A stretch of DNA of 61,359 bases, filler included. It is 5 parts of 5 records of this genome, joined end to end, with 100 filler letters (N's around TTAATTAATTAA, not from the genome) between each part and the next. Parts side by side here need not be neighbours in the genome. Positions count along the whole stretch, not along the records: positions 47,480 to 61,359 come from SRR31156797_22807; 4 more parts are not named here. One strand, written 5' to 3'. Under the pieces are notes generated by a model. It had not been told where the DNA came from, ran no database searches, and was given only the letters and a program-made list of their open reading frames with translations. Numbering within the stretch: position 1 is the stretch's first letter; every line of letters begins with the position of its first letter. Positions 1-61,359 of this stretch are shown piece by piece. Both the position numbers and the translations under genes were made by a program.

Positions 1-715
1 GGACGGCGCCATGAACGAGGGGTTGGTTTCGACCCGGCTCGGAATAAAGGGAATTCCCAATGCCGCCGAAAGCATCATGGTCATGCGTGACATTGCTATT
101 GCTGAGCTCACCGGCGCAAGGCTCCACATCGCCCATGTCAGCTGTGAGGAGTCCGTGGACGCCATCCGCCATGCAAAAAAGCGGGGTGTTCAGGTGACCT
201 GCGAGACCGCCCCACATTATTTTACGTTGACTGACGAGGCCGTTGCGGATTATGATACCAATGCTAAGATGAATCCTCCCCTTCGAACCGAAGCTGACAG
301 ACTCGCCATCATCAAGGGCCTTGCGGACGGCACCATCGACATGATCGCCACCGACCACGCACCCCACTCGAACCTTGAAAAAGAGGTGGAATTCGACCAG
401 GCATTATTTGGCATTATCGGGCTTGAAACGTCACTTGCCCTGTCCCTCAAGCTTGTCCGGGACGGGTTGATCTCCATGGAAACCCTGGTGATGAAGATGT
501 CCAGGAATCCTGCAGATTTTCTCGGCATGGACAACCGGTTGATCCCGGGAAATGTCGCGGACATTACGGTGATCGATCCTGACAGGCGCCATGTGATCGA
601 TCCTGCCACCTTTGTTTCAAAGAGCAGGAATACCCCGTTTTCAGGCATGGAAGTCCAGGGAGATGTCTTCCTGACAATGGTTCAGGGAGGGATCGTTTAC
701 CAAAGGAGTAACTAA
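1..715 (+). CDS. pyrC: Dihydroorotase (multifunctional-complex type), 5'-truncated
   Basis: Motifs LHIAHVS, TCETAPHYF, KMNPPLR, IATDHAPH, SKSRNTPF; the frame is open at the window start. Confidence 0.93.
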   Translation, partial: DGAMNEGLVSTRLGIKGIPNAAESIMVMRDIAIAELTGARLHIAHVSCEESVDAIRHAKKRGVQVTCETAPHYFTLTDEAVADYDTNAKMNPPLRTEADRLAIIKGLADGTIDMIATDHAPHSNLEKEVEFDQALFGIIGLETSLALSLKLVRDGLISMETLVMKMSRNPADFLGMDNRLIPGNVADITVIDPDRRHVIDPATFVSKSRNTPFSGMEVQGDVFLTMVQGGIVYQRSN

Positions 716-718
716 GCC

Positions 719-2122
719 ATGGAGGCCGCAGCCCCGAGAATCCTGGTTGTCGACGATGAGTTGAGCATGCGCGAGTTTCTGGAGGTGATGCTCGCCCAGG
801 AGGGGTATGAGGTCTCTTTGGCAATAAACGGCAAACAAGCCGTTAAGATCATAAAAGAACAGAGTTTCGATCTTGTCCTGTCGGACATTCGCCTGGGTGA
901 CCTCACCGGGCTGGATGTCCTCAGGGCCGCCAAAAAAAAGGACCCGGACACCGTGGTCGTCCTCATCTCCGCTTATGCCACCACGGAGATCGCGGTGGAG
1001 GCCATGAACGAGGGCGCCTTTGATTTTGTTCCCAAGCCCTTTGACAATACCGAGCTCAAAGCAACCCTCCGAAAAGCCCTGGAGCTGAAACAGTCCGGCG
1101 GTAAAAAGGAAATCTCCGCCGCCGCAAGTGAGGCCGAACTCGAACTCCACTTCGGCAAGATTATCGGGAACAGCCCCGGCATGCGCCGTATCTACGACCT
1201 GATCAACCAGGTGGCAACCACCAAGACCAACGTCCTTATATCAGGGGAGAGCGGCACCGGCAAGGAACTCATAGCAAGGGCCATCCACAACATGAGCGAC
1301 CGCCGAGACAATCCCTTTGTGGTGGTGAACTGCGGCGGCATTCCGGAGACCCTGATCGAGAGCGAGTTTTTCGGCCATGTCAAGGGCTCGTTCACCGGGG
1401 CCGTAAACGAAAAAAAAGGGCTGTTCGAGGCGGCCCACCAGGGCACCATCTTCCTTGACGAAATCGGGGAGTTGCCTCCCATGCTCCAGGTGAAACTCCT
1501 CCGGGCCGTCCAGGAAACCGCCGTCAAACCCGTGGGGGGCACCCGGGAGATCTCCGTGGATGTGCGGATCATCTCGGCCACCAACAAGCGGCTCGAGCAG
1601 GAGGTGATCGAGGGCAATTTCAGGGAGGATCTTTTTTTTCGCCTGAACGTCATTCCCCTGAAGGTTCCGCCCCTGCGGGACAGAAAAGGGGATGTCCAGC
1701 TCCTTGCCAACTATTTTACGGAAAAATACGCAAAGCGAATGGGCAAGGACATCTCAAAGCTCTCCTCCTACGCCATCGATTTCCTGAACAGATACAGTTT
1801 CCCGGGCAATGTCCGGGAGCTTGAAAACCTCATCGAACGAAGCGTTGCCCTCTCTTCCACCAACATCATCCTTCCCGAGAGCCTTTCCATCTCCCTGCAC
1901 AAGAAGCGCCGCTGGATCGAGGGCATCAAGGGGTGCCGGTTCGACCTTGACGATGTGGAGCAGGGGGTGGATCTCGACAAGATCCTCCTTTCCATTGAGG
2001 ATGCCTATCTTAAAAAAGGAATGGAGATCTCCGGGGGAAACAAGAGCAAGGCCGCGGAACTGCTGGGCCTGAGCCTGAGATCCATCCGGTACCGCCTGAG
2101 CAAGCAGGAGGAGGATAAATAG
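719..2122 (+). CDS. pilR: Sigma54-dependent response regulator (REC-AAA+-HTH), PilR-like
   Basis: Receiver ILVVDDE...D...KPF, Walker A GESGTGKE, GSFTGA loop, FLDEIGE, PGNVRELEN, Fis-type HTH; adjacent to a type IV pilus operon. The pilR name is inferred from context. Confidence 0.75.
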   Translation: MEAAAPRILVVDDELSMREFLEVMLAQEGYEVSLAINGKQAVKIIKEQSFDLVLSDIRLGDLTGLDVLRAAKKKDPDTVVVLISAYATTEIAVEAMNEGAFDFVPKPFDNTELKATLRKALELKQSGGKKEISAAASEAELELHFGKIIGNSPGMRRIYDLINQVATTKTNVLISGESGTGKELIARAIHNMSDRRDNPFVVVNCGGIPETLIESEFFGHVKGSFTGAVNEKKGLFEAAHQGTIFLDEIGELPPMLQVKLLRAVQETAVKPVGGTREISVDVRIISATNKRLEQEVIEGNFREDLFFRLNVIPLKVPPLRDRKGDVQLLANYFTEKYAKRMGKDISKLSSYAIDFLNRYSFPGNVRELENLIERSVALSSTNIILPESLSISLHKKRRWIEGIKGCRFDLDDVEQGVDLDKILLSIEDAYLKKGMEISGGNKSKAAELLGLSLRSIRYRLSKQEEDK

Positions 2123-2124
2123 GA

Positions 2125-2155
2125 AGGGGGGAGGCCGGTTGCCGGCCATCCCCCT
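2125..2155. terminator. GC-rich hairpin between convergent genes
   Basis: GGGGGA-GGCCGG ttg CCGGCC-a-TCCCCC between two stop codons; no clear U-tract. Confidence 0.45.
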
Positions 2156-2161
2156 CAGTCC

Positions 2162-2512
2162 CTATTTGAAATCCTTGTCCTTAAATTTTATGTCCACCCT
2201 GGACGGGGTTGGGGAAAGGGTGTTTTTACCCAGCGCAACCTCCGTATAGTGATGGGTGCCGTCGGGCGCCTGGTAATACCGGATTGTTACGATCATTCCG
2301 GGTTTCAGGGGAGGGGAGACATGGTTTACACTGGGATAAAAGAGTCCCCCCGCCTTAAGGGTAATGATGTTGTCATTGATACTGGTAATCGTTCCGGTTG
2401 CGGTACGCATCTCCACCATGCTCCTGGCTTCACCCGTCCCATGGAAGGTGCACCAGAGGATCAGGAGAACAACCATGCCCAGTATTTGCCTGTTTCTATC
2501 CATGAAATTCAC
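2162..2512 (-). CDS. Small secreted hypothetical protein, last gene of the pilus operon
   Basis: AGGAG RBS, N-terminal signal-like hydrophobic segment, beta-rich mature part; co-oriented directly after pilY1. Confidence 0.7.
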   Translation of the reverse strand: MNFMDRNRQILGMVVLLILWCTFHGTGEARSMVEMRTATGTITSINDNIITLKAGGLFYPSVNHVSPPLKPGMIVTIRYYQAPDGTHHYTEVALGKNTLSPTPSRVDIKFKDKDFK

Positions 2513-2542
2513 TCCTTTTTAAACTGTTGCCCGCATCTTCAA

Positions 2543-5500
2543 TCAAGGGGTTTGGCTGTTGCCTTCACGCCAGTAATAGAGCTCGAGGCCCATGCCGGGA
2601 CTCTTGATCCTGAAGTTGTTGCCGCCCTGGGGACCCACCACATTGCTGCCCATCATGCCCATGGCGCCGGCCTGGCCTTTCCGGGTGACGATGGCAAAAT
2701 CCGACGGAACACCAAAAATACCGTTTACCTTGAGATATCGGTCCGTGACATCCAGGGCGTCCCCGCCGACAGGATCATTCAGGGTGCTCAGATTGTAGGC
2801 CGATGTAGCGTCACAATAGTTGATGGCATAGGAAAAACCGTTCCCCTGGGGATTGCAGGGATCGGCGACGGAGGGCTGGTAGCTGGTGAAATAGAGGATG
2901 CCGGCATACAGGTCGGCCATGCTCAATACCTTTTCCCCGTCGTGATTGTCCCTTGAAATTGTGGTTGCGTCACTGATGCTTCCGGCATAGGTGCAATGGG
3001 TGCACGCCTGGCTGTCTCCCTGGTCTTCGAGGACGATGTACCAGCCCTTGGCATCGTCTTCATGGATACCGGCCTCGAGGGCATAGGTGCCGCCGCCGAT
3101 ATCATAGACGGCGTCATCCTTGAGAAAACTCTGTAAGAGCGGTTTGGACGTTCCGCTGAGGGACGTGCTCTCATCCAGTTCACCGCAGGTGAGGTTCAGG
3201 AGGTGGTTTTCCGAATAGGGGGCATTGGATACCTTGACGTCGGCAATCTTGTTGCCGGCGGCGTCAACGGTCATGGCCGTAACGGATGAATCATCATAAA
3301 TTGCGTAAAACCGGTTCCTGATCATGGTATAGGTGGGATGCTCCCTGTCACCCGTACCAAAATAGATGGAGGCGATTTCATCGGTGCCTGAAAACCGGGT
3401 TGATTTAAAGCTGTAGTTTCCACTGTCAAAGTAATCACAGGCGCCTCCCCAGGAGACCACAGGGGGATAAAAGCATTTTCTGCCCTGATCGGTCAGGTCG
3501 ATTCCGGCACCAAACGAGCTTGAGACACTGGTACTGCCGGGATTGCCCGAAAACACCTTTGTGACCTTCCACTCGTTGGCCGAGGACCAGGTCCAGCTGG
3601 TGGGCGTGGCCGTGGGCTTTGCCGTGTTAACGGAAAAAGTGAAATCAATCCTGTAGACATTGGCATAGATGTCGGTTGCATAGACCGCCCTTAAAACGTT
3701 GGTCTCAATTCCCCGTTTAAGGCTGCCCCCATCCAGGTAATAGTAGGTGGTGACACCGGATACCACCGACGGGGATGCCGGAAAACAATACTTCATGGAT
3801 GACAGTTTCTGGTCCGATCCGCTGGTGACCTCGCTTGCGGGATCGGCGCACCAGGTGACGGAAAAGGGGAGAATCTGTTTGCCGAGATGATCTAAGGTGA
3901 TATTGGCCGGATTATCGATATCAACGATATAGATTCCCCTGCCGTTTTCATTCTGGCCCAGGTTGTAACGGTCATAAAGCGTGTTGCCGTTGATGTCCTG
4001 GTCCGCATTGGTTTTCACCCATTCATTCTTGTCAAGGTTGCCCTGGAGGGTATAGGGGGATCCGCTGTTGTCGATGTCCAGGAACGGTTCGGGATAGTTG
4101 TCCTCCTCCGTATCATACCCGCCGGTGAGAACCAACACATCTTTGAAGGCAAGCTCTCCCGTGGCGGCATCGACGGAGACCGGAACGGCTGCTATTTTGG
4201 GATCTGACCAGGACTGGCCCAGCTCATTGTTGGTGTATTGCCAGGCAACCGACCAGTTCAATGGATTCGGGTCGGTGACATCCAGGGACCAAAAGGCTTT
4301 GCCCCCCCGTCTTTCCCCGAAGATGAGGTATTTGGGCTGTTTGTCCCTGCGGTAAAGGGAGATGCCGCCGTCCACACCGTCCACCAGGTTCTGCTGGGAT
4401 ATGGGGTGGAGGCTGGACAGCAGATCCTCCGGAACAAAGGCGAAAATCTCCCTTCCGTCGGCATCGTCGAACACATGGAGCATCCCGTCATTGGCTCCCA
4501 CGGCAATGTAGCGTTTCAGCAGGATTTTGATGTTGGCAGGATCGTAATAGTCGATAACCACGGGCCTTGAGTGAACAATGCTACCCAGGGCCCAGTCCCT
4601 CACCGCCAGGGGGGCATGGGTGGCGGGATCGGCATCAAAGGTATAACCGTAGGTGTAGTTGAGGGTCTTGTCCCGGGTACTGTCGTCAACCACATTCAGG
4701 CTGGCGGCGGAAACCGTGTCCCATCTGAGGGGTTTCAATGCGCCCAGGGTTGAATCATAGGTGAAGATGGGCCTGTTCCAGTAATTCTTGGCGGCAAAGT
4801 GGGCAGCCACGGTCTCGGTGAGCACTTCACCGGCGCCGTCCTCCCGTACGTCCGAAACCCCGTAGTTGTCTGAATCATTGGCGTCGTTATCATCGGCCCA
4901 GAAGGCGGACGTGTTGTCCTTGAATTCACCGGCACTGTTGATGGCCTCGTTGTCGGCGCCGTCATAGATCATCCAGATCTTGGGGCGCTGGGCGCTTCCG
5001 TCCCCCAACCGGTATTTCTTGAGGTTGCCCATCCATGACCGGTTGTCCTGGGGAAGGAAAAGACCCAGGTAGAGATCATCGCCGTTCTGGATCTTGTTTG
5101 CCGCATCCACGGACACCACCGGGGCGGTAAAGGAGACCGCCTCGGTCATCTGGAGGGCAAGGGCGTAAAAGGCCGCCACCAGCTGTGTCTTGTTGTAGGC
5201 GGCAATGTATTCACCTCCGGATTCCCCTGCCGCGTCCTTGAGAAGCGGATGGTCCATGCCAAAGGCGATGTGGTGGGTGGTCACATTGAAATAGGAGTTG
5301 GCCGGATCTGCTACCTCGCTCTTGTCGAGCCAGGAGTGGGTGTAGAGCCAGTGCCCCACATCATCGTAATAGTTTTCCGAAGGGTTGGCATACTGGTAGG
5401 GATCGGCGGTCCAGTTGTCATTGTCCCAGTCACTGAAGGGCAGGCGAGGATCGCCCGTTACATCGTTAATCCTGTTCCAGTCATCATCGCCGGAGGGAAA

Positions 5501-7033
5501 ACCGTCGGTGACGGAGATGATGTAATTCTTTCGGCAGGTCAGGTTGTCTAAGGCGTGGCGCTTGGTCCAGTATCCCTTTTCAAACACATCCTGGAGCGCC
5601 TCCCCAAGGGGGGTGCCGTACATGGGGTCCACCCCCTCGATATGCTGGCGGATGGCCGCCCGGTTGGCATCATCGGTCAGGTTGGGGTTCAGGGCGCTGT
5701 GGAGGGTGGCGCCGTTGGCCGTTGTACCTGTGTATGCAAAGGTTGCGAATCCCCAGTTCATCTTGCCGTGGAATTCGTCCAGGGCATAGAGCAGGGCGTC
5801 TTTTGCCACATCCAGGCGGTTCTGCATGAGATAGGAATCTCCAATGTAGGTGACCCGGATTTTATCGATGGCATACCCTTTCCCCACCACATTCCTGTCC
5901 GAGGAAAGGGCGATCTTGACCGTGTCGCTGTTGATGGTGGGCGACCACCCGTCACCCGCGGTGGGGGGATTGTCGTTATCATATTTGGCAACCAGGTTGC
6001 CGGCGCTGTCCCGCAGGGCCACATAATCATATTTCCATGAGGATACCTTACCGTCATCTTCCACATCAAACCTTGAAAAATGGACCTGGATCTGGGCCGC
6101 TCCCGGATGGGTGATGGACTGTTCCGTATCACTTTCGAGAAGTTTGTTTCCGTAGTTGCCGCCGGCGGGATATTGCAGGGGGTGGGCCAATTCGGACCAG
6201 TCCCCCGCGCCCAGGGGAATCAATTCATACTTCCAGGCCATATCTCCGGTTGAAGCCCCCTGGGGGCTCGGGTTGTTGGTGGTATAGTGAAGGTTATACA
6301 TGGACTGCATGTTCGCCCAGTTGCCGGTGACAAAGAAATAGATGTTCTGATCGCCGTCCTCCGCCGGATTGAGACTGCCCGGGGTGACGCCTTCATATCC
6401 GCTGAAATAGTAGCCCGGGGCGTTCAGGAGACCGCCAAAGCCGTTGTTTATGACGCTTCCGTCATACAGGATGCTGGGATCATAATGCTTTATGCTCCTG
6501 TTCATGGGCAGCCTTTGATTGTCTAAAAGAATATATCCCTCCGCATCCACGGTGATCCGCTGGGTGCCGACACCGTCTCCCGATAAATTACCGGAAGCGT
6601 CGATCATGGTATGGGTGTCCACAAGGTTATTTGTATACCAGAGATAGTTCGGGTCGGCGGCATCCCCGGTAAATGCGACATCTTTTCCGTCCACGGTGGC
6701 GACGGTGACACCGATGTTTCCCTTCCAGAGATAAATTTTGCGCCGCTCCTTGTGGTTTTGATAAAAGATGCTGCTGTTGTTGACGGTGTCATAGATGTAA
6801 GTGTCATACCCGACGGCGGGATTTTCGTTCAAGGTAAACAGATAATCAAACATGGCGCCGTAATCCACATTATGCTCATAGACGCCGAAATCCATGCTGC
6901 CGGAGTTATCAATGAGAATATAGCAGTTTTGTTTGGTGCTGACCTCGTAAATATCCGTGTCCTTGGCAAGCAGGGGGGGGATGAAAAGGATGAGGGAACA
7001 GACCATAATAGCGAGTGGTTTTAATGATTTCAT
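2543..7033 (-). CDS. pilY1: PilY1/PilC-family type IV pilus tip adhesin (vWA with CUB insertion, then beta-propeller)
   Basis: Signal peptide after GGAGG RBS (ATG 7033); MIDAS DNSGS; GTPLGEAL...CRKNYIISVTDG; PilY1 motifs WMGNLKKY, LGSIVHSRPVV, VGANDGMLHVFD, EIFAFVP, GQSWSDP, IYFGTGDR. Confidence 0.9.
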   Translation of the reverse strand: MKSLKPLAIMVCSLILFIPPLLAKDTDIYEVSTKQNCYILIDNSGSMDFGVYEHNVDYGAMFDYLFTLNENPAVGYDTYIYDTVNNSSIFYQNHKERRKIYLWKGNIGVTVATVDGKDVAFTGDAADPNYLWYTNNLVDTHTMIDASGNLSGDGVGTQRITVDAEGYILLDNQRLPMNRSIKHYDPSILYDGSVINNGFGGLLNAPGYYFSGYEGVTPGSLNPAEDGDQNIYFFVTGNWANMQSMYNLHYTTNNPSPQGASTGDMAWKYELIPLGAGDWSELAHPLQYPAGGNYGNKLLESDTEQSITHPGAAQIQVHFSRFDVEDDGKVSSWKYDYVALRDSAGNLVAKYDNDNPPTAGDGWSPTINSDTVKIALSSDRNVVGKGYAIDKIRVTYIGDSYLMQNRLDVAKDALLYALDEFHGKMNWGFATFAYTGTTANGATLHSALNPNLTDDANRAAIRQHIEGVDPMYGTPLGEALQDVFEKGYWTKRHALDNLTCRKNYIISVTDGFPSGDDDWNRINDVTGDPRLPFSDWDNDNWTADPYQYANPSENYYDDVGHWLYTHSWLDKSEVADPANSYFNVTTHHIAFGMDHPLLKDAAGESGGEYIAAYNKTQLVAAFYALALQMTEAVSFTAPVVSVDAANKIQNGDDLYLGLFLPQDNRSWMGNLKKYRLGDGSAQRPKIWMIYDGADNEAINSAGEFKDNTSAFWADDNDANDSDNYGVSDVREDGAGEVLTETVAAHFAAKNYWNRPIFTYDSTLGALKPLRWDTVSAASLNVVDDSTRDKTLNYTYGYTFDADPATHAPLAVRDWALGSIVHSRPVVIDYYDPANIKILLKRYIAVGANDGMLHVFDDADGREIFAFVPEDLLSSLHPISQQNLVDGVDGGISLYRRDKQPKYLIFGERRGGKAFWSLDVTDPNPLNWSVAWQYTNNELGQSWSDPKIAAVPVSVDAATGELAFKDVLVLTGGYDTEEDNYPEPFLDIDNSGSPYTLQGNLDKNEWVKTNADQDINGNTLYDRYNLGQNENGRGIYIVDIDNPANITLDHLGKQILPFSVTWCADPASEVTSGSDQKLSSMKYCFPASPSVVSGVTTYYYLDGGSLKRGIETNVLRAVYATDIYANVYRIDFTFSVNTAKPTATPTSWTWSSANEWKVTKVFSGNPGSTSVSSSFGAGIDLTDQGRKCFYPPVVSWGGACDYFDSGNYSFKSTRFSGTDEIASIYFGTGDREHPTYTMIRNRFYAIYDDSSVTAMTVDAAGNKIADVKVSNAPYSENHLLNLTCGELDESTSLSGTSKPLLQSFLKDDAVYDIGGGTYALEAGIHEDDAKGWYIVLEDQGDSQACTHCTYAGSISDATTISRDNHDGEKVLSMADLYAGILYFTSYQPSVADPCNPQGNGFSYAINYCDATSAYNLSTLNDPVGGDALDVTDRYLKVNGIFGVPSDFAIVTRKGQAGAMGMMGSNVVGPQGGNNFRIKSPGMGLELYYWREGNSQTP

Positions 7034-7043
7034 GGAACCTCCT

Positions 7044-7631
7044 TTAAATCCCGGTTTTGACACCGACTTTGATGCCGCCAAGTTCTATTATGACCTGTTT
7101 TTCCCCGTTTATCCGGAATTTGTACCCTGAAAAGGTAGACGCATCATATCCCTTTGGCGGGGCATCCGGATAAAGGTAGGTAACAAGGTATGCATAATCA
7201 TATTTGTCATCGTTGGGGTCCTGCATGAGATTTTGGTGGGGCCAGGTGTTTGTGTTGGCCGCATCAAAGGCATCCGGGAACGGTCCCTCAACAATCATAT
7301 CATTGTATGGGTCATAGGATGCCTGGGGGGGAAGAAGCGCCTGGGTATAAATGGAGGGATCGGAGATCTCATACCAGCTGAATCCGCCCGGGCCGGACCT
7401 TGCGTAGCCGACATGGGTGGCCTCCACCTCCGCCCCGCCCTCGCTCAGGTTAAAGTTTTCTTCCCATTGCTGCTGATTGCCGGCAATCTGAACTTCCATG
7501 ACCGAGGTGGTGATGGCAAGAATTCCCAGGACCGTCACAACAAGCAGGGCAAGAATGGCGGAAATGAGCGCAATGCCCTTTTCATTGTCAAGGCAACTTT
7601 TCAGAGCTGTTTTTTTGATGATACAAAGCAT
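7044..7631 (-). CDS. pilX: Minor pilin PilX-like
   Basis: KG/IALISAILALLVVTVLG prepilin segment lacking E5, followed by E..IAGN; position in the operon. Confidence 0.85.
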   Translation of the reverse strand: MLCIIKKTALKSCLDNEKGIALISAILALLVVTVLGILAITTSVMEVQIAGNQQQWEENFNLSEGGAEVEATHVGYARSGPGGFSWYEISDPSIYTQALLPPQASYDPYNDMIVEGPFPDAFDAANTNTWPHQNLMQDPNDDKYDYAYLVTYLYPDAPPKGYDASTFSGYKFRINGEKQVIIELGGIKVGVKTGI

Positions 7632-7644
7632 GGTCGATTTCCTG

Positions 7645-8169
7645 TTATATGTCAATGTCGTTGTATTTGTAGGCTGTTATCTCCAGGTGGTCGGTGCCCA
7701 GGGCCGTATCCCAATACATGAAAAGCCGTATGGTACAAAAAGGAATAAAGCTGTCCGTACCGATTACCACCGGTGTTTTATCCACATTCCAGAAAATCTG
7801 GTAGATGGTCCCCGAGGTGTCCACAAGGTTGGTTCCGCTGACCTGATAAAGGTTGCTTAACAGGGGCAGTTGGGCCGGGATGAATATATGATCCGCATTG
7901 CCGGGTGCGGGGGTCCCCCCCGAAACCGCCATTCCCGCGTTTAAATTTGTTCCGGCAGTGAGATTGGCATCATCAAACGGCAGCCGTTTGAGTTCTTCCA
8001 GGACAGACAACGCGACCGTATTGGCCTGGGAGCGGCTGGATGCGCCCGCATTCCCTTGTATCGCCTGAATCTGCATGGCCATGACGCCAAGAATGCCGAT
8101 ACTTAAAACCCCCATTGCGATAATCACTTCAATGAGTGTGAATCCCTTTTCATCTTTTGTAATACTCAT
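7645..8169 (-). CDS. pilV: Minor pilin PilV-like
   Basis: KG/FTLIEVIIAMGVLSIGILGVMAMQ prepilin motif. Confidence 0.87.
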   Translation of the reverse strand: MSITKDEKGFTLIEVIIAMGVLSIGILGVMAMQIQAIQGNAGASSRSQANTVALSVLEELKRLPFDDANLTAGTNLNAGMAVSGGTPAPGNADHIFIPAQLPLLSNLYQVSGTNLVDTSGTIYQIFWNVDKTPVVIGTDSFIPFCTIRLFMYWDTALGTDHLEITAYKYNDIDI

Positions 8170-8172
8170 TTG

Positions 8173-8919
8173 TCACAAGCCCAGATTTCTGCACTGGATG
8201 GTGGTAGCAGCAAATCGACGTCTGAAGTTATCGTTAAAAGGTCCCCATACGGTTCCGGAAGCCGTGGTGTATCTGGTGGTATTGGTGAAATCCGGATCCA
8301 TCCGCTGTGATCTTACAAGCATGGAAACCTGAACAGCCCTTATTTCATTATATCTGGATAAGGCGGGGGCGGTTGCTGATGTACCGTCGGAAAAAATATA
8401 GTTGAATTCAACCGCATCCACACTTTCGGCAATGGGTTGAAATCCCCCGCCGGTATTTGTATCTCTGCCAAAGTTGCCGGCCGTGCTCCAGTCGGCCCCC
8501 TGGGTGCCGCCATCCGCAATGCCGTTACCGTCAACGTCCACGGCCGGTGAAAAGCCGAAGGTTATGTTTTCGTCCTGATCGTCCAGGTCGCCGTCCCCCT
8601 CATTGGGTGCGATCATGTCTCCCCCGATGTCACGGGTAAACCGGATCTGTCCCGCTGTTGCGGTTACAAAACCGGGATTCAGCGATTCGGTCGGATTGCA
8701 GCCCGCTTCCCTGATATCCCGGGTCATGATCATCATGGCGGACCGGATGTTCTGCTGGATCACGGCCACATCTTCCTGGGTGCTGTAACTTTCCAGCTGG
8801 GTTGTGTAGGCGGAATAGATCCCGGCAATAACAAATGCTGAGATCAGCAGGGTGATCATAAGCTCGATAAGGGTAAATCCTGACTGTGCATCAGGTTTGT
8901 ATCCGTTGAACCGTTTCAT
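8173..8919 (-). CDS. pilW: Minor pilin PilW-like
   Basis: SG/FTLIELMI, QQNIRSAM...DIREAG, C-terminal CRNLGL; likely ATG at 8919, just after the fimT stop. Confidence 0.87.
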   Translation of the reverse strand: MKRFNGYKPDAQSGFTLIELMITLLISAFVIAGIYSAYTTQLESYSTQEDVAVIQQNIRSAMMIMTRDIREAGCNPTESLNPGFVTATAGQIRFTRDIGGDMIAPNEGDGDLDDQDENITFGFSPAVDVDGNGIADGGTQGADWSTAGNFGRDTNTGGGFQPIAESVDAVEFNYIFSDGTSATAPALSRYNEIRAVQVSMLVRSQRMDPDFTNTTRYTTASGTVWGPFNDNFRRRFAATTIQCRNLGL

Positions 8920-8920
8920 C

Positions 8921-9550
8921 TCAATTCCAGGTGCCATTGCTTCCATCCGTTGAATCGGTGCTTGTTTGAAGGCTTGTCCCTCCGGCAACGGAGAGGGTGA
9001 TTCGATACCATAGACGATTGTTGTTGGCTCTTCTTAGAACAACCCCCTCTGTCCGGCTGCTCAAGGGAAGTCCCCTTGCGGTGAATCCCGGGGTGATGTT
9101 TCCTAAAGAGAAACTGACCCCGTCCAGTGAAAAAACGCCCCAGACCGTCACAATGGAATTGTCGATGGTTCCGGAAGCAATGACCTGTTCATCTCCATTC
9201 AATATTCCGTCTCCGGGGGTTCCGGTTGTTCCGCCGTCATCCAGAAAGGAGATGTAGGCGTTTGCGGGGGCGTTGAAAGAGATGACAGCGTTACTGTAAT
9301 TCCGGATGGCCATCATCCTGGTGTTTTGAAAGGTTGAGTAGAGGTCCCTTGCATCGCCCCTGAGAATATTGTTCTGGTTCCACTCCAGAAAATTGGGATA
9401 GGCGATCGCTGTCAGAACAGCGACAATAAAGAGGACAATCATCAGTTCCAAAATGGTGAAGCCGTTTCGGCGGCACCATTTCGTCCTTGACTCATCCACG
9501 GAAAGATGATTTTCAAATGGGGCGACGGATTTGAATTGAAATGATTCCAC
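8921..9550 (-). CDS. fimT: Minor pilin FimT/FimU (GspH-like)
   Basis: NG/FTILELMIVLFIVAVLTAIAYPNF, ARDL...TRMMAI, FTARG; the start codon (GTG) is uncertain. Confidence 0.85.
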   Translation of the reverse strand: MESFQFKSVAPFENHLSVDESRTKWCRRNGFTILELMIVLFIVAVLTAIAYPNFLEWNQNNILRGDARDLYSTFQNTRMMAIRNYSNAVISFNAPANAYISFLDDGGTTGTPGDGILNGDEQVIASGTIDNSIVTVWGVFSLDGVSFSLGNITPGFTARGLPLSSRTEGVVLRRANNNRLWYRITLSVAGGTSLQTSTDSTDGSNGTWN

Positions 9551-9598
9551 GTTTTATTCACCAAATTAAAGGTTGATGTTCTGTTAATCAAATTAATA

Positions 9599-9615
9599 AG
9601 CAATATTGATGCCAA
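9599..9615 (-). promoter_or_regulatory. Sigma54 (-24/-12) promoter of the minor-pilin operon
   Basis: Minus strand TTGGCATCAATATTGCT gives GG-N10-GC, matching TGGCAC-N5-TTGCW; about 50 nt upstream of fimT, in an AT-rich tract. Confidence 0.8.
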
Positions 9616-9761
9616 TTGATTAAGTGAATCTCTTTAATTCTTTAGAGGTGTTATCATTATATAATACATAATCACCCGAATTGAGAAAGCAATTTTTTTA
9701 CGCAAAAGTACTTCGGGTGATTAATCCGTGGGACGGAACGCCCCGGGGGATGAACTGGCGG

Positions 9762-9792
9762 CGGGGGAGGGCGGTTGGTCGTCCCTCCCCCG
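9762..9792 (-). terminator. GC-rich hairpin downstream of the second pilY1
   Basis: CGGGGGAGGG-CGG ttgg TCG-t-CCCTCCCCCG; no U-tract. Confidence 0.4.
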
Positions 9793-9809
9793 GTATGGGG
9801 TCTTATCTC

Positions 9810-12800
9810 TTAGTGGAACAGGTTTCTCCAGGATAGTTTACTGCTTTTGATGATGCCGGGGTGTGATTGCTTAATCTTTTTGATCTCTCCGGGGCTGGTC
9901 TGCACAAGCGCTTCCGAACCCTCCTCGCGGCCTGTGTGAAGGTTCGGGGTTAAAGAGTAACCGCTTCCTAACTCCACCTTTTCCGGCAGCGGGGCTGTTG
10001 GCTCGCCGTTGTCCGGAACGATAACCATTTTGTGGTAGGCGGTACCGGTTTTATAGTAGAGTGCGTAGAAATAGCTTTCTCCTTCGGAGGCGCATACGTC
10101 GTTGTCCGGCAGATAGGTGGTGAAACTGACAATGTCACCCAGGACCGCCGCCTGGCCGAGGTTTCTTTCCCCGTTGTTTTCGAAATTGATATACCATCCG
10201 TCATAGTGGGTGTCCGAATCGTTCGTCAGATCATCGGCAATCATGAGTTCGATATCTTCAAAGCCGATATCGGAGCCGGGATCCTCCTGGTCGGTCACTG
10301 CCGGGGTTGAAAAGGTGATGGTGTCGTTATCAAATATCTTGATTTTTGTAACATTCATCAGGCTGGACTCCTTGGGGGATACTGTCGCCCAGGTTCGCGT
10401 TCCGGCGGAGTTGACGGGTTCCTTGATGCCGTAAAATGAATTCTGAAGGTCAAAATAGGGCGATTGTTTGTCCAGGACGCCCCAGTAACGGCCCGTTCCA
10501 AAATAGACCCAGAACCGGTTGTCATCATCAATGGTCACCGATACCGGAGAGGTGATGTGCTGGCTGTCGCCCGGCTGGGAGTTGGGATTGAAAAAGGTTG
10601 TCAATTTCCAGGCCGACGGATTCTCATCCTCGTATGTCACGATTCGGAAGACTTTTCCGTCGGTTTTTCCGAACTCGCCGTCCGAAGGAATGTAAATGAC
10701 CTCTCCCGCCCAGTATGTTCCCAATATCCCCTGGGTTGTGACAAGATCAAAGTCCACGGCAACGGGATCCGTCATAAAGGAGTTGTCGTCAAGACCGTCG
10801 GCCTTGGAAAACGTTTTTTCCACCGCCCCTGTTTCCGCATTGAGGATATAAATCCGCCCCTCCTTGCTGCTGCCGCCGTAGACCGGGGTTGTAATGTCTT
10901 TCACCGCCTGGAAGTTGTCCGGACCGGATCCGATGACGATAAACCATTTTGATCCCACCCGGATGGGGGTTGGATAGGATGTGGTGAATCCAAGGCCCGG
11001 ATCGGTGAATGTCCAGAGAAGTTCGGGCTCAATTTCCGGATTGGTGATATCGATGGCAAAATAGGACGAGGCGAACTCAAGATCACAGACGCCGTCGTTG
11101 TCCGTATCAACGGCGATGGGGGCGCCGCCCAGCCGCATTCCGCCGATGAGGACCGTTCCCCAGCCTCCCGGGTGGTCCTTGTCCGGGGTAAATATCCTTG
11201 CGTCAAATATCCTTGGTTTCAGATCCACGTAATAGACATGGACATTGTCGCTCAAGGGTTCTTTGAGCCACCTGAGATGGGGGAGCAAGGCATTGGGAAC
11301 ATAGGCCCACAATTCTGAACCCAGATCAAATTTATAACTTGTGTCGGTGGTGCTCTCGGTCCAGGAAGAGGTCGCTTCATTGTAAGTCGCGCTCGGGTCT
11401 TTGATCCACTTGGCCCCGGTGGTGCTCCAGATGGCGGGTGCATTAGAATTGGTGTCCGGGTCCCAGATCGAAGGCTGTCTGGCTAATTTGTGTTTTTCGA
11501 TGTCATAAAAACCGCCGTTGAATGCGTGGAGCATGCCGTCATTGGCCCCGGCATAGACAACGATCCTGCGATTCAGGTATTGTTTCCTGAATTGGCGGTA
11601 GGATTCGTCCCTATAGATCAGGTCATAATTTTCCGCGGGGCTTGAAACCACCGTGGGGGTCGAGTGGACGATATCCCCGAGCCTGAAAACGGTATCATCG
11701 AAGCCGTCACCCGTGGTATCAAGGGTCCGGTCCCGATAGGGCCTGTTGGTTCCGGTTTCAAGAAGCCCTTCCTCTCCCCGGATATACCGGATGATTTTCT
11801 GGGCCTCTGAAATCATTTCCGGTTCGGTAAGACCGATTTCAGGGGTTGAGCTGTTGTCGTCATGATCGTAGGTGAGACCGGGATTGAGAAAGAAATAGTT
11901 GTCATTGGCGGTATCATCCACAAAATCTACGGTAAAGGGCATTTGGCCGGAATGGTTCACATTTGATTTGTCCACACTGGAGGAGGTGTCGATGTAGTCG
12001 GTGAATATGAACCTTTTTTGGGAGTTCTGGTCATACACCCTCTGGCTGGTCACATCCAGGGCGGGATCCGAAAGCCATGAGAGCACGTCCCAGACGTAAC
12101 CGATTTGGTGCAGTTCGATTTCATCCACAAAGGTAAGAAATTTTTCCATTTCATCCCCCCCAGGAACAACACCGTTGGGCGGCGGCGTGAAATCATACCG
12201 GTTTGCCTTTCCCGGGCTGCCGTCAAACCGGATGATCAGGTCGTTGTCTTCATCCAGGGTGAAATCGTGGTTCGTATCCTCATGCATGTTTCCGTAATCA
12301 TCCACAAAAAGCGTATGGACATTTCCATACCATTTCACGGTTTGCCCCGTAAGGGGCTCCGCGATGGATTCCGTAAAGAACACCGCCTGGTAGATGGCTC
12401 CCTCTCCCCCCCGGGCGTTGGATATCACCGAGGCGGCGGTACCGGATGCCGTACGGCTCAGGATGTCGGCAATGGCCGTCATGATTTTTTCTTCCAGTTC
12501 GGCGCCGTTCTGGGCCTCGAAATAGGTGTCGGGAACGTTGTTGCCATCCTTGTCCCATTCCGGGTCCCCCACAAACGCGTCAGGGTCGGTTGAATGGGCG
12601 GTGCCGCCGGTATTGCCGTCTCCGTTGAGATCGACAAACCCGCCGGCCCTGGCCGCCTTCATCATCTGGCACCTGGCTTTTGTGGAATCATCAAAGCAGA
12701 ACACGGAATAGAGGGTGATTGTCTGGTCGATGATGTCAACGGCTTCACCCATGAGGGTGTCATCCCTGAGATCCTGGGTGTGCATGTTAAAAGCGATATC

Positions 12801-14022
12801 TTCAAGCAGGCCGCCGGTTTCACCGTTCATGACGTTGGTGTTTGCCCCGGCGGGCCAGGTGGCGTCGGGGCAGCCGCTGTTGTTGTTTCCCTCGCCGTCG
12901 GACAAAAAAATGATGAAGGATTTTGCGCAGGGCACAAATTCCGACTGATTATTGAAATAGTAGGGGTCCCAGGTGTTGTTGACCTCGAAATTAACGCTGT
13001 TGTTCGGTGGCGTGTCCGGTGAATCCTCAGGCCGGAATTCGGGTGTTTTTTGCTGGAAATATCTGACAGCTTCCCAAAGTACCTCTTCCAGGGGCGTCAT
13101 CATCTGGATATTCTGCTGGTTGATGTTATTTATAATCCGGGGCACCGGGTCGCCCCGGGGGTCCGCGGTCACGGACAGGTCTCCCACATAGTTCCTTACC
13201 CTGCCGCCGTCCGCATAGCGCCATCTAATGTCGGTGCTCCCGTCGCTGTCTATGTCCCAGGAGCCTGCAACGTTATTCCGTGTTTTGTCTTCCCCCGGTC
13301 CCTGGCCGTAGTTGAATTGCATATATCCGAACCTGACCCTGCCCATCATTTTCTGAATGATTCCCTGGACGGGAAGTTCCTCCGGCTCCACTTTGACAGC
13401 CACAATGTATCCCTTGCGGGGATGGTTCAGTTCTCCCAGGTTGAACCCGATGTCGGCCGCTGTCCGGGCCGGGGACCTGTTTTCCGGATCCGAAAGATAG
13501 TCGTCATAGTCGGGAACAGAGGCGCAGCTTGCGCCGGTCAGGTCGCCTTCACTGTCGAAGATGGCCGGAACCACGCTGAAAAAAGGGACAAAGCTGCCTG
13601 CGGGACCGCCTAAAGAATGATCCCCCCGGTCAACATTGTAGCCCATATAGGAATAAAAACCTTGATGAAAAGGGGTGTAATAGACATTCTTTGCATGGAT
13701 TCCGGTCAGGATGGATGGGGAATTGGGATCCGTGGCCGTCGTGTAGTCATTGTAGATGCGTCTGATATCCCGGTTGTCGGTGGGCATCCCCTCGAGCACG
13801 ATATCGGCCGGGTCTGGGGCGATTTTGCCGCCGGTCAACACTTTTTTGGCAACGTCGATACGGCGCATGGTGAACCAGTTGAGCCAGTTGCCTGAGAATT
13901 TCCTTACATTGGGATCACTTCCCGTGGAGCGTTCTAAGATGGCGGTGGAAGGGTCGTCAACCGTGTCCCCGTCCACATAAAAAAAGTGCCGGGTGTTATC
14001 GTATCTATAGCATTTGTTTGGA
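9810..14022 (-). CDS. pilY1: Second PilY1-family adhesin, 5'-truncated at the contig end
   Basis: RRIDVAKKVLTGG, TPLEEVLWEAVRYF, CAKSFIIFLSDG, LGDIVHSTP, YAGANDGMLHAFNGG, ELWAYVP, WVYFGTGR; the frame stays open to the gap. Confidence 0.9.
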
Positions 14023-14122
14023 NNNNNNNNNNNNNNNNNNNNNNNNNNNNNNNNNNNNNNNNNNNNTTAATTAATTAANNNNNNNNNNNNNNNNNNNNNN
14101 NNNNNNNNNNNNNNNNNNNNNN
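14023..14122. other. Artificial contig spacer
   Basis: N-run with central TTAATTAATTAA (stops in all frames); abrupt GC change across it. Confidence 0.98.
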
Positions 14123-14226
14123 TAAGCTCTTGTTTTATTGCATTTTCAATACGCATAACGAATCTTTTACATAATCCGGGTTAAATCAGATTACTACGTT
14201 TAGCAAGCTGATTTAATATGTAAATT

Positions 14227-15954
14227 TTACTCAAACTCAACTTCCACTAACATATTACAAGATACAGGATTTCCTCTCTGCTCACCGGGTTTCCAATGAT
14301 CCAGTTTAGATACAATGTCAACCGCAGTCTGGCTTTCCTTTGTATTGGTTTTTTCCAATGATCTTACATTTTGTAATTTACCATTCTCATCAACTGTAAA
14401 AGCTACTTTTACCGATCCTTTTAAATTGTTTTTTTCGCTTTTGTATTGCGCCATGGAATATAATTGTTGCCAGTAGATTTCTATTCCACCAACATATTTA
14501 GGTAAATCTTCAACTATAAAAAATATAGGTTCATCATCATCACCTTTTGATGCAGGCGGTGGTGGAGGAGGAGGTACTACCTTGTCTGCTTTTTTAGTTT
14601 TTACTTTTTCGACAGGAGGAGGTGGTGGAGGAGGCGGAAGAATTTTACCTTTAAACTGGGCACGGTATTTACCCGGATCAATTAATAGGGTAGCTTTTTT
14701 CATAATGACATTTACTTTTTCATCATTGGATACTAAAACCTCTTGTGTTTCATATCCTACATGAGAAAAAACCAGCTTGTCACCTTTGTTTACATCAATT
14801 TCAAATTTTCCTTTGTCATCTACCAATGTTGCCTTGGTAATACCTCCATGCTCTTTAGAAATTGCAACGACAGTAGTTTTGTATAAAGTACCTATGACAA
14901 TTAATTTGTCATAATCGCCTGTTTCCTTATTCAACACCATTAAGGTATCTGTAACATTTACATTTCCTTTAATATGATATGTTTCTGCATCTTTTTTTTG
15001 CATCCCATTTTCGGGGCTGTAAGTTGTTTCGGTATTATCCAAAGTACCGTTCGCTGGTGGTTCCTGAACATATACAGGATTTTTAAATGCCCATAAAAAT
15101 GCACTTATCAAGGGCAGAAGGAGCAGCAATTTGAGGTGTCCCCATTTGCTTCTTTTTACTTTTTTCATCATTTTTAATCGCTTTTTAGTTCGGGAGTCAC
15201 GGAAGTAATTAGCTAGCACGATTGCTTCCGCTCCCATTGTTTCACAAATAATCGACCTTATATAAGGTTTTATCTTAATTCCAGAATTCAATACGCCTTG
15301 GTCTGCAATAAATTCCAGATTTTGTTTTATTAAGCGGTTGATATACCAGGTAAAGGGATTAAACCAGAATAGTATGGAGATAATCTCACTTAGGAGCATA
15401 TCAATCCAATGGTTTTGTTTTAAATGAATTCTTTCGTGAACCAGCACTTCATGTTTGCCATCTTCTAAATATGAATGGTTACCCACAAAAATTTTATTTC
15501 CTAATGTAAATGGAGATTTTACAGATGAGTGAATACAAATAACAGCACCTTTCCAATTTATTTTTTCTGATGATGTATACTTTTTATAAATGGAGAGTAG
15601 TTGAAATATTAAGCGGGCACTTAGTAGCGCTATACCGATAAAATAAATGGTTTGGAGTATAAAAAACCAATTGATTTTTTTTATTGAATTAGCGGTTGTT
15701 GTCGCCTCAGTATTAAAGTTATCCTCTATACTTACCTGTTTAAAAAGTTCGTTGGTTTCTATGGTGTTGGATACCGGAATAATTACTTTGTAACTTATTT
15801 CTAAAAGAGGAAGAAGTACAATTGATGCGATTCCAAACAAAAAGAAATAGCGGATCACATTGTAGTTATTATCGTTTCTGTAAACCATCAGGTAAAAACA
15901 AAGGATGACTACAGATATAATCAGTGAGCGAAAAATGTAGGATTCAAGATTCAT
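14227..15954 (-). CDS. BlaR1/MecR1-type M56 peptidase fused to a carboxypeptidase-regulatory-like beta domain and a TonB C-terminal domain
   Basis: TM helices, HERIH (HExxH), WFNPF, EFIAD; GKFEI...LVFSHVGYETQEV; two poly-Pro linkers; VAFTVDENG...WKPGEQRGNPV. Confidence 0.88.
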   Translation of the reverse strand: MNLESYIFRSLIISVVILCFYLMVYRNDNNYNVIRYFFLFGIASIVLLPLLEISYKVIIPVSNTIETNELFKQVSIEDNFNTEATTTANSIKKINWFFILQTIYFIGIALLSARLIFQLLSIYKKYTSSEKINWKGAVICIHSSVKSPFTLGNKIFVGNHSYLEDGKHEVLVHERIHLKQNHWIDMLLSEIISILFWFNPFTWYINRLIKQNLEFIADQGVLNSGIKIKPYIRSIICETMGAEAIVLANYFRDSRTKKRLKMMKKVKRSKWGHLKLLLLLPLISAFLWAFKNPVYVQEPPANGTLDNTETTYSPENGMQKKDAETYHIKGNVNVTDTLMVLNKETGDYDKLIVIGTLYKTTVVAISKEHGGITKATLVDDKGKFEIDVNKGDKLVFSHVGYETQEVLVSNDEKVNVIMKKATLLIDPGKYRAQFKGKILPPPPPPPPVEKVKTKKADKVVPPPPPPPASKGDDDEPIFFIVEDLPKYVGGIEIYWQQLYSMAQYKSEKNNLKGSVKVAFTVDENGKLQNVRSLEKTNTKESQTAVDIVSKLDHWKPGEQRGNPVSCNMLVEVEFE

Positions 15955-15984
15955 TTTAAGGGTGTTTTAATGATTGCCTCGGTG

Positions 15985-16350
15985 TTATTGATTATCATCG
16001 TTATCCGATGCTTTGAGCAGATCTTCCAAATCTTCCAGACTCATGTCGTTATCTTTGGCAAAAAAAGTAGCCAATCTGGCAAAACTCCCGCCAAAATAGT
16101 TTTTCAATAAGTACTTAACCTGGTAAGAGGAATATTCCTCTTTTGATATCAGCGGAAAATACACATAGGTATTACCCACGGCTTTGTGATCTACAAATTC
16201 TTTACTTTTTAAAACTTTTAGAACGGTAGCCACCGTGTTGTATGCCGGCTTTTTGTTTTTAAATCCGGCCACCACTTCTTTGATAATGGCTTCCTCTTTT
16301 TGCCATAAAATATGCATTACTTCTTCTTCGGCTTTTGTCAGTTGCTTCAT
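15985..16350 (-). CDS. BlaI/MecI/CopY family repressor
   Basis: LTKAEEEVMHILW, PAYNTVATVLKVL, YFPLISKEEY, YFGGS; likely ATG at 16350. Confidence 0.93.
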   Translation of the reverse strand: MKQLTKAEEEVMHILWQKEEAIIKEVVAGFKNKKPAYNTVATVLKVLKSKEFVDHKAVGNTYVYFPLISKEEYSSYQVKYLLKNYFGGSFARLATFFAKDNDMSLEDLEDLLKASDNDDNQ

Positions 16351-16486
16351 CTGCTTGTAATTGTTTTTATTTGTCAGATGGAACTCGCCCAAATAAATTA
16401 TTCTCTTGTTTGAGAACTTTTTCTTTTGGCTCGTTTCATGCCTTTATATTATTTACTACTTCATTCTATTATTAAAAACATAGTAC

Positions 16487-16535
16487 TACAAATGTAATAC
16501 TATAAAAATAGTATCAAAACTATTTTTATAGTATT
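16487..16535 (-). promoter_or_regulatory. Bacteroidota-type promoter overlapped by a putative BlaI operator
   Basis: Minus-strand TACATTTG (TAnnTTTG -7 box) with TTTG 18 nt upstream; perfect 17-bp inverted repeat AATACTATAAAAATAGT (16496-16512) / ACTATTTTTATAGTATT (16519-16535); TACAAATGTA palindrome at 16487-16496. Confidence 0.7.
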
Positions 16536-16664
16536 TTTCTAATATCTTTTATGTGAGTTTCATATGTAAAAGGTTTTTTGGGGATTAAAATGTTAGAATT
16601 TCATTAACATCCATATCCTTTTATTTGTATTATCTTCATCCTTTTAAACTAAAAGGTTAATTAG

Positions 16665-17474
16665 ATGCAATTATATATTGATCCAACCGGAGGAATAGCT
16701 GGGGATATGTTTGCTGCAGCATTAATATCAGCTGGGGCAGATGAATCAAAAATGATATATGCTTTAACTACTGCAGGTAATGCTATTGGTCAATCTCAAA
16801 TAACTACAGAAACAACACATGATGGAGCCACGCGTTTAAAGATGCATATTCATCATAACCATGGTCATTTAGGCGCATCAAAAGCCCGAAGACTCATTCA
16901 TGAATTATGTGCGGAGTTAGAAATTGAAGAAGAATATGCAGAATTTGCCAATAGAGCACTGGAAGTATTGATTGCTGCAGAGAAACAGGCGCATGAAGAA
17001 AATACCTTTTTAACGGATCACCATCATCACAGTCACGATCATCATGATCATGAACACCACCATCATGCTCATGACCATCATCACCATCATGAGCATGAAG
17101 AAGCCTGGTTGCACGAAGCGCAGGATATTATTATCGATATAATTGGTGCAGCATATGGTTTGCAATTACTGGCAGCACCAACTACAGCTACTTTAATTAA
17201 GCCGGTTTCATTGGGTGGGGGAAGAATTAAATTTTCGCACGGAGAAATGCCAGTGCCTGCACCGGCAACAAAAATAATCATGGATAAATATGAGATATGC
17301 CATCAGATGGGTCCCTTAAGTATAGAACTCTGCACACCTACCGGTTCTTCTATATTGGCAGCCCTGGGCGTAAAAGAGTGTGTCGATGTTCACGTAAATG
17401 GAGTTTCTTTTGTAGGTAAATCCAGAGGAGGAAAAGATTTGGATATTCCGCCTTTAACCATTTATCTCAAGTAA
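16665..17474 (+). CDS. larC: LarC-family nickel insertion protein, N-terminal (LarC1) part only, with His-rich insert
   Basis: GIAGDMFAAAL, long His tract, LHEAQDIIIDIIG, HGEMPVPAPAT, ELCTPTG; ends before the LarC C-terminal domain. Confidence 0.8.
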   Translation: MQLYIDPTGGIAGDMFAAALISAGADESKMIYALTTAGNAIGQSQITTETTHDGATRLKMHIHHNHGHLGASKARRLIHELCAELEIEEEYAEFANRALEVLIAAEKQAHEENTFLTDHHHHSHDHHDHEHHHHAHDHHHHHEHEEAWLHEAQDIIIDIIGAAYGLQLLAAPTTATLIKPVSLGGGRIKFSHGEMPVPAPATKIIMDKYEICHQMGPLSIELCTPTGSSILAALGVKECVDVHVNGVSFVGKSRGGKDLDIPPLTIYLK

Positions 17475-17528
17475 TTTTTGAACTATAGCTAATACATCTT
17501 GTTCATTTTTTAAACTTAATAAGTAACA

Positions 17529-18125
17529 ATGAAAGATTTTTGGGACGAACGTTTTGCGTCGGAGGAATACCTGTATGGAGAATTGCCTAATGTGCAATTT
17601 AAAAGGTTTATCGATGAGAACAAACCGGGAAAAATATTATTGCCAGGTGAAGGAGAAGGACGTAATGCAGTTTATGCAAGTCAACAAGGATGGCAGGTGT
17701 GGGCTATTGATCAAAGTGATGAGGGCAAAAAGAAGGCTGAGAAACTAGCACATAATCATAAAGTTGATATCAATTATATTACTGGAGATTTGTTGAAAGC
17801 GCCATTTGATGCAGACAGTTTTGATGCGGTGGCACTGGTGTTTTTTCACTTACCTCCACCAATCAGATTGAGCATACATGCACATCTTTATCATTTGCTG
17901 AATAAATCGGGCAAAATGTTTATTACGGGTTTTTCAAAAGAGCAGTTAAAGTATCAAAGTGGAGGGCCAAAGGATATAGAAATGTTATACACGCCGGAAA
18001 TATTAGCTGAAGATTTTTCTCAGATGAAAATCGTTAAAAACATCCGGTTTAATGAACATTTAAATGAAGGTGTTGGTCATCAGGGAATGGCTTCTTTAAT
18101 AGAATTCGAAGCCTTAAAGTCTTAA
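17529..18125 (+). CDS. Class I SAM-dependent methyltransferase
   Basis: WDERF...YLYG..PN, ILLPGEGEGRNAVY, SGGP motif. Confidence 0.88.
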   Translation: MKDFWDERFASEEYLYGELPNVQFKRFIDENKPGKILLPGEGEGRNAVYASQQGWQVWAIDQSDEGKKKAEKLAHNHKVDINYITGDLLKAPFDADSFDAVALVFFHLPPPIRLSIHAHLYHLLNKSGKMFITGFSKEQLKYQSGGPKDIEMLYTPEILAEDFSQMKIVKNIRFNEHLNEGVGHQGMASLIEFEALKS

Positions 18126-18287
18126 TTAATTTTTGCCAATTAAAAGTGGTTCGGCAATTAAAGGATGTCCTGGATTAGATAAAATAACTCGTTCCAGAAT
18201 TTCATGCAATTCTTCATCATCAAAAATCGGCATCCAATCACTGTTGGTAAACTCGTAATCTGTATTTCCGTTTTTTATTTCTTTCAT
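18126..18287 (-). CDS. Putative 53-aa small protein (not in the ORF track)
   Basis: MKEIKNGNTDYEFTNSDWMPIFDDEELHEILERVILSNPGHPLIAEPLLIGKN*; its stop abuts the convergent gene's stop and it fills the intergenic space. Confidence 0.45.
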   Translation of the reverse strand: MKEIKNGNTDYEFTNSDWMPIFDDEELHEILERVILSNPGHPLIAEPLLIGKN

Positions 18288-18341
18288 CACAAATAAATTT
18301 ATTCTCCCACAAATACTATCGATCTCACAAATTCAACGACT

Positions 18342-18959
18342 ATGCCAAAAACAATTTTTCCAGAATTAAATCATCGGTTTAAACAACAACTCGATTTTAT
18401 AATTGAAATTGACCGTCTCAAAAAAGTTGTACGTCAAACCTTGTTAATGGATTCATCAAAACAGGAGAATGATGCAGAGCATTCGTGGCATATGGCATTA
18501 TCTATCTTGTTATTAGAAGAATATGCAATCTTAAAAAATGTTAATTTATTAAAGTCGGTGAAAATGGCATTGATTCATGACATTGTAGAAATTGATGCCG
18601 GAGATACTTTTGCATACGATGAAAAGGCGCACCATGATAAGACGGAAAGAGAAATGAAAGCTGCAGATCGTATTTTTGGTTTGCTGCCCGAGGATCAATA
18701 TCTGAGCTATAAAAATTTATGGTTGGAGTTTGAAGAAGGTAAAACTCCTGAAGCTGCATTTGCAGGAGCTATAGATAAATTTATGCCAATTCTGCATAAT
18801 TATATCACAGAAGGAAAACAATGGAAGAAGCATAAAGTAACAGCAGAAATGGTACTAAAAAGAAATGCACCTATAAAAAATGGATCGGTGGTTTTATGGA
18901 GTATAGTTGAAAATTTGGTTGATGATGCTGTTGTAAAAGGATATCTGCATAGGGAATAA
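18342..18959 (+). CDS. HD-domain hydrolase (HDDC2/YGK1-like 5'-deoxynucleotidase type)
   Basis: EIDRLK.V.RQT, ENDAEHSWH, HDIVEIDAGDT, W.EFE...TPEA.FA.AID. Confidence 0.88.
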   Translation: MPKTIFPELNHRFKQQLDFIIEIDRLKKVVRQTLLMDSSKQENDAEHSWHMALSILLLEEYAILKNVNLLKSVKMALIHDIVEIDAGDTFAYDEKAHHDKTEREMKAADRIFGLLPEDQYLSYKNLWLEFEEGKTPEAAFAGAIDKFMPILHNYITEGKQWKKHKVTAEMVLKRNAPIKNGSVVLWSIVENLVDDAVVKGYLHRE

Positions 18960-19071
18960 AATGGATTTTAAGTATTACACCCTTAATCTGGTAAGCTAAA
19001 ACAAATTATAAATAATAAAATTAACTTTTGCCATAAGTATAGATTATGGTATTTTTGAACAAAATGTAAAA

Positions 19072-19404
19072 ATGGAGAATAAGGATAATAGATGGGAAGA
19101 GCTGTTGCTTAAAGTGAGTAAGCAATTTAATGTATTGGCAGATTTTGATTTTTTACTTTTTTTAGTCGGTATACAAGAAAAAGGTTCTGGCTTTATTAAA
19201 TACTCCAAGGAGGAAAAAATGGATTTAATCAATTTGGCAAGATGTATTTTATTTGAGAAAACCGGTTATTATAAAAAAGAAGGAGAAGATGAAGCTGGCT
19301 GGCCTGAGTTTGCCGTAGTTAAAGATGTTAAAAAGCTGTTGCCATCAGAGAGGGAAGCTATTTTAAAGGAGGCTATGATGTCCTACTTAGAAGATAAATT
19401 ATAA
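19072..19404 (+). CDS. Conserved-looking hypothetical protein
   Basis: LFLVGIQE.G....YSKEEKMDL, GYY...G.DE.GWP pattern; co-oriented with the downstream operon. Confidence 0.75.
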   Translation: MENKDNRWEELLLKVSKQFNVLADFDFLLFLVGIQEKGSGFIKYSKEEKMDLINLARCILFEKTGYYKKEGEDEAGWPEFAVVKDVKKLLPSEREAILKEAMMSYLEDKL

Positions 19405-19419
19405 TAAAAACATAAACCT

Positions 19420-20286
19420 ATGAAGAATTTGGTTTTTCTGTGCAGCATTATTTTGTTGCTTGGATTTACAGCATGTTCGCAAGATGTTACAGAACCCATT
19501 GTTTTAATTAAAACCAATGTGGGTGATATTAAGCTTAAGCTATATAACGAAACACCTGCACATCGCGATAATTTTATAAAGCTGGCTAAAGAAGGATATT
19601 TGGATAGTACTATTTTTCATAGGGTGATTAAGGATTTTATGATTCAGGGTGGTGACCCGAACTCCAAAAATGCTAAACGAGGAGAAGTTCTGGGAGAAGG
19701 TGGTCCTGATTATACTTTGCCGGCAGAATTTCATTATCCTCAGTATTTTCATAAAAAGGGCGCTTTGGCTGCTGCGAGACAATCGGATGCTGTAAATCCT
19801 GAAAAGCGATCCTCTGGTTCTCAGTTTTATATAGTGCAGGGAGAGCTGATTGAAGATTCGGAGCTTAATAAAATTGAACACCAAATGCGTGAAATGAAGC
19901 GAAGGGAAATTTTTAATGAGTTGCTTTTGCAATATGAAGATTCCCTAAATATGTTGCAAAAATCTGGTGATCGAAATAAAATGATGGCTATGCAGCAAAG
20001 TATTATGCAGGAAGTGAATAAAAAATATGGAGAGAATCCAGAGTTTAATATCCCTGATGAAGTAAAGGAAGTATACAAAACTGTTGGAGGAACTCCTCAT
20101 TTAGACGGAAGTTATACTGTTTTTGGAGAAGTAATTGAAGATAAAAATATCATTGAAAAGATAAAATCCTGGTTTGGTAAAAAGTATGGATTTGAGGTAA
20201 TTGACATCATTGCTAATGAAGAAAAAGATGCCAGAAACAGACCGTTCAAGGATATTCGTATGGAAGTAAAAGTGATTAAGGAGTAG
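19420..20286 (+). CDS. Cyclophilin-type peptidyl-prolyl isomerase, lipoprotein, with helical insert
   Basis: Lipobox FTAC; TPAHRDNF, FHRVIKDFMIQGGD, SGSQFYIVQG, PHLDGSYTVFGEV. Confidence 0.92.
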   Translation: MKNLVFLCSIILLLGFTACSQDVTEPIVLIKTNVGDIKLKLYNETPAHRDNFIKLAKEGYLDSTIFHRVIKDFMIQGGDPNSKNAKRGEVLGEGGPDYTLPAEFHYPQYFHKKGALAAARQSDAVNPEKRSSGSQFYIVQGELIEDSELNKIEHQMREMKRREIFNELLLQYEDSLNMLQKSGDRNKMMAMQQSIMQEVNKKYGENPEFNIPDEVKEVYKTVGGTPHLDGSYTVFGEVIEDKNIIEKIKSWFGKKYGFEVIDIIANEEKDARNRPFKDIRMEVKVIKE

Positions 20287-20290
20287 GTGT

Positions 20291-21094
20291 ATGTTGAGAT
20301 CAGTATTGTTTTTATTATTGTTTTTAAGTGTTTCCGTTTACTCTGGAGCACAAAGCAGGTATGTAATTATAACCACCAACTTGGGCGATATTAAAATAAT
20401 GCTGTATGATGATACGCCTAAACATCGTGATAGCTTTATTCAACTAGCGAATGAAGGGCATTTTGATGGAACCTTGTTTTATCGTGTGGTCAAGAATTTT
20501 GTCATTCAGGGAGGATCTTCCGATTCAAAAAATGCACCGGCAGGTAAACATATTGGTTACGGTAGTTTCAAATTAAATATCGATTCTGAGTTTAGAGAAA
20601 ACCGCTATCACAAAAGAGGGGTGATATGCGCCCCGCGACAACCGGAGGATATTAATCATTTTAAAATGTCCGATGTAAGTCAATTTTATATTGTACAAGG
20701 AAAAGTATATACCAACGAAGAACTGGATTTGTTGGAGAAGGCAACGAACAATCCGATTAAAATAAAGCTTAAAAAGAAATATTATCTTCCATATAAAGAA
20801 GAACTGCAAAAACTGAAAACAGAGAATCCCAAGGAGTTTAATCGCCGGTTACGCGAGATAAAAGAAAAGATCGCTTTTGATTATGCACTCTCTAATAAAC
20901 TTGAATTTACAGAAGAGCAAAGGAAGGTTTATACAACCATAGGCGGTTTGCCGGAATTGGATGGAGAATATACTGTATTTGGAGAAGTAGTTAGTGGAAT
21001 GAGTGTGGTCAATAAAATAGCGGCTCTAAAGACCGATAAAAATAGCAGACCCTTTACAGATGTGAAATTGGTAGTTAGGGTTTTAAAAAAATAG
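20291..21094 (+). CDS. Cyclophilin-type peptidyl-prolyl isomerase (secreted)
   Basis: Signal peptide; FYRVVKNFVIQGG, SQFYIVQG, LDGEYTVFGEV. Confidence 0.9.
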   Translation: MLRSVLFLLLFLSVSVYSGAQSRYVIITTNLGDIKIMLYDDTPKHRDSFIQLANEGHFDGTLFYRVVKNFVIQGGSSDSKNAPAGKHIGYGSFKLNIDSEFRENRYHKRGVICAPRQPEDINHFKMSDVSQFYIVQGKVYTNEELDLLEKATNNPIKIKLKKKYYLPYKEELQKLKTENPKEFNRRLREIKEKIAFDYALSNKLEFTEEQRKVYTTIGGLPELDGEYTVFGEVVSGMSVVNKIAALKTDKNSRPFTDVKLVVRVLKK

Positions 21095-21097
21095 TTT

Positions 21098-22393
21098 ATG
21101 CGTATCGTAGGAGTTTTATTGTTTTTATCGCTACTTATTGGGTGTAAACCCAAAACACAAAAAAGCACTATTTCTAAAGAAGAATATGAACGCCCGAAAG
21201 GTTCCTATAAACGAAATATAAAGGGCATCGTTTCTATTGAAACTTTTGATCATTACAATAGGGTGTTAAATCAGGGTTATGGATTTTATATTGACCCTTA
21301 TCATTTGGTAACTAATCTGGATCTGATTAAAGGAAGTTATAAAGCCAAAGTTTCACCGGTTGGAACAGATGATTTTCAGGATGTGGCAGGTTATACGGCT
21401 TATGATATAGACAAGAATCTGGTTATTTTAAAATCATGGCGTGAAAACCTGAATTATCTGCATCTGGATAAATCCATCAAGTCAATTCCTGATTCATTAG
21501 CTAGTCTGTATCGACGAAGTCGCAAATTATATGCACCTAAAACCGGTGTTTCAGTTGTTGCAAATGACAGCGTAAAAGAATTTGTGTTAACAGAGGATTT
21601 AAAACCGGGATTGCCGGCTTTTACTTTTTTGCATCATCTTGTGGGTTTGGTTCAATCACAACAAACGGATAGTGGAAATATTTCTGTGCTAATTCCTTCT
21701 GTTCAAATTCAGAAACTGGCAAAGCAAAATACTAAAGATCCCAAATCAATTTATGGGCTCAGACGCAAAACAAACAAGGTTTATCCTTCTTACAAAAATA
21801 TAAAGGGCTTTAGAATAGTTACAACAGAGGGAAATATTGATATTCGTTTGTACAATGAAACGCCTGTATTCAGAGATAATTTTATCAAACTTGTCAGTGA
21901 TCAGTTTTACGATAGCTTGTTGGTGCATAGGGTGATTAAAGATTTTTTAATTCAAACTGGTGCGGCAGATAGTAAACATGCCAAAAAGGATGACGTAGTG
22001 GGTTGGCAGGGACCAGGTTATAACCTGAAAACAAATATCGTAAAAGGGCTTTTCCATAAAAGAGGAGCGGTGGCAGCTTCAAAGATGCCACCGGAGCGAA
22101 ATCCTAGAGACCGATCGGATGGCTCACAGTTTTATATTATTTCTGGTAGGGTTTTTTCAGAGGGTGAATTAAAAGATATTGAAGAAGAAAAAGGATATCG
22201 GTTTTCACAGCAACAAAAGCAAGTGTATAGCACAGTTGGAGGTGCACCTCATTTGGATGGTGATTATACCGTTTTTGGAGAAGTCACCAATGGGATGGAT
22301 GTCGTGGATAAAATAGCAGGAGTAAAAACTTACGCTGTGGACAGGCCTGTAGACGATATTCGAGTGTTGAAAATAGAGATTTTAAAAAAATAG
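21098..22393 (+). CDS. Lipoprotein: degenerate trypsin-like domain plus C-terminal cyclophilin
   Basis: Lipobox LIGC; IVSIETFD...QGYGFYI...LVTNLDLI resembles a trypsin-2 N-lobe; C-terminal HRVIKDFLIQ, GSQFYII, PHLDGDYTVFGEV. Confidence 0.8.
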   Translation: MRIVGVLLFLSLLIGCKPKTQKSTISKEEYERPKGSYKRNIKGIVSIETFDHYNRVLNQGYGFYIDPYHLVTNLDLIKGSYKAKVSPVGTDDFQDVAGYTAYDIDKNLVILKSWRENLNYLHLDKSIKSIPDSLASLYRRSRKLYAPKTGVSVVANDSVKEFVLTEDLKPGLPAFTFLHHLVGLVQSQQTDSGNISVLIPSVQIQKLAKQNTKDPKSIYGLRRKTNKVYPSYKNIKGFRIVTTEGNIDIRLYNETPVFRDNFIKLVSDQFYDSLLVHRVIKDFLIQTGAADSKHAKKDDVVGWQGPGYNLKTNIVKGLFHKRGAVAASKMPPERNPRDRSDGSQFYIISGRVFSEGELKDIEEEKGYRFSQQQKQVYSTVGGAPHLDGDYTVFGEVTNGMDVVDKIAGVKTYAVDRPVDDIRVLKIEILKK

Positions 22394-22512
22394 AAAGAAT
22401 TAACTATGTAGCCTTTGTTGCCAGGTTCCTTTCTTTTTAATAAAAACTAAGCGTGTAATTGTTTGCTTTTATTAAATTTGCAAACTTAAATGAACGAAAA
22501 ATAGAGCCAGCA

Positions 22513-22983
22513 ATGCTTGACAGAATAAAAGCTTTACAGGAGGAAATTAAACAGCTAACGGCTAAATCGGCAGATGAAGCAGAACATCTGCGTATTAAAT
22601 ATTTAAGTAAGAAGGGAATTATCTCTGAGTTATTTAATGAATTTAAAACGATACCGAACGAGCAAAAGCGTGAAGTAGGTAAGGTTATCAATGTGCTTAA
22701 AAATGAAGCACAGGATATAATCAATAACCTTAAAGAAGGATTTAGCAATACGCAGGTAAAAGGTACCGGTGTTGATTTAACTTTGCCGGGAACCCTAATG
22801 AAATTAGGTAGTCGTCATCCGCTTTCATTAGTAAGAAATGAAATTGTAGATATTTTCAGTAGACTTGGTTTTAACGTTTCTGAAGGACCAGAAATTGAAG
22901 ATGATTTCCATGTATTTACTGCTTTAAATTTCCCTGAAGAGCACCCTGCCAGAGATATGCAGGATACTTTCTTTATTGAGAAA
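22513..22983 (+). CDS. pheS: Phenylalanine-tRNA ligase alpha subunit, 3'-truncated
   Basis: RIKYLSKKG, DLTLPG, GSRHPL, GPEIEDDFHVFTALNFPEEHPARDMQDTFF; TAAATTTG promoter box at 22473-22480 supports ATG 22513. Confidence 0.95.
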
Positions 22984-23083
22984 NNNNNNNNNNNNNNNNN
23001 NNNNNNNNNNNNNNNNNNNNNNNNNNNTTAATTAATTAANNNNNNNNNNNNNNNNNNNNNNNNNNNNNNNNNNNNNNNNNNNN
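22984..23083. other. Artificial contig spacer
   Basis: N-run with TTAATTAATTAA. Confidence 0.98.
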
Positions 23084-23380
23084 TGCATAGGCCTTGATGC
23101 TCTCTCCCACCTGGAGGGCGAGTTCACGGGTGGGGGCCAGGACAAGGGCCCGGGGATGCCGCCGGCCTTTCCCGTTACCGTCCTGGCGACTCAGGAGTTC
23201 AACCAGGGGAAGTCCGAATGCGTCTGTTTTTCCCGTGCCGGTCTGGGCCCGGGCAAAAATGTCCCGTCCGTCGAGAATAGCGGGAATGACCCGGGTCTGA
23301 ACAGGGGTGGGGGCGGTGTAGCCCTTGGTTTTAACGGCTTTTAGCAGTTCGACCCGGAGGCCAAGTCCATCAAATGACAT
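23084..23380 (-). CDS. DEAD-box RNA helicase (RhlE-like), 3'-truncated
   Basis: Q motif GY..PTPVQ, AQTGTGKT, LAPTRELALQ. Confidence 0.9.
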
Positions 23381-23595
23381 ATGATATATCCTGAATGTTC
23401 TCTCAATTTTCATGTTTCAGCATACCGGCACAACCTGTCTGGGCCGATATTCAACAGCATCAGGGGCTTATATCATAATTGAATGAGAATGTCCCCGTAT
23501 TTCCGCAACCTGTAGCCGACCGAACTCCCCTGCCCCTGACGGTCCGGTTTTCTCCGCTCAATCAATGCCCCGGCCACGGTTGAACTTGTGGGGTA

Positions 23596-25101
23596 TTATT
23601 TATCATCACCCAGGATCAAATTTGGATCACGTCTTTTTATATAGGCGATCAATTGCTTTGCCATATTTGAATCGGCTTTGATCTCTATATAATAGATTGC
23701 GACATTATTGAGATATTGAAAAATGATGGCATCCCCGCCATTCGGCATGGCACCCGGTAAAATCCCGCTGAAGAAAAAACCCAGGTTTTCAATTTCCTCT
23801 GAAAAACAAGGGGTCAATGGATCGGAAAGATTGAGGTATAAGCTTATCACTTCTATTCTTTTCAGACACAGTTCCTTTAATCTTTTCCGTATTTCCCCAA
23901 CCGTGTCCCTGCCGTACTTTTCAATTTTGATACGGGCAAACCCCATTGAATTCATAACCTTGATTTGAACAACGGATTCATTGGAAAGCGTCGTCTCCCC
24001 GGGCGACAACGCTTTTTTCATAACAGGTGAAATTTTCAAATGCCCATAAATTTTTTCTATCATGGCCGTATGATTGCGGGGGGGATAAATTTCCGGTTTT
24101 GCGGACCTGTCAAAATATAAAAAGCAAAAAAAGACACTGCCCCTTTGGGAAACCATCTTTTCCATGCCTTTGAAGTGGACACTGCCGGGGATATATCCGA
24201 CCAGCAGCGCACATTCTCCAAGGTTGTAATTCGTGACCGCCTTTTGGGAGTGGGTATGAAGGGTCACGGCCTGGCCGTAAATTCCCGTCAGTTTGTCGAA
24301 TTCCGCTTTTTTAATCAGGAATTCAACCAGTCTGTTGAAGCAGCCCTGTGAACGGAATTCCGGTTTTACCACACCCAATCCGATCTCTGCGATACGATCT
24401 TCCCTGTTTTCATAATGAAGCGCGCAATGGCCGGCGATCTCATCTGTTTCGGTGACGGCCACGGCGGAATACAAAACCTTGTTTTTATTCAGTTCGATCA
24501 GCTTTTCAGGATAATAGACATGCTCATGGGGATAGGTATAACGGTACCCTTTATACAGGCATTTTGACACCTCGATGGCCTCTCCGGGTCTCAAAGGCCT
24601 TACGGTACAATTGATATCCAAGGGAGAGGTCTGTTCCGTTTCCGGGGAGTCATAAAGATCCAGTTCGCAAGCGTTATAATAGTTGGTTATCCTGTTCTGT
24701 TCGGAATACTTGACCAGAACGATTTCCTTACCTTCCGGCCCCAGATTATGAAACACGATTTCATCGATATCTTTTTTCAAATGGAGTATTCTTGACAATC
24801 CTTCCGGTTCATCTTCTTTCAACTGGGAGGGATCAAAGGGCAGCCCTTTGTCTTTGATCACGATTTTAAAGCCCTCCGGCACGATTTCACAAGACACCTC
24901 TATGGATACCTTATCCTGATCATTGTAGGTATAATCAATCACCCATGACACGGCCTGCTCCGTACAATGCATGATTTTTTGGACATTTGTTTCATCAAAT
25001 CCGAATTTTTCCGCAACCGCCCCCGTATATTTGCCTGCGATTTCCGCATACTTGAAATCGATGGGAATCACAATCCTGGAATATTCACATCTTACTTTCA
25101 T
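23596..25101 (-). CDS. RsbW-like HATPase domain fused to a GNAT acetyltransferase domain
   Basis: N-terminal IKDKGLPFDP...IDEIVFHNLGPEG; central AEIGLGVVKPEFRSQG acetyl-CoA motif. Confidence 0.75.
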   Translation of the reverse strand: MKVRCEYSRIVIPIDFKYAEIAGKYTGAVAEKFGFDETNVQKIMHCTEQAVSWVIDYTYNDQDKVSIEVSCEIVPEGFKIVIKDKGLPFDPSQLKEDEPEGLSRILHLKKDIDEIVFHNLGPEGKEIVLVKYSEQNRITNYYNACELDLYDSPETEQTSPLDINCTVRPLRPGEAIEVSKCLYKGYRYTYPHEHVYYPEKLIELNKNKVLYSAVAVTETDEIAGHCALHYENREDRIAEIGLGVVKPEFRSQGCFNRLVEFLIKKAEFDKLTGIYGQAVTLHTHSQKAVTNYNLGECALLVGYIPGSVHFKGMEKMVSQRGSVFFCFLYFDRSAKPEIYPPRNHTAMIEKIYGHLKISPVMKKALSPGETTLSNESVVQIKVMNSMGFARIKIEKYGRDTVGEIRKRLKELCLKRIEVISLYLNLSDPLTPCFSEEIENLGFFFSGILPGAMPNGGDAIIFQYLNNVAIYYIEIKADSNMAKQLIAYIKRRDPNLILGDDK

Positions 25102-25159
25102 CTATCTGTTCCCCCATGGGATTGGCGGAGTCATATTCTTCAAAAATATGGCTCATCGC

Positions 25160-26215
25160 CTATTTCTCCTTATGGTCATGGCGATGGTGCAGGTCCGGCC
25201 AGTGTTTGTGAGCATGCACCTGGGGGGCGTGCTCGTGCCAGTGCACATGGGTTTCCTCCGGACCAATGCCTTCATGCCCATGGTTGTGGTGGAGCCCGTC
25301 GTGCCTGTGACGGTGCTGATGGGACATGGCAACATGGCGATGTTCATGCACATGCTGCTCGCTGAAGAGAACCACGAGAGAAACCACGATCAGGACCGCG
25401 GCCACGGCCTGAACACCGGAGAACGCCTCCCCCAGAACGGTCACGGACAGCAGCAGGCCAAAAAAAGGAGCCGCCGAAAAAACCATCTGGCTGCGAACGG
25501 CCCCCAGTCCCTGGGCCGCCATGACATAGAGGGTGATACTGCACCCATAGGAAACCGCCCCGACCAGCAGCGCCGCCGCAACAACGCCCGGGCTGCCGGC
25601 GCCACCGGCGAAAACACCACCCAGAATCAGGTTGAACGTGCCTGCGACAGCCCCCTTCCACAGGGTGGTCTGGGCTGGCGAAATCCCGTCGATAAGTGCG
25701 GTAAAATGATTGTCAAAACCCCAGCAGACACACCCCAGAAAAATCAAAAAAGCGGGAACGATCCCCCCGCCCTCCCCGCCTGCCAGCAGCACCGCGGCAA
25801 TGAACGTGCCCCCGGCCGCACCCCATGCCCGCCGGGAAAGATGCTCCCGGAACACAAAGTGCCCGAGGAGAACCGTGGCCACAAGCTCCAGGTTGAGCCA
25901 AAGGGAAACAGACCCTGCACTTGCGCTTTTCAACCCAAGCAAAAGCAGCAACGGCCCAAGGACGCCTCCCAATAGAACGGCCCCTGTCAGCTGCAGGAAG
26001 GTATTTCGGCCGGCCCGCCAGGGCCACCGAAAGGCCCGTTCCCTGATGACCATGGGCAGCACCCCCAGGGCGGCGCCAAGATAAAGCAGGCCCGCCAGGG
26101 CCAGGGGCGCAGCGCCCTTGAGCAAAACCTTGCCGGCAGGTGTCGCCGCGCCAAAGAGAAGGGCTGATACCAGCCCGATGATGATAAATTTCCCTGTATT
26201 CCCATTTGATTGCAT
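25160..26215 (-). CDS. DMT/EamA-family transporter with His-rich C-terminal tail
   Basis: About 10 TM segments, SALLFGAATP, LAGLLYLGA, SLWLNLE; tail HEHRH...HWPDLHHRHDH. Confidence 0.88.
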   Translation of the reverse strand: MQSNGNTGKFIIIGLVSALLFGAATPAGKVLLKGAAPLALAGLLYLGAALGVLPMVIRERAFRWPWRAGRNTFLQLTGAVLLGGVLGPLLLLLGLKSASAGSVSLWLNLELVATVLLGHFVFREHLSRRAWGAAGGTFIAAVLLAGGEGGGIVPAFLIFLGCVCWGFDNHFTALIDGISPAQTTLWKGAVAGTFNLILGGVFAGGAGSPGVVAAALLVGAVSYGCSITLYVMAAQGLGAVRSQMVFSAAPFFGLLLSVTVLGEAFSGVQAVAAVLIVVSLVVLFSEQHVHEHRHVAMSHQHRHRHDGLHHNHGHEGIGPEETHVHWHEHAPQVHAHKHWPDLHHRHDHKEK

Positions 26216-26248
26216 AAACGTCCCCCCGGGGCCGTTCAACGGTTGAAC

Positions 26249-26674
26249 TTAAGGCGATACCATCTTGTCTTTATAATATTTAAGTAACATGAAATCGATA
26301 AATGCGCCCAAAAATATCCCAAAGGAATAGCAAACAAGATCGCTCAATTTAAATCCAAACCCTAAAATCAATCCCCCTAATGGGGTCCATCTCAGGCTAT
26401 CGATCCAAGGCGCATGATAAAATTGGGAAAACTCTATGGCAAATGAAAATAAAACAGCCGCCAAAGCATTTTTCCAGGTTTCCCAATTGGCCGTAACAAT
26501 ACAAAAAAGCCAGAACACCATTAAAGCCCACAATGTATCCCCGGCATATGCAGAAACAAAAAGGGGCAATGTAACGAGGTGTGATCGTGAAAGAAGTCCG
26601 CACAATATAGTAAGAACAGTAAACACGATATACGGTGAACGTCTGCGTTTATTTTTGATTTCCATTGAATTCAT
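26249..26674 (-). CDS. DUF2809-like membrane protein
   Basis: YAGDTLWALMV, IEFSQ.YHAPWIDSLR.T.LGGLILGFGF..SDLVCY. Confidence 0.8.
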   Translation of the reverse strand: MNSMEIKNKRRRSPYIVFTVLTILCGLLSRSHLVTLPLFVSAYAGDTLWALMVFWLFCIVTANWETWKNALAAVLFSFAIEFSQFYHAPWIDSLRWTPLGGLILGFGFKLSDLVCYSFGIFLGAFIDFMLLKYYKDKMVSP

Positions 26675-26758
26675 TGGAATCCCACAAATGTTAATCTTTT
26701 ACCAAGCCAAAGTCCTGTCGGTATATAAAAAGGGGGCAGGACCAACCCAGTCGACGGT

Positions 26759-26990
26759 TTATCGCTTCAATAATTTACGAAGCTGGCTCAAAGATACCAT
26801 GGACTCGGCATGTAATCCATAACCGGCAAAACTTGATACAAAAAATTTGAGATCAAACAGGGCAGACTGTTCATACGCGTCAATATCACGATCATTGAGG
26901 ATTGTCCCAAGTATTGAGCTGCGTGGATTGTGATTGGCCAGGATAAAAATCACTTCCGGCTTGTCCCCGGGAATCAGAAAGTTCTCTCAT
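26759..26990 (-). pseudogene. Possible C-terminal gene remnant
   Basis: Protein-like frame ...KPEVIFILANHNPRS...DLKFFVSSFAGYGLH with an upstream in-frame stop and no good start. Confidence 0.3.
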
Positions 26991-27038
26991 TTCATGCTTC
27001 CCGGGCCTGTTTTTGGTTCAATCGTCGGTAGACGTCCA

Positions 27039-27677
27039 TCATCCACCTTTCTGATAAATCCCGACAAAGAGCGCCTTTCCTTTTTTCAGGGAAATGGTCT
27101 CATGCCGCAGCACCCCCAGGCCGGTTTTATCACAGAGACCTGAGAACTCAAAGGGAGACACCAGCTTCATGATGGGCGCAAGAAGTTCCAGGCTGGCGTA
27201 TGGCGTCGGGGTAACGGATGCGGATTCGGGACTCGGCAGCTGGAGCGCAGCCACCAGGATACCTCCCGGAGTCAGGCACCTGTCGATTGCAGGCACGGCC
27301 TCCCGGATATCTACATATTCAAATACGAGTGCAGCAAAAACCATCGAAACCGGTTCGATATGAAAAGATAATGAAGTAAAATCAGCCTCAATCAACTCAA
27401 GGCCGGAGATTGTTTTTGAAAACCTGTCTTTTAGAATCCCCAAGTAGGCAGGGTTGATGTCAACACCCACAACACGCCGTGTTCTTGTTGTGTCAACGTG
27501 CTCAAAACCGTTGCCCGTCGTACACCCCATCACCGCCAAATCGGATGGAAAAAACTCCGCAAGCACCCCGGCGAACAGCGCATTTAATGCCTGAAGCTGG
27601 GCGACATCGGGCGAAGCCATATGTGCTTCATAATCGCCCGCAGGAATCTGAATCCATGGATTATTCATTTTCTTCAT
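27039..27677 (-). CDS. Class I SAM-dependent methyltransferase-like protein
   Basis: NPW..I...DYEAHM, AVMGCTTGNG, VGVDINP.Y. Confidence 0.75.
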   Translation of the reverse strand: MKKMNNPWIQIPAGDYEAHMASPDVAQLQALNALFAGVLAEFFPSDLAVMGCTTGNGFEHVDTTRTRRVVGVDINPAYLGILKDRFSKTISGLELIEADFTSLSFHIEPVSMVFAALVFEYVDIREAVPAIDRCLTPGGILVAALQLPSPESASVTPTPYASLELLAPIMKLVSPFEFSGLCDKTGLGVLRHETISLKKGKALFVGIYQKGG

Positions 27678-28278
27678 TTTTATTTTTTTTACTTAAATCG
27701 TCTTTATAACAATCAAATGTTGTCCATCCCATAATAAAATCCAACAGTTCTCCCGGATTAAAGCCCAATCTCATATTTATAAGAGCGCCTGCCACCAAAT
27801 CTATTTGGGAATAATATGGCCATGGATTGTGGTTCCATTGCATGTCTTTTGCTCTTCCTTTCCATTCAGGTACGGTATGTGGATTGACAGTATAAGAAAT
27901 TGGGCCTATCTGGGTTGCCGAAAAACTTTTACCTCGCCTGTTGGACTTGAGAGAGCCTCCAAAGACTTCCGCGCCAACGATCCCCCCGACAAGATCCACT
28001 TTTGCAGGCGTATCATAGCCACCTGGCCAGAATTCCTCACCCCCTAAATAATCCCCTCCCCTCAGTCCTCCCATACCAACATCCATTAAAAGCCCTGTCT
28101 GGAGAGGTCCGATTCGTCCCTTGGCTCCGAAGCCATAGCCCACCTGGATTGAAAATATATCAAGTGCGTCATCGTACCGGTCCGAGAAATAGCCTGCAGA
28201 TGAATATTCATATCCTGTCAGGGTTAATAATATCAAATAAATCAATAGCTTGAAAAAGCACCTCAAATAGCCCCCCAT
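27661..28278 (-). CDS. Hypothetical exported or membrane protein
   Basis: Signal-like N-terminus, Gly-rich beta pattern, GFNPGELLDFI.GW near the C-terminus. Confidence 0.65.
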   Translation of the reverse strand: MGGYLRCFFKLLIYLILLTLTGYEYSSAGYFSDRYDDALDIFSIQVGYGFGAKGRIGPLQTGLLMDVGMGGLRGGDYLGGEEFWPGGYDTPAKVDLVGGIVGAEVFGGSLKSNRRGKSFSATQIGPISYTVNPHTVPEWKGRAKDMQWNHNPWPYYSQIDLVAGALINMRLGFNPGELLDFIMGWTTFDCYKDDLSKKNKNEENE

Positions 28279-28358
28279 CGAGCAGCTACAAGCATCTGTT
28301 TTTCAAGTTCAAAGTTTTTTTTATAGAAAATCGACTTGAAATCAATGAAAACCATGTT

Positions 28359-29795
28359 TCACGCCAGGCGATCCTTGAGGATTTCCTGGATGAGTTTGGG
28401 ATTGGCCTTGCCCTTGGAGAGTTTCATGGCCTGGCCCACCAGGAACCCGATGGATTTCTTGTTTCCGTTTTTGTAATTTTCCACTGCAGAGACATTATCT
28501 GCTAGGATCTTGTCGACTATTCTTGCAAGTTCTGCCGTATCGGAGACCTGTTTGAACCCGAATTTCTCGACAATCTCTTCCGCTGTTCCGTCGGTGTCAA
28601 AGAGCTTTTCCAGCACGGATTTGGCTGAGTTTGAGTTGATCTCGTTCTTTTCGAGCATCCGGATCAGGCCTGCGAACCGCTGGGGGGTGATAGCGGATTC
28701 TGCCAGGGTTTGGCCATGGGCTTTCAGTGCGGGAAGGAGCTGGGTGGCGATCCAGCCGGCGGCCATGCGGGCGGGTGCGCCAAGGTTGACAACGGCTTCA
28801 AAAAACTCGGAGAGTCCCCGGTCCGAGGCCATGAGCACGGCTTCATCATGGATCAGTGAATAGTCCCGGACAAACCGGTTGACCTTCTGGGCGGGCATCT
28901 CCGGCAGCAGGGATTTCATCTTTTCGAGCCAGGATTCGGTGAGGACGATCGGGGGAACGGAGGGATCGGGAATGCAGGGGCCTTCGAACTTGGCCCGCAT
29001 GGCTGTGGTGACACGTTTTTCAGGATCCCAGAGCCGGGTGTGCAACACGATGGGTTCGTTGTTGTTGAGGGCGTCGATCTGGCGCTTGATCTCATAGGCA
29101 ATGGCGTCCCCCACATGGTGGATGGAGTTCATGTTCTTGACCTCCACCTTGGTGTTGAGCTGGTCCGTGCCTGCCGGGCGGATGGAGATGTTGGCGTCGC
29201 AGCGCATGGTGCCGGATTCCATGCTGCATTCGGCGCAGCCCGTGTACCGGACCTGGTTCCGTACGGCCTTGAGGAGTTCCATGGCGTCATGGGAGGTTCT
29301 GAGGTCGGGTTCCGTCACCACTTCGACGAGGGGGGTGCCGGCCCGGTTGAAATCCACCAGGCTCACGGGAATCCGGCCGTCGGTTTCATGGACAAGCTTT
29401 GCCACGTCCTCTTCCATGTGAACGTGGTGGAGCCTTAGTTTCCTGGGGTTCCCCTGCTCGTCCCGGATCTCCACCCAGCCGCCCCTGCCAAGGGGCTTGT
29501 GGGCCTGGGAGAGCTGGAACCCCTTGGGAAGATCGGGGTAGTAGTAGACCTTCTGGTCAAAGGCGCTTTCCTCCTGGATCTCGCAATTGAGGGAGAGGCA
29601 GGCAAGGGTTGCCTTTTCCAGGACTTTCTCGCCCAGGACCGGCAAGGCGCCGGGCATCCAGAGGCAGACGGGGCAGACATTGGTGTTGGGGTCGTCGCCC
29701 GGGCTGTTGGCGCAGTCGCAGAACATCTTGGTGGCTGAGTTGAGCTGTATGTGGATTTCAAGACCGATTACCGCTTCATGTTTCATGGTTGGCAT
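28359..29795 (-). CDS. gatB: Asp/Glu-tRNA amidotransferase subunit B, divergent
   Basis: IGLEIHIQL, FCDC/CPVC, YPDLPKG, HMEED, DFNRAGTPLVEVVTEPD, RCDANIS, EVKNMNS, YqeY-like tail (GFLVGQAMK.SKGKANP). Confidence 0.92.
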   Translation of the reverse strand: MPTMKHEAVIGLEIHIQLNSATKMFCDCANSPGDDPNTNVCPVCLWMPGALPVLGEKVLEKATLACLSLNCEIQEESAFDQKVYYYPDLPKGFQLSQAHKPLGRGGWVEIRDEQGNPRKLRLHHVHMEEDVAKLVHETDGRIPVSLVDFNRAGTPLVEVVTEPDLRTSHDAMELLKAVRNQVRYTGCAECSMESGTMRCDANISIRPAGTDQLNTKVEVKNMNSIHHVGDAIAYEIKRQIDALNNNEPIVLHTRLWDPEKRVTTAMRAKFEGPCIPDPSVPPIVLTESWLEKMKSLLPEMPAQKVNRFVRDYSLIHDEAVLMASDRGLSEFFEAVVNLGAPARMAAGWIATQLLPALKAHGQTLAESAITPQRFAGLIRMLEKNEINSNSAKSVLEKLFDTDGTAEEIVEKFGFKQVSDTAELARIVDKILADNVSAVENYKNGNKKSIGFLVGQAMKLSKGKANPKLIQEILKDRLA

Positions 29796-29797
29796 GG

Positions 29798-31006
29798 TTA
29801 GATCTCTCCTGTATGAATGTTCGATACCCGGGCTGCAAGGGAAAGCAATCGCGCGTCACCAAACCGTTTGCCCATGAGCTGGAGGGCGGGGGCGCCGGGG
29901 ATGGCAATGGCCGGGTTGCCGGTGAGGTTGGCAAGGACGGTCAATGAAAAGGCTTCATAGAGGTCGGCTACCGTGGCTGGCCAGGCCGGTATGGTTCCAG
30001 GGCTGGCGGACACTGGCAGCAGGATCAGGTCTACGGTCTCAAAGGCGCTTTCGACGTGTTTGATGATCCGGGCCCTGGTGCGGCAGGCATCCAGGAAGGC
30101 ATCGTAGTTATGGTACTGGAAATATCCGCCCTGGAACAGGTAGGCCTTGACCAGGGGGCCAAAGGATTCGGCCCGGGATTTGATGTACATGTCGTTCCAG
30201 TTTTTTGCCGGGGCGGAGGTCCTGTGGCCGTAGCGGACACTGTCGAACCTGCCGGCACTGGAGGATGCCTCAACGGTTCCGATCACGTTATGAACGGTCG
30301 GGGCAAGGAGGAAGTCTTTGACGGAAACCTCCCGGATCTTAAGACCGCTGTTGCCAAGTTTGTTCAGGACCTGTTCAAACCCGTCATCCCGGGACATTTC
30401 CCTGATCACGCCCAGGGTGGCGGGGGCATCCAGGAACTCCCGGGAATGGTTGAACTCATACATCACCTGGTCCATGGCGGATGGTTCCATGGTGGGATCC
30501 TTATCATCAAGGCCTGCCATGGCCTGGGCGGTTATGGAGAGGGTCTCCAGGGAGTTGGAAAGGATGCCGCAGCTCTCCATGGACGGAACAAGGCCGATCA
30601 TGCCGGCCCGGGAAACGAGGCCGTAGCTGGGCTTGAAACCGAAACAGCCGGCGGCGGCAGCTGCTAAGCGGGCTTCCCCGGTGGTGTCGGTCTTGAGGAT
30701 TACCTGGGAGAATCCCTTGTCCAGGGCTTGAATGTAAGTGTCCCTGCCGGGGCCCAGGCCGAGTTCCCCCATGGGGGTTCTGCCCTTGAGGGTGGCGCCG
30801 GCGTTGCGCAGGCGTTGGATCAGGGTGGCGTCCTCCAGGGCCACATAGTTCTCGAGGGCCGTGGAGTGGGCCGTGGTGGGCCAGCCGGCAACGGATATGT
30901 TGGCGTCAACGGCCACGGCGGTGCCGGCCATGGGGCCGTCCACATGGGGCTGGGGCGAGTCGTCTATATAGGTAAAGATCTCTGATTCCATTGAAAATCC
31001 TTTCAT
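29798..31006 (-). CDS. gatA: GatA-like amidase-fold protein, predicted catalytically inactive
   Basis: DAT...RL..AGA...G.T.M.E, GFKPSYGLVSR.G, EASS..RFD.VRYG.R, ANLTG.PAI; catalytic Lys, cis-Ser loop and nucleophile Ser are absent. Confidence 0.85.
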   Translation of the reverse strand: MKGFSMESEIFTYIDDSPQPHVDGPMAGTAVAVDANISVAGWPTTAHSTALENYVALEDATLIQRLRNAGATLKGRTPMGELGLGPGRDTYIQALDKGFSQVILKTDTTGEARLAAAAAGCFGFKPSYGLVSRAGMIGLVPSMESCGILSNSLETLSITAQAMAGLDDKDPTMEPSAMDQVMYEFNHSREFLDAPATLGVIREMSRDDGFEQVLNKLGNSGLKIREVSVKDFLLAPTVHNVIGTVEASSSAGRFDSVRYGHRTSAPAKNWNDMYIKSRAESFGPLVKAYLFQGGYFQYHNYDAFLDACRTRARIIKHVESAFETVDLILLPVSASPGTIPAWPATVADLYEAFSLTVLANLTGNPAIAIPGAPALQLMGKRFGDARLLSLAARVSNIHTGEI

Positions 31007-31015
31007 GTTTCCCGG

Positions 31016-33133
31016 TTACTCAAGGATGCTTGCCACCTTGAAGTAGTCCCCTTTTACCGACGGAGCGTTCTTGAACAGATCCCCTGACCGGACAAAGGAC
31101 GACCTTCTGGCCGCCCTGCCCTGCCTGAACCGGTTCCGGTTCCCGCTACCGGAAACCGAAATGGCGGGTTCGTAATCACCGGCATTGCCGGAGACCTGTT
31201 CCGCCAGCGTCACCGCGTCCCGGAGGGCGGATTCGATCATGGGGCGTTCATCCTCGTCAAAGCCGATCCTGGAAACCCAGGAGATATGGTCGATGGGGGC
31301 CTGCTCCCGGTCCGTGCCGGGCAGGGTTTCCGCTTTGCCAAGGTCCAGTAGGCCAAGTTCGCTGAGCTGTTCATGGGCCACCCGGGAGGGGGCCTGGGTC
31401 AGGGGACAGTAGGCGCTCCGGTTCTTGGGAAAGGCGGTGACCTCGCGGATGGAGGGAGTCTTCAGAATCATGGCCACCACCCGGTCCATGCCAAGGGCAA
31501 GGCCGCCGTGGGGGGGCGGGCCGAACTCAAGGGCCTGGAGGAAAAAGCCGAACTTCTCCTCCGCCTCCTCCGAAGAGAGGCCCAGGGCCTGGAACACCTT
31601 CTGCTGGGTGGCGGGATCGTGGATGCGGATACTGCCGCCGCCGAGTTCCTCGCCGTTGACAACGATATCATAGGAGCGGGAAAGGAGTGACAGGAGATCT
31701 TCCGGATCGGCGGGATCGAAATCGGTCCGGTCCGGGGCGGTAAAGGGATGATGGCTGGAGGTCACCCCTTCTTCCGTGGGTTCGAACAGGGGAAAGTCGG
31801 TGACCCAGACCGGTGCGAAACCGTCCGGGATCATGCCGAGCCGGTCCGCCACATGGCGGCGGAGACGGCCGAGGGCGGTATTGACCACCTCCGGGGAGGG
31901 ATCGGCAATGATGAGGATCACATCCCCGTCTTCGGCCTTGAACCTTTGGATGACGGCCTGCCGCTCTTCCGGGCTGAAGAACTGGACGATATTGGAATCA
32001 AGGGTGCCGCCGGTCACCCGCATCCAGGTCATGCCCTTGGCGCCAAAGGAGGGAACGATCTGTTTGGCGTATTCGTTCTGGAGGACGTTTTTGCTGAGGC
32101 CCTCCGAGGCGTGCTTCACATTGATCCCCTTGATCACCCCGCCCCGCTGGAGGATCTGCCTGAAGATGCTGTAACCGGTATCCTCGAAAATGTCGGTGGC
32201 CTCGGTAAAGAACATCTCAAACCGGAGATCCGGCCGGTCGGAACCGGTCTTGTCCATGGCTTCCTGCCAGGTCATGCGGGGAAAGGGCCTTGGCAGGGGG
32301 GTGCCGCCGATCTCGAACATCCGGCAAAGCAGCTCTTCGATGGTATCAAAGATGAACCCTTCATCGATGAAGGATGCTTCCAGGTCGAGCTGGGTGAACT
32401 CGGGCTGGCGGTTGGAACGGAGGTCCTCGTCCCTGAAGCACCGGGTGATCTGGTAATACCGTTCAAACCCCGCCACCATGAGGAGCTGCTTAAAGAGCTG
32501 GGAAGACTGGGGCAGCGCATAGAAATGCTTTGGGTTGACGCGGCTGGGGACCAGATAGTCCCTTGCGCCTTCCGGGGTGCTTTTGGTCAGGATGGGGGTT
32601 TCAACCTCGATGAACCCCTTCCGGTCCAGGAAATTGCGAACACAGGCGTTGATTTTGTGGCGCTTGATGAGAAATTGCTGCATGCCCGGCCGTCTCAGGT
32701 CCAGGTAGCGGTACTGGAGCCTCAGGTCTTCGGACACCGGTTCACGGCTTGCGATTTCGCCGCCCACCATGGCTTTTTCGGATATGGTGAACGGAAGGGG
32801 GCCGGACCGGCTGAGGATGGTCATGTCCGAGACAATGATCTCAATCTCTCCGGTCTCGATGTTTGGATTTTCCGTGCCCTGGGCCCGCCGGACGATTTGG
32901 CCGGTGGCGTTGATGCAGTATTCGCTGCGAAGGAATGTTGATCGCCGACAGACTTCGTCAGGGGTGAATTCCGGGGAGAAAACCAGTTGAACGATGCCGC
33001 TGCGGTCCCGGAGATGGATGAAAAGCACTTCCCCGTGGTCCCGGAGGGCATCGACCCAGCCTGCAAGGTGAACGGTTTTACCGACGTCTGCCGGCCCCAG
33101 CCGGCCGCAATTGGATCTGTTATGAAAGAGCAT
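31016..33133 (-). CDS. aspS: Non-discriminating aspartyl-tRNA synthetase with a C-terminal GatC fusion
   Basis: RDHG, STPEGARDYLVPSR, FRDEDLR..RQPEFTQLD, HHPFT, ELGGGSIRIH, PPHGGLALG.DR; the last ~95 aa are GatC-like (IDHISWVSRI...EP...KNAP..KGDYFKVASILE). Confidence 0.93.
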   Translation of the reverse strand: MLFHNRSNCGRLGPADVGKTVHLAGWVDALRDHGEVLFIHLRDRSGIVQLVFSPEFTPDEVCRRSTFLRSEYCINATGQIVRRAQGTENPNIETGEIEIIVSDMTILSRSGPLPFTISEKAMVGGEIASREPVSEDLRLQYRYLDLRRPGMQQFLIKRHKINACVRNFLDRKGFIEVETPILTKSTPEGARDYLVPSRVNPKHFYALPQSSQLFKQLLMVAGFERYYQITRCFRDEDLRSNRQPEFTQLDLEASFIDEGFIFDTIEELLCRMFEIGGTPLPRPFPRMTWQEAMDKTGSDRPDLRFEMFFTEATDIFEDTGYSIFRQILQRGGVIKGINVKHASEGLSKNVLQNEYAKQIVPSFGAKGMTWMRVTGGTLDSNIVQFFSPEERQAVIQRFKAEDGDVILIIADPSPEVVNTALGRLRRHVADRLGMIPDGFAPVWVTDFPLFEPTEEGVTSSHHPFTAPDRTDFDPADPEDLLSLLSRSYDIVVNGEELGGGSIRIHDPATQQKVFQALGLSSEEAEEKFGFFLQALEFGPPPHGGLALGMDRVVAMILKTPSIREVTAFPKNRSAYCPLTQAPSRVAHEQLSELGLLDLGKAETLPGTDREQAPIDHISWVSRIGFDEDERPMIESALRDAVTLAEQVSGNAGDYEPAISVSGSGNRNRFRQGRAARRSSFVRSGDLFKNAPSVKGDYFKVASILE

Positions 33134-33234
33134 AATGCGAGCATCCTTTTTCTATATGAATGAGAATGAAAATCGCCATGTCCCTGAATCCTATAAAAAG
33201 GAAATCCGTTTTTGTAAAGAAAAATATAAAAAAC

Positions 33235-33425
33235 TTGACAGCATTCCACCCCCCCGATAGTTATTCCAGTAAAACTGCGGCAGAAGCCGCTGGAGCAAAA
33301 CTCATTTTTTAAGTAAACAACGGATTCTCCGGTATATTGCCCGGAGAATCTGAATGGACATGGAAGAAAAGGCCACGAAGGTCTGCACCCCCCCCACGGG
33401 GAGGGAGACTTTGCGGCCTTTTTTT
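33235..33425 (+). promoter_or_regulatory. Promoter and structured 5' leader with intrinsic terminator upstream of the TonB receptor
   Basis: TTGACA 33235-33240; hairpins GCGGC-agaa-GCCGC and GATTCTCCGG/CCGGAGAATC; long stem AAGGCC-ACGAAGGTCT...AGACTTTGC-GGCCTT plus a U-run ending at 33425. Confidence 0.55.
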
Positions 33426-33498
33426 ATGAAGTAAAGTCCCCGGCAGCCTGCGGTCAATAATGTCTGAACAGGAAACGATCAAAAAAAAGGGGATTTGG

Positions 33499-35559
33499 AT
33501 GAAAAGAAGTACCTGGCTGATTTTACTATTCACAATTACGATCCTTGGCTGCCCCCCGTGGGCCGGGGCCGAAGAAAAGCAAACAGAGGTTCATCGTCTC
33601 GACGCCGTGGTGATCTCGGCAACCCGCACGGAAACGCCGGTATTTGATACCCCCCAGGATGTCACGGTGATCACCCGCCGGGAAATCATGGCATCGCCCT
33701 TTGAACGGGTGGAAGATATCGTCAGAAGCGTGCCGGGGCTCTACAATTTCCGTCACTACGGCCTCCAGACCAACGGCATTGTAAGCCCCCTCAAAATGCG
33801 CGGGGCCGGCACCAACAAGGTCCTGTTCCTGGTGGACGGCGTGCCCCAGAACGACAACTTCAACAATGCCATTGCCTGGGTGGCCTGGGGGCACATTCCC
33901 AAGGAAACCATTGAACGGATCGAAGTGGTCCGGGGACCGGGTTCGGCCCTTTACGGCTCCGAAGGCCTGGGGGGCGTGGTCCATATCATCACCCGGGAAC
34001 CGGAAAAGGAGCGCCGGACCGCCATCCGGGCTGAGGCCGGCACAGGCGATACTTACATCGGATCGGGCTGCCACAGCCAGACCATCAAGGGCCTGGGGGT
34101 CATGGCGGCAGGCGGGTATGAGGAAAGTGACGGTTTTTACATGACCGACACCCCCGCCCCCTACAACATCAAACGCCACCGGGAAACGGGTAAAATCCTC
34201 GGCAAGGCGACCTATGACCTTAGCCCCTCCTCAAAGCTTGCCCTGGCCGCCCTCTATTACGACCATGAGACAGGAAAAGGCCGGGAATTTTTCTATGATG
34301 AGCTCAATCTTGACCAATACTGGCTGAACTACTCACACACCTTTGATACCATGGAGATCAAAGGATTGCTTTACTTGAACCGGGCCGACAAAACAGCCTT
34401 CCAGGACACGGCCTCAAACAACTACACCACCCTCCTGAGAAAAGAGAAGATGCCATGCACCACCTGGGGAGCGGATCTTCAATCCACCCTCCATCTGGGT
34501 TCCCGGTCCAGCCTGACACTGGGCACCGCGTTTAAGAAATCGTCCTGGGAGTATGACAATGACTATGAAGGAAGCATCCGGGCCGCAGGGGCCAAGGGCA
34601 ACCAGATGTTCATATCCCCCTTTGCCAATGTTGACCTGAAATTCCTTGACGACGATCTCACCGTCAACCTGGGGGGACGGTTTGACCTCATCGAAACCTC
34701 GGACGGCGCCAACTGGGACACCAAGGCAAGCGCGGGCAAGCCCGCCTACCACAATCGGTATGACACGGAGCGGGAGGAAAGCTTTTCTCCCAAGATCGGC
34801 CTTGCCTACCACCCGGACAACCGGACAACCCTGAGGGCCTCCGGTGGAAAAGGATTCCGGGCACCGAGCCTGTTTGAGCTGTACAAGGTCCATGTCCGAA
34901 GCGGCGGCAAATACTACCGCATGGCCAATCCCGATCTCAAGCCCGAAAAAATCTGGTCCTATGACGTGGGAGCAGAGCGGTATCTGACGGATACGATTCT
35001 GGGAAAACTGACCTTTTACCAGGCCTTTGCCAAAGACTACATCGGCGACCGGCTCATGGGCACCGGCACCATCTCCGGGGGCAGGACACGCTACGATTAC
35101 AAGCTGGACAATATCAGCGAGGTGGATATCCACGGCATCGAGGCGGAACTTGAGTGGTCCCCCACACGTGCCATGAAACTGTTCGCCAATTACACCTACA
35201 ACATTTCCAAGGTGGCCAAGGATGAAAACAATGCGGATCTTGAAGGCAACTACCTGCCCAAGGATCCCCGACACAACCTGCATTTCGGCATCAGCTACCG
35301 GAATCCCGGCATCATCAACCTGAACCTCCTGGTCAACTACTATGCGGATATCTACTATGACAATGAAAACACTCTTGAAACAGGTGATTACTGGACCATG
35401 GACCTGGGGATCTCCCGGAAGTTTCATGACCGTTTCACCCTCTACGTGAACGGGGAAAACATTTTTGATAAGGAGTATCCCATTTCCAAATCACTTTCGG
35501 CCGGAGACACCATTTCCCCGGGAGCGATTGTCACGGCGGGAGTGAAATTTGAATTTTAG
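33499..35559 (+). CDS. TonB-dependent outer-membrane receptor (BtuB/CirA-like)
   Basis: Signal peptide, TonB box-like LDAVVISATR, plug LVDGVP.N...IERIEVVRGPGSALYG, NPDLKPE, NIFDKEY, C-terminal Phe. Confidence 0.92.
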   Translation: MKRSTWLILLFTITILGCPPWAGAEEKQTEVHRLDAVVISATRTETPVFDTPQDVTVITRREIMASPFERVEDIVRSVPGLYNFRHYGLQTNGIVSPLKMRGAGTNKVLFLVDGVPQNDNFNNAIAWVAWGHIPKETIERIEVVRGPGSALYGSEGLGGVVHIITREPEKERRTAIRAEAGTGDTYIGSGCHSQTIKGLGVMAAGGYEESDGFYMTDTPAPYNIKRHRETGKILGKATYDLSPSSKLALAALYYDHETGKGREFFYDELNLDQYWLNYSHTFDTMEIKGLLYLNRADKTAFQDTASNNYTTLLRKEKMPCTTWGADLQSTLHLGSRSSLTLGTAFKKSSWEYDNDYEGSIRAAGAKGNQMFISPFANVDLKFLDDDLTVNLGGRFDLIETSDGANWDTKASAGKPAYHNRYDTEREESFSPKIGLAYHPDNRTTLRASGGKGFRAPSLFELYKVHVRSGGKYYRMANPDLKPEKIWSYDVGAERYLTDTILGKLTFYQAFAKDYIGDRLMGTGTISGGRTRYDYKLDNISEVDIHGIEAELEWSPTRAMKLFANYTYNISKVAKDENNADLEGNYLPKDPRHNLHFGISYRNPGIINLNLLVNYYADIYYDNENTLETGDYWTMDLGISRKFHDRFTLYVNGENIFDKEYPISKSLSAGDTISPGAIVTAGVKFEF

Positions 35560-35640
35560 CGGATAAGGGTTAATCCTATGATTTGCTCTTCAATCAGTAA
35601 GACTGATTTTATTTCCTGAATAAAAATCTTGCAACTTGTC

Positions 35641-35672
35641 CGGTGAACGATATATACAACGATCGTTCACCG
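35641..35672. promoter_or_regulatory. Inverted repeat, putative repressor operator
   Basis: CGGTGAACGAT-N10-ATCGTTCACCG perfect 11-bp arms, overlapping a TTGCAA/TATATA-like promoter upstream of the radical SAM gene. Confidence 0.55.
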
Positions 35673-35747
35673 TGACAAAACAAACAGGGTTCCTGCCGCC
35701 CTTGATCAGGCTGCATGGCATTCAGAAAAGAAAGGAAGAGCTAAATC

Positions 35748-37148
35748 ATGAAAGTCTGTTTCATTGTGACCGACATCCAAAACCATGCCTTTTGCCATGA
35801 GGAAAATAAATTCTGGGAAGCGTATTACCAGAAATATTTCCAATCCACCACCTACCTGTTTGACAAGGACATGGACTTTGCCCCGGAAGAACTTGAATCC
35901 TTTTTTTTCGGCAGTGAGTTTCCCCGGTGGAATCTGATGCTTGCGGCCATCGCCAGGGAAGAAGCCTGGGAGGTGGAGTTGTGCGATTACCGGGTAAACG
36001 GCATGGATGCCTTTCAACAGTTGCCGCCGGAGTCCGATATTTATTGTTTCAGCAGCTTCACCCAGTACCATGATGATGTGTCAAAGGTCGCCGGGCACCT
36101 CAAATCCCAACGGCCGGAAGCGGTCTGCGTTATCGGGGGGGCCCATGTTTCCCGGGCGGCCGAGGAATCCCTGGCCCAGGGATGCTGGAACGCGGTATTC
36201 ATCGGAGAAAGTGAAAATACCTTCCGAAGTGTTCTCCGGAATTTCAAAGCCACCGGCAAAATCAATGCCCGGCCCGGGGTACTGACCCCCGACGTCCAGC
36301 CGGCCGCCCACCGTTTTGTCCATGATCCTGTTGTTGATCTTTCCAGCCTTCCCCTGCCGGCCTATGATCTCCTGCATCCGTTTTACCGGAAAACCTTTTC
36401 CGTCAAGGTCCTGTGTTCCAGGGGCTGCCCGTTCAACTGCTCCTTTTGTGTTTCCCACCATGAAAAACTGAGGAACAAAAGCCTGTCCTACATTGAACAG
36501 GAGATGGATCTCCTCGCCACCCATATTGACTTCAAGGAGATGTATGTCTACGACGACAATTTTTTCCTGAACCAGGAATACGGCCGCGGCATCGCACACC
36601 TTCTGGCGGAAAAAAAGATGAACTGGTCCTGCCGGCTCAGGGCGGACATGCACGGGAAGATCCCGTTTGACAAACTCTATGAATGGGGGTGCCGCCGCAT
36701 CTCCGTGGGCGGAGAAAGCGCGGATGAAAAGGTCCTTGGAATGGCCAACAAAAACATACGGGTGGATGACATTGAAACCACCTGCCAAACAGCCGTGGAC
36801 AACGGGCTCAATGTCCATCTTTACTGGATGACAGGGCTACCCGGAGAAACATCGGACAGTGCAAGAAGAACCATTGACTATGCCGTTGACCTGTTGGACC
36901 GGAAACTCTGCAATACGGCTGAATACGCCATATTTGTCCCTTACCCGGGTACGGATATCCATGCCGACCCCCGGAAATACGGTATCACCCTGAGGGATGA
37001 GCCGTGGCACAATTACCGCATTGACCGGAAACCCGTGTTTGACATGCCGGGAAGATCCGCGGAAAGCATCCATCAGGACTGGCTATGGGGCATCAAACAA
37101 CTGACCCATGCCCTGGCCGCCAATACACCCGGTACAAAAAACGGCTGA
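35748..37148 (+). CDS. Cobalamin-binding-domain radical SAM protein
   Basis: B12-binding region (VIGGAHVS, FIGESE), SRGCPFNCSFC (CxxxCxxC), YDDNF, GGES, GLPGET, PYPGT. Confidence 0.9.
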   Translation: MKVCFIVTDIQNHAFCHEENKFWEAYYQKYFQSTTYLFDKDMDFAPEELESFFFGSEFPRWNLMLAAIAREEAWEVELCDYRVNGMDAFQQLPPESDIYCFSSFTQYHDDVSKVAGHLKSQRPEAVCVIGGAHVSRAAEESLAQGCWNAVFIGESENTFRSVLRNFKATGKINARPGVLTPDVQPAAHRFVHDPVVDLSSLPLPAYDLLHPFYRKTFSVKVLCSRGCPFNCSFCVSHHEKLRNKSLSYIEQEMDLLATHIDFKEMYVYDDNFFLNQEYGRGIAHLLAEKKMNWSCRLRADMHGKIPFDKLYEWGCRRISVGGESADEKVLGMANKNIRVDDIETTCQTAVDNGLNVHLYWMTGLPGETSDSARRTIDYAVDLLDRKLCNTAEYAIFVPYPGTDIHADPRKYGITLRDEPWHNYRIDRKPVFDMPGRSAESIHQDWLWGIKQLTHALAANTPGTKNG

Positions 37149-37154
37149 CGGGGG

Positions 37155-37988
37155 TCATGGGCGGGCCTGAAAGACCATGAACACCCGTTTTCTCAACATG
37201 CCTTTGTAAATTTGCCTAGGGTCTTCGTAGGGAATCGTGTCAATCAGGTCCAGGTCAAGCCCATCCGCCATTGATTGAATTTCATGGGGATAAATGATGT
37301 TGAAAAAGAACCGGTTCTCATATGTTTTTTCCTGGTCCGACCCCTGGCTGAAGGTGATCTGCTCATTTGAAAAGATCATTTTTTTCTCAGGATCGTATGA
37401 TCTTTCCCAGGTAAAAAGCCCGGAACCGAATTTCTCCGATGAAAACGCCTTGGTCCTTGCAACGGAATTTAAAGCAAGGCCGTTATCTTTGATCAGGAAA
37501 TTGAAATCCGGCATATCCAGCACAAAGATGCCGTTCCGGTTCACGGTTCGCCCGACCTGGACAAACAGCCCTTTCAGTTGTTCGTCGTCCAGCAGGCAGA
37601 CACTGTTCCCAAGCGCTGTGACACACTCAAACGTATTTTCCTGAAACGGAAGTTTCAGGACATCGCCGCACAGAACGCTTCCATTACAGGGATTCTCTTT
37701 CCGAATCAGCCGTTCCGCTTGCCGGATCAGATAGCTGCTGATATCAATCCCGATGGTGTGGATATTCTGCCTGGAAAATGCAAGCACATGCCGCCCGGCG
37801 CCACAAAAAAGCTGAAGTGAATTGGAAAGGCCAGCGACATGTTTCTCCACCAGGGAGAACTCGATATCCGCCAGTTCATGGTCCTGATGCTCCTCGTCAA
37901 AGTCATAGGAAAGATCGCCATGGGAATAGTAAAAATGGGAATTGCCTGCTTTCATCTTTTTTTTAAATCCTTGGTGCCCGTTCATCAA
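37155..37988 (-). CDS. Class I SAM-dependent methyltransferase
   Basis: LFCGAGRH, GIDIS, GDVLKLPF, LGNS, G.FVLD. Confidence 0.85.
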   Translation of the reverse strand: MMNGHQGFKKKMKAGNSHFYYSHGDLSYDFDEEHQDHELADIEFSLVEKHVAGLSNSLQLFCGAGRHVLAFSRQNIHTIGIDISSYLIRQAERLIRKENPCNGSVLCGDVLKLPFQENTFECVTALGNSVCLLDDEQLKGLFVQVGRTVNRNGIFVLDMPDFNFLIKDNGLALNSVARTKAFSSEKFGSGLFTWERSYDPEKKMIFSNEQITFSQGSDQEKTYENRFFFNIIYPHEIQSMADGLDLDLIDTIPYEDPRQIYKGMLRKRVFMVFQARP

Positions 37989-38412
37989 GACTGTCTTTAA
38001 ATATCTTTAACTCACGGGACATCCTGTTCGTTATCTTCCGGGAAATTCGCCTGCCGTGTTTCAAAATAATAGGCGCCTATAATTATTGATCATCATTGTT
38101 TTTGCAAGCTATTTTTCCAGAGAAGCAATTTTCGGACCGCGTTTAACTGGGACGCCCCAGGATTTTTTTTGTCGATCCATCCGGCAAAACATTTTCCATT
38201 AATCGCCTGATTTCTTGACTTCACCTGCAATTTTAGTTACCGTTAAAAGCTGAATTTATTATTTACTGGCCAGAAACAACAAAACAGCAATGCCATTGCA
38301 GATATGGAAACGAATCTGCGAAGGGGAGCTGCATTTTAAGCCCGAATAGACCGGCTGCTTCTGCTGCAAAATCCGTTCGGCAATTTGACAGGGGATTTGA
38401 AGGAGGTAAAGA

Positions 38413-39990
38413 ATGAACAGACTGAAAGACAATGTTTTATTTTTCACATTCTTTATCTTGCTTATTGTCTCTCAGACAGCTGCGGCAGAGAATAAGCCTG
38501 TAAAGGGCGGCACCCTGGTCTGGGGCAGAAGTGCGATGATTCATTCACTGGATCCCGCCACGGCGGTTTCATCGGAATCAATGGCTGCAATCAATACCAT
38601 TTATGACACCCTGGTTCGGTACAGCAATGATTTCAACAAACTGGAACCCGGACTCGCAGTGTCCTGGCATATTTCCGACAACGGAAAACTCCTCACATTC
38701 AAACTCCGGCAGGGGGTGTTTTTCCATGACGGCAGCAAATTTAATGCCCAGTCCGTGGTCTTCTCCTATTCAAGGCAGATAGACCCCTCCCATCCCTATT
38801 ATCCCCCCGACATCGGATATGCCAAATATATTTTCAATATGGTGCGCCGGGTTTATGCCATTGCCGAATATGAAGTGGGAATTGAGCTGAAAAAGCCCTA
38901 TGCGCCCTTTATTCACAGCCTTACCATTCCGGCCGCAAGTATCGTCAGTCCCACAGCGCTAAAGAAATGGAGAGATAAATTCGAGACACATCCCAGCGGT
39001 ACGGGCCAGTTCAGGCTCGAAAGATGGGAATCCGGTGAACGGGTCGCCCTTGTGCCCAATGAAAAGTACTGGGGCCCTCCCCCCCTCCTTGACAGGCTGG
39101 TATTTAAAACCATCACCAACAGCAGGGACCGGTTAATGGAACTTACCACGGGTTCCATCCATGTGATGGATGGGATCGGACCGGAGGAACTGAGTACCAT
39201 TTCCAGAAATAAAGACCTTCGTTTCGCCAGTGTCCAGGGCCTGAACACCTGTTTCATTACCATGAATACCCAAAGCCCGCCCTTTGACAATAAAAAAGTG
39301 CGCCAGGCAGTCAACTATGCCGTCAACAAGAAAAAGATTGTCAAGCTATTATACCAGGGGCTGGCAGAACCGGCCGTGAACCCTTTTCCCCCAAGTATCT
39401 GGGGGTACAACCACGATATTTCAGGGTATGACTACAACCCGGAAAAAGCCCGGGTCCTGTTGAAAGAAGCAGGGTATCCCAATGGATTTGAAACCACACT
39501 GTTCAAATTGCCCGTCCCCCGTTTCTACAATCAGCTGCCCGATAAAACCGCCCGTCTTATCCAGGCCAATCTGGCCGCAGTGGGTATCCGGGCGCACATA
39601 TCCACCTTCAAGGACTGGAAAACCTATCGCTCGATGCTGCAACAGGGCAAACACCAGATGGCCTTTTACGGCTGGGGCGCGGAATACAAAGACCCGGATT
39701 ATTTTTTATATGACCTTCTGGGCACGGACAATGCCGTCATGGGAAAAGGGTATAATTTTTCTTTTTTTAAAAACCATGCGTCCAATGCCCTGATTATAAA
39801 AGCGCAAGGGATCTCAGACCAGGCCGAAAGGGAAACGCTCTATAAAAAAGCCCAGGAAATTATACACGAACAGGCCCCATGGGTCCCCCTGGTGCACAGC
39901 CGGCAGCTCCTGGCGTTTCATAAACGTGTGCACGACATTATTTTAGACCCGAGGGAGTACTATAATTTTAAACATGCCTGGCTTGAATAA
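38413..39990 (+). CDS. ABC transporter family 5 (DppA/OppA-like) substrate-binding protein
   Basis: GGAGG RBS, signal peptide, SLDPA, PGLAVSW, FKLRQGV.FHDG, PSGTGQF, PFDNKKVRQA, YNPEKA..LL.EAG. Confidence 0.92.
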   Translation: MNRLKDNVLFFTFFILLIVSQTAAAENKPVKGGTLVWGRSAMIHSLDPATAVSSESMAAINTIYDTLVRYSNDFNKLEPGLAVSWHISDNGKLLTFKLRQGVFFHDGSKFNAQSVVFSYSRQIDPSHPYYPPDIGYAKYIFNMVRRVYAIAEYEVGIELKKPYAPFIHSLTIPAASIVSPTALKKWRDKFETHPSGTGQFRLERWESGERVALVPNEKYWGPPPLLDRLVFKTITNSRDRLMELTTGSIHVMDGIGPEELSTISRNKDLRFASVQGLNTCFITMNTQSPPFDNKKVRQAVNYAVNKKKIVKLLYQGLAEPAVNPFPPSIWGYNHDISGYDYNPEKARVLLKEAGYPNGFETTLFKLPVPRFYNQLPDKTARLIQANLAAVGIRAHISTFKDWKTYRSMLQQGKHQMAFYGWGAEYKDPDYFLYDLLGTDNAVMGKGYNFSFFKNHASNALIIKAQGISDQAERETLYKKAQEIIHEQAPWVPLVHSRQLLAFHKRVHDIILDPREYYNFKHAWLE

Positions 39991-40007
39991 ACAGCCGGAA
40001 GCGCTTC

Positions 40008-40107
40008 NNNNNNNNNNNNNNNNNNNNNNNNNNNNNNNNNNNNNNNNNNNNTTAATTAATTAANNNNNNNNNNNNNNNNNNNNNNNNNNNNNNNNNNNNN
40101 NNNNNNN
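40008..40107. other. Artificial contig spacer
   Basis: N-run with TTAATTAATTAA. Confidence 0.98.
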
Positions 40108-40953
40108 CAGGCATAACAAATCGGCATCCCGATAGTGGCCGGCCACGCCGGTACCGATCACCGGGCCATGCAGATGAATCGGCAACGAGTCATATTGGGA
40201 TAGGATTTTTTCGAATCCCGGTTCGATTGGGCCGACCAGGTGTAGATCGGCAACGCCATCCATCGCCTTGAGCGCCGCCAGCAACGTGGCGACACCTTTT
40301 CGAACACCGACCTGACCGACGAACAAAATCTTCACCTTGCCCTCGCCATCCGGTCGCGACGGTGCGGATGGCGGCAGGTCGGTCCCGTAGGGATTGACGA
40401 TAAGGCGTTTTGTTGGAATTCCTCTCGTCACGAATGTATCGGCCGCAAATCGTGTCGGAACGGCAATGGCGTCGACTTGATCGTATTCGGCCAGTTCCCG
40501 TTCGATGATAGCCGGATTCATCGGTGGCGCGCCGAGGCCAAGACGTCCGTATTCGGCCTCCAGAACCTCTTTCTGATGCAGGATATGCGTCGATCCCCGT
40601 TCCAGAACCACCAGCATGTTCCTGTTCCGCGCCGCCGGGATAGCCTCCAGGGTTGCCGAACTCCATCCCACCAGAATGTCCGCATCGTCGGAAAGGGTTC
40701 GTTCGGTAAACCGTCCGAACGCCCGATGCAGCCCCGGATCGCAGGAAGGGATAACAGCCGGCAGCCGCGCCTGGGCTCGTCGCCAAACTTCCAGCCACCC
40801 GGCCGACCGTACCTTCGTTCCCGGTGCCAGGAAACGCCGCGCAACAAATCGAGGATAGGTCGTTGCCACCTGCGACAACACCCCTCGCGTTTGCAGTCCC
40901 CGCGCCAGTTCAAAGGCGTGATAGCGGCCGTGAACGGCAATCGCGATCTTCAC
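40108..40953 (-). CDS. GT4-family glycosyltransferase, 3'-truncated
   Basis: GRYHAFELA, LERGSTH, ILFVGQVGVRKG; GTG start overlaps the upstream stop. Confidence 0.85.
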
Positions 40954-42194
40954 GGCGTCTTCCCCGCAATCGCAGAAATCAGTAGCCTCTCGGCGACACG
41001 GGCCTGTGCATCCCAACAAAATTCCCGCAGTTTTATGTTGGAAATCCCAGCCGGTTTCGCCGGTTCGCGGCAGACCAGGGAGAGGGCCGATACAATATCG
41101 CTGACTTCGGCACAGGAAAAAAACCGTCCGCCGACATCGGAGATTATGGATTCTGCTTCGGCGCCCTCTCCCGGTATGCAGATCGCCGGGCGATCCGCCG
41201 CCAAATATTCGAAGATCTTGTGATGGAAATGCACCTCTGGGCTACGCAGATAGATGTTGACCGTTGCCCGGCGCATCTCGTCAAACAGCGTCGATAGAGA
41301 AACAAACCCGGGAGCCTCGATCCTGCATCCACCGCCAAGCTGTTTTGCCGCATGGGCAAAGCGCTCGGACTCCGCACCGAAATAGGATAGCGATACGGGA
41401 TGATCCGGTTCTTGGCGTCGAAATTCGCCGAGCCAACCGGCAATTCCATCCATCAGCAGAGCGAGATGTCGGTCTTCGTAGAGGCCGCCGGAAATCAGTA
41501 TTCCAACGCCGTCCGAATTCACCGGCACATCCCGACCGGAAACCAGGTCGTCGGATATTCCGCTGTAAACGACTTCGGCATGGCGATCGAACCATCGTCG
41601 TGCATCAACCGCGTGGGTCGCGGACAGCGCCGTGGCAAAAGAGGCGTTTTTGTATCTGGCCGGCAGACGTGAACGAAATTGCGACGGGATAAAGGCATTC
41701 CAGTTGTCTTTGAAATCCATGCCCCACGGGCACCCGCGCAATGCCGATATGGCTTGGGCGATATTCCACGCACCCGTGTTACCGAACGTCGCCCAAATGA
41801 CGTCCGGTTTGAAATCGTCGGCAACGATGCGCCAATAGGGTCGGCTGCCTTTGACCCAATCGGTAAAGGGTCCGCCATACAGGGCAAAATGTCCGGCCAA
41901 ACAGGCTTTCCCGACGAGTGCAGGAAGGGAGCCGATTCTGGCCCGGCTCAATAAAGGACTTTCCGCCGGCGAACAGGAAAGGATGAAAGGCTTGCCCCAA
42001 TCATGCTCCTGCAACTGCCGCCGAACCCGTTCCGGCGGCGGCGATGCCCCCAGGCTCTCGGCCCCTTCGACCAGCAACAGGGTGCGGTGGCCGAAGCGCG
42101 CCAGCGATTCCGCAAACTTGCCAAACCGAAGCCCGCAAACATGTGGCGTCTCGGGGTGGCAATGATTGACCAATAGGATCGAGTATCCCGGCAC
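40950..42194 (-). CDS. GT-B fold glycosyltransferase-like protein
   Basis: PDVIWAT, DFKDNW, ISGGLY, KIFEYLAADRP. Confidence 0.75.
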   Translation of the reverse strand: MPGYSILLVNHCHPETPHVCGLRFGKFAESLARFGHRTLLLVEGAESLGASPPPERVRRQLQEHDWGKPFILSCSPAESPLLSRARIGSLPALVGKACLAGHFALYGGPFTDWVKGSRPYWRIVADDFKPDVIWATFGNTGAWNIAQAISALRGCPWGMDFKDNWNAFIPSQFRSRLPARYKNASFATALSATHAVDARRWFDRHAEVVYSGISDDLVSGRDVPVNSDGVGILISGGLYEDRHLALLMDGIAGWLGEFRRQEPDHPVSLSYFGAESERFAHAAKQLGGGCRIEAPGFVSLSTLFDEMRRATVNIYLRSPEVHFHHKIFEYLAADRPAICIPGEGAEAESIISDVGGRFFSCAEVSDIVSALSLVCREPAKPAGISNIKLREFCWDAQARVAERLLISAIAGKTP

Positions 42195-42404
42195 CGCCCG
42201 CTTTCCTTGGAATGCCTTGAGGCACCGCCTCGTTTTGTCGGTCTCTTCCGACCAACAGCCATTTGTACAGGAGTAGCGGGAATAGCCGCAAAAGGAAACG
42301 ATCGGAATACTTGTCTGGTTTCGATCCGAAATTGCCGCTTATCCGCCTTAACCAGCCATGTTACGGTTTGCCGTGCCATGGGCTACAGGGAATAAACCGT
42401 TAGA

Positions 42405-43550
42405 ATGGCCACCCGGCTTCTCTATTTCGTCGACCACCCCATTCAGTACCAAGCGCCGCTTCTGCGCCTGATCGCGCGCCAGCCCGACATCGACCTGAAA
42501 GTGGTGTTTCGCAGCGCCGCCGGATCGGCCGAATACTATGACGAAGGCTTCAAGCAACGGGTTCGTTGGGATATTTCCCTTCTCGATGGCTATGATTCTG
42601 AAGTCCTGCCGGATGATCGCGAGGCCCATGAGCGGCTCGACGGATGCGACGTCGCCTGGTTTCACGGATGGCAGGGCAAACGGATGTGGGCGTTGCTTGC
42701 CCATGCCAATCGCCTGCGGAAACCCGTGCTCATGAGGGGAGAGAACACGAGCGCGGCGATGCCGGACGGCGGAGGCCTTCGCGGAGTGGCAAAACGCGCC
42801 TATCTGGATCGCATATTCACCCGATGTTCCGCGTTTTTGTGTATCGGGTCGGCGAACCGTGACTACTACCTGCAACGCGGTATCGATGCGGAGCGGCTGT
42901 TCTCGATGCCCTATGCCATCGATAACGAGTTGTTCTCGGCATCAACCGTCGGGCTCGAGGAACAAAGCAAACTCCGCCACGATCTCGGAATTCCCCCGAA
43001 AAACCCGATCATCCTGTTTGCAGGCAAATTGCAGGCGCGAAAACACCCTCTTACCCTTGTTGACGCCTTCCAATCGCTGGACCGGGAACAATGCGGCAAT
43101 CCGTTCTTGGTCTTTGTCGGCGGAGGTGAACAAAGCGACGCGGTTGAGAAAGCCGCAAAAAGCGATTCTCATATCCTGTTTCTGGGATTCCGGAATCAAT
43201 CCGAACTTCCGAAGCTCTACGGATTGGCTGACATATTCGTGCTCGCATCGTCGCGCGAACCCTGGGGGTTGGCCGTGAACGAGGCCATGGCTTGCCAAAG
43301 CGCGGTCGTCGTATCCGATCAATGCGGCTGCGCACCCGATCTGGTGCCCGATTCCGTCGGGCGGATCGTTCCGGCGGAAGACCCGCTCCCGCTTGCGCGG
43401 ACACTCGCCAATCTGTTGCGCGACCCGGATCGCTTGGACCGGATGGGCCGCGCCGCTCGCGCTCATATCCACGGTTGGAATTTCGAACAGGATTTGGTCG
43501 GTCTTCGGCAGGCTCTTATTGCGGTTCTTCAAAAACCTGGGACAGCATGA
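42405..43550 (+). CDS. GT4-family glycosyltransferase
   Basis: HPIQYQAPL, ILFAGKL..RK, GFRNQSELP, EPWGLAVNEAMA. Confidence 0.9.
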   Translation: MATRLLYFVDHPIQYQAPLLRLIARQPDIDLKVVFRSAAGSAEYYDEGFKQRVRWDISLLDGYDSEVLPDDREAHERLDGCDVAWFHGWQGKRMWALLAHANRLRKPVLMRGENTSAAMPDGGGLRGVAKRAYLDRIFTRCSAFLCIGSANRDYYLQRGIDAERLFSMPYAIDNELFSASTVGLEEQSKLRHDLGIPPKNPIILFAGKLQARKHPLTLVDAFQSLDREQCGNPFLVFVGGGEQSDAVEKAAKSDSHILFLGFRNQSELPKLYGLADIFVLASSREPWGLAVNEAMACQSAVVVSDQCGCAPDLVPDSVGRIVPAEDPLPLARTLANLLRDPDRLDRMGRAARAHIHGWNFEQDLVGLRQALIAVLQKPGTA

Positions 43551-44595
43551 AGCGGACCCGGTTCAGATGTGAATAGCCGCCATCGACACATCGACGCCGG
43601 CCAGCCGCGGCAATCCGATCCCGTTCGTCTTCATGTTCCAGGTAGTGGCGGACCTTGGCCAGCAGTTCTTGCCTGGATTCAAAAAACTCCGCCTCCTTGC
43701 CTTCGTCAAAAAGCCGCATGTGATCGTCAGACCGCTCGGCCAACATAAATCCGCCGCAGGCCGGGATCTCAACGCTGCGGTCGGTTTGCTCATCCCGATT
43801 CAGTTTGCGTAGAAAGCCGAGATTGATCTTTGTCGCACGAATCGCCTTGGTGTAGGCAAGATCGTCAACACTGTTCACAATCGCACGCCCTTCAACCACA
43901 AGGTTTGCGTGTTTGCGGGAAAACGCCTCCCAACCGTTCCCCCAAACCCGAACGTTCAGGCCTTGCTCGGCCAGGAAAAGCATGGCCTCGCCCCGTTCCC
44001 TTTCATACGTGCCGACAAATCCGACATCCCCGCCCAGGGAAACTTTTTCGATTTCGGAAACATCGATCGGAAAATGTTGGTCCGGGTCGAAGGCTTTGTC
44101 GACAAACACGACCCTTTGCGCACCCATTGCCGGTAATTCTTCCGGCCGGCAGTTTCGATTTTTGGTGGTGAAAACAAAGTCATAGTGCGGAAGAGCCTTG
44201 GAGAAAGCGCGCGACCGGTTGTGTCTAAGGAACATGTCGTCTTCCGAATACCATACGATTCGAGGTGGCCGCGGCCGGGATTTCGTATATCGAAGCGTGG
44301 CCGGGCCGATCATATTTCCTTTTTCCACCCAGACGGCATCGAAGTCGTACCTGTCAACGAGGTCCCGGATTTTTCCGTTGACGTTTTCGCTGTCGGGACA
44401 GATTCCCAACCGATTGGCGATACGAAAGGACAGGGAAAACTCGCGATTTCCTTGTCCTGCCTCAAAAAGCCGTGTATGGGAAACAGCCATGACATCCAGC
44501 CCAATTTCCTCCATGGCGCGAAGGCGCATCGGTCCCTTTTCGGCGAAATTAAGATCCGCGACGACCAGGATTCTATATTTGCGATTGGATTGCAT
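43516..44595 (-). CDS. CgeB-like glycosyltransferase
   Basis: FVGTYE.ER, KINLGFLRKLNRD..T.RS.EIPACGGFMLAERS, EAEFF. Confidence 0.85.
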   Translation of the reverse strand: MQSNRKYRILVVADLNFAEKGPMRLRAMEEIGLDVMAVSHTRLFEAGQGNREFSLSFRIANRLGICPDSENVNGKIRDLVDRYDFDAVWVEKGNMIGPATLRYTKSRPRPPRIVWYSEDDMFLRHNRSRAFSKALPHYDFVFTTKNRNCRPEELPAMGAQRVVFVDKAFDPDQHFPIDVSEIEKVSLGGDVGFVGTYERERGEAMLFLAEQGLNVRVWGNGWEAFSRKHANLVVEGRAIVNSVDDLAYTKAIRATKINLGFLRKLNRDEQTDRSVEIPACGGFMLAERSDDHMRLFDEGKEAEFFESRQELLAKVRHYLEHEDERDRIAAAGRRRCVDGGYSHLNRVRFMLSQVFEEPQ

Positions 44596-44759
44596 TTGGT
44601 TTTCGGGCAGTGAATGATGCGGTTATTCAATTGTTCAGGAAGAAAGACTATTCCGAACCGAAGAAGGGTTAAAGAGTTTGGCCAACGAGGTCACCAGTCT
44701 TCTGCTATCCCTTGCCAAACCGGCAGGTTGCAACAGCCCCTCGTCAGTTTGGTGACCGG

Positions 44760-45899
44760 ATGAAAATAATCGTAAACGCCATTTCGGCCCATACCGGCGG
44801 AATGGTCACCTATACAAACAGTATTCTTAAACGTTTTTCGGAAAGCGGCATATCTGCGACCGTCTATGTCCCTCTGGAATTTGCGGGAAAAGAAAAGGGC
44901 ACGGAAAACTCGCTCATCGAAGTACGTGGCACGAAAGCCACCCGTTTTCGACCAATCCGTCGTTTCCTTTGGGAACAGTTTTTGTGGAACCGGATCGTGC
45001 ATGATAACGGGGCCGACGTCCTTTTTTCTTCGGCCAATTACGGTTTATTGAAACCGCCAATTCCGCAAGTGCTTCTTGTTCAAGGCGAGATCAGTTTCAA
45101 CCCGCTCTATCAGGACGTTGTCCTGCCGCGTTTCAACATTTACGAAAAAATTCAATTCTTCATGCGCCGGCGACTGGTTCTTTGGTCTGCCCGGCATTCC
45201 GATGTCGTCATATTCCCATCTGAGACCTCGCGCGATACGGTTATTCGCTACGATCCATCGTTGATGGAGAGATCAACGGTCATCTATCTGGGAACCGATG
45301 AAAGTGCGCTACAACACAAGCATCCACGGCCTTGGCGGCATGACAGCACAATGAGAATTCTATACGTCTCGGTCTACTACCCGCATAAGGATCCAATAAC
45401 CCTGGCTACCGCGACTCGCCTCCTGAACGAAAAAGGCATGAACGCACACGCCTGGATTACCATGGAGCCGAAGGATTTCAAAATTTGGTCAACCGGACCT
45501 TCCGAACTCAAAAGCCTACGCAACGAAGAACTGGCCGGTCATATAAGCATGGGTCGTCTCCCCCACGCACAGGTCGGAAACTCAATGGCCGGCCATGACG
45601 TTCTGGTATCATCTTCTTTGGCCGAAACATTTGGATTTCCTTTGATCGAAGCGATGGCTTCGGGTGTTCCGGTTGTCGCGTCGGACACCGAGGTTCATCG
45701 CGAGGTCTGCGGCGATGCGGCCATCTATTTCAACCCCCGTGATCCCGATGATCTCTGCCGTCGACTGATGGAGTTGGATAAAGATCCCGATTTAAGGAAA
45801 CGCCTCAGTTCTCTTGGCTCGGAAAGGGTGAGGCAAAAATACACCTGGGAACGCCATACGAAGGAAATGCTTGCCTGTTTCGAACGACTCTCCCAGTAG
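44760..45899 (+). CDS. GT4-family glycosyltransferase
   Basis: GGMVTY, YPHK, ETFGFPLIEAMASGVPVVASD...EVCGDAA.YF.P. Confidence 0.9.
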   Translation: MKIIVNAISAHTGGMVTYTNSILKRFSESGISATVYVPLEFAGKEKGTENSLIEVRGTKATRFRPIRRFLWEQFLWNRIVHDNGADVLFSSANYGLLKPPIPQVLLVQGEISFNPLYQDVVLPRFNIYEKIQFFMRRRLVLWSARHSDVVIFPSETSRDTVIRYDPSLMERSTVIYLGTDESALQHKHPRPWRHDSTMRILYVSVYYPHKDPITLATATRLLNEKGMNAHAWITMEPKDFKIWSTGPSELKSLRNEELAGHISMGRLPHAQVGNSMAGHDVLVSSSLAETFGFPLIEAMASGVPVVASDTEVHREVCGDAAIYFNPRDPDDLCRRLMELDKDPDLRKRLSSLGSERVRQKYTWERHTKEMLACFERLSQ

Positions 45900-45951
45900 G
45901 TAGAGCGGGGCACGTCAAGGACGGAAAAACTGGAATTGAGAGACAGCCAAG

Positions 45952-47379
45952 ATGTGCGGAATTGCAGGTATCGTCGCTCAATTTCCCGTAAGGCCGGCTG
46001 CAGTCGAGACGATGATCGATCGCATGGCCCATCGCGGCCCCGACGGCGATGGCATATGGCAAAGCCCTGACAACCATATCGTTCTGGGGCATCGGCGGCT
46101 TGCCGTTCTCGACCCGACCGACCGCGGCCACCAACCAATGGGCGATCCTGCGGGACGCGTCGTCGTCACCTTCAACGGCGAGATTTATAACTACCTGGAA
46201 ATTGCCGCCCGGCTAAAGGAAGAAGGAGCCGAATTCGAAACCGGCACCGATACCGAGGTGCTGCTCCAGGCGTATCTCCATTGGGGAGATGAATTCGTCC
46301 GGGAACTGAACGGAATGTTCTCGTTCTGCCTTTTTGATCGGCAAAGGGACCGCGTCCTGTGCGCCCGCGACCGGTTCTCGGAAAAACCCTTTCTCTATAC
46401 TCAAGGCGAAGGATACTTTGCATTCGCCTCGGAATACAAAGCCCTGTTGGCCCTGGATGGCGTCTCCAGCGACTTCATGGAAGATCGAATTTTCCGTTTT
46501 TTGGAAACGGGACGATTTGGGTTGGATGAAGGCCGGGAAACCGCTTTTCCGGCCATCGAGCAACTTTGCGGCGGCGAGATGCTTGTTTTGGAATCCGGAC
46601 ACCGGGTCCCCCGGATTTCCAGGTATTGGGATTTGAAACGCGATACCGGGTTGGCAAAACTGGACGAGCGGGACGTGATCGAAACGTTTCGCGATCTGTT
46701 GTTCGACTCGGTCAAAATCCGGATGAGAAGCGACGTCGAACTGGGATCTTGCCTTTCGGGCGGATTGGATTCCAGTGCCATCGTCTGCATTGCCCGTCAA
46801 CTGATCGGCCCCGAAAAAAAATACCATGTGTTTTCTGGACGGTTCCCCGGCACCTCGGCGGACGAAGGAGATTTCGCCGATATTGTCGCAAACGAGACCA
46901 AAGCGACTCTGCATATTGCCGAGCCCGATCCGGAAGACCTTGTACAGCAACTGGGGTCTTTCGTTTGGTTCAACGAACTTCCCGTCAGCAGCACCAGCCA
47001 ATTCGCGCAGTGGCGGGTTTTCGAAACCGCCAAGAAATGCGGTGTGACGGTTCTGCTTGATGGCCAAGGCGCCGATGAATTGCTCGGCGGGTACGAGCAG
47101 TACTTCGGATATTACCTGCAGGCCATCGAATCTGCCCGGGGGAAGTCCTTCGCCTTGGCAGAAAGACGCGCCATCAAAGACCGCTATCCGCTTGCCTTGC
47201 CTTCCGCCGATCAAAACGTGAAAACGCTTTTTCCAAGATCCGTGCGCCGTATGGCGGCGCAGTATCTTGGACGCGGCAGCGATTTTGTATTCGGCCTTTC
47301 CCGGAATCTTCCTGCCGCCCCGAATCCACCCTCACATGACCAAGGCTGTGGCGCCGATGCGCTTTCAAGGATTTTGGAA
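45952..47379 (+). CDS. asnB: Asparagine synthase-like glutamine amidotransferase, 3'-truncated
   Basis: N-terminal MCGIAG, HRGPD, GHRRL, FNGEIYNY, LSGGLDSS, LDGQGADE. Confidence 0.92.
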
Positions 47380-47479
47380 NNNNNNNNNNNNNNNNNNNNN
47401 NNNNNNNNNNNNNNNNNNNNNNNTTAATTAATTAANNNNNNNNNNNNNNNNNNNNNNNNNNNNNNNNNNNNNNNNNNNN
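47380..47479. other. Artificial contig spacer
   Basis: N-run with TTAATTAATTAA. Confidence 0.98.
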
Positions 47480-47564
47480 GATTCCTAAGGCCCTCGGCCT
47501 TAGGCGGGTCCAGGGCGCCGCCCTGGTCTCTCCGAAGGAGCGCCCCAGCGAGGCCGCCGGAGGC
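47480..47564. repeat. Palindrome-rich intergenic repeat (REP/MITE-like), partial
   Basis: Serial hairpins CCTAAGGCC/GGCCTTAGG and CCAGGGC/GCCCTGG, ending GGCCGCCGGAGGC; lies at the contig end. Confidence 0.6.
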
Positions 47565-47573
47565 CCTTCCCCA

Positions 47574-50339
47574 CTATTTCAAAAACTGACCAGTAGCGCT
47601 GTCGGGGTTAGCGAGAATTTCTTCGGGCGTACCGCTGGCGACGATTTGGCCGCCGTGCTCGCCTCCGCCGGGACCGAGATCGAGGACATGATCGGACGCC
47701 ATGATAACGTCGGTGTTGTGCTCGATAACGATGACAGTGGCGTTCTTGTCGACAAGAGCATGAAGAACACGGATGAGCTTGCCGACCTCGTGCATGTGTA
47801 GACCGGTGGTGGGCTCGTCGAGAATGTAGAGCGCACCGGGCAGCTTGCGCTTGCCAAGCTCGCGGGAGATTTTGATGCGCTGCGCTTCACCGCCGGAAAG
47901 CGTTGTAGCGGGCTGGCCAAGCTTGAGATATTCAAGACCGACCTGAGCGAGCACGTCGAGCTTGCGCATGAGGGAAGGATGGTTGGCGAAAAATTCACGG
48001 GCCTGACGCACGGTCATGTTGAGCACGTCCGCGATGTTCTTGCCCTTGTACTCCACTTCAAGCGTCTGGGCGTTGTACCGCTTACCTTTGCAGGCTTCGC
48101 AGGTGACGTACACGTCGGGCAGGAAATGCATTTCGACGCGAATTTGGCCGTCCCCCTTACAGGCTTCACACCGCCCACCCTTGACGTTGAAAGAGAATCG
48201 TCCGGGCTGATAGCCACGTGTACGCGCTTCTTTGGAACCGGCAAATATTTTACGAATCTCGTCGAAGATTTTGGTATAGGTGGCGGGATTGGAACGCGGC
48301 GTCCGACCAATGGGCGTCTGGTCGATGGAAATGACCTTTTCGATCTTTTCAAGACCGTCGATACCACCGATTTTTCCGGGGTTGTTGGCTTTCTGCCCAC
48401 GATGCAACAGCAAATGCTTGTACATGGAATCCATGACGAGCGAAGACTTGCCCGAACCGGATACGCCGGTCACACAGGTCATGACGCCAAGCGGAATTTC
48501 CACATCAAGATTCTTGAGATTGTTGGTCTGCACACTGCGAAGGGTGATGAATTCCTTGGCCTTGCGACGAGATTCGGGCGGCTCGATAAACATGTCGCCA
48601 CGCAAATATTTGCCGGTCAGGGAATCCGCTGTAAGCAACTTGTCCACGGGACCTTGATACACAATTTCACCACCAAGCCAGCCCGAACTGGGGCCGATTT
48701 CGATGACGTGATCCGCTTCGCGAATGGTCTCCTCGTCATGCTCGACCACGAGCACAGTGTTTCCCCGACGTTGCAGGGAACGAAGCGTGTCGAGAAGCCG
48801 CTGATTGTCGCGAGGATGCAAACCGATGGACGGCTCATCAAGAACATAGGTTACACCGACCAGACCGGAACCGAGCTGAGAGGCAAGACGAATACGCTGG
48901 GCTTCACCACCGGACAGGGTGCCCATATTGCGACCAAGCGACAAGTATTCAAGGCCTACGTTGACCATAAAGCCGAGCTTGTGAGTCAATTCCTTGAGCA
49001 ATGGTTCGGAAATAAGCGTGTCATGCCCGGAAAAATCAAGCGCATTCAACCAGTCGAGCGCACGTTGAATGGACATGGACGCAAACTCGTACATATTCTT
49101 GTCTGCCACTCGTACGGCAAGGGCTTCAGGCTTGAGGCGCGCACCCTTGCAATCAGGACATGGTCGCGACTGCTGAAACCGGGCAGTCCAATGATCCCAT
49201 ACGCCGGACTGCATCTGGCCGTATTCAAGAATGGGGACGATCCCCTGCCAGTTGACCTTGGGGTTGCCGTAAAACAAATCATCCCATGCTTCGGCTGAAA
49301 AATCTGATAGCGGAGAGTCCAATGTGATATCGTGTATTTTGCACAGCGCCTTGAGCTTCGGTCCGTATTGCTCCTGTCGGTAGGCGGATTTCCACGGGAT
49401 CACACCGCCTTCGTTCAGAGAAAGGCCCTTGTTGGGTGCAATGAGATCAGGCTCAAAATATTCGACAGTGCCGATGCCGTTGCAAGTGGGACACGCCCCC
49501 TGCGGTGAGTTGAAGGAAAAGAGCTGCGGGGTCAAACGCGGCATGGAAATTTTGCAAGACGGACAGGTCGACAGAGTAGACATAAGAATGTCGCCGGGAT
49601 TGTCGCCACCAACGACTGCGATGGTCAAACGCTCATCGCCACGTTCAAGAGCCAGTTCCACGGAATCCGTGAGTCGTTTCTTGATGCCATCTTTGATGAC
49701 GAGACGATCCACGACTAAATCAATGGTGTGCTTCTTGTGCTTTTCAAGCTCCGGCACGTCGTCGAGGGTGTACATCTGCCCACCGATACGGACTCGTACA
49801 AAGCCTTCTTTTTTGAGCTTGGCAAACAGATCCTTGTGCGTGCCTTTCTGATGCTCAATCAGTGGTGCCAGCAACATGAACTTAGTCCCCTGCTCCATAG
49901 CGAGGATGGTCTGCACGATTTCATCCGTAGTCTGGGCCGCGATAGCCTTGCCACACTTGGGACAATAAAACTTGCCGAGCCGCGCGTAGAATACACGCAG
50001 GAAATCATAAACTTCGGTCACAGTGCCGACCGTGGAACGCGGGTTGCGGGTAGCTGTCTGCTGTTCCAAGGAGATTGCGGGGGACAACCCCTCGACCTTA
50101 TCCACATCCGGCTTGTCCATCTGGGGCAGAAACTGACGAGCGTATGCGGACAGGGATTCGACATACCGCCGTTGCCCTTCGGCATAAACGATGTCGAACG
50201 CAAGCGTGGATTTACCCGAGCCTGACGGACCACACACCACGACCAACTGATCGCGGGGGATGTCCAAAGTCAGGTCCTTGAGATTGTGATGCCGGGCGCC
50301 TTCTATATGAATGGATTTCTTGTCTGCTGATTGAGTCAT
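47574..50339 (-). CDS. uvrA: Excinuclease ABC subunit A
   Basis: Two ABC ATPase modules (GPSGSGKS, GVSGSGKS, LSGGEAQRI), zinc fingers, EGQRRYVESLS; likely ATG at 50339. Confidence 0.97.
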   Translation of the reverse strand: MTQSADKKSIHIEGARHHNLKDLTLDIPRDQLVVVCGPSGSGKSTLAFDIVYAEGQRRYVESLSAYARQFLPQMDKPDVDKVEGLSPAISLEQQTATRNPRSTVGTVTEVYDFLRVFYARLGKFYCPKCGKAIAAQTTDEIVQTILAMEQGTKFMLLAPLIEHQKGTHKDLFAKLKKEGFVRVRIGGQMYTLDDVPELEKHKKHTIDLVVDRLVIKDGIKKRLTDSVELALERGDERLTIAVVGGDNPGDILMSTLSTCPSCKISMPRLTPQLFSFNSPQGACPTCNGIGTVEYFEPDLIAPNKGLSLNEGGVIPWKSAYRQEQYGPKLKALCKIHDITLDSPLSDFSAEAWDDLFYGNPKVNWQGIVPILEYGQMQSGVWDHWTARFQQSRPCPDCKGARLKPEALAVRVADKNMYEFASMSIQRALDWLNALDFSGHDTLISEPLLKELTHKLGFMVNVGLEYLSLGRNMGTLSGGEAQRIRLASQLGSGLVGVTYVLDEPSIGLHPRDNQRLLDTLRSLQRRGNTVLVVEHDEETIREADHVIEIGPSSGWLGGEIVYQGPVDKLLTADSLTGKYLRGDMFIEPPESRRKAKEFITLRSVQTNNLKNLDVEIPLGVMTCVTGVSGSGKSSLVMDSMYKHLLLHRGQKANNPGKIGGIDGLEKIEKVISIDQTPIGRTPRSNPATYTKIFDEIRKIFAGSKEARTRGYQPGRFSFNVKGGRCEACKGDGQIRVEMHFLPDVYVTCEACKGKRYNAQTLEVEYKGKNIADVLNMTVRQAREFFANHPSLMRKLDVLAQVGLEYLKLGQPATTLSGGEAQRIKISRELGKRKLPGALYILDEPTTGLHMHEVGKLIRVLHALVDKNATVIVIEHNTDVIMASDHVLDLGPGGGEHGGQIVASGTPEEILANPDSATGQFLK

Positions 50340-50473
50340 TGACCGAGAGTAACCATTCCTGAATAGAAGGCAAGCCGGAAGGAGAAAATGATGGAAATGG
50401 TCAAGTGCACGTTGACTTTCGACACAACGGTCACACTCTAATTCAGATACTAGACTTTTCAAGGAGGGATTTA

Positions 50474-50977
50474 ATGATCAAACCGATGAATGATCTGCCT
50501 ATGGATACAAAAAATCGGGATTGCACCTGTGGTGGTCCACCGGAATTCATAGAAACGGCCTGCCCCAAGTGCGGCGAAAAAGGTGTGCGTGTTAAATCCG
50601 GCACTGTACGATATCTGCTTGATAGCGAACATCGTACTGCTGTCACTGATAAAATATATGGACTGTGTCTTTCGTCAGATTGTGCTGTGTCATGGTATGC
50701 TCAAGATGATTCTCATCACTTTACCACCGACCAGACGGCCACACCGATTTGGACCAAAGCCGACGTTGATCCGATCATGGCCTGTTATTGTAATAAGATC
50801 ACCAAAGAGATGGTGTTTGACGCAGTAAAAACCAACGGTTTAAATGACATGCAAAGCATCATTGAGCATTACCGAAATGAAATGAAATCCATGTGTGCCG
50901 TAAAAAATCCCACAGGAAAATGTTGTTCAGAGGCATTCAATGTGATGATTCAGGAAGCCAAAAAGTTACGACGGTAA
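50474..50977 (+). CDS. CopZ-N-terminal-like zinc / BFD-like [2Fe-2S] protein
   Basis: AAGGAGG RBS; CPKCG..G..VK..TV, LC...DC.V.WY, CYC, C..KNP.GKCC. Confidence 0.8.
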   Translation: MIKPMNDLPMDTKNRDCTCGGPPEFIETACPKCGEKGVRVKSGTVRYLLDSEHRTAVTDKIYGLCLSSDCAVSWYAQDDSHHFTTDQTATPIWTKADVDPIMACYCNKITKEMVFDAVKTNGLNDMQSIIEHYRNEMKSMCAVKNPTGKCCSEAFNVMIQEAKKLRR

Positions 50978-51082
50978 GCAGTGAGTTTGTTTTAAACACA
51001 ATTTGATTCCAGACGTAACCGGCAGACATAAAACTACAATGTAAAGGTTTACAGTCGTAGCATTGATGTGTATTTATTCCAC

Positions 51083-51155
51083 GAAGAAAAGCCAAACCCG
51101 TTGCGAAGCGGGGACGGAAAGCCACGGGTCTCATCGAGACCGCCGGGTTGTCAAA
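51083..51155 (+). ncRNA. Cyclic dinucleotide GEMM-I (c-di-GMP-I class) riboswitch aptamer
   Basis: GCCAAA-CCCGUU-GCGA-AGCGGG-GAC-GG-AAAGCC-AC-GGGUCUC...GAGAC-CG-CCGGGUUG: P2 with GNRA loop, GAC bulge and P3 as in the GEMM-I consensus; upstream of an HD-GYP gene. Confidence 0.85.
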
Positions 51156-51227
51156 GCCTTACTCCTCGAATTCACGTACTACGGTCTCTGACTGCTTTGG
51201 CTTCTCCGCTTTCCCAAGGAAAAAAGA

Positions 51228-52235
51228 ATGCAGGACGCAACAGCGACTGGGATCGAAAACGAAGAGTCCCAAAAAATATCAGCGAACAATGTTTTTAAAG
51301 TGTCGCCATACATGGTCATCCCTTCCAGGGTCGGCGGTTTTTCGCTGTATCTGAAACAGGATAAAAACTTTGTGCTGTATGCGGAAAAAGGTGTCCTGTT
51401 TACCGAAGAGCATACCAAGCGTCTCATTATGCTTGATGTAAAGCACTTGTATGTCAAAGCATCAGACTACGCTTTTTATACAAGTTACCTTCAGGACAAC
51501 ATCATGGAGGTGCTGGAAGATGAATCCATCCCTCTATCCGAACGAGCCAGAGCGTGGAACGACGCCACTGTGGCCATTGCCAAATCAGCTTTTGATCGTT
51601 CACTGCCTGCCCCTGTAGACAAGCGGCAATTCAAACGCATCAAGTCTCTCATCTCCAATTCTCTCACATTTCTAACCCGCGACGATGCTCTGCGCGAACT
51701 GTCTCGATTCATCAGAGAAGGGGACAGCCTGTACCGCCACGGCATTGCCGTCATGGTCCTGACCATTGTCACCCTCGCCACGTTCATGAAAGATGAACAC
51801 GACACGTTGGTGGCCGTCGGCCTTGGGGCCATGCTCCATGACATCGGCAAGTTGGAACTGCCCCAAAATATATTCGTCAACAGATACGAGACCCTTAACC
51901 GTGAAGGCAAAGATCTCGTACGTTCGCATCCTGCGCTTGGTGTAGGCTATTGTTCTTCGCTCCCGCTGCCGCAGGAAACTTTGCAGTGCATTCTTTTCCA
52001 TCACGAACGGGAAGACGGGACAGGGTATCCCTCCGGCTCAACAGGAAACTTTCTTCCAGATTACGTCAAGGTTCTGACCATGTGCAATCTGTATGACAAT
52101 CTGGTCACTGGAAAATATGGTCGTAAAAAAACGCCTTTCGAAGCGTTGACGCACATCCGATCCATGCGAAGTGCCTTTGACCAAAAAATGCTCAAACGAT
52201 TGATTTCAGTGCTTGCCACGTCTGACTTGGCCTAA
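51228..52235 (+). CDS. HD-GYP domain protein
   Basis: YRHG, LHDIGK, SHP..G, HHEREDGTGYP; C-terminal motifs are divergent. Confidence 0.88.
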   Translation: MQDATATGIENEESQKISANNVFKVSPYMVIPSRVGGFSLYLKQDKNFVLYAEKGVLFTEEHTKRLIMLDVKHLYVKASDYAFYTSYLQDNIMEVLEDESIPLSERARAWNDATVAIAKSAFDRSLPAPVDKRQFKRIKSLISNSLTFLTRDDALRELSRFIREGDSLYRHGIAVMVLTIVTLATFMKDEHDTLVAVGLGAMLHDIGKLELPQNIFVNRYETLNREGKDLVRSHPALGVGYCSSLPLPQETLQCILFHHEREDGTGYPSGSTGNFLPDYVKVLTMCNLYDNLVTGKYGRKKTPFEALTHIRSMRSAFDQKMLKRLISVLATSDLA

Positions 52236-52290
52236 ACGCATTGATCTGCGCGGTATTGCCTTTTCTACAGGCTGACGCTAGACAACATCC

Positions 52291-52563
52291 ATGAAGAAGA
52301 GTTCACGCAATCGCCCCAGAAAAAGAATCTGTCCGCCTCCGCCACAGACATCAGCACGCACCTATGTTCGCATCAACACCGCGGACATCGGCTTGTTTCG
52401 TTTTCTATTGGAAGGATATGACAACCTCGGAATTTTCACTGTAGTGAATAAATTCAAAGGGATCTTACTGTTACGATACAGTCCACACCTCAAACGAGAG
52501 GTAAAAGTGTTTTTAAAGGCTGCTGCGACTGAAATGGAACTTGAAATTCTCCCAAGCCTATAA
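52291..52563 (+). CDS. DUF4911-like small protein
   Basis: DIGLFRFLLEGYDNLG.FTVV pattern. Confidence 0.7.
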   Translation: MKKSSRNRPRKRICPPPPQTSARTYVRINTADIGLFRFLLEGYDNLGIFTVVNKFKGILLLRYSPHLKREVKVFLKAAATEMELEILPSL

Positions 52564-52588
52564 GAACACACTTCAAGCAGTGTACATA

Positions 52589-52618
52589 AAGAAGCCGGAG
52601 TTGAAACTCCGGCTTCTT
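52589..52618. terminator. Bidirectional intrinsic terminator
   Basis: AAGAAGCCGGAGT-tgaa-ACTCCGGCTTCTT between convergent genes. Confidence 0.8.
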
Positions 52619-52631
52619 CTCATTCAAAAAG

Positions 52632-53804
52632 CTATTTTCCCATCAAAACTTTACCGACTCTGGAAAGAGCATCATTCAAAGTCTCGTCGTCAACAGCGTA
52701 GGAAAACCGAATACACTTGTCGTCGCCAAACGCAGACCCCGGCACCAGTGCAACGCCAGCTTCTTCCAAAATCTTGGTACACATCGCCGCAGAATTCGGC
52801 GCATCCTCAGTGTAAAATTGATCCAACACCGGGAACAAATAAAATGCACCGTCCGGCTTGGGACATTTTGCTCCCCAACCAGTAATAATATCGTAAGCCA
52901 AGTCACGCCGACGAACAAAAGCTTCCTTCATCTCATCCACAATATCCCAAGGGCCATTCAATGCGGCGAGTGCAGCCTTCTGGGTTATGGAATTGATATT
53001 GGATGTGGATTGCCCTTGAATCTTGCTCATAGCCTTAACCAGATCCTCATGCGCCAAGGCATACCCGACACGCCAACCAGTCATACAAAAGGACTTGGAC
53101 AATGCGCCGACAATGGCGATGGTCTCAGGATACGCTTCCCAGGTCTTGGCAAGTGACACAGGCTCAAACGGAGCATACACCAGACGGTCGTATACTTCAT
53201 CAGAGATAATAAAGATGTCGTTATCCCGTGCCCATTTGGCAATGGCTTCAAGCTGTTCCTGCGTATAACAACAGCCAGTCGGATTGGACGGCGAATTAAG
53301 AGCAAGCACTCGAGTTTTATCAGTACGTGCAGCTTCAAGAGCCTCCACGGTGACAAGATACTTCTCCTCGGCAGTCGTAGGGACGAACACGGAAACGCCA
53401 TCAACCAACTGCACCATGGCCGGATAGCTGACCCAATAAGGAGCCGGAATAAGAACTTCATCGCCGGGATTCACCACGGCCATAAGCAAGTTGTACAGCA
53501 CCTGCTTGCCGCCATTGGAAATAATCGTATTGTCCGCGCCGGTTTTTGCCCCATAAAATTTTGTATAATATCCGGCCACGGCTTCACGCAATTCCGGTAT
53601 CCCCGGCACCGGAGTATAACGTGTGAACCCTTCATCCAAGGCGGCCTTGGCCGCGTCGCAAACATGGGCAGGGGTATCGAAGTCGGGCTGCCCTACTGCC
53701 AGACTGATTACCTCGCGTCCCTGAGCGCGGAGTTCCAAGGCCTTGGCGTTGACAGCCAAAGTCGCGGAAGGTTTGATACGCGTCAGGCGATCTGAAATAC
53801 GCAT
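52632..53804 (-). CDS. aspC: Class I PLP-dependent (aspartate) aminotransferase
   Basis: GQPDFDTP, PYWVSY, NSPSNPTG, SDEVY, LSKSFCMTGWRVGY, GAFY, PGSAFG, IRFSYA. Confidence 0.92.
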   Translation of the reverse strand: MRISDRLTRIKPSATLAVNAKALELRAQGREVISLAVGQPDFDTPAHVCDAAKAALDEGFTRYTPVPGIPELREAVAGYYTKFYGAKTGADNTIISNGGKQVLYNLLMAVVNPGDEVLIPAPYWVSYPAMVQLVDGVSVFVPTTAEEKYLVTVEALEAARTDKTRVLALNSPSNPTGCCYTQEQLEAIAKWARDNDIFIISDEVYDRLVYAPFEPVSLAKTWEAYPETIAIVGALSKSFCMTGWRVGYALAHEDLVKAMSKIQGQSTSNINSITQKAALAALNGPWDIVDEMKEAFVRRRDLAYDIITGWGAKCPKPDGAFYLFPVLDQFYTEDAPNSAAMCTKILEEAGVALVPGSAFGDDKCIRFSYAVDDETLNDALSRVGKVLMGK

Positions 53805-53959
53805 ATGAAGACTCTCTCTTGTTAGGTATTAATGATATGGACCGCTAACCTGCCAATAGACGAAAACAATTCGGACGTAAATCGGGTTTTCCCCCAATCG
53901 GGAAAAAAGTTGCCAAACGCGTTGACCTGTCTATAGGTTCATAGTGCAGAAACAAAGAC

Positions 53960-54466
53960 ATGAACAACACCGACAAGGAGAAACTCATGTCTACATTCAA
54001 GGGGAAACACGCTACGGTTGAACAAGTGATACACCTCGACTTTCCAGCCGAGGATATCTGGCCACAACTCTGCCCTGTGCGCGAATATGATTGGATAGAA
54101 GACTGGGAATGCGAGATACTCCACTCCAAATCCGGATTCAATGAATTGGGTTGCGTCTTCCGCACCGATTTCCCAACAGAAGGCGGCCCGGAAACCTGGT
54201 TCACATGCCGATTCGACCCGATGGAACGTATCGAGTTCGTCCGCACCAGCGCATGGAGAATTGCCCATTACATCATCGAAGTAGAACCGAGCAAAACCGG
54301 GACGACTCTCAAATGGACCCAACATGTGACAGCATTAAACAAGCAGGGAAATGAATACGTGAAACATAAATCAGAAGTATTCAAAGCCACAATAAAAGGA
54401 CTTGAAAAATTGCTCACATATTATCTCGCAACAGGCGAAATGCTGCGGACAAACGACAAAAGCTGA
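53960..54466 (+). CDS. SRPBCC/START-like hypothetical protein
   Basis: IWPQLCPVREYDWIEDW...S.SG..E.GCVF.T pattern and C-terminal helix LTYYLATGEML. Confidence 0.65.
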   Translation: MNNTDKEKLMSTFKGKHATVEQVIHLDFPAEDIWPQLCPVREYDWIEDWECEILHSKSGFNELGCVFRTDFPTEGGPETWFTCRFDPMERIEFVRTSAWRIAHYIIEVEPSKTGTTLKWTQHVTALNKQGNEYVKHKSEVFKATIKGLEKLLTYYLATGEMLRTNDKS

Positions 54467-54483
54467 CAGGAGACCGACAACAT

Positions 54484-55791
54484 ATGTACACTGTTGGAAG
54501 GCTCGCCAAAAAACACGGCCTATCTCGCTCAACACTGCTCTACTACGACCGCATCGGCCTACTCCGACCGAACGGTCACACTAAAGGTGAGTATCGACAG
54601 TATTCGGATGAAGACGATATCCACCTGACAAGGATATGTGAATACCGTAGAGCCGGGATCAGTCTCAAGGCCATTGGCAACATGCTCGACGATCAAGCGG
54701 AAACCGGCGTGGCCACGACTCTGGAAAATCGACTCTCAGAACTGAATCGAGAAATGGACACCTTACGGGAACAGCAACGATTCATCACCAACCTGCTTGG
54801 CCGAACCGACTTGTTGAACGAACAGCAAGTCATGGACAAGGCCACATGGGTTTCTCTGCTCAGTTCCGCCGGATTCAGCGAAAAAGATATGCGACGTTGG
54901 CATGTCCAATTTGAAAAGAGCGCACCTGACAAACATGCGGATTTCCTGCGCCGCCTGCATATACCTGAAGGAGAAATCTCAGCCATCCGAGCAATGGCCG
55001 CAGCACCGCATGCAATATTCAACATCAACAAGGAATCAGGAAAATTCATGGAAATATTCTTTAAAATATACGAAGGACTCGACCGCGAAGGTCCCGGCAG
55101 TTTTGCTATGACACAACGCGCTTACGATATGTGCACTGACCTGCCGGAAAAACCGGAGATTCTCGAATTGGGTTGCGGATCAGGTGGGGCAACTATCCCA
55201 CTGGCGCAGATATCCAACGGCATTGTCACGGCCACAGAAATCTATCACCCCTTCCTCGAAAAAATGGTCGAAAACGCCAAGAAGGCCGGAGTGGAAGAAC
55301 ATATTATTGCCGCAGTCATGGACATGAGCGAAATACAGGCTGAACCGGAGTCCTTTGACCTTATCTGGTGCGAAGGTGCGGCATACATTCTGGGTGTGGA
55401 CAAGGCGCTTGAACAGTGGAAACGCTATCTCAAACCCGGTGGCTGTCTCTGTCTCTCCGACGCGGTCTGGCTCTCGGACGACATCCGTGACAACGCACCT
55501 GAAGAAGTCAAAAAATTCTGGGCCGAAGGCTACCCTGCCATGCGTACTGCCGAAGAAAATAACCGCGCTGGCGAAGCCGCGGGCTATACCACGCTCGGCA
55601 ATTTCACCATCGACACAGCCTGTTGGGATGCTTTCTACAATGACGTTGAACGGCGAATGAACGAAACAGAATCGACCTATGGAACAGACCCGAATGGACG
55701 AGCCATCATCGACATGACCCGCAAGGAAATCGCGCAGTATCGGGATTACCCCGGCACATACGGTTACGAGTTCCACGTCTTCAAAAAATAA
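54484..55791 (+). CDS. MerR-family regulator fused to a class I SAM methyltransferase
   Basis: YTVGRLAK..GLSRSTLLYYDRIGLL, coiled coil, then REGPGS, LELGCGSG, FDLIWCEGA, LKPGG. Confidence 0.9.
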   Translation: MYTVGRLAKKHGLSRSTLLYYDRIGLLRPNGHTKGEYRQYSDEDDIHLTRICEYRRAGISLKAIGNMLDDQAETGVATTLENRLSELNREMDTLREQQRFITNLLGRTDLLNEQQVMDKATWVSLLSSAGFSEKDMRRWHVQFEKSAPDKHADFLRRLHIPEGEISAIRAMAAAPHAIFNINKESGKFMEIFFKIYEGLDREGPGSFAMTQRAYDMCTDLPEKPEILELGCGSGGATIPLAQISNGIVTATEIYHPFLEKMVENAKKAGVEEHIIAAVMDMSEIQAEPESFDLIWCEGAAYILGVDKALEQWKRYLKPGGCLCLSDAVWLSDDIRDNAPEEVKKFWAEGYPAMRTAEENNRAGEAAGYTTLGNFTIDTACWDAFYNDVERRMNETESTYGTDPNGRAIIDMTRKEIAQYRDYPGTYGYEFHVFKK

Positions 55792-55802
55792 CAAACATTC
55801 GC

Positions 55803-55840
55803 AAACGAAGCCCCACTAGCATGGGTGGGGCTTCGTTTCT
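55803..55840 (+). terminator. Intrinsic terminator
   Basis: AAACGAAGCCCCAC-N8-GTGGGGCTTCGTTT. Confidence 0.8.
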
Positions 55841-56106
55841 CCCCCCTCTATCCAGCTCCGTCCGGTCTCTATATGCGCAAAAAAAATCACACCTGAAAAG
55901 GAAGTGAGAACTGTCTGGAAACCTTCATTCTCTAGGTCAGCCCAAATATAGTGAACAAAATATGAATAGTAAAATCATACTATAATGATGTAAAATTAAT
56001 ATTAAGACACCGATTAGCACTGTACTTTATGACAAAAGGCAGACTCTACTATGTTATTTTATGCATAATAGACAGAAATGAAAGCCCATTAACACCTGAA
56101 AAAAGC

Positions 56107-56142
56107 CAACTGTCACGCCTTTTGGTATATTCGTGACAGTTG
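56107..56142. promoter_or_regulatory. TunR-type operator upstream of the mod genes
   Basis: CAACTGTCACG-N14-CGTGACAGTTG, matching the TGTCACG-N14-CGTGACA site I recall for TunR in sulfate reducers. Confidence 0.8.
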
Positions 56143-56270
56143 CTCTATGCTTTACAATTCTTTTTGTGTGTGCATAATGCATCGATGGACAACAAATTAC
56201 TATACTTTTTCAGTGGGAAAAATAGACGCTGCAAAGATATGTTGTCAGACTTTTCAGAGATGGGTTTGTC

Positions 56271-56960
56271 ATGGATATGATGTGGTTTGATTTTACCGAT
56301 GTAGCCTTCACAGGGCCACTGTTGCTGACTCTCAAAGTCGCAGGACTAGCGACGCTTGGGGCGTTGGTGCTCGGTGTGGCCACGGCGTATATACTTGCCC
56401 GATGGGATTTCCCCGGACGAGACTTTCTGGACGCAGTATGCACACTGCCCATGGTCATGCCTCCTACCGTGCTCGGATACTACCTGCTCGTTTTCATCGG
56501 ACGTCGAGGGGTTATCGGAAGCTGGCTGCAAGAACACTTCAATATTACACTCATGTTCACCTGGCAGGGGGCGGTCATCGCTGCCACGGTGGTTGCTTTT
56601 CCATTGGTATTCAAATCCGCTCGTGCCGCACTCGAAGGGGTCGGTGCACATTATGAAAATGCAGCCCGCACCTTGGGACAAGGAGAATTGGCCGTCTTTC
56701 TTCGCGTTTCCCTTCCTTTGGCTTTCAGAGGTGTTCTCTCCGGGGGAATGCTTGCATTTGCCCGTGCCATGGGAGAATTCGGTGCCACCCTTATGGTGGC
56801 CGGTAACCTTCCTGGCAGGACACAAACTCTTTCGCTCGCTGTCTACTCAGCGGTCCAAGCCGGAAACAATGCACTCGCCAATACACTGGTGCTCATCATC
56901 AGTATCGTCTGCGTGATCATCCTCATGACCACAAGCAAATTATTGAAACCTCGTTGTTAA
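56271..56960 (+). CDS. modB: Molybdate ABC transporter permease
   Basis: LPMVMPPTVLGYYLL, AARTLG, FARAMGEFGATLMVAGN.PG.TQT. Confidence 0.95.
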   Translation: MDMMWFDFTDVAFTGPLLLTLKVAGLATLGALVLGVATAYILARWDFPGRDFLDAVCTLPMVMPPTVLGYYLLVFIGRRGVIGSWLQEHFNITLMFTWQGAVIAATVVAFPLVFKSARAALEGVGAHYENAARTLGQGELAVFLRVSLPLAFRGVLSGGMLAFARAMGEFGATLMVAGNLPGRTQTLSLAVYSAVQAGNNALANTLVLIISIVCVIILMTTSKLLKPRC

Positions 56961-56980
56961 CGACCATTCAAGGAGTCATC

Positions 56981-57745
56981 ATGAAACGAACGACTGTTTT
57001 TGCTTCTATTGTTTTCTCTCTCTTTCTTGTTGCCGGGACCGCCACTGGTTCCATGGCCCAAGAGCTCATCGTGTCTGCCGCTGCTAGTCTGACCGACGCA
57101 TTCAGCGACATAGAACCCGCCTTTGAAGCGGCCCATCCCGGCGTGGATGTAGTTATGAACTTTGCTTCATCCGGTGCTTTATACCGCCAGATAGAACAGG
57201 GCGCTCCGGCTGATGTTTATGCCTCCGCCAATCCCAAATGGATGAAAAAGGCCGTTGACAAAGGCTTCGTCAACAAAAATGACGCCAAGGTCTTCGCTCG
57301 CAACTCTCTGGTGCTGGCAACCCCGGCAGACAATCCGGCTGGCGTAAAGACGTTGAATGATCTCACTGGCTCAACGGTGAAATCCATTGGTATCGGCACA
57401 CCCGAGACCGTTCCTGCCGGCCAATATGCCAAGGGCGCACTGACCGCTCAAAGTCTGTATGAAAAACTGACGCCCAAGATGATCTTTGGCGAATCCGTCC
57501 GTCAGATTCTCGATTACCTGTCCCGCGATGAAATCGATTGTGGTTTTGTCTACCGTACTGATGCTGTCAAAGCAGGCAAAAAAGTGACCATCATTGAGGA
57601 AATTCCTCTTGAGAAGCCTGTCACCTACCCCATTTCAGTACTCAAGCAGTCCAGCGAGCAGGATATCGCCAAAGCCTTTGTGGAGTTCGTCCGCAGCGAC
57701 GCCGGTGCTTCCCTGTTGGAAGGACGCGGCTTCAAGCGCCCCTAA
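56981..57745 (+). CDS. modA: Molybdate ABC transporter substrate-binding protein
   Basis: AGGAG RBS, signal peptide, SAAASL, FASSGAL..QIEQGAPADV.ASA, VPAGQYA, GFVY.TDA. Confidence 0.95.
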   Translation: MKRTTVFASIVFSLFLVAGTATGSMAQELIVSAAASLTDAFSDIEPAFEAAHPGVDVVMNFASSGALYRQIEQGAPADVYASANPKWMKKAVDKGFVNKNDAKVFARNSLVLATPADNPAGVKTLNDLTGSTVKSIGIGTPETVPAGQYAKGALTAQSLYEKLTPKMIFGESVRQILDYLSRDEIDCGFVYRTDAVKAGKKVTIIEEIPLEKPVTYPISVLKQSSEQDIAKAFVEFVRSDAGASLLEGRGFKRP

Positions 57746-57762
57746 CAAAATCATCTTGTGTC

Positions 57763-58506
57763 ATGAAATTCGAACTTGATATCACAAAACATATGCGAAG
57801 CGGAGGAGATGAATTTCTCCTCCGTTCGGAGTTCTTCTCGACAGACCGTGCTTTGGTGTTGTTCGGACCGTCTGGATCGGGCAAAACACTGACCCTTCAA
57901 TCCATCGCAGGCATGCTCACGCCCGACAAAGGGTACATCAAAATCAACGGCGAAGTGATTTTCGACTCCAAAACGAACATCAATGTCCCCACACGATCCC
58001 GCGATGTCGGATATGTATTTCAAGACTATGCCCTTTTTCCTCACCTGACTGTCCGCGAAAATATCAGTTTTGGACTCAAACCGCTTTTCGGCAAACTTAG
58101 CCCAAAGGATACGTGGCGCGTGGAAGAACTGATCGCCGTATTCGGTCTTGAAAAGATCGCCAGCCAACGGCCAATCGCTCTGTCTGGTGGGCAACAACAA
58201 AGAACGGCACTCGCTCGAGCGTTGGCTCCCTCCCCTAAAATCCTGCTCTTGGATGAGCCCTTCAGCGCCCTGGATCAACCATTGCGCATACGCATGCGCA
58301 ATGAACTGACTAAAGTACTTGAAACCTTCGACATCCCCATGATCATGGTCACCCACGATGCCGACGAAGCGGAGGCCTTTGCCGAAACCATCATAGTCTA
58401 TCATAACGGCAGTGTGGCAAATATATACTCAGCCAGCTCCTTTACTGATTCGGATAAAAGTCTGGCCGAAACCCTCCGCCAACAGGTCGCTCTGGCGTAT
58501 GAATAA
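57763..58506 (+). CDS. modC: Molybdate ABC transporter ATPase (no TOBE domain)
   Basis: GPSGSGKT, VFQDYALFPHL, LSGGQQQR, LLLDEPFSALD. Confidence 0.9.
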   Translation: MKFELDITKHMRSGGDEFLLRSEFFSTDRALVLFGPSGSGKTLTLQSIAGMLTPDKGYIKINGEVIFDSKTNINVPTRSRDVGYVFQDYALFPHLTVRENISFGLKPLFGKLSPKDTWRVEELIAVFGLEKIASQRPIALSGGQQQRTALARALAPSPKILLLDEPFSALDQPLRIRMRNELTKVLETFDIPMIMVTHDADEAEAFAETIIVYHNGSVANIYSASSFTDSDKSLAETLRQQVALAYE

Positions 58507-58877
58507 CCTCCATATCAACTTTGAGGATTCATTGTATCATCTTTAAATCAGCAACCCCCTCATTCTATTTGTAATTAAAATCCGTAAACCAGAATGACAC
58601 CATTTATTGCTGGTTCAAATCTTTCTTCCCAACTTCCCGGGCCTCTGAAAATGGCATAAAAAATACCGGAAATGAAATAATAACTATTTTCGATAAGCCT
58701 CAAAAGCTGATAACCAAGACTGGTAAAGGCTTCCCGGGGTTTATGCATAAAAATACAATTTACACTGGCGTTTTTCACCTGCTTTCTATAGTCTAGATAT
58801 TCTCTAGCGCCTACATCCGCTTTTACTTGTATTTTTCTATAAGTTCAATTTTTTCAAACGTTTACGAAGGTTCATTT

Positions 58878-61118
58878 ATGTCCAAACTTAAAATGCCAGC
58901 TAATCTTTCCGACCCGATTATCAATGAAAACGCCAAGATAGTTTTGAAACGGCGTTACCAACGGAAAGACACCGAGGGGGTCACGTACGAGACCACCAAG
59001 GAGCTCTTCTGGAGAGTGGCGGCAGCCATTGCCGAAGAAGAAAACAAATACAAAGAGTCTTCGTTCAAATCCACCAAATTGGCACGCGAATTCTACGACC
59101 TTATGACTTCGTATCGTTTCCTGCCCAACTCCCCCACACTTATGAACGCAGGCACCGACATCGGACAGTTGGCCGCCTGTTTCGTCTTGCCGGTCGAAGA
59201 CGATATTGAAGGCATTTTCGACGCCGTGAAACATGCAGCCATGATCCACAAGTCCGGCGGCGGAACAGGATTTTCTTTTTCCCGCCTGCGTGCCAAAGAT
59301 TCGGTAGTCGGCTCCACAGGCGGCGTGGCGTCCGGCCCTCTCTCCTTCCTCAAGATTTTCAACTGCGCTACCGAACAAATCAAACAGGGCGGCACCCGAC
59401 GCGGCGCTAACATGGGCATTTTACGCGTCGACCACCCGGACATCATGGATTTTATCAAGGCCAAAGAACGTGATGGGGAATTGAACAATTTCAACCTGTC
59501 CATAGGCCTGACCGAAGCCTTCATGAAAGCTGTTGAGAAGAAAGAGGATTTCGACCTCATCGCACCCAATTCCGGTGAAAAAGCAGGGTCTCTCAACGCC
59601 CGCGATGTCTTCAATATTTTGGTACAAAAGGCATGGGAATCCGGCGATCCGGGTATCGTCTTTCTGGATCGCATCAATCGCGATAACCCCACGCCCAAGC
59701 TCGGCGACATGGAATCCACAAACCCCTGTGGCGAGCAGCCCTTGCTGCCTTACGAAGCCTGCAACCTCGGCTCCATCAACCTCGGCAAGTGTTTCGCCAA
59801 AGGCAAGAATGGTCACGATTCCGAAGTGGATTGGGATGAACTCAAGCGCATCGTGCATCTGGCCGTCAGATTTCTGGACAACGTCATCGACGCCTCCCAG
59901 TACCCTCTGCCTCAGATCACCGAAACCGTTGAGATGAACCGCAAGATCGGTCTCGGTGTCATGGGATGGGCTGACCTGCTTTACCAGCTCAAAATCCCCT
60001 ACAACTCCCAGACTGCAGTTGATATGGGCGAACGCGTCATGAAATTCGTACAGGACGAAGCCCGAAGTGCGTCCAAAACCCTCGCCGCTGAACGCGGCCA
60101 TTTCCCGACATACGTTGAGTCCATTTTCGGTGAAGCCAATCTCGGCCCTTACCGCAACGCCACGACCACGACCATCGCGCCTACCGGCACCCTGTCCATC
60201 ATCGCAGGCTGTTCCTCCGGCGTAGAGCCGCTGTTTGCCCTGTCCTTCGTGCGTAACGTCATGGACAACGACAAGCTGGTCGAGACCAACCCATTTTTCG
60301 AAACGGCGGTCAAGGATGCCGGAGCCTATTCTGCCAACCTCATGGAAGAAATCGCCAAAATCGGCACCATCAAAAAGATGGAACATCTGCCCGAAGAGCT
60401 ACGGACCATCTTTGTCACCTCAATGGATATCGAGCCTATCTGGCACCTCAAGATGCAGGCCGCATTCCAGAAACACACCGACAATGCCGTTTCCAAGACC
60501 GTCAATCTGCCCAGCAACGCCACCAAGGAAGACATCTGGGACATCTACTGGAAGGCCTACGAATATGGATGCAAGGGCGTCACGGTATACCGCGACGGCT
60601 CCAAAACATCTCAAGTTCTCTGCACTGGCGAAAGCGACAAGAAAAAAGAAGAAGATACTTCCGTTGTTCAAGATCGCCCGGATGTCATTTACGGATTCAC
60701 CCAAAAAATCGCCACAGGTCTCGGAATGCTCTTCCTGACCGTCAACGAGATGGACGGCAAACCCTTCGAAGTTTTTGCCACCATCGGCAAATCCGGTGGA
60801 TCAATCACCGCCAAGGCCGAAGCCATTGGCAGGCTTGTCTCTCTTGCCCTGCGTTCCGGCGTTGAAGTGCGCGAGATCGTCGAACAGCTCAAGGGTATCG
60901 GCGGCGAGAATCCCAAATTCATGAAAAAACATCTGGTCAAATCCATTCCCGATGCCATCGCCCATGTCTTCGAATCCCGCTATCTCAGCGGTGATCGCGT
61001 CGACGTACAGGTTGCATCACTCAACAAGGAACTCTGCCCGGATTGCGGCGAACCGCTCGTCTTCGAAGAAGGTTGCCACATCTGCAAATCCTGCGCTTAT
61101 ACCAAGTGCGGCGGGTAG
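58878..61118 (+). CDS. nrdJ: Class II (adenosylcobalamin-dependent) ribonucleotide reductase with C-terminal TSCPD-like and zinc-ribbon region
   Basis: PNSPTLMNAG, QLAACFVL, TNPCGEQ, CNLGSINL, TIAPTGT, YRDGS, CPDCG...EEGC..C.SC.YTKCG. Confidence 0.93.
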   Translation: MSKLKMPANLSDPIINENAKIVLKRRYQRKDTEGVTYETTKELFWRVAAAIAEEENKYKESSFKSTKLAREFYDLMTSYRFLPNSPTLMNAGTDIGQLAACFVLPVEDDIEGIFDAVKHAAMIHKSGGGTGFSFSRLRAKDSVVGSTGGVASGPLSFLKIFNCATEQIKQGGTRRGANMGILRVDHPDIMDFIKAKERDGELNNFNLSIGLTEAFMKAVEKKEDFDLIAPNSGEKAGSLNARDVFNILVQKAWESGDPGIVFLDRINRDNPTPKLGDMESTNPCGEQPLLPYEACNLGSINLGKCFAKGKNGHDSEVDWDELKRIVHLAVRFLDNVIDASQYPLPQITETVEMNRKIGLGVMGWADLLYQLKIPYNSQTAVDMGERVMKFVQDEARSASKTLAAERGHFPTYVESIFGEANLGPYRNATTTTIAPTGTLSIIAGCSSGVEPLFALSFVRNVMDNDKLVETNPFFETAVKDAGAYSANLMEEIAKIGTIKKMEHLPEELRTIFVTSMDIEPIWHLKMQAAFQKHTDNAVSKTVNLPSNATKEDIWDIYWKAYEYGCKGVTVYRDGSKTSQVLCTGESDKKKEEDTSVVQDRPDVIYGFTQKIATGLGMLFLTVNEMDGKPFEVFATIGKSGGSITAKAEAIGRLVSLALRSGVEVREIVEQLKGIGGENPKFMKKHLVKSIPDAIAHVFESRYLSGDRVDVQVASLNKELCPDCGEPLVFEEGCHICKSCAYTKCGG

Positions 61119-61126
61119 TTTAAGAA

Positions 61127-61359
61127 GTCTCCGACGGCTGGGGGGAAGGGAGAGAAAAACCCTTTGTAAAGGGTTCTTTCTCTCCCTTCCCCCCAGATCC
61201 CCTATCCCTCTTTTTTCCTCAACTTTTTGTGTCGCTTCGCGAGATCTTAGTCAGCTAAATCGAAACCCGATTTGCATCATGACTAAAAGTCTTTTTCGGA
61301 CTATGTGTGCTCGCCGAAGGCGCTATAAGAAGTTTTGGAGAGTCCAGAGAACCTTTTTC
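61127..61359. repeat. Palindrome-rich intergenic repeat (REP/MITE-like) with a long hairpin, partial
   Basis: Starts GTCTCCGACGGC (10/12 match to the reverse complement of the 47553-47564 end); near-perfect hairpin at 61138-61196; runs off the window. Confidence 0.6.

Follow-up and report, generated by a model that had tools for sequence, protein, structure and literature searches.

The textbook case of a glutaminase tunnel-coupled to a synthetase site is provided by the tRNA-dependent amidotransferases. The asparagine transamidosome of Pseudomonas aeruginosa (4WJ3) and Thermus thermophilus (3KFU) contains the same four protein parts as the operon reported here. Fusion of AspRS to one of its partners is covered by NF009460 (PRK12820), bifunctional AspRS/amidotransferase subunit C, an entry that names the fusion only and mentions no dead GatA partner. 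Extra aspS/gatCAB sets occur in Clostridium acetobutylicum and in Deinococcus-Thermus, where, according to a passage of PMC4206432, the second AspRS feeds the amidotransferase and AsnRS is also present. In AtzE/AtzG (6C62), derived from GatA and GatC, a pair of a GatA-family and a GatC-like protein has been reused outside the glutamine-dependent role. We found no published description of an AspRS::GatC operon with a dead GatA in the literature.

The window, by which we mean the whole analyzed stretch of 61,359 nt including filler, contains three intact minus-strand ORFs at 31016-33133 (705 aa), 29798-31006 (402 aa) and 28359-29795 (478 aa), encoding AspRS2, GatA' and GatB2. The gaps between them measure 9 nt (31007-31015) and 2 nt (29796-29797), so that the tight, intact three-gene operon described in the initial annotation is confirmed. 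The features are as follows.

33134..33459, minus strand: leader upstream of AspRS2, 326 nt, with a 10-bp hairpin at 33350-33323
31349..33133, minus strand: AspRS2 core, residues 1-595 of 705, with OB-fold anticodon-binding domain, class II catalytic domain and GAD insertion
31019..31348, minus strand: linker and GatC-like tail, forming residues 596-705 of the AspRS2 chain
29798..31006, minus strand: GatA', a GatA-fold protein without the Lys-cisSer-Ser triad and without the glutamine-binding residues
28359..29795, minus strand: GatB2, a complete GatB with cradle, helical and YqeY tail domains and group-specific substitutions

The leader contains no T-box, a scan of 27600-33700 gave no Rfam match at E <= 1 except a chance-level L31 leader, and promoter and terminator scans of the leader stayed at chance level. 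The order AspRS::GatC-GatA'-GatB2 was observed in all 18 related genome loci, within the reach of their contigs, GatB2 itself being seen in 17 of them, as the contig of locus L004 stops after GatA'.

Our preferred reading, made from sequence, is that the operon encodes a hard-wired, glutamine-independent complex for Asn-tRNA(Asn) synthesis that would be fed by free ammonia, and we give this reading an even chance of being correct. The first protein, AspRS2, is a bacterial-type AspRS that exceeds the cut-offs of TIGR00459 (677.7 bits, cut-off 373.85) and NF001750 (746.7, cut-off 443), contains the Pfam domains tRNA_anti-codon (OB fold), tRNA-synt_2 and GAD, and can be aligned with T. thermophilus AspRS from residue 9 to residue 596, motifs 2 and 3 being retained. 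With the ordinary AspRS of the carrier genomes it shares 44-49% identity. Its His33 and Gly86 occupy the positions of H31 and G82 in P. aeruginosa AspRS, which we take to be positions of tRNA(Asn) recognition, and AspRS2 would charge tRNA(Asn) with aspartate. The C-terminal tail of 110 residues matches GatC weakly and below cut-off, with 20.8 bits against Pfam GatC PF02686 (cut-off 23, E 4.4e-4), 16.5 bits against TIGR00135 (cut-off 47.1) and, in an hhalign comparison with five canonical GatC, a probability of 20% and E 1.1e-3 over 90 colinear columns. Conservation of the tail extends to 56 AspRS proteins, each about 705 aa long, and a precomputed PF02686 match exists for some relatives. AspRS2 aligns from end to end with the fusion model NF009460 (1-705 versus model 18-723) and scores 1198.5 bits, below the cut-off of 1379. 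Indirectly, the tail encoded at locus L152 supports the GatC assignment, as it matches the profile of canonical GatC (E 4e-18) as well as the AspRS2-tail profile (E 2.8e-10). The fusion that was initially annotated stands as one of AspRS to a tail that is GatC-like by a weak match. By homology, the tail would tether AspRS2 covalently to the GatA'/GatB2 pair; a passage of a review states that GatA requires GatC for folding and for binding to GatB (PMC2330236).

GatA' is a GatA relative that scores under the TIGR00132 cut-off (226.6 versus 481.1 bits) and retains the fold: the best solved match of its AF2 model (pLDDT 88.1, pTM 0.89) is the GatA chain 3kfu_E with a TM score of 0.85, and GatA chains occupy 8 of the top 10 ranks. 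Relative to Aquifex GatA, AVKDN is changed to AVDAN, DTGGSIRQPA to DTTGEARLAA, and about 22 residues including GGSSGGS are deleted. Positions were mapped through a canonical GatA, whose numbering is that of S. aureus +2 throughout. In S. aureus numbering, the triad is lost by replacement of K79 (D34 in GatA') and S178 (E111) and deletion of S154, and the glutamine-binding positions Y309, Y310, R358 and D425 have become H239, N240, Y289 and F353, in agreement with the catalytic and glutamine-binding residues that had been reported missing. R358 is presumably a glutamine-binding residue of S. aureus GatA, and T175, R200 and D211 of the same protein, which we take to line the tunnel, are kept as T108, R133 and E144 in 88%, 100% and 96% of 121 family members. 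Y310 and D425 are named as glutamine-binding residues in a passage of PMC2811023. The GGSSGGS loop is missing from all 121 members, the S178 position is Glu in 99%, Y309 is replaced by His in 100%, R358 by Tyr in 90% and D425 by Phe in 94%, and at the K79 position Lys never predominates (Gln in 73%, Asp in the GatA' analyzed here). Judged by these residues, GatA' cannot hydrolyze glutamine.

This loss was selected and is not strain decay, because all 25 GatA' family rows form a single clade (SH-aLRT 100), 48 columns are invariant among 49 sequences and dN/dS of GatA' is 0.18-0.29. The substitutions and the absence of the triad are family-wide, D107, G110, R113, K125, G129 and R133 are invariant in the family, and on the GatA' profile GatA' and canonical GatA split cleanly across 301 genomes, with at least 300 bits versus at most 230 bits. 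A coordinated loss under selection, as had been proposed from the intact frames, is thus borne out, the neighboring genes AspRS2 and GatB2 having dN/dS values of 0.07-0.15 and 0.09-0.15, respectively. A dead glutaminase in genomes that encode all required activities elsewhere could also point to a regulatory or protective assembly without any amidating role, for example one sequestering tRNA(Asn) or Asp-tRNA(Asn), or to an AspRS paralogue bearing a structural appendage. However, the strong purifying selection on the catalytic residues of AspRS2 and GatB2 and the joint occurrence of the three genes in all 18 loci leave such a role only a slim chance. In the ammonia-fed complex that we prefer, GatA', glutaminase-dead by sequence, would act as the scaffold required by GatB. 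The new, strictly conserved residues E111, H239, H261, W42, W270 and N271 suggest a gained site instead of a mere scaffold.

GatB2 exceeds the GatB cut-off (TIGR00133, 511.9 versus 314.8 bits), matches Pfam GatB_N and GatB_Yqey with 338.4 and 158.1 bits, and is 40-42% identical to GatB1 of the carrier genomes. It keeps E13/H15, K82, Y84 and E128/E129, corresponding to E10/H12, K79, Y81 and E124/E125 of S. aureus, which are metal and active-site positions, as well as the Lys-rich YqeY tail and an undeleted 3_10-turn segment (SME versus KME in S. aureus). According to a passage of PMC2811023, the 3_10 turn of GatB selects U1-A72 tRNAs. About 50 positions of GatB2 are group-specific: the invariant W46, Q81, V83, Y85 and F93 replace canonical G, R, N, F and Y, the invariant V131/A132, H252 and F270/G272/P273/C274 replace canonical A/G, E and E/A/R/Y, and the DYRYF loop is 3 residues shorter. 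The GatB2-specific residues were found in 18/18 GatB2 and in 0/7 GatB paired with a live GatA (5 standalone, 2 AspRS-linked). The changes in GatB2 consequently track the dead GatA and not the AspRS::GatC fusion, which agrees with the earlier description of a kept ATP/metal core with co-varying changes. The sequence features of GatB2 are those expected of a functional tRNA-dependent kinase/transamidase; from its retained metal-, ATP- and tRNA-binding residues, it would use ATP to phosphorylate the beta-carboxyl group and then amidate it to yield Asn-tRNA(Asn).

Altered chemistry, instead of altered ammonia entry, could underlie the changes beside K82 and the loss of residues from the DYRYF loop. 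Aspartate might be activated on the tRNA and receive another nucleophile, or yield another end product, giving a non-canonical aminoacyl-tRNA or a metabolite. In favor of this, the invariant new residues E111, H239, N240, Y289 and F353 of GatA' line the former glutamine pocket, the invariant Q81 and V83 of GatB2 flank the catalytic Lys beside a loop shortened by 3 residues, and the carriers do not need the module for ordinary Asn-tRNA synthesis. We nevertheless consider it very unlikely: no dedicated tRNA gene was found near the operon, no extra odd tRNA was present among the 48 Rfam tRNA matches of one complete carrier genome (G091), the gene neighborhood contains no conserved modifying or consuming enzyme, GatB2 exceeds the GatB equivalog cut-offs, and the fused operon also exists with a live GatA. 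More specifically, the former glutaminase pocket might have been rebuilt as a small-molecule site (the invariant Glu111, His239, His261, Trp42, Trp270 and Asn271) that, together with Q81, V83 and the shorter DYRYF loop of the remodelled GatB2 pocket, would supply beta-phospho-Asp-tRNA with something else than ammonia from glutamine; in its bolder version, a different nucleophile would be delivered and these anaerobes would make a non-canonical aminoacyl-tRNA on tRNA(Asn). This proposal, too, has a low probability in our view. In a milder version, the rebuilt GatA' pocket may capture and deprotonate NH4+ by analogy with ammonium channels.

The operon was present in 39/301 sampled genomes of its class and in 2/301 Spirochaetota, with patchy records labelled Omnitrophota, Auribacterota, Syntrophales and Dehalococcoidia. 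Among the 45 carrier genomes examined it is always an add-on to the canonical set: canonical GatA was found in 45/45. Carriers also have an ordinary second AspRS, a GatB and a GatC, and AsnRS was detected in 36/39 carriers. The suggestion of a paralogous complex, made initially as part of an option that used free ammonium, therefore holds at the gene level. The N-terminal domain of the ordinary AspRS looks the same in carriers and non-carriers. Carrying the operon was not associated with a lack of AsnB-family genes (22/39 carriers versus 28/39 non-carriers, Fisher p 0.24). For Desulfobacterium, Desulfococcus and Desulfatibacillum, a survey from 2014 that covered 547 genera lists a single AspRS and a single GatCAB (PMC4206432).

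The universal presence of canonical GatA in these 45 genomes raises the question whether Asn-tRNA(Asn) is still made with ammonia from a protein encoded elsewhere, be it canonical GatA docking on GatB2, some other glutaminase such as an asparaginase-like one, or AspRS itself, a mycobacterial ND-AspRS being reported to have glutaminase activity in a paper cited in PMC8406222. We regard this as unlikely, and the separate ammonia-generating enzyme envisaged in the initial annotation is unsupported in this class. No conserved fourth gene and no other nitrogen donor is encoded beside the operon across the 18 loci, and asparaginase-domain genes show no excess in carriers (12/39 versus 14/39 non-carriers) and never adjoin the operon. 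The purifying selection on GatA' and its own invariant residues are also hard to reconcile with its replacement by another GatA.

In the complex fed by free ammonia, NH3/NH4+ would pass through what was the glutaminase pocket, now open, and along the retained tunnel, or would enter straight at GatB2. Canonical enzymes use free ammonia poorly. Yeast GatFAB provides a precedent for its use by analogy, as it transamidates with 20 mM NH4Cl, an activity that increased when the GatA site was disturbed by a truncation, according to a passage of PMC4027206. A substrate is also available, since U1-A72 is present in the sole tRNA(Asn) of G091, the two tRNA(Asp) genes of that genome having G1-C72. Since carriers keep a glutamine-dependent GatCAB, an ordinary AspRS and usually AsnRS, the module would be an accessory, glutamine-sparing route to asparagine for ammonium-rich, energy-poor anaerobic habitats, which would save the ATP spent per amide by glutamine synthetase. 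For the same reason, the need for a third Asn-tRNA route is unexplained, and the operon bears on why some anaerobes retain three routes to Asn-tRNA(Asn). If our reading is true, it would provide the first tRNA-dependent route to asparagine that needs no glutamine. A natural and widely conserved form in which the glutaminase is erased but its subunit retained would in addition be a ready system for studying how ammonia enters and travels in GatCAB.

With the asparagine transamidosome, the operon shares a bacterial-type AspRS with GAD, the cradle, helical and YqeY domains of GatB, and the GatA fold, for which 3kfu_E and 4wj3_A are top matches. In contrast to the transamidosome, its GatC lies within the AspRS chain, its GatA, shorter by about 80 residues, has neither the triad nor the glutamine-binding residues, its GatB carries the group-specific positions, and it coexists with a canonical set. 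The extra aspS/gatCAB set of C. acetobutylicum is reportedly T-box controlled; the operon differs from such T-box-controlled aspS-gatCAB operons of Firmicutes in having no T-box. AtzE, whose chain 6c62_A matches the GatA' model, is an active amidase for another substrate, whereas the operon has lost the amidase site but still encodes GatB. As in AsnA compared with AsnB, the chemistry of a glutamine amidotransferase would be run on free ammonia, and an NH3-dependent form exists also for NadE. Unlike in AsnA and NH3-dependent NadE, where the glutaminase part is wholly absent, the dead subunit is retained and conserved in the operon. Genomes with AsnA are described in a passage of PMC2330236 as making Asn-tRNA in a "glutamine-independent fashion". 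At L152, AspRS::GatC is followed by a GatA with intact triad and by GatB, and the dead GatA form descends from a live one. As such fusions with live GatA exist, the initial label of a candidate new system is an overstatement, and the operon derives from the AspRS/GatCAB transamidosome that is already known.

The three genes of the operon lie close together on the minus strand of the window:

31016-33133, minus strand: AspRS with a GatC-like C-terminal tail (AspRS2), 705 aa, intact open reading frame
29798-31006, minus strand: triad-less GatA look-alike (GatA'), 402 aa, intact open reading frame
28359-29795, minus strand: GatB of the operon (GatB2), 478 aa, intact open reading frame

Gaps of 9 nt between AspRS2 and GatA' and of 2 nt between GatA' and GatB2 confirm the tight operon with undisturbed frames that was described in the initial annotation. 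AspRS2 is a complete bacterial-type AspRS with OB fold, class II core and GAD domain that scores above the curated thresholds of both TIGR00459 and NF001750 and aligns over residues 8-596 with the enzymes from T. thermophilus and P. aeruginosa. Identity to the ordinary AspRS is 44-49%. The alignment places His and Gly at two positions of P. aeruginosa AspRS that, as Bernard et al. in 2006 are said to have found, matter for tRNA(Asn) recognition in this species. The proposed fusion to GatC was borne out in part: AspRS2 aligns end to end with NF009460, the NCBI model for AspRS/GatC fusions, but its score remains below the cut-off of the model and the C-terminal tail of 110 residues matches GatC only weakly in profile searches and with hhalign. 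The strongest evidence that the tail is a putative GatC comes from a metagenome locus (L152), in which the tail of AspRS matches the canonical GatC profile and also the AspRS2-tail profile. The predicted fold of full-length AspRS2 had a mean pLDDT of 62.3, with parts of the catalytic core below 50, and the model is silent on the tail.

GatA' is a member of the amidase family, yet it reaches only 226.6 bits on the GatA model against a cut-off of 481.1. Compared to Aquifex GatA, the Lys of the KD motif is replaced by Asp, about 22 residues including GGSSGGS are absent, and the nucleophile Ser of DTGGS is replaced by Glu. For the family alignment, the window protein and the 120 relatives that ranked best in the database were combined with five canonical GatA sequences from carrier genomes, i.e. 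genomes containing the GatA' operon, and positions were translated via one canonical GatA, the numbering of which is S. aureus +2 at each landmark. Within the family (n=121), the K79 equivalent is Asp34 in the window protein and Gln in 73% of the members, the S154 loop is deleted in 121/121, and the equivalent of R358 is Tyr in 90%; K79 and S154 belong to the catalytic triad of GatA and R358 to its Gln-binding residues. The equivalent of S178, identified as the GatA nucleophile in an excerpt of PMC2330236, is Glu in 99% of the family. Y309 corresponds to His in all members, whereas Y310 and D425, both named in an excerpt of PMC2811023, correspond to Asn in 79% and Phe in 94%, respectively. The catalytic and Gln-binding residues are thus replaced or deleted in this alignment, as the initial annotation had noticed for the single protein, and triad loss and substitutions are conserved family-wide (n=121) rather than strain-specific. 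According to an AlphaFold model built on 49 sequences (pLDDT 88.1, pTM 0.89), GatA' is predicted to still adopt the GatA fold; the closest solved structures are GatA chains, with a TM score of 0.85 to 3kfu_E. Beside the lost nucleophile, D107, T108, G110, R113, R133 and E144 are retained, residues that lie where the ammonia tunnel begins.

Selection and not decay accompanied the loss of the glutaminase site, in agreement with the earlier proposal of a coordinated loss. Among 49 GatA' members with 46-88% identity to the window protein, 48 columns are invariant, and many of the invariant residues are new to the family (W42, E111, H239, H261, W270, N271, E280, K287, Q292, Q297). Among relatives, dN/dS was 0.18-0.29 for GatA', 0.07-0.15 for AspRS2 and 0.09-0.15 for GatB2. 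In a quick maximum-likelihood tree with 6 canonical GatA and 5 other amidases for comparison, all 25 of the 25 sampled GatA' sequences fell on one side of a branch with a length of 1.89 and an SH-aLRT of 100. A scan of 1.84 billion representatives yielded 24 clusters (50% identity) at approximately 270 bits or above, some of them fragments, with canonical GatA beginning at 258 bits; an atlas search recovered nothing beyond the GatA' family itself. Additional triad-less proteins, approximately 400-445 aa in length and including one labelled Peptococcales and one labelled Dethiobacteria, score just under the core family, and therefore triad loss extends beyond it. GatA glutaminase activity may have been lost in more than one event. 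Ten GatA-like clusters of approximately 400-476 aa outside the core family (P0203, P0210, P0211, P0239, P0250, P0252, P0257, P0267, P0286 and P0308) have partly or wholly replaced triads, in which the nucleophile has often given way to Glu. A metagenome scan with alignment A6 returned canonical GatA with GGSSGG at 79 of 80 loci.

GatB2, a full GatB, exceeds the curated cut-offs and is 40-42% identical to the separate standard copy, GatB1, of the same genomes. It retains the equivalents of S. aureus E10/H12, K79, Y81 and E124/E125 as well as the Lys-rich tail and an undeleted 3_10-turn segment; according to an excerpt of PMC2811023, the 3_10 turn enables bacterial GatB to select U1-A72 tRNAs. 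Around 50 positions are fixed differently between GatB2 and canonical GatB, including the residues on either side of the catalytic Lys (R to Q81, N to V83). Further changes are G to W46, EEDAGK to EEDVAK and E to H252, and the DYRYF loop, shortened by three residues, reads GPC. L152 (approximately 1-4040) is a live-glutaminase form of the fused operon: its AspRS ends in a clear GatC domain and precedes a GatA with intact triad and a canonical GatB. A second metagenome locus, L192, has genes for AspRS, live GatA and GatB that follow one another as in L152, and the searched open frame of its AspRS gave no GatC match. GatB from both loci has canonical residues at all GatB2-signature positions, so the signature tracks the dead GatA' and not fusion or linkage to AspRS: it is present in 18/18 GatB accompanying GatA', in 0/2 AspRS-linked GatB accompanying live GatA and in 0/5 standalone GatB. 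The retained ATP/metal core and co-varying changes that had been pointed out for GatB are corroborated.

As judged from the sequences, the parts for charging, tRNA binding, activation and amidation are present under strong constraint, and the ammonia generator is the one part missing. According to an excerpt of PMC2330236, folding and the assembly of a complex with GatB require both GatA and GatC, which would explain why GatA' was retained, and yeast GatFAB is described, in an excerpt of PMC4027206, as using NH4Cl, the more so after disturbance of the GatA site. Together with the tunnel-side residues, these points argue for a hard-wired, glutamine-independent complex that synthesizes Asn-tRNA(Asn) from free ammonia beside the Gln-dependent one, a reading to which we give an even chance. 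In such a complex, the assembly, substrate, product and nitrogen source of which we infer, AspRS2 would charge tRNA(Asn) with Asp, GatB2 would bind the Asp-charged tRNA(Asn), activate and amidate the side chain, and free ammonia would replace glutamine-derived ammonia. The new, strictly conserved residues of the former GatA' pocket, together with the substitutions surrounding the active site of GatB2, would also suit another nucleophile or another product, which we consider very improbable, and we attribute an equally small probability to a non-amidating role of the complex.

Genome-level statements on the company of canonical genes rest on genomes of relatives rather than on that of the window. 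The initial annotation had raised the question of co-occurrence with canonical gatCAB, aspS and asnS: in five carrier genomes, a canonical gatC-gatA pair, canonical gatB and ordinary aspS of approximately 600 aa are all present, as are AsnRS (5/5), GlnRS (4/5) and an AsnB-family gene over the cut-off (2/5). Across 301 evenly sampled genomes from the same class, GatA' was detected in 39, with clear separation by the profile (GatA' at least 300 bits, canonical GatA at most 230). In Spirochaetota, the operon is rare (2/301 genomes). Canonical GatA exceeded the cut-off in 39/39 carriers, in 39/39 compared non-carriers from the same class and in five more divergent carriers, amounting to 45/45 distinct carrier genomes. 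The operon is an addition to the canonical amidotransferase and not a substitute, and the paralogous complex suggested earlier as one option is supported at the gene level. Exactly one AspRS copy was found in 39/39 non-carriers; of the 39 carriers, which are draft genomes, 32 showed two copies, 6 a single copy and 1 no copy. A link of the operon to asparagine synthetase or AsnRS was not seen when 39 carriers were compared with 39 non-carriers: AsnB-family genes occurred in 22/39 versus 28/39 (p 0.24), a blunt test because the family includes paralogues that are not Asn synthetases, and AsnRS in 36/39 versus 33/39 (p 0.48). Subfunctionalization of the ordinary AspRS was rejected, since carriers and non-carriers do not differ in its anticodon-binding domain: His occupies the H31-equivalent position in 20/20 carriers and 19/19 non-carriers, and the G82 equivalent is Gly in 12/20 versus 13/19 (p 0.74; one of 20 non-carrier stretches gave no frame with the search pattern and was left out).

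The order AspRS::GatC, GatA', GatB2 is retained in 18/18 related species-genome loci as far as the contigs reach, with GatB2 visible in 17, as the contig of L004 stops after GatA'. These loci have no fourth conserved gene and their flanks vary. In the window, a 205-aa open reading frame without Pfam match (27661-28278, minus strand), not conserved at related loci, lies directly downstream of GatB2. An ammonia donor protein encoded elsewhere in the genome would be an alternative to free ammonia, but we regard it as unlikely; an asparaginase-like donor was rejected, with asparaginase-domain genes in 12/39 carriers and 14/39 non-carriers (p 0.81) and none adjoining the operon. Of the earlier interpretation, a selected, paralogous module with co-varying GatB stands, but its option of a separate ammonia-generating enzyme found no support in the class sampled. 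A dedicated tRNA partner was likewise rejected: the window contains no tRNA gene, the sole tRNA within 17 related loci is an unrelated tRNA-Phe, and the complete carrier genome G091 has a standard set, with one U1-A72 tRNA(Asn), two G1-C72 tRNA(Asp) and no extra odd tRNA. Locus L092 in G091 gave a weak Rfam match that looks like a tRNA 3' fragment, and at L107 (G135:C1) a tRNA-Glu(CUC) at 7852-7926, minus strand, lies approximately 200 nt upstream of AspRS2 and was not seen at the remaining loci.

The 326-nt leader before AspRS2 matched no Rfam family and hence contains no T-box, and promoter and terminator scans of this region were at chance level. The leader includes a 10-bp hairpin (33323-33350, minus strand) that matches no known RNA family. 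Metatranscriptome contigs from three runs of one marine-sediment study, approximately 93-95% alike, cover parts of all three genes, although they stem from a relative, may reflect DNA carry-over and are uninformative in the uncovered flanks. Elsewhere in the window, positions 14001-24000 form a stretch with a GC content of 0.32-0.41 within DNA of 0.50-0.62, which may represent either foreign DNA inserted as an island or a mis-join in the assembly. It contains genes for BlaR1/TonB_C-like, truncated Ni-insertion (LarC-like), methyltransferase and HD_3 proteins, three tandem cyclophilin-type isomerase genes (19420-22393) and a 190-aa N-terminal fragment of PheRS alpha (22459-23031).

In the literature searched, we found no paper on an AspRS::GatC fusion with dead GatA; published work on the operon of C. 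acetobutylicum and on the residues of the tunnel may bear on its novelty. The phrase 'bifunctional aspartyl-tRNA synthetase' was absent among the literature matches listed, and passages of two reviews that mention both GatC and fusion are silent on such a system. The survey of Alperstein et al. (2014; PMC4206432), as far as its excerpt extends, singles out C. acetobutylicum as the one case with an additional GatCAB and lists three Desulfobacterales-type genera with one AspRS and one GatCAB each. The operon described here represents a derivative of the known transamidosome with a dead glutaminase, conserved and accessory to the canonical enzymes.

Follow-up and report, generated by a model that had tools for sequence, protein, structure and literature searches.

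The DNA analysed here, the window, is a stretch of 61,359 nucleotides made of five joined parts of one genome's records. A single riboswitch was found in this 61-kb window by cmscan, at 51082-51156 on the plus strand. Upstream of it lie uvrA (47574-50462, minus strand) and a gene for a CopZ-like zinc-finger protein (50405-50977, plus strand), and on its 3' side a segment of 71 nucleotides (51157-51227, plus strand) leads to the ATG, at 51228, of the gene that it controls. This gene (51228-52235, plus strand) encodes a 335-aa HD-GYP-type protein with an HD_5 domain (PF13487, E-value 1.3e-21). The reading frame is intact, and the protein carries the segments LHDIGK and HHEREDGTGYP, which represent the HD and HHExxDGxGYP motifs. 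Its N-terminal half is uncharacterised, and in NCBIfam the protein matches a c-di-GMP phosphodiesterase family only weakly. A small DUF4911 reading frame (52291-52563, plus strand) follows just 3' of the HD-GYP gene on the same strand, and it may share the HD-GYP transcript and thus the control by the riboswitch. Several other features of the window were recorded. A type IV pilus minor-pilin-like cluster with PilX_N, PilW and N_methyl motifs is found at 2543-13976 on the minus strand, and beside it are a PilY1-like protein of 1388 aa and a protein of 1512 aa that matches nothing in Pfam. At 19420-22393 (plus strand) there are three consecutive genes for cyclophilin-type peptidyl-prolyl isomerases. 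They are followed by a 190-aa reading frame at 22459-23031 (plus strand), which comprises the N-terminal domain of PheS and only the first 73 profile positions of the core; this short PheS frame could reflect a frameshift or a split gene, or could have been produced by the ORF filter.

The best Rfam match of the riboswitch is to RF03168 (c-di-GMP-I-UAU), with 69.4 bits against a gathering threshold of 65.9 and an E-value of 5.5e-13, over the full model (positions 1-81). Two further matches, to families of the same clan, have lower scores. To be independent of this variant model, we made a covariance model, R1, from the GEMM-I secondary structure and an alignment, A1, of 18 gapless canonical aptamers of 75 nt from related genomes and metagenome contigs. 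R1 matched 51082-51156 alone in the 61-kb window, without gaps, with 90.7 bits and an E-value of 1.4e-21. In the RF03168 and R1 alignments, helix P2 is composed of 51092-93/51116-17 and 51097-102/51107-12 and is closed by the GNRA loop GCGA (51103-06), and helix P3 is composed of 51120-23 and 51125-32, paired with 51136-40 and 51143-49. The tetraloop, the interhelical C51115 (of GAC) and the bulged G51142 are all present and their columns are invariant in A1; the role of the tetraloop and of the pair formed by the interhelical C and the bulged G is described in PMC3764141. All other invariant core columns of the family are kept in the R1 alignment. Helix P1, already called weak in an earlier sequence-only reading of this DNA, consists by eye of at most the pair G51086-C51152 or a 3-bp alternative; no P1 is included in RF03168 itself. 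The aptamer contains the hexamer AAAGCC at three places, at 51088-51093 in the 5' junction, at 51118-51123 in the centre and at 51153-51158 in the 3' tail.

In the Vc2 aptamer, C92 is the Watson-Crick partner of the second ligand guanine. Structural work on Vc2 describes G20 as reading the Hoogsteen face of one ligand guanine and C92 as pairing with the other (PMC6140456), with A47 intercalated between the two ligand bases (PMC9049102). The RF03168 and R1 alignments agree on all three columns. G51091 occupies that of G20 (model position 10, just 5' of the first P2 pair), A51118 that of A47 (model position 37, directly after the closing pair) and U51151 that of C92 in J3/1, as the second unpaired nucleotide past the 3' strand of P3. 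The column of 51151 is C in 18 of 18 A1 sequences, and it is taken as position 92 because J3-1 is described as holding C92 and then C93, whose partner, at the top of P1, is G14 (PMC3764141). The sequence-only reading had placed a GEMM-I riboswitch here and had assigned these three bases by eye; its alignment is upheld by both covariance models. The covariance match extends over the whole aptamer, for the clan member RF03168 as for R1, and P2, P3, the conserved junctions, G20 (G51091) and A47 (A51118) are those of GEMM-I; at position 92, U51151 replaces the C. This replacement does not exclude membership, since position 92 is described as less conserved than A47 (PMC9049102) and since U is found there in 3 of 126 aptamers of the subtype. 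The segment 51082-51156 is a genuine GEMM-I c-di-GMP-type aptamer with the pocket G20/A47/U92.

The name of the best-matching Rfam family could suggest that the aptamer belongs to the c-di-GMP-I-UAU variant class, a reading that we consider highly improbable. The consensus at positions 20, 47 and 92 is U, A, U in RF03168 and G, G, C in RF03167 (c-di-GMP-I-GGC). The window aptamer passes the gathering threshold of RF03168, which is its best Rfam score (69.4 against 65.9), it has U at position 92 (model position 76), and its 3' tail, GUCAAAG, agrees at every position with the UAU consensus GUCaAag. However, its position 20 (model position 10) is G51091 and not the conserved U, and A51118 stands where RF03167 has G47 (model position 37). 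Matches to RF03168 above the cut-off were obtained in nine of 302 sampled genomes, G001 being counted in both searches, and all nine read G/A/C; no true U/A/U aptamer was found among those read from the 302 genome searches. RF03168 therefore does not discriminate between pockets. Similarly, the orthologous aptamers score best on RF03167, with 58.5-71.6 bits, yet they carry A47. These matches reflect the deltaproteobacterial sequence background, not the pocket. The loci L034-L037, L318-L321, L323 and L001-L016 all give above-threshold RF03168 or RF03167 matches though their pocket is G/A/C. Annotations with these two families can thus mislabel canonical c-di-GMP riboswitches of Desulfobacterota, and positions 20, 47 and 92 should be checked.

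Species-representative relatives of the HD-GYP protein come from Pseudodesulfovibrio and other Desulfovibrionaceae, with at most 68% identity; among metagenome relatives, L185 has 93% and the others 60-68%. The R1 search found an aptamer upstream of the gene in 20 of 32 related loci, and position 92 is C in all 20 of these orthologous leaders, L185 included. In 19 of them C92 was called from the R1 alignment; in L005, which has a long P3 insertion, it was called by reading the sequence, ...AGCCGAATT GCC..., within the range given by Rfam. U92 is thus a derived C-to-U transition, since the orthologues, including the closest, have C92. The insertion in L005 (1288-1432 of a Pseudodesulfovibrio MAG) is of about 70 nt and lies inside P3 of the orthologous aptamer; long P3 insertions are also present in the orthologues L004, L006, L009 and L192. 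Relative to L185, the stems of the window aptamer contain pair-preserving changes, a U-A/U·G swap in P2 and a G-C to G·U change in P3.

We then compared the region around 51151 with contigs from four sequencing runs of other organisms and studies, which share 24-41% of the window's words. Orthologous contigs across 51151 are present in three of these runs and the counts rest on them; the fourth, X10, has no orthologous contig over this position. Record 17 of X6 and record 21 of X8 span all 601 bases compared, with 35 and 36 differing letters, respectively, and record 13 of X2 spans 51098-51500 with 15. The contigs, which are consensus sequences, are about 94% identical to the window there, and among the better-supported differences, which are those listed ahead of twenty rows with less support (51135, 51159, 51166, 51167, 51172, 51176, 51178, 51179, 51192, 51205 and 51220) none is at 51151. 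X2 and X8 are taken to have T at 51151, because a T-to-C difference there would have support equal to that of the differences listed, and X6 is likely, from the same comparison, to have T as well. Contigs of paralogous riboswitches cover only 51087-51150; in some of them the loose end runs on with CC, as in the canonical GCC. The sequence-only reading had allowed that, if orthologues had C, the U could be a private mutation or a sequencing error. The orthologues do have C, but the base is neither an error nor private to one assembly, as it is common to contigs of two, probably three, other studies. In these sister contigs, the segment 51135-51156 has one listed change, the 71-nt platform has ten, and the upstream spacer has 13 plus indels. 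Retention of U92 in sisters that have diverged by about 6% shows inheritance and not selection; a neutral site would look alike.

Upstream of the aptamer, promoter-like elements were located by eye from conservation (51048-51076, plus strand): a -35 element TTTACA (51048-53), a spacer of 17 nt and a -10 element TATTTA (51071-76). In most of the orthologous leaders compared, a TTTACA ... GTAT(A/G)... pair is found at the same distance from the aptamer, and the leaders of L013, L014 and L016 carry TTGAC/CTA variants of it; a scan for the sigma-70 consensus gave no match. From these elements, the transcript would start near 51083-84, about 8 nt before G20, and the aptamer would occupy the extreme 5' end of the RNA. 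If the promoter is right, such a start would explain why no P1 can be drawn.

The segment 51157-51227, described here as the expression platform, contains three stretches that are complementary to the aptamer core. The segment AAGCCAAA (51089-96) is complementary to TTTGGCTT (51196-203; UUUGGCUU in RNA form), GAGACCG (51136-42) to CGGTCTC (51182-88), and GGAAAGC (51116-22), which includes A47, to GCTTTCC (51208-51214). The three complements had been noticed before; they stand, with the correction that GCTTTCC does not lie at 51207-13. When the platform was dinucleotide-shuffled 2000 times, only 12 of the shuffled sequences had three or more perfectly complementary segments of 7 nt or longer, and the complementarity between aptamer and platform exceeds that expected by chance. 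In L185, CGGTCTC is kept in full, TTTGGC at 6 of 8 positions and CTTTCC at 6 of 7, and none of the ten platform substitutions listed for the sister contigs is inside the three segments. The stretch UUUCC (51210-14) could pair instead with GGAAA (51218-22), which overlaps the Shine-Dalgarno sequence AAGGA (51216-20) ahead of the ATG at 51228. Furthermore, GCUUUGGC of the platform can also pair with the 3' tail of the aptamer (51150-57), an arrangement in which U92 would form a U·G pair and relatives would have C-G. Because AAAGCC occurs three times in the aptamer, the platform stretches GGCUU and GCUUUGG can pair in several registers. Folding of the leader gave z-scores of -0.07 and +0.61. When the aptamer was forced in folding, the predicted unpaired fraction of the Shine-Dalgarno region changed from 0.57 to 0.43 in the window; in the orthologues the effect on accessibility was mixed, with several of their start codons mis-called by the script. 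As folding shows no clear difference between bound and free states, we make no ON or OFF assignment for the ligand. A terminator was also considered and rejected; its sole candidate hairpin (51182-94) has 5 bp and is not kept in L185. The platform looks like a translational switch.

How often this pocket occurs was addressed by several searches. Among Desulfovibrionaceae, RF03168 matches were obtained in 42 of 151 genomes, and no aptamer parsed from related Desulfovibrionaceae loci has GUC at positions 91-93. The parsed rows, of which four are duplicates of the same place and one (L005) is a misparse, mostly read GCC, with ACC twice and GCA and GCU once each. A cross-bacterial search with the pattern AAAGCCACGG-N(12-42)-CCGGGTTGTC matched at least 122 loci, among which at least 34 further complete G20/A47/U92 aptamers were found; the other 88 loci are chance matches or aptamers that the parser cannot handle. 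In Geobacter hydrogenophilus, two such aptamers (L124, L125), separated by about 2.9 kb, precede one subtilase gene each, and a Geobacter MAG has the same tandem pair (L180, L181). The two subtilase genes are nearly identical, and their arrangement is kept in the second Geobacter genome. G/A/U aptamers are also found in two Alicyclobacillus genomes (L090, L175) and in five Desulfuromonadales-like loci, in which compensatory changes occur in the stems. Further carriers are Methylomonas aurea, Shewanella mangrovi, a Myxococcales MAG and a Nitrospirota MAG. Across the carriers, U92 is retained although compensatory substitutions have altered the stems. With position 92 left free in the pattern, the first 120 loci listed gave 126 distinct aptamers; position 92 is C in 123 of them and U in 3 (2.4%). 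In a phylum-level sample of 39 R1-aligned matches, some of them from overlapping loci, 36 read G/A/C, two A/A/C and one G/A/U. The natural G20/A47/U92 pocket is a rare but recurrent variant of GEMM-I, and the rarity implied by the sequence-only reading was overstated, as G20/U92 recurs in many lineages. A literature search for natural U92 variants returned mutant studies and reviews only.

A derived base that is C in 20 of 20 orthologues, that is rare in its subtype (3 of 126) and that is shared by a clade as young as about 6% divergence could be a neutral or mildly damaging substitution, in a switch that is weakened or being lost, with no adaptive meaning. The effect of the same change in Vc2, where C92U is reported to cut activity 30-fold at native c-di-GMP (bioRxiv 10.1101/617340), would agree with such a loss. 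We nevertheless regard this as unlikely, because the other invariant core columns of the family are all kept, the stems have pair-preserving substitutions relative to L185, the platform complements are conserved, and in several other clades U92 pockets have been kept in more than one species.

Another possibility is that the pocket has changed its ligand. The pair G20/U92 could read 3',3'-cGAMP in the orientation opposite to that of GEMM-Ib, with the guanine on G20 and the adenine paired to U92, or it could be bispecific; we consider either improbable. Base-pairing logic favours cGAMP, in that U pairs with A. The known cGAMP class is reported to have arisen when one base of the pocket changed, the other position being affected in that case, by G20A (PMC6140456), and an engineered G20A/C92U double mutant to bind c-di-AMP (PMC7288161, PMC9049102). 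G/A/U aptamers moreover occur in Geobacter, a cGAMP-using genus. Hypr GGDEF enzymes are described as having Ser after GHxxG in place of the canonical Asp (PMC6456294), and our scan for them found one Ser-type domain (L357) among 20 GGDEF matches in G. hydrogenophilus, which served as its positive control. In two related complete genomes, by contrast, which give an indirect test for the genome of the window, the scan found no Hypr GGDEF: the motif was readable in 16 of 21 and 18 of 22 matches, with nine of the 43 lacking a readable motif, and all 34 readable motifs have Asp. No GGDEF or other cyclase was detected among the 40 ORFs scanned in the 61-kb window. A20 is absent from all aptamers parsed at Desulfovibrionaceae loci, so that there is no sign of cGAMP riboswitches among them. 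The same gene is controlled by C92 aptamers in all 20 orthologous leaders, and the other G/A/U aptamers precede genes of the usual GEMM-I kind. A change of specificity is possible, but it is not indicated. To the wider proposal that natural G20/A47/U92 aptamers form a distinct, recurrently evolved class, for flipped cGAMP sensing or for sensing both c-di-GMP and cGAMP, we give equally little credence. Were cGAMP reading true, cGAMP sensing would have evolved from c-di-GMP sensing a second time, by an independent route.

The reading that we favour, and hold to be probably correct from the comparisons above, is that of a functional class-I c-di-GMP riboswitch on the HD-GYP gene, in which U92 weakens affinity and re-tunes the threshold. 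In reports on Vc2, the C92U mutant loses most of its activity in vivo, with a 30-fold cut at native c-di-GMP. It is partly rescued by overexpression of a diguanylate cyclase, more so than the double mutant, and the authors tie this stronger rescue to a higher residual affinity (bioRxiv 10.1101/617340). A47 is described as conserved in all class-I members, and G20 and C92 as less so; affinities of 0.011 nM for the wild type and 4900 nM for G20A/C92U are given in the same source, together with the crystal structures of pocket mutants 3MUM, 3MUR and 3MUT (PMC9049102). A sensor of c-di-GMP with a raised threshold appears the likeliest reading because of this behaviour of C92U, this pattern of pocket conservation and one further study. 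In that study, work of Smith and colleagues from 2010, the commonest natural pocket variants are said still to pair with the ligand guanines. The sequence-only reading had offered a low-affinity c-di-GMP sensor giving feedback on a phosphodiesterase gene as one of two options, the other being the flipped cGAMP reading, for which we found no support, and the first option fits the intact aptamer, the HD-GYP motifs and the continued responsiveness reported for Vc2 C92U.

The proposed mechanism can be described as follows. The mRNA of the HD-GYP phosphodiesterase-type gene would begin with the riboswitch, in which the GEMM-I architecture and the G20 and A47 contacts are kept. C92 has changed to U in the lineage that comprises this genome and its closest sisters, and a G·U wobble would then take the place of the G-C pair in the reading of the second c-di-GMP guanine. 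Sensing of c-di-GMP would persist but would require a higher concentration, so that the threshold would be re-tuned for a gene whose product degrades this messenger. The signal may be passed on by mutually exclusive pairing, the three platform segments invading the ligand-free aptamer core, and GCUUUCC may alternate between GGAAAGC of the aptamer and the Shine-Dalgarno region. The ancestral state worked with C, and U92 could nonetheless be slightly harmful or neutral rather than tuning. If U92 does lower the affinity for c-di-GMP, this would be a natural case in which one pocket base tunes the threshold of a messenger-degrading gene, and such tuning, if true, bears on how one riboswitch class gives different response levels.

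Compared with known systems, the window aptamer resembles Vc2 (RF01051, clan CL00126) in its two hairpins, the GNRA loop on P2, the GAC and AG interhelical nucleotides, the G20 and A47 contacts, its position in a 5' leader and its control of a c-di-GMP turnover gene. It differs from Vc2 in having U92 instead of C92, a short P3 with a 3-nt loop and essentially no P1, as the predicted transcript start is only about 8 nt before G20. RF03168 and RF03167 are the top matches for the window aptamer and for its orthologues, respectively, and U92 and the 3' tail fit the UAU consensus; however, the window aptamer has G20 and not U20, the orthologues have A47 and not G47, and neither pocket signature is present. 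The GEMM-Ib 3',3'-cGAMP riboswitches of Geobacter (G20A) are likewise one-base variants of the GEMM-I pocket, of a kind that could alter ligand choice. Here the change is at position 92 and not at 20, and the A20 by which that class is defined (PMC6140456) is absent, G51091 being in its place. The closest parallel in the pocket itself is the engineered C92U mutant of Vc2 (3MUR, PMC9049102), in which an aptamer that is canonical elsewhere carries this one pocket substitution and which is described as answering c-di-GMP only at raised levels (bioRxiv 10.1101/617340). In the window, by contrast, the change is natural, is fixed in a small clade and stands in another sequence background.
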